Shown: positions 1-32,000 of the stretch, one piece after another | Numbering within the stretch: position 1 is the stretch's first letter | How the letters are laid out: every line of letters begins with the position of its first letter | Assembly: GCF_004376175.1 (NCBI RefSeq) | Contig: NZ_SNUY01000014.1 | Coordinates: forward strand, 30,001 to 62,000 | From: Halalkalibacterium halodurans | GTDB taxonomy: Bacteria; Bacillota; Bacilli; Bacillales; Bacillaceae_D | Length of the DNA: 32,000 bases | Direction of reading: 5' to 3' | Notes under the pieces: generated by a model | What the model saw: only the letters and a program-made list of their open reading frames with translations | Database searches by the model: none | Told to the model about the DNA's origin: nothing | Made by a program: the position numbers and the translations under genes

Positions 1-1274
1 TTAGTCCAATGCTGATCATTAATCTTTTCATTGTTCTGGGATGTCTAATCTACATGGGATGGCTATCCATATCAGTGCTCTTCATTGGACTAACATTTAT
101 GACGATAGCATTTTTTAGCTACCAAATGCTGATGAAGATAGCTAACAAATATCTAGCAAGTGCGAGAGAGGAACACGACTCACTTTTTAGACATTTTAAA
201 TCACTTACAAGCGGAACAAAAGAATTAAAAATGAGCAAACAGCGTCGAATAGATTTCTTCGATAAGCAGTTAACACCAACAATAAGGGGTGTTTATAAGG
301 ACACTGTAAAAGGCATGACAATATATACTGCAGCTGGAAACTGGGGACAAATGCTATTCCTGTTTTTTATTGCGCTGGTCATCTTCTTTATTCCCCAGCT
401 TAACCTAGTCAGTACAGAGATATTAACTGGATATACGCTATCGATTTTATATATGATCACACCTTTGGTTACAATCCTTAATGTCTTTCCAAACTTCGGG
501 CGTGCCAATGTGGCTCTTAGGAAGATTGAAAAGCTCGAACTCGCTACAGAGGATGAAGAGTTGATGAGCAATCGAGAACAGTTACCGAGTAGTTTTAACG
601 AGATCAGACTAATAGATTTAACCCACACGTATTATCGAGAAGAGGAAGATCATAACTTTACACTCGGACCAATCAATTTGACCTTCAAAGAAAATGAGCT
701 CATCTTCCTCGTAGGTGGTAACGGGAGTGGAAAAACAACACTAGCCAAACTGATTACCGGGTTATATGAGCCTGAAGGGGGGAGGATAGAGGTCAATGGT
801 CAGCCTATCACAGATAAGCACATTGATCATTACCGCCAGCTCTTTTCTACAGTGTTCTCAGATTTTTATCTTTTCGAGCAATTTATTGGTATCTCAGAAG
901 ACAAAGTAAAAGAGGAAGCGGAAGAGTACCTGCGGCTTCTTCAACTAAATCATAAGGTAAAGGTTGAAGAAGATCGCTTATCAACAACAGATCTGTCAGG
1001 AGGACAAAGGAAGCGACTTGCGTTGTTAGTTTCATATCTGGAGGATAGACCATTTTATGTATTTGATGAATGGGCGGCAGATCAGGATCCGCTGTTCAAA
1101 GACTTCTTTTATACAAAACTTCTACCAGCTTTGAAAGGTAAGGGCAAGACGGTGCTTGTAATCTCACATGATGATAAATATTTCAACGTGGCGGACAGAA
1201 TCATTAAGATAGACTACGGGCAAGTGATAAAAGATGAGCCTATTGAAGCACTATCACAGCAAGCAGCTGAGTAA
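1..1274 (+). CDS. ABC exporter, fused permease-ATPase of the cyclic-peptide / peptide-siderophore exporter type (SyrD/PvdE/YojI-like); 5' end outside window
   Basis: The frame stays open back to base 3, with no stop before the first ATG at 9, so the N-terminus is missing. Hydrophobic TM segments precede an NBD with Walker A GGNGSGKTT, ABC signature LSGGQRKRLAL, Walker B FYVFDEWAADQD and H-loop VISHD. It lies directly upstream of an MbtH-like gene. Confidence 0.85.
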   Translation, partial: SPMLIINLFIVLGCLIYMGWLSISVLFIGLTFMTIAFFSYQMLMKIANKYLASAREEHDSLFRHFKSLTSGTKELKMSKQRRIDFFDKQLTPTIRGVYKDTVKGMTIYTAAGNWGQMLFLFFIALVIFFIPQLNLVSTEILTGYTLSILYMITPLVTILNVFPNFGRANVALRKIEKLELATEDEELMSNREQLPSSFNEIRLIDLTHTYYREEEDHNFTLGPINLTFKENELIFLVGGNGSGKTTLAKLITGLYEPEGGRIEVNGQPITDKHIDHYRQLFSTVFSDFYLFEQFIGISEDKVKEEAEEYLRLLQLNHKVKVEEDRLSTTDLSGGQRKRLALLVSYLEDRPFYVFDEWAADQDPLFKDFFYTKLLPALKGKGKTVLVISHDDKYFNVADRIIKIDYGQVIKDEPIEALSQQAAE

Positions 1275-1353
1275 TCGGTGGGTTGCCACATATGCTATTT
1301 AAGTAATAGAAGATTCATTATACAGAAACTTCATTGAAAGGGGGTGATAAACC

Positions 1354-1563
1354 ATGGAGAACACAAACATCCAATATAAAGTTGTATACAATCACGAAGA
1401 ACAGTACTCAATTTGGCCAGCTCATAGAGAGCTGCCGAACGGATGGTTTGAGGAGGGTACGATTGGAGAGAAGGAAGAATGTCTTCAACGGATCGAGGAA
1501 GTATGGACAGATATGAGACCACTAAGTCTAAGAAAGCAACTATCTAAGGCTGAAGGCAATTAA
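1354..1563 (+). CDS. MbtH-like protein (NRPS adenylation-domain partner)
   Basis: The 69-aa product carries the family signature NHEEQYSIWP ... PNGW ... WTDMRP. SD GAAAGGGGGTGA lies 6-8 nt upstream of the ATG. Confidence 0.92.
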   Translation: MENTNIQYKVVYNHEEQYSIWPAHRELPNGWFEEGTIGEKEECLQRIEEVWTDMRPLSLRKQLSKAEGN

Positions 1564-1614
1564 TATAAAGCTTTATACATGTATTGATCTTTTAAAAAGG
1601 GGTGCATACGTGAG

Positions 1615-2040
1615 GTGAGCAACACTAGATATGAAGAAAAGTTACCTGATCTCTATTCTCTTAATAGAGATCAGGCTCAGCAGCATATTCTGAAATACCT
1701 AGAGCAGCTATTAATCGAACATACTGAATATGATGCGCAGCTCGAGATCGAAAATGTGAAGATCATGGAATGGGTACAGGACTCATTAACAGCAATTAAG
1801 CTAAAGGCACACATAGAAAAAGATATAGGAATAGAGATAGACGTATCTGAACTGTTTGAAGAGCAATCACTATTACAGTTAACAGCAATGATGATTGACC
1901 TCGTAGATGAACTGAGGCATTCATCCAGCTCTTCTATTGATTCGGGTGAGGAAAAGGATTTCTTCACTGAAGAGCTACAAAAGATGAGTGACGAAGAGAT
2001 CAATGAATTATATGAACAAATACAAAAAAGCAAGTCATAA
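1615..2040 (+). CDS. Stand-alone carrier protein (PCP/ACP-like) with N-terminal extension and acidic, Ser-rich C-terminal tail
   Basis: GTG start 6 nt after AAAAGGGGTG. The core EWVQDSLTAIKLKAHIEKDIGIEIDVSELFEEQSLLQLTAMM matches the carrier-protein helix II pattern (DSL with the phosphopantetheine Ser, then a hydrophobic helix). The tail is HSSSSSIDSGEEKDFFTEELQKMSDEEINELYEQIQ. Confidence 0.6.
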   Translation: MSNTRYEEKLPDLYSLNRDQAQQHILKYLEQLLIEHTEYDAQLEIENVKIMEWVQDSLTAIKLKAHIEKDIGIEIDVSELFEEQSLLQLTAMMIDLVDELRHSSSSSIDSGEEKDFFTEELQKMSDEEINELYEQIQKSKS

Positions 2041-2099
2041 ACGGATATTTTACAGGAAGAAGCTATAAATTCCTTAATATTGAGGGGTGAGATAAAGAT

Positions 2100-2837
2100 T
2101 TGCAGACAAAAGGTGTAATTGTAACAGGTGGTTCAAGGGGGATAGGAAGGGCAACAGTAGAATTGCTAGCAAGAGAAGGAGTTGATGTTGCTTTTACCTA
2201 CAACACAAACCATGAAGCCGCACAGGAAGTATGCGAATGCACAAAGCATGACAAAGGGAGAGTCAAGGGATTTCAAGCTAGTGCAAAATCGTTCAGTGAA
2301 GCAAAAGAAGTCGTTCATGAAATGACAGCATTTTTAGGGAGAATAGATGGCTTAGTACTGAATGCAGGAATAAATAAGGATATGCCGTTAATGATGATGA
2401 GCGAAGAAGACTGGGACAATGTCATTACTACAAACATTGGTGGTGTATTCAATTATACGAAGCCTGTTATTTATCAGATGATGAAGCAAAAGCATGGAAA
2501 AATTGTCTGTATCACATCCGTCAGTGGCTTAAAAGGGATATCTGGTCAGACAAATTATTCAGCTTCAAAAGCAGCACAAATTGGCTTTGTCCGTTCTCTA
2601 TCAAAAGAGGTCGCACGATTTAACATTAACGTTAATGCTATTGCACCAGGGTTTATCGAAACGGATATGTGGTCTTCAATTGCTCAAAAGCAGAGGGAGG
2701 AGATTCAACAGGAGATTCCCTTCGGTAGACCAGGAAAAGTAGATGAAGTATCAGAGGTGATTAAGTTTTTATTATCTGATAAATCAAGCTATATGACTGG
2801 AAGTGTCATTGTTGTTGATGGTGGCTTAAGCTCATAA
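2100..2837 (+). CDS. 3-oxoacyl-ACP reductase (FabG-type SDR ketoreductase)
   Basis: TTG start after GAGGGGTGAG. Cofactor motif TGGSRGIGRA, NAG motif LNAGI, catalytic S...YSASK. Confidence 0.9.
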   Translation: MQTKGVIVTGGSRGIGRATVELLAREGVDVAFTYNTNHEAAQEVCECTKHDKGRVKGFQASAKSFSEAKEVVHEMTAFLGRIDGLVLNAGINKDMPLMMMSEEDWDNVITTNIGGVFNYTKPVIYQMMKQKHGKIVCITSVSGLKGISGQTNYSASKAAQIGFVRSLSKEVARFNINVNAIAPGFIETDMWSSIAQKQREEIQQEIPFGRPGKVDEVSEVIKFLLSDKSSYMTGSVIVVDGGLSS

Positions 2838-2928
2838 CCAACAATGGCTATACATTGATATACGCTTGACTAATACAAGGATGGGCACGAATTGAACATC
2901 TAAATACACAAATCTTGGAGGGATAATA

Positions 2929-3180
2929 ATGAAAATTTTAAAGGAAGATTTAAAAGAATTAATCGTAGAAATCATTGAGGAAGAGGATTTACAAGATACG
3001 GATCATTTTGTTGACGATCTTGGTGTAGACTCGATGATGGCTATTGAAATTGTCGCACAAATCGAAAAGAAATATAAAATTACAATTTCAGAAGAATACT
3101 TACCAAAAGTAACTTCATTGAATGACGTTTATGAAGTGGTCACAAATATTGTGGAAAGCACTGTAGTAAAAGAAGGGTAG
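2929..3180 (+). CDS. Acyl carrier protein
   Basis: The 83-aa acidic protein has DDLGVDSMMAIEIVAQIEKKY (DSM with the phosphopantetheine Ser). SD GGAGGG upstream. Confidence 0.88.
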   Translation: MKILKEDLKELIVEIIEEEDLQDTDHFVDDLGVDSMMAIEIVAQIEKKYKITISEEYLPKVTSLNDVYEVVTNIVESTVVKEG

Positions 3181-3184
3181 CTCA

Positions 3185-4402
3185 ATGGAAAGAAAGAGAA
3201 TTGTCATAACTGGAATAGGTGTACTTACTCCTATCGGTTCAGGAAAAGAAGTGTTCTGGGAGAATTTATGTCAAGGTAAAGTTGGAACAGAAGAAGAAGT
3301 GACAGCCTTTAATACAGAAAAATTTGACTGTCATATTGGTGGAGAAGTAAGAGATATTGATCCTGAACAGTTTTTTGAAAAGAATGCTCCTAGCTTAGTA
3401 GGGAGAACGACCCAGCTAGCAGTGGCTGCTGCAAAGATGGCTGTCAAAGATGCTAACATACCAGATTTCTGTGCAAATGCTGATAGAGTCTCAGTTTGTA
3501 TGGGCACGACAATGGGAAACAATAGCGTGATTGAAAAGTATCATGAGAACAGTTTAACGAGTGAGCAAGAAGCGAGTACCGAGTATATGACAAATTATTC
3601 TCTAAATCGGTTATCTTCAGTCGTTGCAGAAGAACTAGGCGCAGAAGGGACATGTATGGTGGTCCCTACTGCCTGCGCCGCAGGAAACTATGCGATTGGA
3701 CTTGGAAAGGATTTGATTGAAGAAGGGAAAGCAGATAAGGCCATTGTAGGTGGTGCTGATGCAATGTCCCGTGTCATATACACAACATTTTCTCGTTTAG
3801 GTGCGATGGCTCAAAGCGCTTCAAAGCCCTTTGATAAAAATAGAGACGGCATTAATGTGAGTGAAGGAGCAGGAGTATTAGTTTTAGAGGATTATGAAAA
3901 GGCTAAACAACGAGGGGCAAGAATATATGCCGAGCTGCTTGGGCATGGATTAGCATGTGATGCACATCATCCCACAGCGCCTCACCCTGAAGGAGAAGGG
4001 GCTGAACAAGCAATTAAAAAGGCTCTCATCGACGCAGGAATATCTGTTGAAGATGTTTCATATATAAATGCACACGGAACGGGTACAAAAGCGAATGATC
4101 AAACAGAATCGATGGCGATTAAAAATGTTTTTGGCCCATACGCTGACCAAGTTCCTGTTAGTTCAGTTAAATCGATGTTAGGCCATACTATGGGGGCAGC
4201 AAGTGCGATAGAAGCAATCGTCTGTACCCTATCAATCTATCACTCACTTATTCCCCCAACGATGAATATCGAAGTTCTGGATGAAGAATGTTTAAGTAGT
4301 GTGGTTGTAAAAGAGCCTATAGCAAAGCCGGTGAAATTCGCTATTAGTAATTCATTCGCCTTTGGTGGGAACATTTCGATTATATCTTTAGGGAGTGTAT
4401 AA
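3185..4402 (+). CDS. Beta-ketoacyl-ACP synthase, KS-alpha (FabF / type II KS family, catalytically complete)
   Basis: Cys-His-His triad is present: PTACAAGN (Cys codon TGC at 3674-3676), DAHHPTAP, NAHGTGT, plus GHTMGAAS. It starts 4 nt after the ACP stop. Confidence 0.92.
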   Translation: MERKRIVITGIGVLTPIGSGKEVFWENLCQGKVGTEEEVTAFNTEKFDCHIGGEVRDIDPEQFFEKNAPSLVGRTTQLAVAAAKMAVKDANIPDFCANADRVSVCMGTTMGNNSVIEKYHENSLTSEQEASTEYMTNYSLNRLSSVVAEELGAEGTCMVVPTACAAGNYAIGLGKDLIEEGKADKAIVGGADAMSRVIYTTFSRLGAMAQSASKPFDKNRDGINVSEGAGVLVLEDYEKAKQRGARIYAELLGHGLACDAHHPTAPHPEGEGAEQAIKKALIDAGISVEDVSYINAHGTGTKANDQTESMAIKNVFGPYADQVPVSSVKSMLGHTMGAASAIEAIVCTLSIYHSLIPPTMNIEVLDEECLSSVVVKEPIAKPVKFAISNSFAFGGNISIISLGSV

Positions 4403-5659
4403 ATGATGAATGACCTACAGGATCCAATAGTTATAAGTGGAATTGGTCAGGTTTCACCGTATGGGATTGATAAGGAGCTATTATGGAACGTACTGTTTAA
4501 AACAAAAAGCGAAATTGATCAACTGAAAAAAAGTAGGATTGGAAACATTGATGAGGAGAATGGTTTATTCATTCCCTCCGATTGGAATCCAAAAGAGCTA
4601 TTAGGTAAACGTGGGCTCCAATTCTTGAATGCGAGTACTAAGTATCTAATGGCTGCGACTAATCTAGCTCTAGAGCATGCACAATTATCTAGCGAAACGG
4701 TAAATGCCGAAGAATTAGGAGTCGTTGTAGGCTGCAACTATACAGGATTAGCCGTTTCAATAGAATATGATCAAATCGCAATTACGGAAGGGCCAAGATA
4801 CGTTAGCCCAATGCAAGCTCCAAATATTTTAGCAAATGCTCCTGCATCTCACTTAGGGATTAGGGTACAGGCTCAAGCTTGTAATACAACGATATCTACC
4901 GGTCAATGTGCGGGCTTAGATGCACTCGGCTACAGTATGAACCTACTAAAAAGAAACAGGGCCAAATATGTCATCGTTGGTGGTGTTGAAGAGTTAAACG
5001 AAAGTGTCATACAGTACCTCAAGCGTTCGGACCATACTCCTAAGAATATGACTGATAAACAAGGGATACCGTATGCACCAGATTCAGCTGGAATTCTGCC
5101 TAGTGAGGGAGCTGTCACGGTCATACTAGAAAGAAAATCTACTGCAATCGATAGAGGAATCCAACCTTTAGCAGAGCTGGTTTCTTGGGATAATGTGTTT
5201 GCTGCACGGAAGGACGAATCTCATCGAGTTGCAGCGGTGAGAAGAGCACTAACCTCTGTAGTAAATGCAGCTTCAGCATCCATAGAAGATATAGGCCTGA
5301 TATTTTCAGGGGCAAATGGGGACTATGAAATAGATCGAGTAGAACTGCTCGCATTGCAAGAACTACTAGAAATGGGAGAAAAGCAAGTGAATAGCCCTAA
5401 GGTTTTTCCTATCAAATCAGTAGTAGGAGAGGCATTTGGTGCGAGCGGTTTGTTTCAACTGTCAGGAGCTTTAGGCTTTTTAAACAAAAAGAAATGGCCA
5501 AGCCCGTATGGAAATGATGCGGATCAAGTTGATCCAACCTTTGCCTCTCTACTGAACTATAATCAAGCGTGGACTGAAGAAAATGAATGTCCATATATTG
5601 CGCTTACTTCCCATAGCCGATCAGGAGAAACGAGTGCAATCCTTATTCGTTCAACATAG
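4403..5659 (+). CDS. KS-beta / chain-length-factor-like ketosynthase paralogue (active-site Cys replaced by Gln, both His lost)
   Basis: The ATG abuts the KS-alpha TAA stop. Thiolase-fold length, with STGQCAGLDAL in which Gln (CAA 4904-4906) sits 4 residues before LD, the position of the KS cysteine. The HGTxT position reads SGANGD and the GHxxGAAG position reads GEAFGASG. Confidence 0.8.
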   Translation: MMNDLQDPIVISGIGQVSPYGIDKELLWNVLFKTKSEIDQLKKSRIGNIDEENGLFIPSDWNPKELLGKRGLQFLNASTKYLMAATNLALEHAQLSSETVNAEELGVVVGCNYTGLAVSIEYDQIAITEGPRYVSPMQAPNILANAPASHLGIRVQAQACNTTISTGQCAGLDALGYSMNLLKRNRAKYVIVGGVEELNESVIQYLKRSDHTPKNMTDKQGIPYAPDSAGILPSEGAVTVILERKSTAIDRGIQPLAELVSWDNVFAARKDESHRVAAVRRALTSVVNAASASIEDIGLIFSGANGDYEIDRVELLALQELLEMGEKQVNSPKVFPIKSVVGEAFGASGLFQLSGALGFLNKKKWPSPYGNDADQVDPTFASLLNYNQAWTEENECPYIALTSHSRSGETSAILIRST

Positions 5660-5700
5660 ATTTAACAAGATGAACAGTGGAAAGAAGGAGTGGTATATGA

Positions 5701-6147
5701 ATGGATCAGAACCTTAGTTATGAACAAGTGCGATCTCTGCTACCTCAAAAACATCCCTTTATCTTCATAGATACAGTAGAGCAGATAGAGCCAGATAACA
5801 GAATTGTATGTGTTAAAAATCTGACAGGGAATGAGTGGTACGTTCCAGGCCATTTCCCTGACCAAACCGTTTTTCCGGGAGTGTTACTCGTTGAGGCGAT
5901 GGCTCAATCAGGTATTTTATTATACAAGCTAAGTCAGGAGGATATCAGTAGTACTGAGAAACAACAGTTTCTTCTATCAGGAGTGAAAGTGCGCTTTTTA
6001 AATCCGGCTGTACCAGGTAATCAAATCAGAATTGAAACAGAGTATGTCAAAATGACGGCAAATGCTGGGATTGTAACGTCAACAGGCTGGGTTGGTGAAT
6101 CAAAAATTGCTAAAGCAGATATTACGCTTGCAATATCTAATAAATGA
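5701..6147 (+). CDS. 3-hydroxyacyl-ACP dehydratase (FabZ-type hot-dog fold)
   Basis: HPFIFIDTV ... PGHFPDQTVFPGVLLVEAMAQ contains the catalytic His and Glu of FabZ. Confidence 0.88.
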   Translation: MDQNLSYEQVRSLLPQKHPFIFIDTVEQIEPDNRIVCVKNLTGNEWYVPGHFPDQTVFPGVLLVEAMAQSGILLYKLSQEDISSTEKQQFLLSGVKVRFLNPAVPGNQIRIETEYVKMTANAGIVTSTGWVGESKIAKADITLAISNK

Positions 6148-7886
6148 GGATGGATGCAATGAATAATTCGTTTAACCGCTTAACGGATGTTATCTTATCA
6201 AAACGTAACGTGCACGACAGAGGAATCACATTTATTAAGGAGGAAAATATAGAGCATTTCGTATCCTATCATGACCTTCTGGACTCAGCTCTATCAATCA
6301 CTGGGTACCTTCAGCAGGTTGGAATCAAACCAGGAGATGAGGTTGTTTTACAAACGGAAGATGTTGAGCAATTTGTATATGCTTACTGGGCGTGTATATT
6401 AGGGGGATTTGTACCTGTACCGTTAAGTATTGGTGTGAATAAAGATCAACGTTTAAAGTTGTTGAACGTATGGGAGTACCTCAACAACCCGTTCTTACTT
6501 ACGAACGAAAAAAATACCCAGAGATTAGTGCGTTTTGCACAAAAATATTCCGTCACACAGCAATTTAAGCCGATATTAGAAACAAAAATAATCATTGAAC
6601 AGGCGGTCGAACAGGGTTCACCTGGATCGGTTTACACCCCAGAAGTGGACGATGTGGCGATGATACAGTTTTCTTCAGGGTCAACAGGGAGACCTAAAGG
6701 GGTGGCACTAACTCATCTAAATGTAATGACAAATATTAAAGACATTATTAGTGTAGGTCGAAATAAATGGGCTGATGACAGATTTGTTAGTTGGTTACCA
6801 ATGACACATGATTTTGGGCTTATTGCGCTACATTTGTTTCCGTTAACAGCGAACGCAAATCATATGATTATGCCAACACAGATGTTTATCATGTCGCCGT
6901 TACTATGGTTACGCAAAGCGAGTGAGTATAAGGCAACATGTCTAGCTTCTCCTAACTTCGGCTATCAGTACCTACTTAAATATCTTCAAGCATCGCGACT
7001 GAATCAATCGAAGTTAGATTTGTCGTCTGTAAGGTATATTTTCAATAGCGCAGAACAAATATCGCCTCAATTAGCTCGGTTATTTGTTGAAGCGTTGGAA
7101 CCTTACAATTTAAAAAGAAATGTAATTGTTCCAGCCTACGGCCTAGCAGAAGCAAGCGTAGCAGTTACAGTCTGTGAATTGTTTCAACCAATGAAAACGT
7201 ATGCCATCTCCCGTGATCAGTTAGATATTGGTTCAGAAATTCAAGAGGTACAGCAAGGTGGACTTGAATTAGTTGATTTAGGAAAATCCTTGCCGTCTGT
7301 TTCTATCAGGGTTTGTGATGATCAAGATAATGACCTTGGTGAAGATAGAATTGGACATATCCAAATGAGAGGGAAAAATGTAACCAAAGGCTATTATAAT
7401 AGCCCGGAAAGAAATGAACAATTATTTACACATGACGGTTATCTTAGAACGGGTGACATCGGATTTATTAAAGAAGGGAGCCTTGTTATAACTGGAAGAA
7501 AAAAGGATTTGGTTATAATTAATGGTCAAAATCTATATCCTTATGATATTGAAAGAGTGGCAGAAGAAGTTGAAGGATTAGAATTAAATACGTTTGCTTG
7601 CACTAGTGTTTATAATGACCAACTTGGCGAAGAAGAAGTGATTGGATTTTTGTTACATAGAGGCGACCTAAAAGATATCGTTCAACTAGCCCAAAAAGTC
7701 CAAAAGCATATCAAAGAACAAATGGGAGTGTTGTTAAAACAGTTCATTCCTGTGAAAAACATCCCTAGAACAACAAGCGGAAAAATTCAACGTTATCAAT
7801 TAGCGAAAGATTATGTACAAGGCGTTTATGATCAACAAATACAGGAATTTAACAAACTTTGTATGCACGAGTCTACAACGTTATAG
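6144..7886 (+). CDS. Fatty acyl-AMP ligase / acyl-ACP-loading adenylate-forming enzyme (FAAL-like)
   Basis: The ATG overlaps the FabZ stop (ATGA). ANL core motifs are QFSSGSTGRPKGV, YGLAEAS, TGDIG, GRKKDLVIINGQN, plus the C-terminal SGKIQR. The N-terminal layout is typical of FAALs. Whether it is a true FAAL or a CoA ligase cannot be decided by eye. Confidence 0.82.
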   Translation: MRMDAMNNSFNRLTDVILSKRNVHDRGITFIKEENIEHFVSYHDLLDSALSITGYLQQVGIKPGDEVVLQTEDVEQFVYAYWACILGGFVPVPLSIGVNKDQRLKLLNVWEYLNNPFLLTNEKNTQRLVRFAQKYSVTQQFKPILETKIIIEQAVEQGSPGSVYTPEVDDVAMIQFSSGSTGRPKGVALTHLNVMTNIKDIISVGRNKWADDRFVSWLPMTHDFGLIALHLFPLTANANHMIMPTQMFIMSPLLWLRKASEYKATCLASPNFGYQYLLKYLQASRLNQSKLDLSSVRYIFNSAEQISPQLARLFVEALEPYNLKRNVIVPAYGLAEASVAVTVCELFQPMKTYAISRDQLDIGSEIQEVQQGGLELVDLGKSLPSVSIRVCDDQDNDLGEDRIGHIQMRGKNVTKGYYNSPERNEQLFTHDGYLRTGDIGFIKEGSLVITGRKKDLVIINGQNLYPYDIERVAEEVEGLELNTFACTSVYNDQLGEEEVIGFLLHRGDLKDIVQLAQKVQKHIKEQMGVLLKQFIPVKNIPRTTSGKIQRYQLAKDYVQGVYDQQIQEFNKLCMHESTTL

Positions 7887-7945
7887 TAGAACAGTTGTTA
7901 TAAAGGAGCATACACCTTATAACAATTGATTAAGGAGGAAATGCG

Positions 7946-9307
7946 ATGAATTATCTGAATATAAAGACTACCCTTCCGGGGCCTCGCTCCAAAGAAATTT
8001 TAAATGAAAAGAATTCAGTGGCAAGAGCATTCGGTACATTTGTACCAGCAATAATAGATTATGCTCGTGGTGCCCAAGTGTGGGACCTAGATGGAAATCA
8101 ATTCATCGATCTTGCTGGAGGAGTAGGTTCGTTAAACGTGGGACATAGTCATCCAAAAGTGGTTGACGTTATACAAAAGCAAGCGGATAAATTTACACAT
8201 ACAGACTTCACAGTTATTCCTTATCAATCCTATTTTAAACTAGCAGAAAGACTCTGTTCCAAAATGCCTGGAGTTGAAGAAAAAAAAGCATGTTTCTTTA
8301 ATTCTGGTACAGAGGCAGTTGAAAATGCGATAAAGATTGCACGGAAAGCAACAGGACGCAGGTCTGTCATTTGCTTTAAAGGAGCCTTTCATGGGAGAAC
8401 GATGCTGTCATTATCGCTTACGAGCAAGATAAAGCCTTATAAAGAAGGAATGGGTCCATTCTTCAATGATATCTATCGTGTCCCTTATCCTTACGTGTAC
8501 CGTTGGGAGGATAGGGTCTGCTCAGAAGAAGTATCAAATCGAGCAATAAAAATGTTAAAGGAATTGTTTGTTAAGCAGGTTGATCCAAATGATGTCGCAG
8601 CACTGATAATCGAGCCGATTCAAGGAGAAGCAGGCTTTATTAATCCACCTATGCCTTATCTCCATCAAGTTCAGGAAGTATGTAATGAGTATGGTATCGT
8701 TTTCATAGTCGATGAGGTTCAAACAGGATACGGGAGAACGGGATGCTTTTTAGCGTCTGAATACTATGGTATCGAACCAGACTTAATCACGTTAGGAAAA
8801 TCTATCGCTGCTGGCCTTCCGCTTTCAGCCATTATCGGAAAAGAAAGAATCATGGACAGTGCAGGTGATGGAGCGGTTGGTGGTACATTTGTTGGAAATC
8901 CGATTGCCTGTACTGCAGCACTTGCAGTGCTAGACATATACGAAGAAGAAAACCTAGGTGAGCGGGCGAATAAAATAGGAGAAAAGATTGATCAATGGTT
9001 GCATCAATTGAAGAATAAATCACACCTTATTGGTGATATACGTGGAGTAGGAGCAATGAAAGCTTTTGAGCTTGTAAGAGACCACGAGACAAGAGAGCCA
9101 GCAGATGAAGAAACGTATGAAATTATTCAGCGCTGTTTGCATAAAGGGGTCATTCTATTTAAAGCAGGATTATATAACAATGTAATAAGGTTTTTAGTTC
9201 CGTTGGTGATTACTGACGATCAACTAGAAGAAGCGCTAGACGTGATAGAAGAGTGTGTAATCGAAGTCACGCATCAATATGAACGTCAGACGGTCGCTCA
9301 TGGGTAA
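7946..9307 (+). CDS. Class III PLP-dependent aminotransferase (GabT / omega-transaminase-like); last codons rewritten by IS insertion
   Basis: SGTEAVENAIKIAR, DEVQTGYGRTG and PLP-lysine motif TLGKSIAAGLPLS. The final Gly codon and the TAA stop (9303-9307) are supplied by the IS6 end. Confidence 0.9.
   Translation: MNYLNIKTTLPGPRSKEILNEKNSVARAFGTFVPAIIDYARGAQVWDLDGNQFIDLAGGVGSLNVGHSHPKVVDVIQKQADKFTHTDFTVIPYQSYFKLAERLCSKMPGVEEKKACFFNSGTEAVENAIKIARKATGRRSVICFKGAFHGRTMLSLSLTSKIKPYKEGMGPFFNDIYRVPYPYVYRWEDRVCSEEVSNRAIKMLKELFVKQVDPNDVAALIIEPIQGEAGFINPPMPYLHQVQEVCNEYGIVFIVDEVQTGYGRTGCFLASEYYGIEPDLITLGKSIAAGLPLSAIIGKERIMDSAGDGAVGGTFVGNPIACTAALAVLDIYEEENLGERANKIGEKIDQWLHQLKNKSHLIGDIRGVGAMKAFELVRDHETREPADEETYEIIQRCLHKGVILFKAGLYNNVIRFLVPLVITDDQLEEALDVIEECVIEVTHQYERQTVAHG
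9295..9302. repeat. Left copy of 8-bp target-site duplication CGCTCATG of the IS6-family element
   Basis: It is identical to 11136-11143 and immediately flanks the terminal inverted repeats. Confidence 0.75.
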
Positions 9308-11135
9308 TGTCAAAAGTTCTATGAAAACTCACTAGGCATTCAGTTCTTTTCTCTTTTGTGGGTGGAGGAGCCCCGCAATCGCTCTTGACAAACACGCCAA
9401 TGGTTTTGACTAAGGCTAAACAAGGGCGAAGGGGACAAAAGAAGGCATACCAAATAGCCCTTGGTTATTTCCATTTTAAACCATTGGCAAGTTCGGTTTG
9501 TCAAGAGTTCGCTACGCCGATTGCTGATGTTAGGGCTCAGCTAAACAAAAGCTAGGCAGTCTGATCAATCAACCATTGTTGAGCTAAGTCAATCAGCTTG
9601 GTCCAGCGTGCTGGCATGTTTGGAAGTTGTTCTAACTCTGGAATGAGAACAGGAACTTTACCTTCCAAGGCTGAATGCGGTCTTAGAAAGTTGAAGTAAG
9701 CCACAAATAAGGTCACAAATGATACGGATCCTTGTTCTGACCCGAATCCGTGAGTGGATCGGTAGTTGCCTTTAAAGGTTCGATTCAGTCTCTCAATAAT
9801 CTGTTTTAGCGGTCTATATTCCTTGGAGACTTCATCTTCATTGGTTAAGCCGATGACTTGTATTACGTCAAATGGAATCTCATGTTGGGAAAAGAAATGC
9901 TGTGCTAACAAGTAGATTGGGTTTCCATCGACAACGAATGTAAGGTTCTCAGGAATCTCTTTCAGCTTAAGTAATACTTCGTCAATCGCTCGAATGGCGG
10001 TCGCTGTGTCTCGATTTGGTGAGACAGGGTATGAGAGAATCACCTTTTTCACCGCATCAAAAAAGAAAAACAGATAGTGCCAACGACCATTCACACGGAT
10101 ATACGTTTCGTCACCACAGAATTGATCTGAAAGCTCATAAGGGTAGTGGTCGACGTAAGGCTTAAGCGTAAGTGCTACACTGTTTTCGTAGTTTAAAATG
10201 CTTTGGTGAGAAATGGATACACCATGAATATCTTTCATCAGTGCAGCTGTTTTACGAGCGGATAGCCCGTAATTCACGTGATACGTCAGAATGAGTCCAA
10301 GTGTATGTGGAGACACATAAAGCCTTGATAAATCGACTTTTGGCTTCTTGGGTGAATGTTTCGCTAACGGTTGATAGTCAATGTGAAACTGGCGGTAAAT
10401 ATACCGCATTTTAAAGGCTTGAGGGTCTTCTTTGAACCGTTTTTTCTCTTTTTGTGACATTCTACTCAATTTCTTTTGGTAGTAGGAACAGTCATTGTTT
10501 TTACACTTAAACACATTAAAGTCTTTTCTTTCCTTGATTTTTTCAAGAGTCTTGGCACAGTGAGGGCACTTAAGGATGGCCTCTTTGAGATAGCGGCTTT
10601 TTTGATTAAAAAGACAGGAACACACCTTACATTGAAACTGTCCTTTCCCTCCATTATTGGCATACAAATACTCGGATGGAGCACCACACTTTGGACATTT
10701 CATTGACGCAGGAACAGGTGTTGAATTAGAACGTCTCTGTACCGGTTTAAGAGGCTTTCCATTCGCCGCCAGATGCTCAGTTAATAACTGTTTAAAATCA
10801 AGTTTTTCTGGTACTTCAATGATCGGCAGATCGTCGACTTGAAGTTTCCGATAAGGTTTGTTCACTGGCGCTTCTATTGGCTTATCAAACATGCTTTTCC
10901 CAATCAGTAGGGTAAGCAACGTTCGAATCATTTGTTCTTGATAGTTTATTAACATAAGTAAATAGGTTATAATTTGAGGTAACAACTTGTCACATCCTTT
11001 TTTCTTAAGGGGATTGATGTCGTGTGGTTACCTCATCAATACCTTAGAATTCAGGGGGGTGGCAAGTTTTTTGCTTATAAAGCCCTCTAATATAGGATTT
11101 ATTAACCTATTTCTATATAAAGTTTTGACAATACG
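9303..11135 (-). mobile_element. IS6-family insertion sequence (about 1.83 kb) with long zinc-finger transposase
   Basis: Terminal inverted repeats: GGTAATGTCAAAAGTT (9303-9318) against the reverse complement of 11120-11135, CGTATTGTCAAAACTT (13 of 16 match). It is flanked by the 8-bp direct repeat CGCTCATG and has a single DDE transposase ORF. Confidence 0.78.
9552..10985 (-). CDS. IS6-family (IS240/IS26-like DDE) transposase with N-terminal multi-CxxC zinc-finger extension
   Basis: The catalytic core GDETYIRVNGRWHYLFFFFDAVKKVILSYPVSPNRDTATAIRAI ... IERLNRTFKGNYRSTHGF resembles the DDE_Tnp_IS240 pattern. The N-terminus has CPKCG...CKVCSC and CPHCA...CKNNDC. Confidence 0.85.
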   Translation of the reverse strand: MLPQIITYLLMLINYQEQMIRTLLTLLIGKSMFDKPIEAPVNKPYRKLQVDDLPIIEVPEKLDFKQLLTEHLAANGKPLKPVQRRSNSTPVPASMKCPKCGAPSEYLYANNGGKGQFQCKVCSCLFNQKSRYLKEAILKCPHCAKTLEKIKERKDFNVFKCKNNDCSYYQKKLSRMSQKEKKRFKEDPQAFKMRYIYRQFHIDYQPLAKHSPKKPKVDLSRLYVSPHTLGLILTYHVNYGLSARKTAALMKDIHGVSISHQSILNYENSVALTLKPYVDHYPYELSDQFCGDETYIRVNGRWHYLFFFFDAVKKVILSYPVSPNRDTATAIRAIDEVLLKLKEIPENLTFVVDGNPIYLLAQHFFSQHEIPFDVIQVIGLTNEDEVSKEYRPLKQIIERLNRTFKGNYRSTHGFGSEQGSVSFVTLFVAYFNFLRPHSALEGKVPVLIPELEQLPNMPARWTKLIDLAQQWLIDQTA

Positions 11136-11143
11136 CGCTCATG
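11136..11143. repeat. Right copy of 8-bp target-site duplication CGCTCATG
   Basis: It is identical to 9295-9302. Confidence 0.75.
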
Positions 11144-11159
11144 TAGGGGGGATAGGCAG

Positions 11160-12632
11160 ATGATTCAAGCTCAAAACTTTGTTGGTGGTACTTGGAAGAG
11201 TGGAAGTGGTGAGAAAATACTAAACTATAATCCAGCTACAAGAGAGCCCGTTTCTGAAGCAAACTCCTCCTCTGAACAAGACGTTCAAGAGGCGGTTGTG
11301 AAAGCGGGAGCTGCATTTGAGCTATGGAGAAAGAAACCTGCACCTTTAAGAGGGGAATACCTTTATCAGATAGGAATGCTTTTAAAAGAAAGGAAGCAAA
11401 GAATTGCGCGACTAATATCACTTGAGGTAGGTAAAACGAAGGTTGAAGCAGAGGGGGAAGTACAGGAAGCAATAGATATGGCCTTCTATATGGCTGGAGA
11501 AGGACGGAGAATGTTTGGACATACGATTCCATCAGAGCTACCTGATAAATGGACAATGTCAGCACGAGAGCCTGTGGGAATCATCGGGGCAATAAGTGCA
11601 TTTAATTTTCCTGTAGCGGTCCCTTCGTGGAAAATACTCCCATCCCTTATACTTGGAAATACAGTCGTATGGAAGCCGTCTCCTGAGACACCAGCAACTG
11701 CTACAGAATTTACCAGATGTTTTGAGGATGCAGGCCTACCTCCAGGAGTATTTAATCTAATACTAGGGGATGCTCAGCCAGGTCAATTTCTTGTTGAGGA
11801 GCCGAGAGTGGCACATATATCATTTACAGGCTCAACAGAAACGGGAAAAGTGGTTTACGAGAGTGCTGCAAAACAGCTCAAACGAGTCTCTCTAGAACTA
11901 GGGGGAAAGAATGCGATTATTGTGCTTAAGGATGCCAACCTGGAGCTTGCAGCCGAAGGAATTGTTTGGGCTGCGTTTGGTACAAGTGGTCAACGTTGTA
12001 CAGCTGCAAGCAGAGTAATAATCGAAGAAGGCATATACGATCAATTATTACAAAGAATATTGCAGATCACCTCCCAGCTCAATATTGGTGATGTAAGAGA
12101 TGAAAATGTTGATGTTGGACCACTGATTAATGAAAATAGTATCGAAAAGGTAGAGGCTTATATTAAACGAGCTGTCGAAGAAAACATCAAGGTTCATTGT
12201 GGTGGAAAAAGACTAGAAGGGCTTCCGGGTCATTTCTTCGCCCCAACAGTATTAGGTCCTGTTGACCCAACGAGCCCACTCGCCAAGGAAGAGATATTCG
12301 GTCCTGTACTATGCTTGATCAAAGCACAGGGGTTAGATGAGGCAATTAAAATCAATAACTCGGTAAGCTATGGGTTATCCACAGCCGTATTTACTAGGAA
12401 CGTTAATCATGCTTTCACAGGGATAAAAGGGATTGATACAGGCATCGTATACGTTAATCACGGAACGACTGGTGCAGAAATTCAGTTACCATTTGGAGGA
12501 ACAAAAGATACAGGTAATGGTATGCGTGAGGCGGGACAAGCCGCACTTGATGCATTTAGTGAATGGAAAACGATATATATTGACTACAGCGATAAACTGC
12601 AGCGAGCACAAATAGATACAGATCTACTTTAA
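11160..12632 (+). CDS. NAD(P)+-dependent aldehyde dehydrogenase
   Basis: The 490-aa product has VWKPSPETP, the general base in LELGGKNA, catalytic Cys in GTSGQRCTAAS and EEIFGPV. SD GGGGGGA lies upstream of the ATG. Confidence 0.9.
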   Translation: MIQAQNFVGGTWKSGSGEKILNYNPATREPVSEANSSSEQDVQEAVVKAGAAFELWRKKPAPLRGEYLYQIGMLLKERKQRIARLISLEVGKTKVEAEGEVQEAIDMAFYMAGEGRRMFGHTIPSELPDKWTMSAREPVGIIGAISAFNFPVAVPSWKILPSLILGNTVVWKPSPETPATATEFTRCFEDAGLPPGVFNLILGDAQPGQFLVEEPRVAHISFTGSTETGKVVYESAAKQLKRVSLELGGKNAIIVLKDANLELAAEGIVWAAFGTSGQRCTAASRVIIEEGIYDQLLQRILQITSQLNIGDVRDENVDVGPLINENSIEKVEAYIKRAVEENIKVHCGGKRLEGLPGHFFAPTVLGPVDPTSPLAKEEIFGPVLCLIKAQGLDEAIKINNSVSYGLSTAVFTRNVNHAFTGIKGIDTGIVYVNHGTTGAEIQLPFGGTKDTGNGMREAGQAALDAFSEWKTIYIDYSDKLQRAQIDTDLL

Positions 12633-12950
12633 GGCTATGATTTCTAAGAATCACTTGGAACGTAGCTTTCGAAGGGGAGAAAAAGACTTGATTATCTCCA
12701 ATCAAATCATTTATCCATCTTGCAACAACGAATACGGTAAGCTTGAAAAAAGTGATCGTATGTCCACCAAAGTATTTAAGAATCGAAGAAATTATTAATG
12801 AAACTCAGCGTTACTATCAAAGTAAAAACAACCTCTTAAAGAGTCGGAAAGCGATGAAACAGTATCATCAGTTTTTTTAGAGGTACCAAAATGAGGTAGA
12901 GGTTATATGCACATAACCCCTGTCAAGTAGACAATGAAAAAAAGAGTATT

Positions 12951-13030
12951 TTAAGCTGCGGCCTTTTCTCGGTATTCAATCGGGGAAAGGCCTTTAAATT
13001 TGGCTCTACAATAAATGTTGGGGTTTTCGC
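12951..13030 (-). pseudogene. 3'-terminal remnant of an IS3-family transposase (OrfB C-terminus)
   Basis: The minus-strand translation ends ...NIYCRAKFKGLSPIEYREKAAA*, matching the conserved IS3 integrase-core tail (YN..R...L.g.SP.eYr). No upstream catalytic region is present. Confidence 0.5.
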
Positions 13031-13119
13031 TCAAAAGAGGAAAAAAATGCACACAGGCTCCTTTATCCATTATCCTTGAATTGCCTAGAAACAAAGAAAG
13101 GATAGGAGCTGCGTGTACG

Positions 13120-13440
13120 ATGAATTTTACCATGGATTTGCCCGGATTAAAAGGTGTGAAGGTCACAAAGATGGAGGAACGAGAGGACTATATCGCACTC
13201 CATTTAGAAATGCCGCGAACGCCTCATTGTTGCCATCCTGTGGGAGAGAACCGAAAGAATTCATAATAATCGTATTCAAAAAGTTCAATCTCAAGCTCTT
13301 TGAACGGCGGATGTATCTCTATTCTTATCGAAAGCGCCGGTACGCGTGGTAGATGCGGAAAGCGGTTTATGTTGATATCGTATCTGGGAAACCGTTGTTT
13401 AGCTCTAAGGATAAGATGCTGGCTACGGTTGGCCAAGCTT
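13120..13440 (+). pseudogene. Frameshifted 5' fragment of an ISL3-family transposase
   Basis: MNFTMDLPGLKGVKVTKMEEREDYIALHLEMPRTPHCCHP.GE is followed, in another frame, by KFNLKLFERRMYLYSYRKRRYA and then a stop before CGKRF. This is the ISL3 N-terminal zinc-finger region, broken by stops and frameshifts. Confidence 0.55.
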
Positions 13441-13865
13441 TACCAAACCAATCGATGAAGAAGAAATTATTCAAAAAGAAGATCGTAGTCACGGAATGAT
13501 TCGGGCTTAGGTGCGAAGTAAGCAGGCGGATTCTTATTTAGGTACGTATTTCCAGATGGCCCTGGACCGAACGGTCTAAGTACTGCATTTTAACTCGGAT
13601 GCCTCCAAAGGCTGACCTTGAGAAAGAAGGATACGGAAAGTACAAAGAATTAATTAGAACACTTGGCGGTATGCCAAGTGTTCATGCGAAAAGTATCGAT
13701 TTCTGGCACTTTGCCCTTTTACAGAAGTGATATAAGAAATAATTCAGACTATAACCGATACTAAATCCGATCATCGGGTAACACGTAACGATTATACGTT
13801 CCAATCGGTTCGGAAAGTTAAGAAAGCGCTAACGATCCAGTAGAAATAATCATCCTATGAGAGCC

Positions 13866-14549
13866 TTAAAAGGCTGTAACAATTGTTTCCAAGGAAATTC
13901 GCTGAACACTTTTTGGGAAGTGTGGATGGCTCTGACATACAGCTAATTTATATTGTGGATCAACTTCATATTGCCTAAAATAGGCAGGTATCTGCTCTTG
14001 AACTGAACTGAAATATACCTGACTATTTATGACTCTGCAGCTAAACGAATTGAGTGGAATAGAAAGCCCTTTTCCTACCATTTTAATATAGCTTTCTTTG
14101 AGTGACCATAAATCATAGAAATAGGATTGCTTAGCTTTGCCTGTTTTCTCTTCTAGATCCCGAATCTCTGATTCCGAAAAAAAGCGCTCTGCAATCTCAA
14201 ATTCAATCGGCCGGACTTGTTCTATATCTATGCCAACTGGTTGATCATCAGTAGCACAGACTACCCAATTTCCGGAATGTGAAATGTTGAAATGGAACGA
14301 TGGCAGCCCTTTGACGAAAGGCTTTCCGTATGTATTGGTTTCGAACTGAATTTGGTCATTAGATATTTGAAGTTCCGTACGGATGATCTTTCGTACCAGC
14401 AGATCCGCCACTAAGCTCCGCAACGCATCTTCACGAAAAACGAATCGTTGAATTGTTTTTTGTTTCTCTTCGGAGAGCTCGGATAGCAAACGATGATATT
14501 GTCCTTCTGTAACATTGTAGTCTAATTGAATTGCATAAATACGGGACAT
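13866..14549 (-). CDS. sfp: Sfp-type 4'-phosphopantetheinyl transferase
   Basis: It is collinear with B. subtilis Sfp: YGKPF...FNISHSGNWVVCATDDQPVGIDIE ... WSLKESYIKMVGKGLSIPL. SD AGGAGG lies 6 nt before the ATG. Confidence 0.9.
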   Translation of the reverse strand: MSRIYAIQLDYNVTEGQYHRLLSELSEEKQKTIQRFVFREDALRSLVADLLVRKIIRTELQISNDQIQFETNTYGKPFVKGLPSFHFNISHSGNWVVCATDDQPVGIDIEQVRPIEFEIAERFFSESEIRDLEEKTGKAKQSYFYDLWSLKESYIKMVGKGLSIPLNSFSCRVINSQVYFSSVQEQIPAYFRQYEVDPQYKLAVCQSHPHFPKSVQRISLETIVTAF

Positions 14550-14924
14550 GGTTGCCTCCTAGTCTATTTGATCGAAAGACATTGTAAGGTGTCTGCACAC
14601 ATGAAGCGCCAAACACGCGTTGGGAGACGGCGCTTTAAGGCAAGTGTGGGTTTAGAATTAACAAGAAGCAAATATCATGATTACTTTATGCTATTTTATA
14701 ATAATATGAGGGAATAGCAGTATCAAATATAGTCATTCCCATAGGATTAAACACAAGGATCACATCTACGACGAAAAACGTTTTAAGGGTTGATGGTGTA
14801 TTTGTGCATTTTTTACTCACGGATTTAGGTACTTTATTAAAACACCCGATTGTTGAACAGGGGTTACCTCACCAATTGGTATCCTAATAAAAGGCTGAAT
14901 ATCGGAACAATCACAGGGGCATGA

Positions 14925-15512
14925 TCATGTTGCGTTTGCTCGCTCCATGATTTCTTGGACAATTGAGCTTTTAGCATCTGCGTAGTGTTGCACTTGTCGC
15001 CATTCATGCTGAGCAAGTTTGCGTTTAACACGAGCGTAGTTGTCCCGGTCTGAATTGTTGGCCCGTAACCAATCTCGGAAGCGCAACATTCGATCAATCT
15101 CGGATGTTCCTTTGCTGAATACGTGTAGGTTGATGTCTGTATCAGGTCCTTTGAAAACACGGTGCTCAAACCAATCAGGTTCACGAATACGTAACGTATA
15201 GCCGACTTTCTCTAAGTCGGGAACATAGGTCGTTTCGTCAGCAGAATCAGTCACAACGAGTAGGATATCAATGATGGGCTTAGCACACAGTCCCGGCACT
15301 GAAGTTGATCCTACGTGTTCCACTTGTAATGCCTTGTTGCCAAGTACTGAACGTATTCGTTTAGCTTCTCGGTCGAATAGTTTAGGCCAACGTGGATCAT
15401 ATTCCAAGAGAGTAATGGAGGCATTATGAGGCTTAAGCTCTCCAACCGTAACCTCTTGGAGTTCTTCATCAGTTCTAGGCGTTGAATTTGAACTATCCTT
15501 CATTGGTGGCAT
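14925..15512 (-). CDS. GrpB-family (UPF0157) protein
   Basis: EHVGSTSVPGLCAKPIIDILLVV and a C-terminal FRDWLR....Y...K pattern. SD GAAGGAGG. Confidence 0.82.
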   Translation of the reverse strand: MPPMKDSSNSTPRTDEELQEVTVGELKPHNASITLLEYDPRWPKLFDREAKRIRSVLGNKALQVEHVGSTSVPGLCAKPIIDILLVVTDSADETTYVPDLEKVGYTLRIREPDWFEHRVFKGPDTDINLHVFSKGTSEIDRMLRFRDWLRANNSDRDNYARVKRKLAQHEWRQVQHYADAKSSIVQEIMERANAT

Positions 15513-15539
15513 TTAAACGACCTCCTTCATGATTATGTT

Positions 15540-16517
15540 TTAGAAAGACTTTTGAAGTAACCCCTCCTTTTCTCCATTATATTTAGAAAGTAGTTCACGT
15601 AATGACTTTTTTATGAGAGTCACAAGTTGTACAGGCTGTTTGACAGTTGCGTCATGGCCGAACCCGATAAAATAGTAGGAGAAATAGGGAACCTCGCTTT
15701 CAGGGAAGGGACCTTCAAGCCAACCTGACCCATCTTGACGAATGTGTAGGTGAGGTTTCAGCCATTGTTCGGCAACACAACGTTGAACGCCGTCTTGTGA
15801 CAGTTCCACATAAAAATCGAGAACGTTTCTTTCTTGTTTCATATAGGACTGCCAATTCCCTAGATGAACATGCCGAAAGTTTAAAGGGTTGTTTGTTGTT
15901 TGCTCGGTTACATATGTGATCCGATCACAGCGAAAAAGACGCATGTCCTCTCGTAAAAAACAATAAGAAGGACAATACCAGAAACCATCTCGTGCATAGA
16001 CCCCAATCGGTTGGATTTCTCGTTTTGTCTTCTCCTGGCTCGTTTCATATTCGATGGATACTACGTTCTGTTTAATCGCTGCATCAAGCAAGGTTGGCAA
16101 ATACGGTGTAGCCAATGGTCTCATCGGGGTTTCAAAATCAAACCGATTTTTCAATTGATCGATCCGCTCTTTAACGTCTTCTGGCATGTACGAATAGAAC
16201 TTATGATTAACAGAGGAAGATTCCGCTTGGAATGGAAGGGCTGAAAAGTGGCGTAGGGCATGGACGGTAAAGAAGATGGCGACCGCTTCTTCCTCTGTAA
16301 ATGCAATAGGTGGCAGTACTCGCTCATTGAGTACTTCATAACCGCCATGAGGGCCTACCTCTGAATAGAAAGGCACTCCAAGCTCACTTAATTCCTGTAA
16401 ATCTCTTAAAATCGTTCGTGATGAAACACTAAATTCCTCGGCAAGTTCCTTCACTGTAAATCTCCGCTTTCGGTTGATAACCATCATTAGCTCCATGAGG
16501 CGTTTCGCTTTTGACAT
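15540..16517 (-). CDS. YafY-family transcriptional regulator (DeoR-type HTH + WYL domain)
   Basis: The N-terminus is FTVKELAEEFSVSSRTILRDLQELSELGVPFYSEVGPHGGY. The central WYL-like segment is ARDGFWYCPSYCFLREDMRLFRCDRI. It ends 27 nt upstream of the grpB-like start, so the two are probably an operon. Confidence 0.85.
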   Translation of the reverse strand: MSKAKRLMELMMVINRKRRFTVKELAEEFSVSSRTILRDLQELSELGVPFYSEVGPHGGYEVLNERVLPPIAFTEEEAVAIFFTVHALRHFSALPFQAESSSVNHKFYSYMPEDVKERIDQLKNRFDFETPMRPLATPYLPTLLDAAIKQNVVSIEYETSQEKTKREIQPIGVYARDGFWYCPSYCFLREDMRLFRCDRITYVTEQTTNNPLNFRHVHLGNWQSYMKQERNVLDFYVELSQDGVQRCVAEQWLKPHLHIRQDGSGWLEGPFPESEVPYFSYYFIGFGHDATVKQPVQLVTLIKKSLRELLSKYNGEKEGLLQKSF

Positions 16518-16544
16518 GATGTTCCCACCTTTTCTCCGTAACTA

Positions 16545-16559
16545 TGACAAGTTTTGTCA
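16545..16559. promoter_or_regulatory. Perfect palindrome TGACAA-GTT-TTGTCA in the divergent regulator / yjoA-like intergenic region (candidate operator)
   Basis: It is read directly from the sequence and lies 28 nt upstream of the regulator start codon on the other strand. Confidence 0.3.
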
Positions 16560-16671
16560 CTATTATATGCTAGACTTTACCTTGTGAACAGAAAAATGTC
16601 AGCTTGGTCGCTAAAGGAGGGCGGCTTTATAGAGGCTAAGCACATGTTTCAAAATAAAAGGAGGTCTCAGT

Positions 16672-17173
16672 ATGTATACGAAGGTGACACAATTTTTGCA
16701 AGAGTGGAAGGAAGAAGCATCGATAACGGAGAAAGTAATCGCAGCGTTAACAGATGAATCGTTAGATAAACGCTTTTCTGAAAACGGCCGGACGCTTAGA
16801 AGGTTGGCTTGGCATATATCACAAACGATACCCGAGTATTTAACGGAGTTTGGTTTTGAACTGGAAGAGGTGGAAATGCCAGCGAATATTCCAACAAAAG
16901 CGAAGGAAATAGCCGATTATTTTCGTATGGCTAGCAAGGCTGTCTCCCGCTCAGCAGAGCAGCGATGGACGGATGAATCGTTATCCTACGTCCAAGATGC
17001 CTGGGGGGGAACCGTTATCGAAAGCAGAGCTCCTCTCGCTTTTCATTAAGCATATGATTCATCATCGCGGACAGATGACCGTTCTTATGCGGCAAGCGGG
17101 GGTAAAGGTTCCTGGCTGTTACGGGCCTTCATTTGAAGAAGGACAAGAGATGGGTTTTATTCCGGAAGTGTAA
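16672..17173 (+). pseudogene. DinB-superfamily protein, YjoA-like, interrupted by a frameshift in a G7 run
   Basis: The N-part (16672-17049) and C-part (frame +1, ...PLSKAELLSLFIKHMIHHRGQMTVLMRQAGVKVPGCYGPSFEE) together align with B. subtilis YjoA. The frames switch at CTGGGGGGGAA (about 17001-17009). Removing one G gives ...DAWGEPLSKAELL... Confidence 0.8.
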
Positions 17174-17191
17174 GACGAAAGGAGACGAACG

Positions 17192-18121
17192 ATGCAGTTA
17201 ACTCGAGAGCAATTTGATCGCGTGAAAGCGTATGTTATGCGAGAGGCTAGACCGCTCGACAGGCAGTTGTTTCGCTATTATTTTGAAGGTGGGGACAGCG
17301 ATAAAGTGGCGCGCGAGCTCGCAGCTTTCCAAAATGAAGATGGAGGGTTTGGCCACAGTTTAGAGCCTGATTTTCGCTTAATTGCCTCGTCCTCATTAGC
17401 TACGACGGTCGGGATGCAGTATGCTCGTGCGATCGGTTTACCTAGTGAACATCCGATTGTGAAAGGAGCAATTGGTTATTTTCTCAATAAATACGATGAA
17501 AAGAAAAAGAAGTGGCAAATGGTCCCGAAAGAGGTAAACAACGTCCCCCATGCTCCGTGGTGGCATTTTGATGAAAGAAACGATTTCCCGGGTGAACACG
17601 ATTCATGGGCGAACCCAGGGGCAGAAATTGTTGCCTACCTTTACGAACATCGCAGCCTCGTTCCAGCCACTTTTTTAGCGGAAGTAACTGAAAACGCCAT
17701 GCACGCCGCCAGAACTGCGCCACTTGAGATGGAGATCCATGATTTTTATTGCTTTGCTCGTTTATTAGACGTCATTCCTGATCCATATAAGACGGAGTTA
17801 TTCGACAAGCTTAGTTCATCGGTTCGCGTCATAACCGCGCTCGTTCCTTCAGAGTGGGACGATTATGGAGCAAAGCCTTTGCACATCGCACCATCTCCTC
17901 ATTCTCCCTTTGCGCCGTTACTAGAAAAACAAATTGCTGAGAATCTTGATTATGAAATCAAACAGCTAGGAGAGGAGGGATATTGGCAACCTAATTGGTC
18001 TTGGTTCGGTCACTATGAAGACGTTTGGAAACAGGCTGAGATAGAATGGAGAGGCTATTTAACGGTGCACATGCTTAAAGTGTTGCAAAACTATGAAAGA
18101 ATCGAAACTTCGCAAGATTAG
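17192..18121 (+). CDS. Conserved hypothetical protein (309 aa), function unknown
   Basis: The ORF is long, with SD GAAAGGAGA and codon usage like its neighbours. It is rich in W/H/D, with FQNEDGGFGHSLEPD near the N-terminus. No motif I can assign securely. Confidence 0.5.
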   Translation: MQLTREQFDRVKAYVMREARPLDRQLFRYYFEGGDSDKVARELAAFQNEDGGFGHSLEPDFRLIASSSLATTVGMQYARAIGLPSEHPIVKGAIGYFLNKYDEKKKKWQMVPKEVNNVPHAPWWHFDERNDFPGEHDSWANPGAEIVAYLYEHRSLVPATFLAEVTENAMHAARTAPLEMEIHDFYCFARLLDVIPDPYKTELFDKLSSSVRVITALVPSEWDDYGAKPLHIAPSPHSPFAPLLEKQIAENLDYEIKQLGEEGYWQPNWSWFGHYEDVWKQAEIEWRGYLTVHMLKVLQNYERIETSQD

Positions 18122-18150
18122 ATTACTGTAATGATGTTATGTAAACAAAA

Positions 18151-18194
18151 GTGAGGAATTCTCTCTTCTTGAGCGAGAGTTTCTCACTCTTTTA
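18151..18194 (+). terminator. Probable intrinsic terminator after the 309-aa ORF
   Basis: GTGAGGAATTCTC ... GAGAGTTTCTCAC (13-bp stem with 2 mismatches) is followed by TCTTTTA. Confidence 0.45.
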
Positions 18195-18215
18195 TGATCC
18201 TTCACCTTCAAAAAA

Positions 18216-18692
18216 ATGGAAAAGATAGGAGTGATCCGAGTGTTACACTTATTTTTGTACAACTGGGACGTCCGGAGCAAGTGGTTTGACTGGTGTGAAA
18301 ACTTATCGTTTGAACAGTTAACGGCCGAGCGAATAGGAGGAGTAGGCTCAATCTTACAAACGCTCTTTCATATCGTCGATGTGGAGCACAGCTGGATTCG
18401 AGCGATGAAAGGAGAAAAGGATCTGATTTTAGATTACGAATCAATGAAGTCTCTTACATACATTCGCCAACATTCTGAAGCGTGTCAGCCGGAAATCTAT
18501 GAATTTTTACAAACATGGACAGATGAGCAGGAGGAGGATCTAGTTGACCCCCGTTGGCTTGAAGGTACTTATCGAAAAGGCGAGATTCTACGTCATGTGA
18601 TTGCCCACGAAATTCATCATATGGGGCAGCTGTCTGTCTGGGCAAGAGAGCTAGGGCGGGAACCAGTCTCTGCTAATTACATTAATCGGTAA
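18216..18692 (+). CDS. DinB-family metal-dependent protein
   Basis: The 158-aa four-helix DinB pattern has a His triad: LFHIVDVEHSW ... HVIAHEIHHMGQLSVW. Confidence 0.8.
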   Translation: MEKIGVIRVLHLFLYNWDVRSKWFDWCENLSFEQLTAERIGGVGSILQTLFHIVDVEHSWIRAMKGEKDLILDYESMKSLTYIRQHSEACQPEIYEFLQTWTDEQEEDLVDPRWLEGTYRKGEILRHVIAHEIHHMGQLSVWARELGREPVSANYINR

Positions 18693-18834
18693 GGAAGGGG
18701 GCTTGCGGAACAATCTGTGTTTTTTTCGAATAACCGAAACGAAACATTAGCGGGAGCCGTATATGAAGGGGAGACCGATCAAGGAGTTCTATTTGGTCAT
18801 GGATTTGTCTCAAGCGAAAAAAGGAGCCGATAAG

Positions 18835-19281
18835 ATGGGATACATGGAAGATTTACGTAAACGAGTCGGAACAAGGCCGCTTATATTACCAGCATCTGTG
18901 GTCATCATTTTAAATGAACAGGATGAAATTTTACTGCAAAAGCGGCTCAATGGACGATGGGGGTTGCCCGGCGGTTTAATGGAGCTCGGTGAAAGCTTTG
19001 AAGAAACAGCGAAGCGTGAAATACTTGAGGAAACAGGTTTGACAATCAGAAACATCACCTTCCTCGATGTATTTTCCGGTAAAGATTTATACGTTAAAGT
19101 CGATAATGGTGATGAATTTTACGCGGTCACGGCTCTGTTTATGACCCGTGATGTAGCGGGGAGTATTCAAATGGACCCGCGAGAATCGTTGGACCTACAA
19201 TACATAGCACTTGATCAATTCCCGCCAAATGTCACGAGAACAAGCAGGATTTTCCTCGATCGGTTTATGGAGTTAAAATAA
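18835..19281 (+). CDS. Nudix hydrolase
   Basis: Nudix box GLPGGLMELGESFEETAKREILEETGL. I prefer the internal ATG at 18835 (SD AAGGAG, 8-nt spacing) over the ORF-track start at 18763. Confidence 0.85.
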   Translation: MGYMEDLRKRVGTRPLILPASVVIILNEQDEILLQKRLNGRWGLPGGLMELGESFEETAKREILEETGLTIRNITFLDVFSGKDLYVKVDNGDEFYAVTALFMTRDVAGSIQMDPRESLDLQYIALDQFPPNVTRTSRIFLDRFMELK

Positions 19282-19345
19282 CAGGAGCTTTTCCCTGAAC
19301 CGTTTGTGCGATTTCCTTTATCCTACCTCTACCATTTGATCTCAT

Positions 19346-19364
19346 AATATGATAGGATCATATT
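19346..19364. promoter_or_regulatory. Perfect palindrome AATATGAT-AGG-ATCATATT upstream of the PBP gene
   Basis: It is read directly from the sequence, about 45 nt upstream of the PBP start. Function unknown. Confidence 0.25.
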
Positions 19365-19408
19365 GTTGGAAGTTCATTCCTTTCATGAAAATTTGAGGAG
19401 GACTTAAA

Positions 19409-21499
19409 ATGGAGAAAGCTCCGCGGAAAAAGCGTCATCATGTGACGCTTCGATTAAATGTGTTATTTTTTGCAATTTTTATCTTATTTTCCTTACTCAT
19501 TTTGCGCTTAGGTATGGTGCAAATTGTTGAAGGAGACGTCCACAATGCAAACTTGCAACGAACGTCGAATAATGTGGCGCGCATTGACGCCCCGCGCGGT
19601 ATAATGTTTGATCGGTACGGTCATGTCGTTGTGGATAACCGCTTAGAACTGTCACTAACCTACACGTCTCAAGGGAACACTCGTGATATGGAAGAAATGC
19701 TGGATGTGGCTAAAAAGCTAGAAAAAATTATAACGGTTGAAACGGATAAAATTACCGAAAGGGACCGTAAAGATTACTGGCTGCTGACAGCGAGCGAAGA
19801 AGATCGCTACGAGCTCGTTACACTTGAAGAGCGAAAGGATCTGCCACAAAAAGAGGAATACGACCTTGAAATCGAGCGGGTTTCCGATGTGCATTTGCAA
19901 ACATTAACGGAAGAAGATGAACGAATTTTAGCGATTTTCCGTGAGATGAATCAAGGATATGCGATGACTCCGCAACGGATTAAGCGAAACGTCACCGAAG
20001 AAGAAGCCCATATGATCGGGGAAATGCTTGATGAATTACCGGGCGTCGACTTGTTGCGTGACGCCTCTAGAGAATATCCTTACGGTGACTCACTCATGGG
20101 GGTATTCGGGAAGACCGGGCAAATTCCGCGAGAAAAGTTAAACTATTATTTATCGGTCGGTTATGACCGTTCAGACATCGTCGGAACAAGCTATTTAGAA
20201 GAGCAATACGAGGATGTCCTTCGCGGGCAAAAAGCGGAAGTCGAGAGCGTTACAACGATGACGGGTGGACAGGAAGTTGACCGCTTAGTGAATGAACGAT
20301 TAGGCTCCCGGGGCTATGACTTAGTGCTCTCAATCGATATGGAGATGCAGCAACACTTAGAAGAGATCGTGGAAAAGAAGATTTCAAATAGCCGTCATGG
20401 TTTTGTCGATGTCGGCTCAGCCTATGTCGTCATGCTCAATCCGAAAACGGGTGACGTCATCGCCATGACCGGCTATCGTACTGACCGTGGACCGGATCAA
20501 CTCGGAGTTGTGAACGCGGCCTTTGAAATGGGCTCTTCGATTAAAGGAGCGTCTGTATTAACAGGTTATCATACGGGGGTCGTTTCCCCGGGAGAATCGT
20601 TGTACGATACGCCGATTCAATTACCAGGTGCTCCTCCAATGGGCTCCTATACAAATATGGGTTGGGTGAACGGACAAACGGCGTTAGAGCGCTCTTCCAA
20701 CGTTTACATGTTTCGTATCGCCATGGCGCTCGCTGGCTACAATTTAAGTTCTAACTGCTGCTGGAACTTAGAAAAAGGGTATGGCGAAGCACGCTATTAC
20801 TTCGGGCAGTTCGGTTTAGGCGTTGAGACCGGGATTGATCTCCCTTCCGAATACATCGGGGTTAATGGGGGTATTCAACAAGGGGGGAACTTGCTCCACT
20901 TGTTTATCGGGCAGCTCGATACGTACACGACACTACAGCTAGGACAGTACATTGCAACGATTGCCAACGACGGCTACCGGATGCAAACACGGCTCGTCAC
21001 GGAAATTCGTGAGCCGAGCACGGAAATAGGCAGCCCTGGGGCGCTCGTGCAACAGTTTGAACCGCGGGTGTTAAACCGGATCGATATGAGCGAAGCCCAC
21101 ATTCGTGACGTCCAGCAAGGGTTGCGACGGGTCGCAGTTGGAGGTCGAGGAACGGCGAGAGACAAATTTTCTGGAAAGAGCTATCAGCCAGCGTTGAAAA
21201 CAGGAACGGCACAGGTGTCGGTTGTCGTCGGTGAAGGGGACAATCGTAGAGTCGTAAAGGGGAACAATCAAGCATTGGTTGGCTATGCTCCATACGACGA
21301 TCCGGAAGTGGCGTTTGCCATCATCGTACCAAATGCGAGGGTCGATTCAGCACCAGGTGCAGTAAGGGGTATGGCGCAGGATATTGGTAGTGAGATGCTC
21401 GATCAATATTTTAAGCTCAAAGAAGAAAGACGCGGGCCAAAGCTTGCAGATGAACCGTTAGTCAATGATGAAGATGATGAGGAAAATGAAGAAAACTAG
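19409..21499 (+). CDS. Class B penicillin-binding protein (PBP2A/PbpH-type transpeptidase) with acidic C-terminal tail
   Basis: An N-terminal membrane anchor, then SxxK (GSSIKG), SxN (RSSNVY) and KTG (LKTGTA). The tail is NDEDDEENEEN. Confidence 0.9.
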   Translation: MEKAPRKKRHHVTLRLNVLFFAIFILFSLLILRLGMVQIVEGDVHNANLQRTSNNVARIDAPRGIMFDRYGHVVVDNRLELSLTYTSQGNTRDMEEMLDVAKKLEKIITVETDKITERDRKDYWLLTASEEDRYELVTLEERKDLPQKEEYDLEIERVSDVHLQTLTEEDERILAIFREMNQGYAMTPQRIKRNVTEEEAHMIGEMLDELPGVDLLRDASREYPYGDSLMGVFGKTGQIPREKLNYYLSVGYDRSDIVGTSYLEEQYEDVLRGQKAEVESVTTMTGGQEVDRLVNERLGSRGYDLVLSIDMEMQQHLEEIVEKKISNSRHGFVDVGSAYVVMLNPKTGDVIAMTGYRTDRGPDQLGVVNAAFEMGSSIKGASVLTGYHTGVVSPGESLYDTPIQLPGAPPMGSYTNMGWVNGQTALERSSNVYMFRIAMALAGYNLSSNCCWNLEKGYGEARYYFGQFGLGVETGIDLPSEYIGVNGGIQQGGNLLHLFIGQLDTYTTLQLGQYIATIANDGYRMQTRLVTEIREPSTEIGSPGALVQQFEPRVLNRIDMSEAHIRDVQQGLRRVAVGGRGTARDKFSGKSYQPALKTGTAQVSVVVGEGDNRRVVKGNNQALVGYAPYDDPEVAFAIIVPNARVDSAPGAVRGMAQDIGSEMLDQYFKLKEERRGPKLADEPLVNDEDDEENEEN

Positions 21500-21523
21500 T
21501 GATAGAGTTTAACCGATTTTGCC

Positions 21524-21556
21524 AGGCTGTTAGGGGCTTCCTAGCAGCCTTTTTTA
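21524..21556 (+). terminator. Intrinsic terminator after the PBP gene
   Basis: AGGCTGTTAGG-GGCTT-CCTAGCAGCCT is followed by TTTTT. Confidence 0.75.
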
Positions 21557-21811
21557 TCGTTTGTTTTTCTACTAGTGATTCGTTTGTTAACGAATGTCCT
21601 AAACCCCGAAAGGCTCTCCCAGTAAAAAAGACGGAGAGTTATCCGTAAATGTTTCCATTTAACCTCATGTTTACGTTTTTTTAACATCATTTTTTAACCT
21701 GTTTCATAGGATTTTTACAGTCTCGTTGCGAAATAGAGACATAAGCATTTTTGAGCCGGGAAAGGGGGGGAGCAGACGAACGGCTATCAATCTTTTGGGG
21801 GAGAGGTACAA

Positions 21812-23305
21812 TTGAAAAAAGTAGTTGGGTTGATGATGATGATGTTTCTTTTGATAATTCCAGTTGACGCATTTGCAGGGAAATTCGATCCACCAGGGAA
21901 CCCTGGTCATTGGTATGCAGGCGACGACCCGGGGAATATAGACCCTAATAAAGCCCCGATTGTGTTCGTCCATGGTCTCAATAGTTCATCACATACGTGG
22001 TGGGATGGAAACGACATGTACGATACCGCACGAGCCAACGGCTACCAAACGGCCTTCGTGGATTTATACCCTGTGAAGGATATGTGGGACAACGGCTCGA
22101 TGTTAGCCACCATGTTAGAGGAGATTTATCATCACTTCGGTAGAAAGCCTCTCGTATTAGTCACCCATAGCAAAGGGGGGGTTGATTCACAAACAGCTCT
22201 AGTTCATTATGGCGCCCATCCTTATGTTTCCAATGTGATCACCTTGTCGACACCCCATCATGGCTCCCAACTCGCTGATCTAGCTTATAGCAGTTGGGCT
22301 GGTTGGCTAGCAGAAATTATCGGTGGGAGGAATGATGGGACGTATTCATTGCAAACAGGTCATATGGCGTACTATCGTAGCTTAACAGACTCCCACGCGC
22401 ATCATCGCACGAATCCAATTTATACATTAGCCGGTACGAGCTGGGGGAGCTTTGGAGGCTCTCTTTACTGGGGTGGTCTTTATTTAAGTCAGTATGGCCA
22501 AAATGATGGAGCTGTCACAGTCTCATCCTCTCGGTTACCTTATGCAAGGGAACTTGCCGTCAGTAACTGGGATCATTACAACATCAATAATGGTCGCACG
22601 ACTTTTCAACATTTTCGTTCTTATTTGACCCCTAATCGTCATACAGTTTCCACAATGAACGCACAAGCGGAGGTTGATCAACCATTGGCCAGTGCAACAA
22701 TTTTTCGCGGTGGGGAAGAGCAAGGAGAAGTAAAGGAAGTCGTGACGGTTGAGGATGGTGTCCAAACAATTACATTTGATTATTTATCCGATGCACCGTT
22801 GCAAGATGTGACCGTAACGGCTCCTAACGGCGACAAGTATCCTCTCAATCAAGTAGTCGAAGTAGAGGGTGAGTTCGCTGGTGCTTGGCAGCATATAGCA
22901 ACTGTTACGAACCCACAAGTAGGGGAATGGACGGTGACAGCCAAACATGTGAAAACACATCCGTATCTTCTAACGGTTCAGCTAGAGGGAGGCGTAACCG
23001 ATCAGCTTGAGATCGAAATCCCTACGGTGACGAATGAAAAAATTAAAACGAAGGGCGCAAAAATAAATAAGCAAAAGTTGAAATACGATGTTCAAGTTGA
23101 GTATACGAACCCAGCGAATAAAACCGTTACCCAGAAAGTAAAAGCAAGAGTCACGAAGGACGGCGAACTGTATCTTCCGTTAAACAAAGAAGGCTCTTAC
23201 ACGATCACACTCGATGTTTCTGGGGAGACGACGAACAAGGCGCCTTTTGAGCGAACCATTGTCAAAAATGTTTATGTCGATAAAAACGGAAAATTGTTTC
23301 AATAG
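21812..23305 (+). CDS. Secreted alpha/beta-hydrolase (lipase/esterase-like) with about 200-aa C-terminal beta-rich extension
   Basis: TTG start after GGGGGAGAGG. Signal peptide MKKVVGLMMMMFLLIIPVDAFA. Oxyanion-region VFVHGLNSS and nucleophile elbow VTHSKGG (Bacillus-lipase-like xHSxG). Confidence 0.7.
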   Translation: MKKVVGLMMMMFLLIIPVDAFAGKFDPPGNPGHWYAGDDPGNIDPNKAPIVFVHGLNSSSHTWWDGNDMYDTARANGYQTAFVDLYPVKDMWDNGSMLATMLEEIYHHFGRKPLVLVTHSKGGVDSQTALVHYGAHPYVSNVITLSTPHHGSQLADLAYSSWAGWLAEIIGGRNDGTYSLQTGHMAYYRSLTDSHAHHRTNPIYTLAGTSWGSFGGSLYWGGLYLSQYGQNDGAVTVSSSRLPYARELAVSNWDHYNINNGRTTFQHFRSYLTPNRHTVSTMNAQAEVDQPLASATIFRGGEEQGEVKEVVTVEDGVQTITFDYLSDAPLQDVTVTAPNGDKYPLNQVVEVEGEFAGAWQHIATVTNPQVGEWTVTAKHVKTHPYLLTVQLEGGVTDQLEIEIPTVTNEKIKTKGAKINKQKLKYDVQVEYTNPANKTVTQKVKARVTKDGELYLPLNKEGSYTITLDVSGETTNKAPFERTIVKNVYVDKNGKLFQ

Positions 23306-23314
23306 TCTGTATGA

Positions 23315-23346
23315 AAAACGTTGGACTTTTCGTCCAGCGTTTTTTA
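23315..23346 (+). terminator. Intrinsic terminator after the lipase-like gene
   Basis: AAAACGTTGGAC-TTTTC-GTCCAGCGTTTT is followed by a T-run. Confidence 0.75.
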
Positions 23347-23388
23347 CACTTTTAGAAGGTAAAGATTTGAATAGGGAGTTCAAGAGAA

Positions 23389-23949
23389 ATGAGTAAACCA
23401 GTTATGCATGTAAGTTTAGTGATCGGTCCAAATTGTGAAATGGAATCCTACGCGTTGCGCTCAACATTAGAATATTTTGGCGCGAGGGTGAACGTCCATT
23501 GGGTTGGACGGCCAAACGATTTTGTTGATGTATTATCAGGCGTTGATCGGGAGCAGCAAGTAGACTATTTACTGTTAAATTTTCATGGTGATGAGGGAAG
23601 GTTTTGTCTTCCGGTGCTTAGTGAGGACATCTATGAGCCCGGTGAGCCGAAAGGGGAATTTTTCAGTGCCGATGATGTGATTCGGTCTGCAAGTGTAAAA
23701 GGTGTCAAGGTGTTGGCCACTGGTTGCACCCTAGGAGTAGAACGGTTAGCCGAGTCGTTTCTTCAGTGTGGTTGCCCGTCGTTTATAGGTCCTATTGATT
23801 ATATTGATGGCAATGCCAATCTAATGTTTGTGACACGGTTCATGTACGAGCTGATCACGAACGGGAAAAGGGAGCAAGAAGCGTTTACGATCGCGGCTGC
23901 GATGGATCAAGAGACCTCCTTATATAGGCGCTACACGGCTGTGGGATAA
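23389..23949 (+). CDS. Hypothetical 186-aa protein with a His-Gly ... Cys arrangement
   Basis: SD GGGAG upstream. Hydrophobic strand + HG (YLLLNFHGDEG, His66) and hydrophobic strand + C (VKVLATGCTLG, Cys113). No family assignment is possible by eye. Confidence 0.5.
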   Translation: MSKPVMHVSLVIGPNCEMESYALRSTLEYFGARVNVHWVGRPNDFVDVLSGVDREQQVDYLLLNFHGDEGRFCLPVLSEDIYEPGEPKGEFFSADDVIRSASVKGVKVLATGCTLGVERLAESFLQCGCPSFIGPIDYIDGNANLMFVTRFMYELITNGKREQEAFTIAAAMDQETSLYRRYTAVG

Positions 23950-24018
23950 GGCCCCTTTTCGAGCGTCTGTATACTGGTGTTTCACCAAAGGCTAATAAAC
24001 GTAAAGAGACGCGGTAGG

Positions 24019-25446
24019 ATGGGAGAGACTAAAGAAGAGGTGGTAGAATTGCAACCGAGACTGGTGATTGCAGGGACTCATAGTGGAGTCGGGAAAACAA
24101 CTGTTACGTTAGGATTAATGGCGGCATTTGTTGAAAAAGGAAACATCGTCCAAGGGTTTAAATGTGGCCCTGATTATATCGATCCGAGCTACCATCGTGC
24201 GGTGACAAAGCGTGCATCGCGAAATTTAGATAGCTGGATGGTGAGCGAGGACGTCGTGAATGATATTTTTATTGAAGGCTGTAATGGAGCGGATTTGTCG
24301 ATTATTGAAGGAGTCATGGGGTTCTATGATGGCAAAGCCTCCACAAGTGATAAAGGAAGTACAGCGGATATTTCCCTTCTTTTGCAGGCGCCGGTTCTGC
24401 TCGTTGTCGACATTAGTGGGATGGCTCGGAGTGCAGCTGCGGTCGTCAAAGGCTTCCAACAATTAAATGAGAAGGTGAAGATCGCTGGCGTCATTCTCAA
24501 CGGGGCAGGAAGTGAGAGACATGCGGAAATGTGCAGTGAAGCGATTAAGGAAGCGTGTGGAATTCCCGCTTTAGGCTACTTGAAAAAAGGGGACGTTCCA
24601 TCGATCCCAGAACGGCATTTAGGGCTCGTTCCTGCCCTTGAGCGTGGAGAGCATGATTCGCTTTTTTCACAGTTAGCGGCAGTTGTTTCAAGGCAATTTG
24701 ATCTTGAACGAATCGAGCGGCTGGCTTTGGAAACATCTGCCCTTTCAAGGCGAACGAACCTGTTTCAACAAACGAAACGCCCATCAGTTGTGAAAATTGC
24801 GGTCGCTTATGATGCGGCTTTTCATTTTTACTATGAGGAAAATTTCACATTGCTCAGGCAAGCTGGTGCTGAGCTTGTTTATTTTAGCCCCCTTCGCGGT
24901 GAAGATTTGCCGAGTCATTGTGATGGTTTGTATTTAGGCGGCGGCTTTCCAGAAGAGTTTGCAGATGAGCTCTCTCAATGGATAAAAGACCATCCCCAGC
25001 TTAAAAAGCGAGTCCAAAGCGGACTGCCTACATTAGCCGAATGTGGTGGCTATATGTTTTTAGGCGAACAGCTGACCACGACTAAAGGAAAAACAGTTGA
25101 GATGGCTGGTGTCATTCCAATGGTCGTTCAAATGGAGAACAAGCTCGTTTCCCTCGGCTATCGAGATGTAACCCCATTAGACGATTCGTTTTTACTTTCG
25201 AAAGGACAACAAATTCGTGGACATGAGTTCCATTATTCAAAAGCAGTTTACACGGAAACAGAAAGGCCGGCTTATTTTGTGAAAGGATTGTTTGGGGAAG
25301 GGAAGGAAGGCTACATGTCTGATCATTTACTTGCTGGCTACACCCATCTACATTTTGCTTCCGAACCAGCTGTTGCTACGCAATGGGTAAAAGCCTGTGA
25401 GGTGTACAAAAATCGGCGTTTACATAGGGGCCAAGTAAGTCAATAA
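24019..25446 (+). CDS. cbiA: Cobyrinate (or related tetrapyrrole) a,c-diamide synthase, CbiA/CobB family
   Basis: The N-terminal ATP-binding loop is [18 protein letters not shown]. The C-terminal glutamine amidotransferase nucleophile is [11 protein letters not shown], and HEFHYS is present. The start is uncertain (GTG 23977, ATG 24019 or TTG 24049). Confidence 0.85.
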
Positions 25447-25573
25447 CGAACTTTACGAGATCAACCGTCCTTTTTTCAGTAAGTTTCTTCCGTCCAATGT
25501 GGATAGATGCCCAAACATTCAGGGCATCAACCTAATAGGATACTAAGGAACATAGGAAAAAGGAGCGAAAAGA

Positions 25574-25873
25574 ATGAGCGAGAATGAACGACATCAAGAA
25601 GAAAACGAGCAGGAAGGAGAAACCTTTCAAGAGCAAGCAACATCGGTTGATCCGTGGAACGAGATCATGTTTGGCGGTACGATGGAAGAACCGGCACCAC
25701 AGACAGAGGAGACTCCAGTCCAAGAACGTTCGAGTGAAGCTGAAGATGAGTGGTATGGGTTTATGTTCGGAAGACGGTCAGAAAATATAGAGCAGGAAGC
25801 TCCCATCCCCGATCCGTGGCTCGGCTTTTTGTTTGGCATGCCGGCTGTTGTAGAAGAGGAACAGGAGGAATAG
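25574..25873 (+). CDS. Small (99 aa) very acidic protein with three D-[PE]-W-x-x-[IF]-[ML]-F-G repeats
   Basis: Strong SD AAAGGAG 8 nt before the ATG, and its own terminator downstream. The repeats are DPWNEIMFG (aa 26-34), DEWYGFMFG (58-66) and DPWLGFLFG (80-88). Confidence 0.6.
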   Translation: MSENERHQEENEQEGETFQEQATSVDPWNEIMFGGTMEEPAPQTEETPVQERSSEAEDEWYGFMFGRRSENIEQEAPIPDPWLGFLFGMPAVVEEEQEE

Positions 25874-25881
25874 CTGACGAG

Positions 25882-25910
25882 AAATCCTTCAGATAACTGG
25901 AGGATTTTTT
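25882..25910 (+). terminator. Intrinsic terminator after the acidic-protein gene
   Basis: AAATCCT ... AGGATTT stem followed by TTTTTT. Confidence 0.6.
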
Positions 25911-25939
25911 CGCATGACGCTAGGACATGAAATTCAGCC

Positions 25940-25968
25940 TTGACATGGGGAAGTTTCCAAACTATGCT
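25940..25968 (+). promoter_or_regulatory. Sigma-A-type promoter for the ABC-F gene
   Basis: TTGACA (25940-25945), a 17-nt spacer, then TATGCT (25963-25968). Confidence 0.5.
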
Positions 25969-25974
25969 ATAAAT

Positions 25975-26338
25975 GTGTGTTGCCTACAGGATGTAGGCCC
26001 TAGCATTGCGTTTTGATCAGCTTACCATTTTGAGAAGCCAATTTTCAAAACGTAACAATGATAAGGAAAGGATCGGTACTTTGCCAATGAAGCAGTAATC
26101 CTACACTTCAGACAATCGTCATAAAAGAACAGATGATTTTGTCTAGATAGGATTAGTCTGCCATTTTTAGGGTACTGGTTCATCCTTTTACGGTTAAGAA
26201 GTGATTGCAGAAGCGCGAGTAAAGACGATTTTGTGCACTATTTAGGCACATGCTCCTTCCGGCGTTTTTTGCGATGATTTAAGGATGTTATTAGCCCGAT
26301 CGGATTAATCCTCTCTAGCAACGCAGGGAGGGTTTTTT
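25975..26338 (+). promoter_or_regulatory. Long structured 5' leader of the ABC-F gene, ending in a terminator-like / SD-sequestering hairpin
   Basis: Hairpins at 25982-25998 (GCCTAC/GTAGGC), 26004-26060 (CATTGCGTTTTGA / TCAAAACG-taa-CAATG) and 26096-26155 (TAATCCTA...AGACAA / TTGTCT...TAGGATTA). CCTCTCT (26310-26316) pairs with AGGGAGG (26325-31), which is the SD, and is followed by G-TTTTTT-ATG. Confidence 0.5.
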
Positions 26339-27370
26339 ATGTTGTTATTAGAAGCAAAACAACTCGAGAAAACATACGGGGATCGCCAGGTGATACAGGC
26401 GGAAGAGCTCTTCGTCTACGAAGGGGACCGAATTGGAGTGGTCGGGAAAAACGGGGAAGGAAAATCGACCTTGCTCAAAATGTTGGCTGGCGTGCTAGCT
26501 TCAGATGGCTCTGGCTTTGTGAAGGCTTATGGAGACATCGCCTATATCCCCCAGCTTGAGGATCGTGATGCGAGCCTCGATGGACGAGTGAAAAAGCAGT
26601 GGAATGTTTCTCAGGCTTCAAACGAAAGGATGAGCGGTGGGGAACAAACGAGAAAAAAGATTGCCCAAGCCCTTTCCACATCGGCAAAGATACTCATTGC
26701 AGACGAGCCAACAAGTCACCTCGATTTGAAAGGAATTGAAAAGCTAGAAGCTGAGCTTATTCATTTTCCAGGAGCCCTCATTCTCATTTCTCATGATCGT
26801 GAGCTATTAAATCGTGTCTGTACGTCGGTATGGGAAGTGGAATCTGGCGAAGTGAATCAATATGACGGAAATGTGGATGCCTATTTACAGCAAAAGGAGC
26901 ACGAGCGCGAGAGGCAACAATTTGAATATGTACAGTTTCAGAAAGAGAAAAAGCGACTCGAGGAGGCGGCAAGGAAACAGAGCGAAACATCGAAATCGCT
27001 CCGCAAGGCACCGAAACGGATGGGCAACTCAGAAGCCAGGCTTCATAAGCGGAGTGTCGGTCAAAAGAAGGCGAAGCTTGACAACCGAGCCAAGGCCATT
27101 CGCAGCCGAATCGAGCAATTAGACGTGAAGGAAAAACCGAAAGAGGCCAAACCGATTCAGTTCGATGTCCAAACGTTTCAGGCGATGCATAGCAAGACGG
27201 TCCTTTCATTCGAAAATGTCACGATTCAAGTTGGAGAATCGTTGCTAGTCTCACGTATCTCTGGATCCATTCAACCGGGAGATAAGCTAGCGATCACAGG
27301 TCCGAATGGCGCAGGAAAGACGACGCTTCTTCATCTGATTGAAAAGGCAAACGCACCAGGTATAAAACTT
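26339..27370 (+). pseudogene. ARE-type ABC-F ribosomal-protection ATPase, N-terminal 344 codons (NBD1, long linker, Walker A of NBD2), interrupted by IS256-family element
   Basis: NBD1 has GKNGEGKSTLLK, MSGGEQTRKKIA and LIADEPTSHLD. A roughly 80-aa Lys/Arg/Glu-rich interdomain linker follows, then NBD2 Walker A GPNGAGKTTLL. There are no TM segments. The ORF runs 24 nt into the IS before stopping. Confidence 0.85.
27363..27370. repeat. Left copy of 8-bp target-site duplication TAAAACTT of the IS256-family element
   Basis: It is identical to 28822-28829 and abuts the IS inverted repeat. Confidence 0.8.
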
Positions 27371-27476
27371 GAGAGTATAAAATATTTTGTGTAAATGAAA
27401 ATTCCATGTAAAAAGGAAGACCCTTTCTTGGTAGAATAAAGTCACCATAACCAATTCTAGAAAAGAGGTCTTCCCT

Positions 27477-28673
27477 ATGAATCAGTTTACAACAAAAATT
27501 GTCGATGCACTAGTAAAAAAACAAGATATTACAGAGGTTTTTCGTTCGCACTTGGAAATGGCGATTAACTCGTTACTTGCGACAGAACTAACGGAATTTC
27601 TGGACTATGAAAAATACGATCGTATCGGGTTCAACTCAGGCAATTCTCGCAATGGGTCTTATTCGCGTACACTTCACACGGAGTACGGCGATTTAACGCT
27701 TCAAATCCCGCGTGATCGCAACGGCGAGTTCAAGCAACAGACAGTGGCACCGTATAAGCGCTCGAACGATACGCTGGAAGAAACCGTGATTCACCTGTTC
27801 AAAAAAGGCATTACGATGGCGGAAATTGCGCAATTAATCGAGAAAATGTATGGGCATCACTATACGCCGCAAACGATTTCGAATATGACAAAGGCTGTTT
27901 CAGAAACGGTAGAAGCCTTTAATAACCGTCCGTTGCACAATCGTTACGTAGTCGTGTATTTAGACGCGACATACATTGCCGTGCGTCGTGATACGGTGTC
28001 AAAAGAAGCCGTTTATATTGCGGTTGGCATTCGTGAAGACGGCTCCAAAGAAGTGCTTGGCTATACGATTGCCCCAACGGAATCTGCTTACAACTGGCAG
28101 GAGCTATTAGAAGAGCTGAAGGACCGTGGTGTAAAAGACGTGCTGTTATTCGTATCAGACGGCTTAAAAGGCATGGCAGACGCTGTGTTCAACGTGTTTC
28201 CAAAGGCAAAGTATCAAGTGTGCCTTGTCCATGTGGCGCGCAACATCATGCATAAAGTACGCGTAGAAGATCGCAAGGAAGTATGCGAGGACTTTAAAAC
28301 GATTCACCAGGCAAAGGACGCCGAAGCAGCGAAAGAAGCGCTCGAGACGTTTTGCGAAAAATGGGGCAAATCGTATAAAAAGGTCGCACAAGGCTTACGA
28401 GAAAACCCGTATTTACTAACGTTTTACAGCTTTCCCAAGGCGATTTGGCGAAGCATTTATTCAACGAATTTAATCGAATCGTTGAATAAGCAAATCAAGA
28501 AATATACAAAGCGCAAGGAACAGTTCCCAAATGAAGAATCATTGGAGCGCTTTTTAGTGACGCAGTTCGAGGACTACAATCAACGTTTCGCCACGCGCTG
28601 CCACATTGGCTTCAATCAGGCCCGTGCGGAGCTAGAAGAGATGTTTGAGCAGCTGCACGAACCGGCAAACTAG
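27477..28673 (+). CDS. IS256-family (Transposase_mut) transposase
   Basis: The 398-aa product has EFLDYEKYDR...NSRNGSYSRTLHTEYGDLTLQIPRDRNGEF, VVYLDATYIAVRRD, FVSDGLKG and STNLIESLNKQIKK. Confidence 0.92.
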   Translation: MNQFTTKIVDALVKKQDITEVFRSHLEMAINSLLATELTEFLDYEKYDRIGFNSGNSRNGSYSRTLHTEYGDLTLQIPRDRNGEFKQQTVAPYKRSNDTLEETVIHLFKKGITMAEIAQLIEKMYGHHYTPQTISNMTKAVSETVEAFNNRPLHNRYVVVYLDATYIAVRRDTVSKEAVYIAVGIREDGSKEVLGYTIAPTESAYNWQELLEELKDRGVKDVLLFVSDGLKGMADAVFNVFPKAKYQVCLVHVARNIMHKVRVEDRKEVCEDFKTIHQAKDAEAAKEALETFCEKWGKSYKKVAQGLRENPYLLTFYSFPKAIWRSIYSTNLIESLNKQIKKYTKRKEQFPNEESLERFLVTQFEDYNQRFATRCHIGFNQARAELEEMFEQLHEPAN

Positions 28674-28694
28674 ACCGGGACGCGCCAGCGCGAA

Positions 28695-28740
28695 ATTTGA
28701 GTGTGTAGGAAAGGGCTAGCCCTTTCCTACACACTCAAAT
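28695..28740. repeat. 46-nt perfect palindrome inside the IS256-family element, between transposase stop and right IR
   Basis: ATTTGAGTGTGTAGGAAAGGGCT|AGCCCTTTCCTACACACTCAAAT is its own reverse complement. No T-tract follows. Confidence 0.9.
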
Positions 28741-28821
28741 CAACACTTCGAACAAGTGACACAGGTGATGATCTACCTTGAACGGGTAAATGGTCATTTA
28801 CACAAAATTATTGACAGTACC

Positions 28822-28829
28822 TAAAACTT
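28822..28829. repeat. Right copy of 8-bp target-site duplication TAAAACTT
   Basis: It is identical to 27363-27370. Confidence 0.8.
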
Positions 28830-29414
28830 GCCAGACCAGCCGTTTTGGCAACATTTCATCAACGGCTCGAACAATTAGACGAGGAGCGCTCGATCCTAGA
28901 AAATGTGTCTGACTCAAGTGCTTATGAGGAAACGTTTGTACGGACGGTTTTAGCTCGGCTACTGTTTAGGGAGGAAGAAGTCCATAAAAAGGTCGGTGTC
29001 CTTAGCGGTGGTGAGCGGATGAAGGTGGCGCTAGCCAACGTTTTATTAAGCCAGGCAAATGTTCTCCTTTTAGATGAACCGACCAATTATTTAGATCTCC
29101 AGTCAAGGCAAGCCCTTGTGGATGTACTGCAAGCCTATCCCGGTACCGTCGTATTTGTGACCCATGATCGGCATCTCCTCCAATCGGTTGCCACCCATGT
29201 CCTTCCTTTAGAGAAAGGGGTGATTACTGAGGTAGGGAGAAGAACGACTGCACCTGTAATGAAAAAGGACAAGGAGCTCTTAACGATTGAAATCGAGTTA
29301 ACGGAAACGATTAGCAAGCTATCAATTACTACTGATGAAGCAGAAAAAGATGCGCTTGAGAAACGATATGAGCAGTTGCTTGAGAAAAAAAGATCTCTTG
29401 CAAAGCGAAGCTAG
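28830..29414 (+). pseudogene. ARE-type ABC-F ATPase, C-terminal 194 codons (rest of NBD2 and C-terminal extension)
   Basis: LSGGERMKVALA, LLLDEPTNYLDL and VTHDRHLL. The frame at 28830 is continuous with the codon ending at 27370 once the IS and one TSD copy are removed. Confidence 0.85.
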
Positions 29415-29426
29415 GGAGAGTTCTTG

Positions 29427-29459
29427 AACCAGCCACGTGATGATACGTGGTTGGTTTTT
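29427..29459 (+). terminator. Intrinsic terminator after the ABC-F gene
   Basis: AACCAGCCACGT-GATGAT-ACGTGGTTGGTT is followed by TTTT. Confidence 0.75.
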
Positions 29460-29559
29460 ACGTTCTCAGTGGCATTAATTAGACGGCCATTCGCTTTTGG
29501 TATAGCTTCCAAAATGTAGCGAATAAAAGTCAAAAGAAATGTAAAAAGGGGTAGCTTCG

Positions 29560-31179
29560 ATGCTGAAAAGTGGTTTTTTCGTTCGAAACGGAAGCGGAAA
29601 CAAAAAGAGGTTGTTCATGAAGTGGGGTTTCAAGCAGATAAGCGACCACTTCAAAAAAACTTAGACGAAATGATTCACAGCATTCGTCATGAGCTCGGAG
29701 ATTGTCCGGACGTTGTGGTACGCATGTTTCATGTTGGCCACAAGCAAAAAAGACGGGTTGCGGCGATTTACATAGAGGGCATTATAGATGAGGAAAAGGT
29801 AAATGATTTTGTCGCCCGTTCCTTGCTGCTTGAATCTGTAGAAGCTGATGCTCCGCGAGGAAAAGGCTCTACCACGAGTCAAGTAAAGTGGATATACAAT
29901 ATGATTTGGAAGCGAGCGCTAACAGTCGGCGATGTAAAAGACATTAATGAATGGAATGGGATGATCTATTGCATTTTATCTGGGGATGTCGTCATTTTGA
30001 TTGACGGCTGTGCCACAGCGATCGTCGGGAGCACGAGAGGCGGGGAAACGAGAAGCATCTCGGAACCGAAAACTGAGGTAAACATTCGGGGGCCGCTTGA
30101 CAGCTTTACGGAATCGATCGGAAAAAAATACATCGCTCATCCGCAGGCGGTTAAAAAGCCCAAATTTGCGCCTGGAACGGATGCGCGTCGGAAAAATTTC
30201 GCAGACAGAAATTTCTCTCATTTATTTAAAAGGAATTGCGGAAGATCGATTGGTTGCTGAAATTAAACAACGATTAAATGATATTCAAATTGATGCCATT
30301 CTGGAATCAGGAAATCTTGAGGAACTAGTGCAAGATGAAACGTTTACACCATTCCCGACGGTGTTCAACACAGAGCGCCCAGATGTAGCGGTTGGTAACT
30401 TACTTGAAGGACGAATTGCTCTACTTGTTGACGGGACACCTAATACTCTCATCTTGCCGACGACATTCTCGCAGTTCTTCAAAGCAGCAGAAGATTATTA
30501 CCAGCGATTTGACTTTGCGGTTTTTATGCGACTGATTCGCTATTTTAGCTTTTTTACCCTTTTGCTCCTTCCATCTATTTATATCTCGGTGACCGCTTAC
30601 CATCATGAAATGATTCCAACACCGCTAGCGATCAATTTAGTCGCTCAGCGTGAAGGGGTTCCGTTCCCGGTTGTGTTCGAAGCTTTACTAATGGAAGTGG
30701 CCTTTGAAACGATGCGAGAAGCGGGTACTCGCATGCCGCGAGCGGTTGGTCAAGCCGTCTCGATCGTCGGGGCCGTTGTGCTCGGTCAAGCGGCAGTTGA
30801 AGCGGGGATTGTCACCGCGATGATGGTCATTATTGTGGCATTCACGGGAATTGCTAGCTTCACAATGCCTGGCTTCACCTTGGCGACTTCGGCACGATTG
30901 ATTCGTTTTCCGATGATGCTGGCGGCAGCGACACTTGGGTTTTATGGCGTGATTATGGGTGTCATTTTACTCGTGGCCCACATGTCGAGCTTGCGGTCTT
31001 TTGGCATTCCATATTTGTCTCCGTTTGCGCCATTCGGCTTCAAGCATCAAAAGGATACGATCTGGCGTATCCCTTTCAAGAAACCTACAACCCGTCCAGA
31101 TATGAAAAATTCGGTTCATCATGATGTAAGTTCTTCTTCAAGTCAAAGTTCACAAAAAATAGAGTCTCGGAATAAATAA
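29560..31179 (+). pseudogene. Spore germination receptor A subunit (GerAA/GerKA family) with reading frame broken at two A7 runs
   Basis: Middle segment: VAAIYIEGIIDEEKV, ILSGDVVILIDG, RSISEPKTEVNIRGPLDSFTESI. In the next frame: NTSLIRRRLKSPNLRLE...ISLIYLKGIA...ERPD...LLEGRIALLVDGTP...PFPVVFEALLMEV plus TM helices. The frames switch at AAAAAAA 30122-30128. A probable true start, ATG 29560 (SD AAAAGGGG), is in the same frame as the 3' part and is lost at AAAAAAA 29653-29659. Confidence 0.8.
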
Positions 31180-31312
31180 CAATTTTCCGGGTGAAATGAA
31201 CCAAAATTACTGGAAATTGGATTGGAATGGCCTGCACACTCATTATTTTCATTGTATTTTCAAAAATGTGCATGACAAAGAAACCTATTGCCATTATTTT
31301 TTTAAAAATTGA

Positions 31313-32000
31313 CTAGGCGGCTTTAGGAAAGATGATTTCTTCAATATTTAACTGCTCTTTCTGACTGCTGTACCAAGCATCGATGTGCTGACACATCATT
31401 ATGGCGTATAGGCGAATGTACCACATTTTTGTTGACCGGTGGCGTCCAGATTCCAAGTGATAATCTATTTTTTCTCTTTTATTAGAACGTTCAACAGAGG
31501 TTCTTCGTTTGTATATAAGTTTCCACTTTTCAGAGGACCTTGGTGTTTTGGTAAATAATCGTAGATTATCCTCTCTGAATGTATGGAATGTCCGACCATA
31601 TTTTGCTTTTGAACACGGTGATGAGCATGTATTTTTGGTACCGCAAGCAAGTGGACAACGCCATTTTTGCCGATTTTGAGATTTGTCAAACCCGTTGGGC
31701 TTCATCTCCTTCCCAATCGGACAGATTGGAACACCTGTTGGAGATATTTGAATATCACTTTCTGTACTAAAGTTCTTCTTTGTTCGAACATTTAAATCGA
31801 TGAAGGGTTCCACATTTTGATGTTCAAGTAGCTCATAAATGGCCTCAGCATCGTGCGCTGCATCAAGAAGAATTTTATCAATCGTGCCCAAGGTGTACCG
31901 TTGCGAAAATTCAATTGAACTAACCACTAGGCTGACTGAATCATGCCGGGAAGCAGGATGCAGCCGTGGATATAGCGGTAAGTCGTATTGGCTATCGCTA
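31313..32000 (-). CDS. IS4-superfamily DDE transposase, C-terminal part (N-terminus beyond window end)
   Basis: The minus-strand frame is open to base 32000. DAAHDAEAIYELL (second Asp region), a Cys-rich insert (CPIG...CPLAC...C) and a Y-2-R-3-E-6-K signature in IYKRRTSVERSNKREK. Confidence 0.75.
   Translation of the reverse strand, partial: SDSQYDLPLYPRLHPASRHDSVSLVVSSIEFSQRYTLGTIDKILLDAAHDAEAIYELLEHQNVEPFIDLNVRTKKNFSTESDIQISPTGVPICPIGKEMKPNGFDKSQNRQKWRCPLACGTKNTCSSPCSKAKYGRTFHTFREDNLRLFTKTPRSSEKWKLIYKRRTSVERSNKREKIDYHLESGRHRSTKMWYIRLYAIMMCQHIDAWYSSQKEQLNIEEIIFPKAA

Follow-up and report, generated by a model that had tools for sequence, protein, structure and literature searches.

Described systems suited for comparison are found among lipopeptide and amino acid gene clusters. 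Thumolycin has been described as an arylpolyene lipopeptide of Bacillus thuringiensis and B. cereus (PMC10672896). In the fusaricidin locus a ligase, an aldehyde dehydrogenase (ALDH), a ketosynthase (KS) and a dehydratase (DH) encoded beside the nonribosomal peptide synthetase (NRPS) are all required for the lipid (PMC6829208). The AmcB-H set comprises an acyl carrier protein (ACP), a KS, a KS-like partner, a hot-dog protein, an adenylating loader and an aminotransferase (PMC10698177). These systems were compared with a cassette from Halalkalibacterium halodurans located in a stretch of 32,000 nucleotides, referred to here as the window. The parts list of the cassette parallels that of AmcB-H, but a ketoreductase (KR) is added. 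The analogy to fusaricidin drawn in the original prediction proved to be loose, since the fus genes include one KS, an enoyl reductase (ER) and an ALS-like enzyme and have neither a chain length factor (CLF) nor a dedicated ACP (PMC6829208). Conceptual precedents are the actinomycete cinnamoyl lipopeptides and Bacillus thumolycin. No characterised counterpart of the H. halodurans cluster was found.

Our best explanation, held as a whole with moderate confidence, is that the segment represents the lipid-making 3' half of an NRPS gene cluster for an antibiotic-type lipopeptide, of approximately 45 kb. The cluster family is real, uncharacterised and also present in other Bacillales. The following features were located in the window.

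9-1274, plus strand: cyclic-peptide export ABC transporter, C-terminal 421 of 533 aa, cut by the window start (Pfam ABC_tran, E 2.6e-29)
1354-1563, plus strand: MbtH-like NRPS accessory protein, 69 aa (PF03621, E 8.6e-19)
1615-2040, plus strand: free-standing carrier protein, 141 aa (PP-binding, E 1.8e-6, residues 56-92; DSL serine motif)
2100-2837, plus strand: FabG-like ketoreductase (SDR/KR), 245 aa (adh_short_C2, E 2.5e-60; KR, E 5.3e-17)
2929-3180, plus strand: type II acyl carrier protein, 83 aa (PP-binding, E 9.7e-12; DSM serine motif)
3185-4402, plus strand: KS-alpha, catalytic ketosynthase, 405 aa (Pfam; Cys164-His297-His334)
4403-5659, plus strand: KS-beta, chain-length-factor-like partner, 418 aa (first base directly follows the KS-alpha stop codon)
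5701-6147, plus strand: FabZ/ApeI-type 3-hydroxyacyl-ACP dehydratase, 148 aa (FabA, E 1.1e-20)
6144-7886, plus strand: acyl-AMP ligase, 580 aa (AMP-binding, E 3e-53)
7946-9307, plus strand: GabT-type class III aminotransferase, 453 aa, versus 458 aa in the uninterrupted copy (Aminotran_3, E 8.9e-125)
9303-11135, minus strand: IS6-like insertion sequence (IS), 1,833 bp (DDE_Tnp_IS240, E 9e-9)
11160-12632, plus strand: ALDH7-like aldehyde dehydrogenase, 490 aa (Aldedh, E 5.5e-162)
12664-12922, plus strand: remnant of a DDAH/arginine-deiminase (ADI)-superfamily gene, frameshifted and 3'-truncated (tblastn with the L086 protein)
12960-12992, plus strand: terminator-like hairpin, 14-bp stem (consensus scan only)
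13866-14549, minus strand: Sfp-type 4'-phosphopantetheinyl transferase (PPTase), 227 aa (AASDHPPT_N, E 3e-22; ACPS, E 2e-20)

All ten genes proposed in the original prediction, from MbtH to the ALDH, are present at these positions on the plus strand (Pfam E 1e-6 to 1e-162). The genes from MbtH through the aminotransferase are separated by -4 to 91 bp and form a single compact operon, 3' of the NRPS genes and the cyclic-peptide ABC exporter. For these genes the proposed arrangement on one strand with minimal gaps is correct. It does not extend to the ALDH, because the gap between aminotransferase and ALDH amounts to 1,852 bp and contains a minus-strand transposase. As predicted, genes for an ER, a malonyl transferase or a free thioesterase are absent from the entire window.

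The NRPS postulated upstream of the window was read from two further H. halodurans contigs (L001 and L087), which are 99.99-100% identical to the window over the shared part. It lies directly upstream and carries a terminal thioesterase (TE). The gene order is TauD, C*-A-T, C-A(Thr)-T-C-A(Ser)-T-TE, cyclic-peptide ABC exporter and MbtH. The exporter assignment was corroborated by the full-length copy on L087, which scored 472 bits with TIGR01194 (cutoff 286). The first NRPS gene of the B. cereus-type cluster begins, with no preceding module, with a C domain in which the HHxxxDG motif is intact. NRPS1 terminates in a lone C domain and is followed by NRPS2 with its own A-T; therefore, no module is missing.

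The KS-alpha triad Cys-His-His is invariant across 20 homologues. The best PDB matches of KS-alpha were 9s5h_B with 376 bits and the ishigamide enzyme Iga11 (6kxd_A) with 324 bits, the latter exceeding every FabF (≤307 bits) by a slight margin. In a neighbor-joining tree, calculated without bootstrap support and without a labelled reference set, KS-alpha grouped within the clade of partner-bearing KSs, and the FabF proteins of Bacillaceae (L046, L059) formed a separate clade. Hence, in this tree KS-alpha does not lie inside housekeeping FabF. KS-beta carries Gln, Asn and Glu at the catalytic Cys, His and His positions and, judged from these residues, is catalytically dead. The Gln at the catalytic Cys position had been predicted correctly; it is not conserved, being Ser, Lys or Phe in the orthologues. 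The best PDB match of KS-beta was the partner chain 9s5h_C (154 bits), so that the two proteins find their best matches in two chains of a single entry. For KS-beta, only 134 clusters (50% identity) gave matches at E≤1e-30 among 1.84 billion representatives.

The ketoreductase reached 275 bits with TIGR01830, which is under the cutoff of 298, and contains a YSASK motif. The dehydratase matched PDB entry 7qv0 with 130 bits versus ≤78 bits for canonical FabZ, and an identical product has ApeI-like and ApeP-like matches on record. KS-alpha, KS-beta, the 83-aa ACP, the FabG-like KR and the FabZ/ApeI-like DH, with no ER, make up a type II PKS/FAS-like set of highly reducing character, as had been proposed. 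An ER or an isomerase may act in trans; a CrtI-family gene is present in the B. cereus cluster.

The cassette including aminotransferase and ALDH (69-74% identical) also occurs in the B. cereus group, where it sits on a conjugative plasmid, and in Metabacillus and Salibacterium. An intact copy of the cluster is present, e.g., on pVKMB-370_1 of B. cereus VKM B-370. In these three the order NRPS, ABC exporter, MbtH, KR, ACP, KS, KS-beta, DH, aminotransferase and ALDH is kept, with neither the acyl-AMP ligase nor the 141-aa carrier. Across related clusters the MbtH-like protein shows 68-89% and the aminotransferase 73-85% identity. The supposed rarity of such a system in Firmicutes was not upheld: KS homologues of 54-68% identity were found in at least 12 Bacillales genera, and thumolycin is a published Bacillus precedent. 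In a sister cluster type the same KS/KS-beta family is accompanied by a ligase, an aromatic ammonia-lyase and an NRPS. Therefore, this KS family feeds NRPSs from varied primers.

The acyl-AMP ligase presumably activates a carboxylic acid other than an alpha-amino acid and loads it as primer onto the 141-aa carrier. Its score with the NCBIfam FAAL subfamily PRK09192 was 342 bits, under the cutoff of 600. The best PDB matches were the McyG loading domain (317 bits) and 6ulw (303 bits), with 217 bits for the E. coli FAAL. The ligase, designated FAAL in the original prediction, is closer to the McyG loading domain and 6ulw than to canonical FAALs. These two relatives activate phenylpropanoids and alpha-keto acids; 6ulw is a second adenylation protein, a keto-acid-activating one. 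The 141-aa carrier, the putative acceptor for the ligase, has an acidic, Ser-rich C-terminal tail. Its occurrence was restricted to the copies of H. halodurans and the related locus L086 (61% identity), always with the ligase alongside.

Based on these assignments, a pathway can be proposed. In the H. halodurans lineage the primer would be a carboxylic acid which is activated by the ligase and put onto the 141-aa carrier. The KS set would add malonyl units iteratively, with malonyl-ACP provided by the housekeeping FabD. Every beta-keto group would be reduced and then dehydrated. The enoyl group would never be reduced, and therefore an unsaturated (polyenoyl) chain would result on the ACP. By analogy with the B. 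cereus homologue, the first NRPS module would receive the finished chain at its N-terminal condensation domain. The acylated peptide would comprise 5-7 residues, including a hydroxylated residue (TauD and a catalytically dead C-like domain) followed by Thr and Ser. After its release by the TE it would be exported.

The aminotransferase passed the GabT equivalog model TIGR00700 (525 bits, cutoff 507) and keeps the GabT residues R141, E211, K268 and R398. In the uninterrupted copy on L001 its stop codon overlaps the ALDH start (ATGA); both genes were thus translationally coupled before the IS insertion. Coupling of a GabT-type aminotransferase to an ALDH7-like ALDH argues for amine-to-carboxylate chemistry and not for amine installation. 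The two enzymes would convert a primary amine via the aldehyde to the carboxylate. We tentatively prefer the reading that this pair supplies a dicarboxylic or amino-dicarboxylic acid as primer for the adjacent ligase. B. cereus-type clusters contain the pair without ligase and 141-aa carrier; if the pair makes the primer, loading there would have to follow another route.

Almost equally likely, the pair instead provides the peptide with an acidic building block. One elaborated form of this idea, possible but on the whole unlikely, separates both enzymes from the lipid and leaves the latter as a plain polyenoyl chain. They would turn a basic side chain into a carboxylate residue for the NRPS, as L-lysine is converted to 2-aminoadipate by lat and pcd in beta-lactam clusters, and the DDAH/ADI enzyme would convert arginine to ornithine or citrulline. 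The ALDH scores are consistent with this: after alpha-ketoglutarate-semialdehyde dehydrogenase (467 bits) the second-best NCBIfam match was piperideine-6-carboxylate dehydrogenase (435 bits), both under cutoff, and PDB matches included Pcd (342 bits) and the alpha-aminoadipic semialdehyde dehydrogenase ALDH7A1 (about 330 bits). The ALDH also contains GEVQE and GQRCT, which we take to be ALDH7A1 motifs. In the NRPS1 code DPENAGFTT position 239 is acidic, as in Lys-type codes, and the DDAH-like protein matches arginine dihydrolase and DDAH models. The code DAK[C/N][L/F]GLSN of the conserved NRPS2 A domain is Glu-like in its first three positions and differs in the others; its K239, however, fits Glu itself, so a special residue may be unneeded. 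Moreover, the GabT-type aminotransferase retains R141, the residue that binds C4-C5 omega-amino acids by their carboxylate, and no lysine epsilon-aminotransferase family appeared among its 25 best NCBIfam matches. Both genes lie within the lipid cassette beside the ligase and not beside the NRPS.

Rather doubtful is an extension of the amino-functionalised tail of the original prediction. Aminotransferase, ALDH and DDAH/ADI protein would make an omega-amino or omega-guanidino acid, e.g., GABA or 4-guanidinobutyrate, and the ligase would load it, yielding an amino- or guanidino-terminated unsaturated tail comparable to the guanidino lipid of fusaricidin. Ligase, aminotransferase, ALDH and DDAH-like genes are indeed adjacent in L086, the B. 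cereus-type cluster has a second DDAH/ADI-superfamily member at its head, and a ligase and an ALDH are among the genes required for the fusaricidin lipid (PMC6829208). However, the two superfamily proteins are only 22% identical and differently positioned, and they match hydrolase models (DDAH, arginine dihydrolase, arginine deiminase), not amidinotransferases. The route also requires a diamine, whereas the aminotransferase is far closer to GabT (391 bits) than to putrescine aminotransferase (188 bits) and retains the carboxylate-binding Arg. Since a coupled pair of aminotransferase and ALDH takes an amine away and does not add one, the amino-functionalised tail was not upheld.

It is very improbable that the cassette makes no acyl tail and builds a carrier-bound non-proteinogenic amino acid for the peptide, either a five-membered ring of the cispentacin/coronafacic acid type or a beta-amino acid. 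The AmcB-H-like parts list, matches to the NCBIfam models AmcB, AmcE and AmcF and the lone C domain of NRPS1 would fit. Yet the Amc scores were far under cutoff and below those of FabF and FabZ (AmcF 254 versus 325, with FabF at 407; AmcE 87 versus 140), and neither AmcG nor AmcH types were among the matches listed. The KR, the free-acid GabT residues and the complete A-T of NRPS2 also argue against it. Scarcely credible is a set of spare housekeeping fatty-acid synthesis copies (KS, KR, DH, ACP) lying beside the NRPS by chance, as the best NCBIfam models (FabF, FabG, FabZ) and the RefSeq names of the B. cereus plasmid copy (fabG, fabZ, gabT) suggest, because all three scores are under the equivalog cutoffs, the catalytically dead KS-beta lies directly 3' of a KS-alpha outside the solo-FabF clade, the entire block shows synteny with NRPS genes across five genera and is plasmid-borne in B. 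cereus, and the GC content is 0.40 in the cluster versus 0.45 in the downstream flank.

The copy in the window is partly damaged, which the original prediction had overlooked. Between aminotransferase and ALDH the IS encodes a transposase of 477 aa (9552-10985, minus strand) that scored 76 bits, under cutoff, with the IS6 transposase model. Direct reading of the IS ends revealed an 8-bp direct repeat, CGCTCATG, at 9295-9302 and 11136-11143 as target-site duplication. The site is empty in L001, a contig otherwise identical. The last 6 codons of the aminotransferase in the window copy are IS sequence. The DDAH/ADI gene, intact in L086 (293 aa; PF19420, E 6.5e-33), is a pseudogene here: residues 2-30 and residues 6-88 align in two different frames, and stop codons were seen. 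With the ALDH cut off from its operon by the IS and a pseudogene as the final gene, the output of the cluster in this strain is probably reduced or altered.

Besides this pseudogene, the hairpin and the Sfp-type PPTase had also been missed. The hairpin at 12960-12992 probably ends the operon. The PPTase is probably the carrier-activating enzyme of the cluster, and a PPTase is found at the border of the B. cereus-type cluster, too.

The ten biosynthetic genes of the original prediction were all recovered by ORF listing together with Pfam and NCBIfam scans:

1354-1563, plus strand, MbtH protein
1615-2040, plus strand, 141-aa carrier protein
2100-2837, plus strand, FabG-like ketoreductase (KR)
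2929-3180, plus strand, 83-aa acyl carrier protein (ACP)
3185-4402, plus strand, catalytic ketosynthase (KS-alpha)
4403-5659, plus strand, ketosynthase-like partner (KS-beta)
5701-6147, plus strand, FabZ-type dehydratase (DH)
6144-7886, plus strand, acyl-AMP ligase
7946-9307, plus strand, class III aminotransferase
11160-12632, plus strand, aldehyde dehydrogenase (ALDH)

The KS encoded at 3185-4402 was 100% identical to an NCBI protein of Halalkalibacterium halodurans, the source species. As had been proposed, the fragment at 9-1274 is part of a cyclic-peptide export ABC transporter. Discrete ACP, KR and DH are all present in the cassette, and the Pfam and NCBIfam scans upheld the predicted lack of an enoyl reductase, a malonyl transferase and a free thioesterase, none of which is encoded anywhere in the 32 kb. 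Family scans for enoyl reductases were also negative for an independent H. halodurans contig (L087) and for the B. cereus-type cluster described below. An enoyl reductase may be supplied in trans from outside the cluster. The GC content of the cluster was 0.40 vs. 0.45 for the downstream flank, and scans of the window for Rfam families and tRNAs found nothing. The biosynthetic gene cluster is real, and the parts predicted for it were essentially right. Further features downstream of the ALDH gene had been missed:

12664-12922, frameshifted and truncated remnant of a DDAH/arginine-deiminase-superfamily gene, after ALDH
12960-12992, terminator-like hairpin, after the DDAH-like remnant
13866-14549, minus strand, Sfp-type phosphopantetheinyl transferase (PPTase)

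An NRPS had been expected upstream of the window. Contigs identical to the window indeed carry a multimodular NRPS with a terminal thioesterase directly upstream, where the genes are arranged in the following order:

first, end of an NRPS finishing in a C domain
second, TauD-family dioxygenase
third, NRPS with the domains C*-A-T
fourth, NRPS with the domains C-A-T-C-A-T-TE, 2,498 aa
fifth, ABC exporter

The A domains of the 2,498-aa NRPS exhibited the codes DFWNIGMVH and DVWHISLVD, which we take from published codes to specify Thr and Ser, respectively. The H. halodurans NRPS preceding the TauD gene (P0256, 2,014 aa) has the organization C-A-T-E-C. Its lone terminal C domain raised the idea of a module acting in trans, which was dropped because the NRPS following TauD provides the A-T. 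The C* domain of the latter contains SALNADA in place of HHxxxDG. The HH of the C-like domain that opens the post-TauD module was lost in three lineages, namely H. halodurans (SALNADA; L087 2215-5394), its nearest relative (SALNSDV; L091 16806-19997) and the B. cereus-type cluster (LSLNTDF; L090 17062-20202). Presumably the C* domain is one of the "interface" domains which recruit TauD-type beta-hydroxylases. Judged by its motif, the post-TauD C-like domain probably does not act as a catalyst and instead docks the hydroxylase. The nearest relative (L086/L091), whose KS is 80% identical, possesses seven modules. Its NRPS gene before TauD (L091 9627-15718) was called as two ORFs of 124 aa and 1,905 aa, reflecting a frameshift or an assembly error. 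The B. cereus-type cluster comprises five modules, and its first NRPS gene starts with an intact C domain (HHLAIDG) with no module upstream, which is the layout expected for N-acylation.

The KS-alpha triad Cys164, His297 and His334 was invariant in 20 homologues. The KS-beta gene begins at the base after the KS-alpha stop codon and encodes Gln, Asn and Glu at the Cys/His/His positions. The Gln noted in the original prediction is therefore present; it is unlikely to be functionally required, because orthologues have Ser, Lys or Phe at the same position. Among solved structures KS-alpha matched PDB 9s5h_B best (376 bits), followed by the ishigamide KS Iga11 (6kxd_A, 324 bits), any FabF (307 bits or less) and the actinorhodin KS (230 bits). 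KS-beta matched 9s5h_C, the partner chain in the same entry, with 154 bits. Since the best PDB matches of KS-alpha and KS-beta are two chains of one entry, the sequences support a predicted heterodimer. The DH gave 130 bits with PDB 7qv0 and 78 bits or less with any FabZ.

A neighbor-joining tree was calculated from 85 KS sequences of the fetched loci, without bootstrap support and without a labelled or curated reference set. In this tree the solo KSs, among them Bacillaceae, clostridial and cyanobacterial FabF, formed one clade and the KSs with an adjacent partner formed the other. The KS of the window fell within a Bacillales subclade of the partner-bearing group and not, in this unsupported tree, inside housekeeping FabF. 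Relatives of KS-beta were uncommon, with 134 clusters (50% identity) at E<=1e-30 among 1.84 billion representatives. There is good support for reading the set as a lipid cassette of the highly reducing type II PKS-like kind in the service of an NRPS.

The minimal intergenic distances attributed to the whole cassette were found from MbtH through the aminotransferase, with gaps of -4 to 91 bp. They do not extend to the ALDH gene, which is separated from the aminotransferase gene by 1,852 bp containing a DDE transposase gene (477 aa) on the minus strand. An independent Logan contig of H. halodurans (L001/L087) was 99.99% identical to the window over 1-9302 and 100% identical over 11136-12947, and the intervening 1,833 bp were absent, representing the empty site. 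The insert at 9303-11135 has terminal inverted repeats that are imperfect, with the 8-bp sequence CGCTCATG duplicated on its two sides. The best model for its transposase was IS6 with 76 bits vs. a cutoff of 125, and the 477 aa are about twice the 202 positions of the model. A search of the plasmid collection gave no match to the element, and the window contains it only once. In the uninterrupted copy the aminotransferase has 458 aa and its stop codon overlaps the ALDH start codon (ATGA). In the window the IS replaced the last six codons of the aminotransferase gene and severed ALDH from the operon. The nearest relative, L086, has an intact version (293 aa) of the DDAH/arginine-deiminase-superfamily gene that is a remnant here. 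An IS interrupts the window copy of the cluster and one gene is a pseudogene; this decay is the main message for the strain.

The aminotransferase scored above the NCBIfam equivalog cutoff for GabT (525 vs. 507 bits), gave 391 bits with E. coli GabT vs. 188 bits with putrescine aminotransferase, and retains R141, E211, K268 and R398. These free-acid-binding residues of a GabT-type enzyme argue against a thioester substrate as used by the iturin-type AMT. The best NCBIfam models for ALDH were alpha-ketoglutarate-semialdehyde dehydrogenase and piperideine-6-carboxylate dehydrogenase, each below cutoff, and its matches among solved structures were Pcd and ALDH7A1. The original translational coupling and the two enzyme families suggest an amine-to-aldehyde-to-carboxylate pair, which would convert a carboxylate-bearing amine to the aldehyde and further to the carboxylate. 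The adjacent ligase gave 317 bits with the McyG loading domain, 303 bits with 6ulw and 217 bits with the E. coli FAAL. It is an acyl-AMP ligase, and the earlier designation as a FAAL is just an approximate label because the enzyme is closer to the McyG domain and 6ulw.

We tentatively prefer the possibility that the aminotransferase/ALDH pair feeds a dicarboxylic or amino-dicarboxylic primer to this ligase. Somewhat unlikely is the delivery of an acidic peptide building block such as 2-aminoadipate by the same conversion. An amino- or guanidino-terminated tail is quite improbable; the amino-functionalised acyl chain of the original prediction is at odds with a GabT-type aminotransferase coupled to an ALDH, which points away from the installation of an amine on the lipid. 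Extending the preferred primer reading, the conserved coupled pair would make a dicarboxylic or alpha-amino-dicarboxylic acid, in this lineage the ligase and the 141-aa carrier would prime the highly reducing type II PKS with it, and the peptide would bear an omega-carboxy (or aminoadipyl-type) polyene lipid. This complete scheme is rather unlikely. To our knowledge, descriptions of non-ribosomal lipopeptides include neither such a lipid class nor this way of priming. What the conserved aminotransferase/ALDH pair does is a directly testable biochemical question.

Genome contigs were scanned with a KS alignment. The matches listed were mostly distant KSs (54% identity or less) and did not include the close relatives, whose gene context was recovered via exact-protein look-ups. 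The original prediction had regarded such a parts list as known mainly from Gram-negatives and actinomycetes. The implied rarity in Firmicutes is not supported, as KS homologues with 54-68% identity were found, among the matches listed, in Metabacillus, the Bacillus cereus group, Cytobacillus, Salibacterium, Cohnella, Paenibacillus, Brevibacillus, Gorillibacterium, Kroppenstedtia, Lysinibacillus, Oceanobacillus and Shouchella as well as in Ktedonobacteria.

The cluster type of the window (type B) has the gene order NRPS-ABC-MbtH-KR-ACP-KS-KSb-DH-AT-ALDH (KSb, KS-beta; AT, aminotransferase). This order is shared by the clusters of B. tropicus/B. cereus, Metabacillus arenae and Salibacterium, where PadR and RND/MMPL exporter genes follow. 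The aminotransferases (73-74%) and ALDHs (69-70%) of these clusters were more similar to those of the window than the KSs (67-68%). The 141-aa carrier and the acyl-AMP ligase are added only in the H. halodurans copies and in L086. In B. cereus VKM B-370 the type B cluster (22549-63745) resides on the 334-kb plasmid NZ_CP070340.1, which was typed as conjugative (MOBP, MPF_T), and is annotated only generically (fabG, fabZ, gabT). Carriage on such a plasmid could explain the patchy spread of the cluster across Bacillales. The head of the B. cereus-type cluster (L090 2489-5386) encodes a divergent arginine-deiminase-superfamily protein of 311 aa, 22% identical to the DDAH-like protein of L086, and a CrtI-family flavoenzyme of 492 aa. 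The latter matched "Amino_oxidase", and its CrtI-family membership ruled out an amine oxidase; it might isomerise or desaturate a polyene. A sister type with the same KS/KS-beta family, a ligase, an aromatic ammonia-lyase and NRPSs was found in Paenibacillus dendritiformis and on a Bacillus chromosome.

The best-studied systems of the same logic are the actinomycete cinnamoyl lipopeptides. Like the skyllamycin, WS9326A and epoxinnamide type, the cassette combines a discrete KS with an inactive partner, ACP, KR and DH, without an enoyl reductase, beside NRPS and MbtH genes. The chain of the actinomycete cinnamoyl/polyene-lipid peptides N-acylates the peptide, and the same role is proposed here. 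In contrast to these systems, the H. halodurans cassette belongs to another phylum and contains no benzene-ring-forming genes. Streptomyces loci with KS, ACP, KR and MbtH (L040, L054, L074 and L080, among the matches listed) showed approximately 43% KS identity, and the KS identity to such cinnamoyl-type loci is not above that to FabF. The actinomycete clusters presumably have several KS pairs and isomerases, whereas the H. halodurans cassette has one KS pair. We know of no counterpart of the GabT-type aminotransferase, ALDH, acyl-AMP ligase or 141-aa carrier in them.

The ishigamide system makes polyenes iteratively with type II enzymes, KR and DH among them. Its Iga11-Iga12 pair (PDB 6KXD) contains the best named solved relative of KS-alpha, Iga11, which outscored all FabF. 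However, KS-beta reached only 41 bits with Iga12 (6kxd_B), and the ishigamide pathway operates without a multimodular NRPS. The KS heterodimer 9S5H/9S5I and the dehydratase 7QV0/8AYx are the best solved relatives of KS-alpha, KS-beta and DH. The dehydratase entries presumably come from an anammox ladderane-lipid cluster. Unlike the window cassette, neither system is known to be linked to an NRPS. A literature text search for 9S5H yielded nothing relevant.

Among Firmicutes, thumolycin (tho) of Bacillus thuringiensis BMB171 and B. cereus is described as a lipopeptide consisting of a pentapeptide joined to an arylpolyene lipid, and its cluster encodes two NRPSs, a thioesterase, a PPTase, the KS ThoE and the adenylating enzyme ThoC (PMC10672896). 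Going by this description, in which the lipid structure is unsolved, thumolycin is the closest published example of the concept in a Firmicute. Its peptide, Orn-Thr-Ile-Gln-Leu, differs, and the sister clusters with the ammonia-lyase (L085 and L089) also start with residues other than those of thumolycin. Family scans detected the Lyase_aromatic gene, a thumolycin-type or aryl-primed trait, in L085 and L089 and not in the window or L087.

The fusaricidin fus cassette of Paenibacillus polymyxa, with a discrete ligase, ALDH, KS and dehydratase beside the NRPS, is required for the lipid part (PMC6829208). As a precedent suggested by the original prediction it is only partly apt, since nothing beyond these four functions is shared with the window cassette. 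The fus genes include one KS together with an enoyl reductase and an acetolactate-synthase-like enzyme, and have neither a CLF nor a dedicated ACP (PMC6829208). They lack a GabT-type aminotransferase, and the fusaricidin lipid is saturated. Compared with the fus gene table (PMC6829208), family scans revealed neither an acetolactate-synthase-like gene nor an enoyl reductase in the window, which instead encodes a CLF and two carriers.

In the cispentacin/coronafacic acid machinery (AmcB-H, Cfa1-5), a single operon encodes an ACP, a KS and a KS-like partner, a protein of the hot-dog fold, an aminotransferase and an adenylating enzyme that loads the ACP (PMC10698177). This machinery was considered since B. 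cereus makes cispentacin, and was ruled out by the NCBIfam scores. The AmcF (KS), AmcE and AmcB equivalog models gave 254, 87 and 38 bits vs. cutoffs of 325, 140 and 80, respectively, with FabF and FabZ models scoring higher, and AmcG (cyclisation factor) and AmcH (2-oxoglutarate:ACP ligase) were not among the NCBIfam matches listed. Unlike the cispentacin type, the window encodes a KR, and the KS fold of its partner protein can still be recognised despite changes like those of a CLF. The clusters that antiSMASH reports as "ladderane" in B. cereus (PMC9715469, PMC10672896), like the plasmid KS matches of approximately 36% identity, were dismissed as an unrelated glycan-type cluster. One such cluster on plasmid p2 of B. 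cereus SB1 (L094, 47448-84626) encodes an 818-aa KS-family protein, FabD, FabG, ACP, FabZ, a large GNAT protein and dTDP-rhamnose enzymes, and probably accounts for the antiSMASH label "ladderane / S-layer glycan" in genomes of B. cereus. Text searches of open-access papers found no characterised cluster combining CLF, aminotransferase and ALDH with a lipopeptide.

If active in the strains with an intact copy, the cluster represents an unexplored lipopeptide family that is spread over several genera of Bacillales and includes B. cereus associated with food and insects; its lipid would be a product of polyene-type machinery and not be drawn from primary metabolism. The dissociated KS/CLF, KR, DH and ACP genes also form a compact, low-GC set, available from hosts that are easy to handle, with which unsaturated acyl tails could be engineered. 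For genome mining the cluster is a sensible choice, preferably in a strain whose copy is intact, and will not surprise a specialist.

In the downstream flank, no ORF with a Pfam match was detected at 12947-13860, between the DDAH-like remnant and the PPTase gene. A suspected resemblance of 13130-13300 to the N-terminus of an ISL3 transposase found no Pfam support. The independent Logan contig stops at 12947; assemblies often break at repeats. A 309-aa ORF (17192-18121) between two DinB-family genes belongs to no Pfam family, and a 186-aa ORF (23389-23949) had no Pfam match. An IS256/Mutator-family element occupies 27384-28808. Its transposase gene lies at 27477-28673 (PF00872, E 6e-126) between terminal inverted repeats of 20 nt (27384-27403 and 28789-28808), and the insertion leaves an ABC-F-type ATPase gene in two pieces, 26339-27394 and 28845-29414. 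A spore germination gene of the GerA family (29622-31179) is present as two overlapping ORFs, 29622-30260 and 30097-31179, covering profile positions 2-140 and 139-465; a frameshift is probable, either as a pseudogene or as a sequencing error. At the window end a short DDE_Tnp_1 (IS4-like) transposase ORF lies on the minus strand (31313-31927). Counting this ORF and two other IS, the 32-kb window is unusually rich in mobile elements.

Follow-up and report, generated by a model that had tools for sequence, protein, structure and literature searches.

A KSalpha/KSbeta-type gene pair in a probable highly reducing type II PKS cassette within an NRPS island of Halalkalibacterium halodurans

Iga11 and Iga12 of the ishigamide (Iga) system form an experimentally shown ketosynthase (KS) heterodimer. 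The chemistry of the Iga system leads to a polyene-type acyl chain bound for an amide linkage (PMC8358021, PMC7949117). Like the proposed heterodimer described here, ApeO/ApeC and AntD/AntE of Gram-negative bacteria are KS/CLF heterodimers from outside the actinobacteria, and the Ape aryl-polyene system is highly reducing, with ApeI/ApeP-type dehydratases (PMC8358021). In the ladderane lipid cluster of anammox bacteria, the gene for the inactive member of the FabF2/FabFmut pair lies upstream of that for the active one, and no NRPS is present (bioRxiv 10.64898/2026.05.19.726425). AmcF/AmcG, a KS and a 'cyclization factor' from the cispentacin clusters of Bacillus cereus and actinomycetes, are accompanied by a FabZ-like partner, an adenylating loader and an aminotransferase (PMC10698177). 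A KS/CLF pair from Ktedonobacter racemifer has been placed in the 'resistomycin clade' (Klein et al.).

We analysed a 32 kb stretch of Halalkalibacterium halodurans DNA (32,000 nucleotides; hereafter the window), in which a pair of ketosynthase genes, KSalpha and KSbeta, lies among the following features.

1..1274, + strand: cyclic-peptide-type ABC exporter (permease/ATPase), 3' part; TIGR01194 cyc_pep_trnsptr, 393.5 bits, cut-off 286
1354..1563, + strand: MbtH-like protein (NRPS adenylation-domain helper); PF03621, 8.6e-19
1615..2040, + strand: carrier-protein-like, 141 aa, serine motif QDSLTAI; partial PF00550, 1.8e-06
2100..2837, + strand: FabG-like beta-ketoacyl-ACP reductase (KR); TIGR01830, 275 bits; top matches all FabG
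2929..3180, + strand: elongation ACP, 83 aa, serine motif GVDSM; PF00550, 9.7e-12
3185..4402, + strand: KSalpha, active ketosynthase; triad plus Lys329; best PDB matches 9s5h_B and 6kxd_A
4403..5659, + strand: KSbeta, CLF-type partner; thiolase fold; Gln168-Cys169, Gly303, Glu343, Lys338
5701..6147, + strand: FabZ/ApeI-like beta-hydroxyacyl-ACP dehydratase (DH); PF07977, 1.1e-20; GHFP...LVEAMAQ catalytic motifs
6144..7886, + strand: fatty acyl-AMP ligase (FAAL)-like adenylating enzyme, starter activation; NF006624, 341.8 bits, under the cut-off of 600
7946..9307, + strand: class III (GabT-like) aminotransferase; TIGR00700, 525 bits, cut-off 507
9303..11135, - strand: insertion sequence (IS); transposase ORF 9552-10985, weak IS6/IS66 transposase matches
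11160..12632, + strand: aldehyde dehydrogenase; best NCBIfam match GucD-like, 467 bits, no model reaching its cut-off
12637..12922, + strand: DDAH/amidinotransferase-superfamily gene, a frameshifted stub; intact (293 aa) in the related locus L001
13866..14549, - strand: Sfp-type 4'-phosphopantetheinyl transferase (PPTase); TIGR00556, 70 bits, cut-off 45; AusB/HetI-like matches

The two KS genes, encoding 405 aa (KSalpha) and 418 aa (KSbeta), share one reading frame with a single stop between them. The TAA stop of KSalpha occupies positions 4400-4402 and the ATG of KSbeta begins at 4403, the very next base, the junction reading agggagtgtaTAA followed directly by ATGATG, and a Shine-Dalgarno sequence (AGGGAG) is found 8 nt 5' of this ATG. 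The TAA/ATG junction bears out the description of a translationally abutted KS/CLF-type pair in an initial annotation made of this DNA. The spacing of about 1.2 kb between the KSalpha and KSbeta starts in related loci is likewise consistent with abutting or overlapping genes. The N- and C-terminal ketoacyl-synt domains (PF00109 and PF02801) are recognized in KSalpha with E-values of 3.6e-40 and 2.9e-38, and in KSbeta with 2.2e-26 and 1.6e-07; as both ORFs are long and have such strong family matches, the pair is not a chance pattern. Thus, by its adjacent, co-directional and translationally coupled KS-fold genes, the pair is of the KSalpha/KSbeta (KS/CLF) type. The GenBank entry for KSbeta (TES55755.1) reads 'hypothetical protein', for which ketosynthase beta subunit or chain-length-factor-like would be a better name.

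The catalytic triad of KSalpha is intact, as initially annotated, and consists of Cys164 (PTACAAG), His297 (NAHGTGT) and His334 (SMLGHTMG), with Lys329 also present. The HHPTAP motif (His261/262), which had been counted among the triad motifs, aligns with the non-catalytic DAYH motif of FabF, and it is SMLGHTMG that carries the second catalytic His. Against the fabF equivalog model TIGR03150, KSalpha scores 406.7 bits, under the cut-off of 493.75, and it narrowly clears the looser subfamily model NF005589 (388.8 against 387). Its top PDB match is 9s5h_B (1.6e-111), followed by Iga11 (6kxd_A; 1.1e-95), both ranking above all FabFs and the actinorhodin KS (3.5e-67). By these PDB matches, KSalpha is nearest to the KSs of highly reducing or FAS-like systems.

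In KSbeta, Gln168 and not Cys169 aligns with the nucleophile Cys in every alignment made, viz., phmmer against Thermus FabF (1j3n) and B. subtilis FabF (4ls6), BLASTP against KSalpha and phmmer with fragments, so the Gln initially assigned to this position is confirmed by independent alignments. KS decarboxylation chemistry uses both catalytic His residues; in KSbeta, the first His position is Gly303 (FSGANGD) and the second is Glu343 (VVGEAFG), and no replacement His is found at or near either triad position. The initial annotation was hence right that both are lost, though the residue aligned at the first position is this Gly and not the Asn of GANGD that it implied. Lys338, Asp311 and Glu314 are kept. 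The AF2 model (pLDDT 88.6, pTM 0.91) is a confident thiolase fold, and Foldseek superimposes it on FabF with a TM score of 0.84 and on the actinorhodin CLF (1tqy_B) with 0.81, the top matches in a PDB library lacking 9s5h being FabFs. KSbeta reaches 138.9 bits against the TIGR03150 cut-off of 493.75 and has no triad, and is therefore not a housekeeping FabF (KAS II). The most plausible role of KSbeta is that of a partner subunit that does no catalysis but shapes the tunnel.

Chains B and C of 9s5h/9s5i are the best solved match to both subunits, reciprocally, with KSalpha matching chain B and KSbeta chain C. With the single KSbeta sequence, the E-values are 3.2e-44 for 9s5h_C and 3.8e-16 for 9s5h_B, as against 2.4e-26 for FabF and 1e-17 for the actinorhodin CLF, and with the family profile they are 4.7e-94 for 9s5h_C, 1e-61 for ordinary FabFs and 8.5e-50 for the actinorhodin CLF. 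1tqy_B accordingly ranks under about 20 FabFs with the single sequence and under about 30 with the profile. The inactive chain of 9s5h also lacks the Cys and both His residues and shares with KSbeta the Glu at the second His position, but it has Val at the Cys position and Asn at the first His, where KSbeta has Gln and Gly, respectively. Judged by matching features (Val at Cys, Asn/Glu at the His positions and an Iga-like KS partner), 9s5h/9s5i is probably the amxFabF2/amxFabFmut heterodimer of the anammox ladderane cluster. Its residue numbering is offset from that in the anammox preprint by +5 for two of the three triad residues and by +7 for the third, so that another anammox species may be the source of the entry; a full-text literature search for 9S5H returned nothing relevant. 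Both chains are held together in one 9s5h structure, and from the reciprocal similarity to these chains and to Iga11/Iga12 we infer that KSalpha and KSbeta form a physical heterodimer. The KSbeta clade with the Gln-Cys dipeptide seems to be related to the anammox FabFmut and stands nearer to FabF than to the actinorhodin CLF or Iga12.

The Iga system shares with the present cassette a discrete KR, DH and ACP and the absence of a cyclase, and its polyene, amide-bound type of chain may be likened to the one proposed below. However, Iga12 matches KSbeta only weakly and over the N-terminal half alone (1.2e-9) and has Arg where KSbeta has Gln. Asp113 of Iga11, implicated in product release, corresponds to Met110 in KSalpha; its equivalent is also missing from ApeO (PMC8358021), and this Asp is thus not family-defining. 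Among the Gram-negative systems, AntE, from an anthraquinone pathway, is a poor match to KSbeta (7.8e-12), with Asp in place of the Cys. The Ape system resembles ours in its dehydratase, since orthologues of the DH have precomputed ApeI-like/ApeP-like Pfam matches, whereas Ape-type aryl-starter or lipid-anchoring genes are absent here and an NRPS context is found instead. The cispentacin clusters resemble ours in that their heterodimer is type II PKS-like and has the partners listed above. However, no KS motifs can be recognized in AmcG, in contrast to KSbeta with its full-length KS fold. A cispentacin-type cluster was also considered and rejected, the NCBIfam equivalogs falling under their cut-offs (AmcF 254 against 325, AmcE 87 against 140 and AmcB 37.6 against 80).

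The stretch G-Q-C-A-G-L-D-A-L-G-Y is the consensus across about 60 KSbeta homologues, and the Gln-Cys dipeptide, initially regarded as unusual, is no oddity because it is the consensus of the Bacillales/Ktedonobacteria KSbeta clade. Cys169 is conserved more strongly than Gln168, some family members having Gly, Asn or Ser in its place. Every Ktedonobacteria homologue seen has Gln, as do about 60% of the matches analysed, so this residue likely has some selective value. In five clusters with identical core gene order the position is occupied by Q, S, Q, K and E, with no link between Q or non-Q and the presence or absence of FAAL, and elsewhere in the family it is A, R, M, V, T or F. Since clusters of the same core order have Ser, Lys or Glu here, Gln168 is not essential, and these comparisons suggest a residue that is clade-typical, yet dispensable for function. 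Such clusters are natural 'mutants', and the comparison touches the old question of whether the active-site Gln of CLFs does chemistry.

It could be argued that KSbeta is a chain-initiation factor, in which Gln168 decarboxylates malonyl-ACP to acetyl-ACP and primes KSalpha, as proposed for Gln161 of the actinorhodin CLF and for KSQ loading domains. [quoted passage not shown] However, both His residues required for KS-type decarboxylation are missing, a FAAL and a loading carrier protein are encoded in the present cluster itself, and Ser, Lys or Glu is found in clusters of the same core order independently of FAAL. Further, the anammox FabF2/FabFmut pair, with Val at the nucleophile position, reportedly still decarboxylates malonyl-ACP (bioRxiv 10.64898/2026.05.19.726425), and this nearest solved relative points to the alpha subunit as the decarboxylation catalyst. 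We consider priming by KSbeta unlikely, and the initial designation of the Gln as decarboxylation-associated is doubtful in view of the varied residues in the five clusters and the loss of both His.

No exact match to KSbeta was found in the contig index, but a match to the MbtH gene led to a near-identical contig (L030; 99.99% identical to the window), which shows an NRPS directly 5', consisting of C-A-T plus C-A-T-C-A-T-TE, together with the ABC exporter and MbtH. The exporter gene extends beyond the 5' edge of the window; in L030 the full-length gene, of 533 aa, comes after the NRPS. Of the three NRPS modules visible in that contig, the first is not seen in full, nor is any starter C domain; the specificity codes of the last two, DFWNIGMVHK (Thr) and DVWHISLVDK (close to Ser), predict their loading. 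The KR-ACP-KSalpha-KSbeta-DH cassette is conserved in 25 genome loci, with KR 5' of ACP-KS-KSbeta in almost every locus that extends far enough, the 83-aa ACP directly 5' of KSalpha, and DH directly after KSbeta in nearly every locus reaching that far. The FAAL gene, the start of which overlaps the DH stop, is in the same position in five loci (L001, L009, L012, L013 and L014). In the window, L001 and L030 the gene for the 141-aa carrier-like protein accompanies FAAL, and FAAL-less relatives do not have it; its product is the probable acceptor for the FAAL-activated starter. Such KS/CLF pairs had initially been called rare in Bacillaceae, which is true in relative terms but not outright, as at least 15 Bacillales loci in about 14 species have the cassette and a KS/CLF of Bacillus endophyticus was already catalogued (PMC6638757). 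Within H. halodurans, the cassette and its island look strain-specific.

The same context bears on a second alternative, namely that the cassette is FAS-like and dedicated to making a special lipid, either free or in the membrane, as in the anammox ladderane cluster, and is next to the NRPS by coincidence. In its favour, the nearest solved structures seem to be those of the anammox FabF2/FabFmut pair, and the reductase resembles FabG and the dehydratase FabZ. Yet the order NRPS-ABC-MbtH-(ACP)-KR-ACP-KS-KSbeta-DH is conserved across several genera, and in other Bacillales FAAL and then NRPS adenylation domains lie directly 3' of the cassette, which makes a separate lipid pathway very unlikely.

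An aromatic type II pathway resembling that of actinorhodin, for which the genes would be the minimal PKS, is suggested by the KS/CLF pair with its Gln hallmark, the discrete ACP and the KR; the actinorhodin KS/CLF (1tqy) genes are also adjacent and co-translated, and its CLF has Gln at the Cys position in a Q-x-x-G-L-D-A-L-like context. In contrast to actinorhodin, KSbeta is less related to 1tqy_B than to FabFs, its Gln is followed by a conserved Cys and is replaceable in clusters of the same core order, and the cassette has a DH acting in each cycle. Domain and family profile searches found no cyclase, aromatase or oxygenase in the 32 kb window, and no enoyl reductase is encoded there. The lack of cyclase and enoyl reductase indicates a highly reducing (polyene/FAS-like) and not an aromatic type II PKS, consistent with the discrete KR, DH and ACP beside the KS pair. 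With the FabZ-type DH always linked to the cassette, the affinities of KSalpha and the NRPS context also against it, an actinorhodin-type reading does not hold, and an aromatic product is highly improbable. It is barely credible that KSbeta is a second, divergent FabF with Cys169 as nucleophile, a reading that could draw on the highly conserved Cys beside Gln and on the FabF matches in Foldseek but is effectively refuted by the alignment of Gln168 with the catalytic Cys and the absence of His, these being the terms the initial annotation had itself set, along with the low equivalog score and the family members that have no Cys169.

Based on these similarities, we consider it likely that KSalpha and KSbeta form a heterodimer in a highly reducing, FAS-like type II PKS cassette within a strain-specific NRPS island of H. 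halodurans, with Gln168 dispensable. The steps from the PPTase through KR and DH are deduced from homology and genomic context, the sequence features being what is directly observed. The Sfp-type PPTase would turn the carrier proteins into their holo form, and FAAL would adenylate a carboxylic-acid starter and load it on the 141-aa carrier protein, from which it would be handed to Cys164 of KSalpha. As the cluster has no acyltransferase, the housekeeping FabD would place malonate on the 83-aa ACP. KSalpha (Cys164/His297/His334) would then carry out every decarboxylative condensation, while KSbeta (Gln168/Gly303/Glu343), unable to condense, would be an obligatory structural partner that contributes half the acyl tunnel and the ACP docking surface, thereby helping to set chain length. 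In each round, KR and the FabZ/ApeI-like DH would give a 2-enoyl thioester. An enoyl reductase is not encoded in the cluster, and the acyl-ACP is therefore probably polyenoyl or unsaturated in some other way, though recruitment of the host FabI, as in cispentacin biosynthesis (PMC10698177), could by analogy give a saturated one. The acyl chain would go to the NRPS just 5' of the window, pass its modules (the last two predicted for Thr and Ser) and the TE, and the lipopeptide would be exported by the ABC transporter. Thus, the pair most likely builds the unsaturated fatty tail of a small nonribosomal lipopeptide.

We regard the pair as genuine, though a rather ordinary addition to a known class of enzyme pairs. 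Its presence flags an orphan cluster, a hybrid of highly reducing type II PKS and NRPS, in an alkaliphilic Bacillaceae strain. We found no characterized product of a Bacillales NRPS/type II PKS polyene system in the literature, nor one from the KSbeta clade, and the cluster is hence a reasonable choice for genome mining towards a new unsaturated lipopeptide. A further-reaching proposal, to which we assign a low probability, is that the Gln-Cys KSbeta clade is an independently derived CLF lineage with a convergent Gln that primes without the His pair, and that the island makes a new polyene lipotripeptide, X-Thr-Ser, with an unusual starter or first residue derived from the aminotransferase and aldehyde dehydrogenase.

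The IS is missing from the otherwise identical contig L030, and the breakpoints of the window and L030 in blastn overlap by 8 bp, revealing an 8-bp target duplication; its insertion changed the final codons of the aminotransferase. Given this insertion and the decayed DDAH-like gene, the cluster may have lost part of its activity in this strain. Orthologues of the aminotransferase, with 71-84% identity, follow DH or FAAL in L001, L005, L006 and L026, and the aldehyde dehydrogenase adjoins the aminotransferase in these loci and in L030; this conserved gene pair falls outside the proposed scheme.

The two ketosynthase genes of the window abut, as the initial annotation described: read directly from the DNA, the junction runs ...AGGGAGTGTA-TAA-ATG-ATG..., with the start of KSbeta on the base directly after the KSalpha stop and a Shine-Dalgarno sequence 8 nt upstream of that start. 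Both genes are intact and are deposited in GenBank as TES55754.1 (KSalpha) and TES55755.1 (KSbeta), with locus tags E2L07_; the GenBank label of KSbeta is 'hypothetical protein', whereas RefSeq calls it 'beta-ketoacyl synthase N-terminal-like domain-containing protein'. They share a reading frame with one TAA between them (window 3185-5659), but since the two genes lie in different frames in L001, a metagenomic relative with 65% identity, the common frame is probably a coincidence. The surrounding genes are as follows.

Genes around the ketosynthase pair, in order
L030 765-8261, just upstream of the window: C-A-T-C-A-T-TE NRPS, preceded by a 1057-aa C-A-T protein
First in order in the window, cut by its edge, plus strand: cyclic-peptide-type ABC exporter
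After the ABC exporter, plus strand: MbtH-like protein
After the MbtH-like gene, plus strand: 141-aa carrier-like protein
After the 141-aa carrier gene, plus strand: FabG-like KR
Between KR and KSalpha, plus strand: 83-aa ACP (ACP83)
3185..4402, plus strand: KSalpha, 405 aa, N- and C-terminal ketoacyl-synthase domain matches
4403..5659, plus strand: KSbeta, 418 aa, N- and C-terminal ketoacyl-synthase domain matches
Directly after KSbeta, plus strand: FabZ/ApeI-like DH
After DH, start overlapping the DH stop at 6144-6147 (ATGA-type), plus strand: fatty acyl-AMP ligase-like (FAAL) gene
7946-9307, plus strand, after FAAL: GabT-like aminotransferase
9303-11135, minus strand, between aminotransferase and aldehyde dehydrogenase: IS element
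11160-12632, plus strand: aldehyde dehydrogenase
12637-12922, plus strand: decayed DDAH-superfamily gene
After the decayed DDAH gene, minus strand: Sfp-type PPTase

The catalytic triad of KSalpha is intact, as had been proposed, with Cys164 (PTACAAG), His297 (NAHGTGT), His334 (SMLGHTMG) and also Lys329 all present, but the HHPTAP motif assigned to the triad is a non-catalytic DAYH-type segment. The claimed Gln at the Cys position of KSbeta is borne out by phmmer alignments with Thermus and B. subtilis FabF, in which Gln168 and not Cys169 aligns with the nucleophile, and the same placement is obtained by BLASTP against the neighbouring KSalpha and by a fragment search. The reported loss of both catalytic His residues likewise holds, their positions being occupied by Gly303 (FSGANGD) and Glu343 (VVGEAFG), while Lys338, Asp311 and Glu314 are retained; a KSbeta with Cys169 as nucleophile and an overlooked His is thereby excluded. 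A confident AlphaFold2 model of KSbeta (26 homologues; pLDDT 88.6, pTM 0.91) places residue 168 at a predicted helix N-terminus after a strand, the classic nucleophile-elbow geometry, and Foldseek searches with KSbeta gave TM scores of ~0.84 for FabFs, 0.81 for Iga11 and 0.81 for the actinorhodin CLF (chain-length factor).

The initial interpretation is partly supported: the pair is of the KS/CLF type, but of a highly reducing, NRPS-linked kind and not of the actinorhodin kind. Searched against solved structures, KSalpha matches chain B of PDB 9s5h best (9s5h_B, E-value 1.6e-111), followed by the ishigamide KS Iga11 (6kxd_A, 1.1e-95), the best FabFs (~1e-90) and the actinorhodin KS (3.5e-67). 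KSbeta matches 9s5h_C (3.2e-44), FabFs (2.4e-26 and weaker), the actinorhodin CLF (1e-17), AntE (7.8e-12) and, over its N-terminal half only, Iga12 (1.2e-9); the KSbeta family profile gives 4.7e-94 for 9s5h_C, 1e-61 for the best FabF and 8.5e-50 for the actinorhodin CLF. The 9s5h structure is probably that of amxFabF2/amxFabFmut from an anammox ladderane cluster, in which Cys is replaced by Val and His by Asn/Glu/Cys, the KS subunit is structurally closest to the ishigamide KS and the heterodimer performs malonyl-ACP decarboxylation and acetoacetyl-ACP formation (bioRxiv 10.64898/2026.05.19.726425); in 9s5h_C itself, Val replaces the Cys, Asn the first His and Glu the second His. The residue at the Cys position differs among characterised inactive subunits, being Gln in the actinorhodin CLF (PMC6638757), Asp in AntE, Arg in Iga12 and Val in 9s5h_C. 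Thus, KSbeta has a Gln otherwise known from aromatic CLFs, but its KSalpha partner and its gene context are those of a highly reducing system.

The gene context extends to an NRPS. Contig L030 (SRR31300264), which matches the window at 99.99% identity, continues upstream with genes for a 1057-aa C-A-T NRPS and a 2498-aa C-A-T-C-A-T-TE NRPS, directly followed by the ABC exporter. The specificity codes of the last two modules, read by hand off core motifs, are DFWNIGMVHK, the code for Thr, and DVWHISLVDK, which is close to that for Ser. The 32-kb window has no gene for a cyclase, an aromatase or an enoyl reductase. The L030 gene call starts FAAL five codons further downstream (575 vs 580 aa).

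Searches with KSbeta found ~70 close, full-length homologues of 30-65% identity in Bacillales (Metabacillus, Bacillus, Salibacterium, Brevibacillus, Cytobacillus, Gorillibacterium, Ammoniphilus) and, more numerously, in Ktedonobacteria. A scan of species-representative genomes gave 25 loci, 15 of them in Bacillales (B. thuringiensis s1930, M. arenae, Brevibacillus, Tumebacillus, two Cytobacillus loci, Lysinibacillus, Cohnella, four Paenibacillus, B. gaemokensis and Shouchella), eight in Ktedonobacteria/Chloroflexia, one in Acidobacteriota and one on a 370-nt contig fragment labelled Prevotella. Where a locus is long enough to tell, the order KR-ACP-KSalpha-KSbeta-DH is almost always kept, with a KSalpha-to-KSbeta start distance of ~1.2 kb that fits abutting or overlapping genes. 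B. thuringiensis, M. arenae, one Cytobacillus locus and L001 also share the longer arrangement NRPS-ABC-MbtH-...-DH-(FAAL)-aminotransferase-aldehyde dehydrogenase. FAAL follows DH in Cytobacillus L009, Lysinibacillus, Cohnella and P. silvestris (L014), with further adenylation-domain matches after it in all but P. silvestris. Thus, the conserved order and the recurring NRPS linkage identify the cassette as a recurrent acyl-chain-building module, often NRPS-linked. The GabT-like aminotransferase and aldehyde dehydrogenase also belong to the cluster, as each of four further clusters (L001, L005, L006 and L026) has them, at 67-84% identity, immediately behind its DH or FAAL gene, and they may supply a starter or building block. 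By exhaustive profile search, the tight KSbeta family comprises ~13 clusters at 50% identity, beyond which lie ordinary KS domains and natural KS-KSbeta fusions of ~800 aa, the latter abundant among the next-best matches. A homologous KR-ACP-KS-KSbeta(Gln-Cys)-DH cassette is also carried by Staphylococcus epidermidis contigs with plasmid replication genes (L003 and L004), where it neighbours KASIII, PPTase, adenylating enzyme, FAD oxidase, methyltransferase and second ACP genes and adjoins the replication (Rep) genes; this type is present in many samples (61 index blocks) and looks like a different, pigment-like pathway.

The Gln-Cys dipeptide of KSbeta, initially described as unusual, is instead a hallmark of the clade, since the family consensus is G-Q-C-A-G-L-D-A-L-G-Y and 63 of the analysed KSbeta-family sequences have the Q/G/E combination. 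Residue 168 is nevertheless variable in related clusters: it is Ser in L001, which is the nearest of the relatives that share this gene order, Lys in M. arenae, Glu in the Cytobacillus cluster with the NRPS-to-aldehyde-dehydrogenase order and Gln in B. thuringiensis, and elsewhere it is Ala, Lys or Ser in other Bacillales and Arg in the Acidobacteriota locus. Its identity as Gln or non-Gln does not correlate with the presence of FAAL or a KASIII primer. This variation, together with the missing His residues, speaks against the decarboxylation-associated role first ascribed to Gln168, which is probably not catalytic. An essential decarboxylase function, in which Gln168 would prime KSalpha as in a 'chain initiation factor', retains a low probability because Gln-Cys is strictly conserved in Ktedonobacteria; against it stand the loss of both His residues, the cluster's own FAAL and loading carrier protein, and the reported ability of a heterodimer with Val in its inactive subunit to decarboxylate (bioRxiv 10.64898/2026.05.19.726425). 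Unlike residue 168, Glu343 and Lys338 hardly vary, even in a far wider range of KSbeta-like proteins. Glu343 (window 5429-5431) is more widely conserved among inactive KS partners than residue 168, including 9s5h_C and many fused proteins.

With a non-catalytic KSbeta, homology and context suggest the following pathway, of which the sequence features alone are shown directly. The PPTase would activate the carrier proteins and FAAL would load a starter acid onto the 141-aa carrier protein, from which it would be taken up by Cys164 of KSalpha, with malonyl-ACP83 supplied by host FabD. The KSalpha/KSbeta heterodimer would then elongate the chain, KSbeta giving shape to the tunnel and to the surface at which the ACP docks, and KR and DH would act after each round; a polyunsaturated chain is the probable result, as the cluster encodes no enoyl reductase. 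The NRPS would N-acylate its first residue with this chain and add Thr and Ser, followed by TE release and export. The pair belongs to an uncharacterised clade of Bacillales and Ktedonobacteria and is of moderate interest for genome mining; the natural variation at position 168 also provides a means of testing what the CLF Gln does.

Flanking genes for PBP2 and a lipase occur in many H. halodurans genomes, that of the type strain among them (BAB05613, BAB05615), whereas exact-sequence look-ups found the KS proteins only in this assembly and a few metagenome/SRA contigs, and the G+C content is 36-42% within the cluster, compared with mostly 42-50% to its right. These features mark the cluster as a strain-specific island, probably acquired. 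Relative to L030, the window has an extra 1.83-kb IS (transposase ORF 9552-10985, minus strand) flanked by an 8-bp target duplication. The element lies within the final codons of the aminotransferase gene and separates this gene from that for the aldehyde dehydrogenase; in the IS-free L030 the two genes overlap. The DDAH/amidinotransferase-superfamily gene is intact in L001 (16387-17268, 293 aa) and a frameshifted stub in the window and L030; IS-like debris follows the stub at ~12951-13500, where the L030 contig ends. A GerA-family germination gene (29622-31179) lies in two overlapping ORFs (29622-30260 and 30097-31179), and a DinB-like gene (16672-17173) appears frameshifted (16672-17049 and 16973-17173). 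These broken genes, with at least three IS elements, suggest ongoing gene decay in the strain or sequencing errors. An ABC-F-type ATPase gene (region 26339-29414) is interrupted by an IS256, with fragments at 26339-27394 and 28845-29414 and the transposase at 27477-28673.
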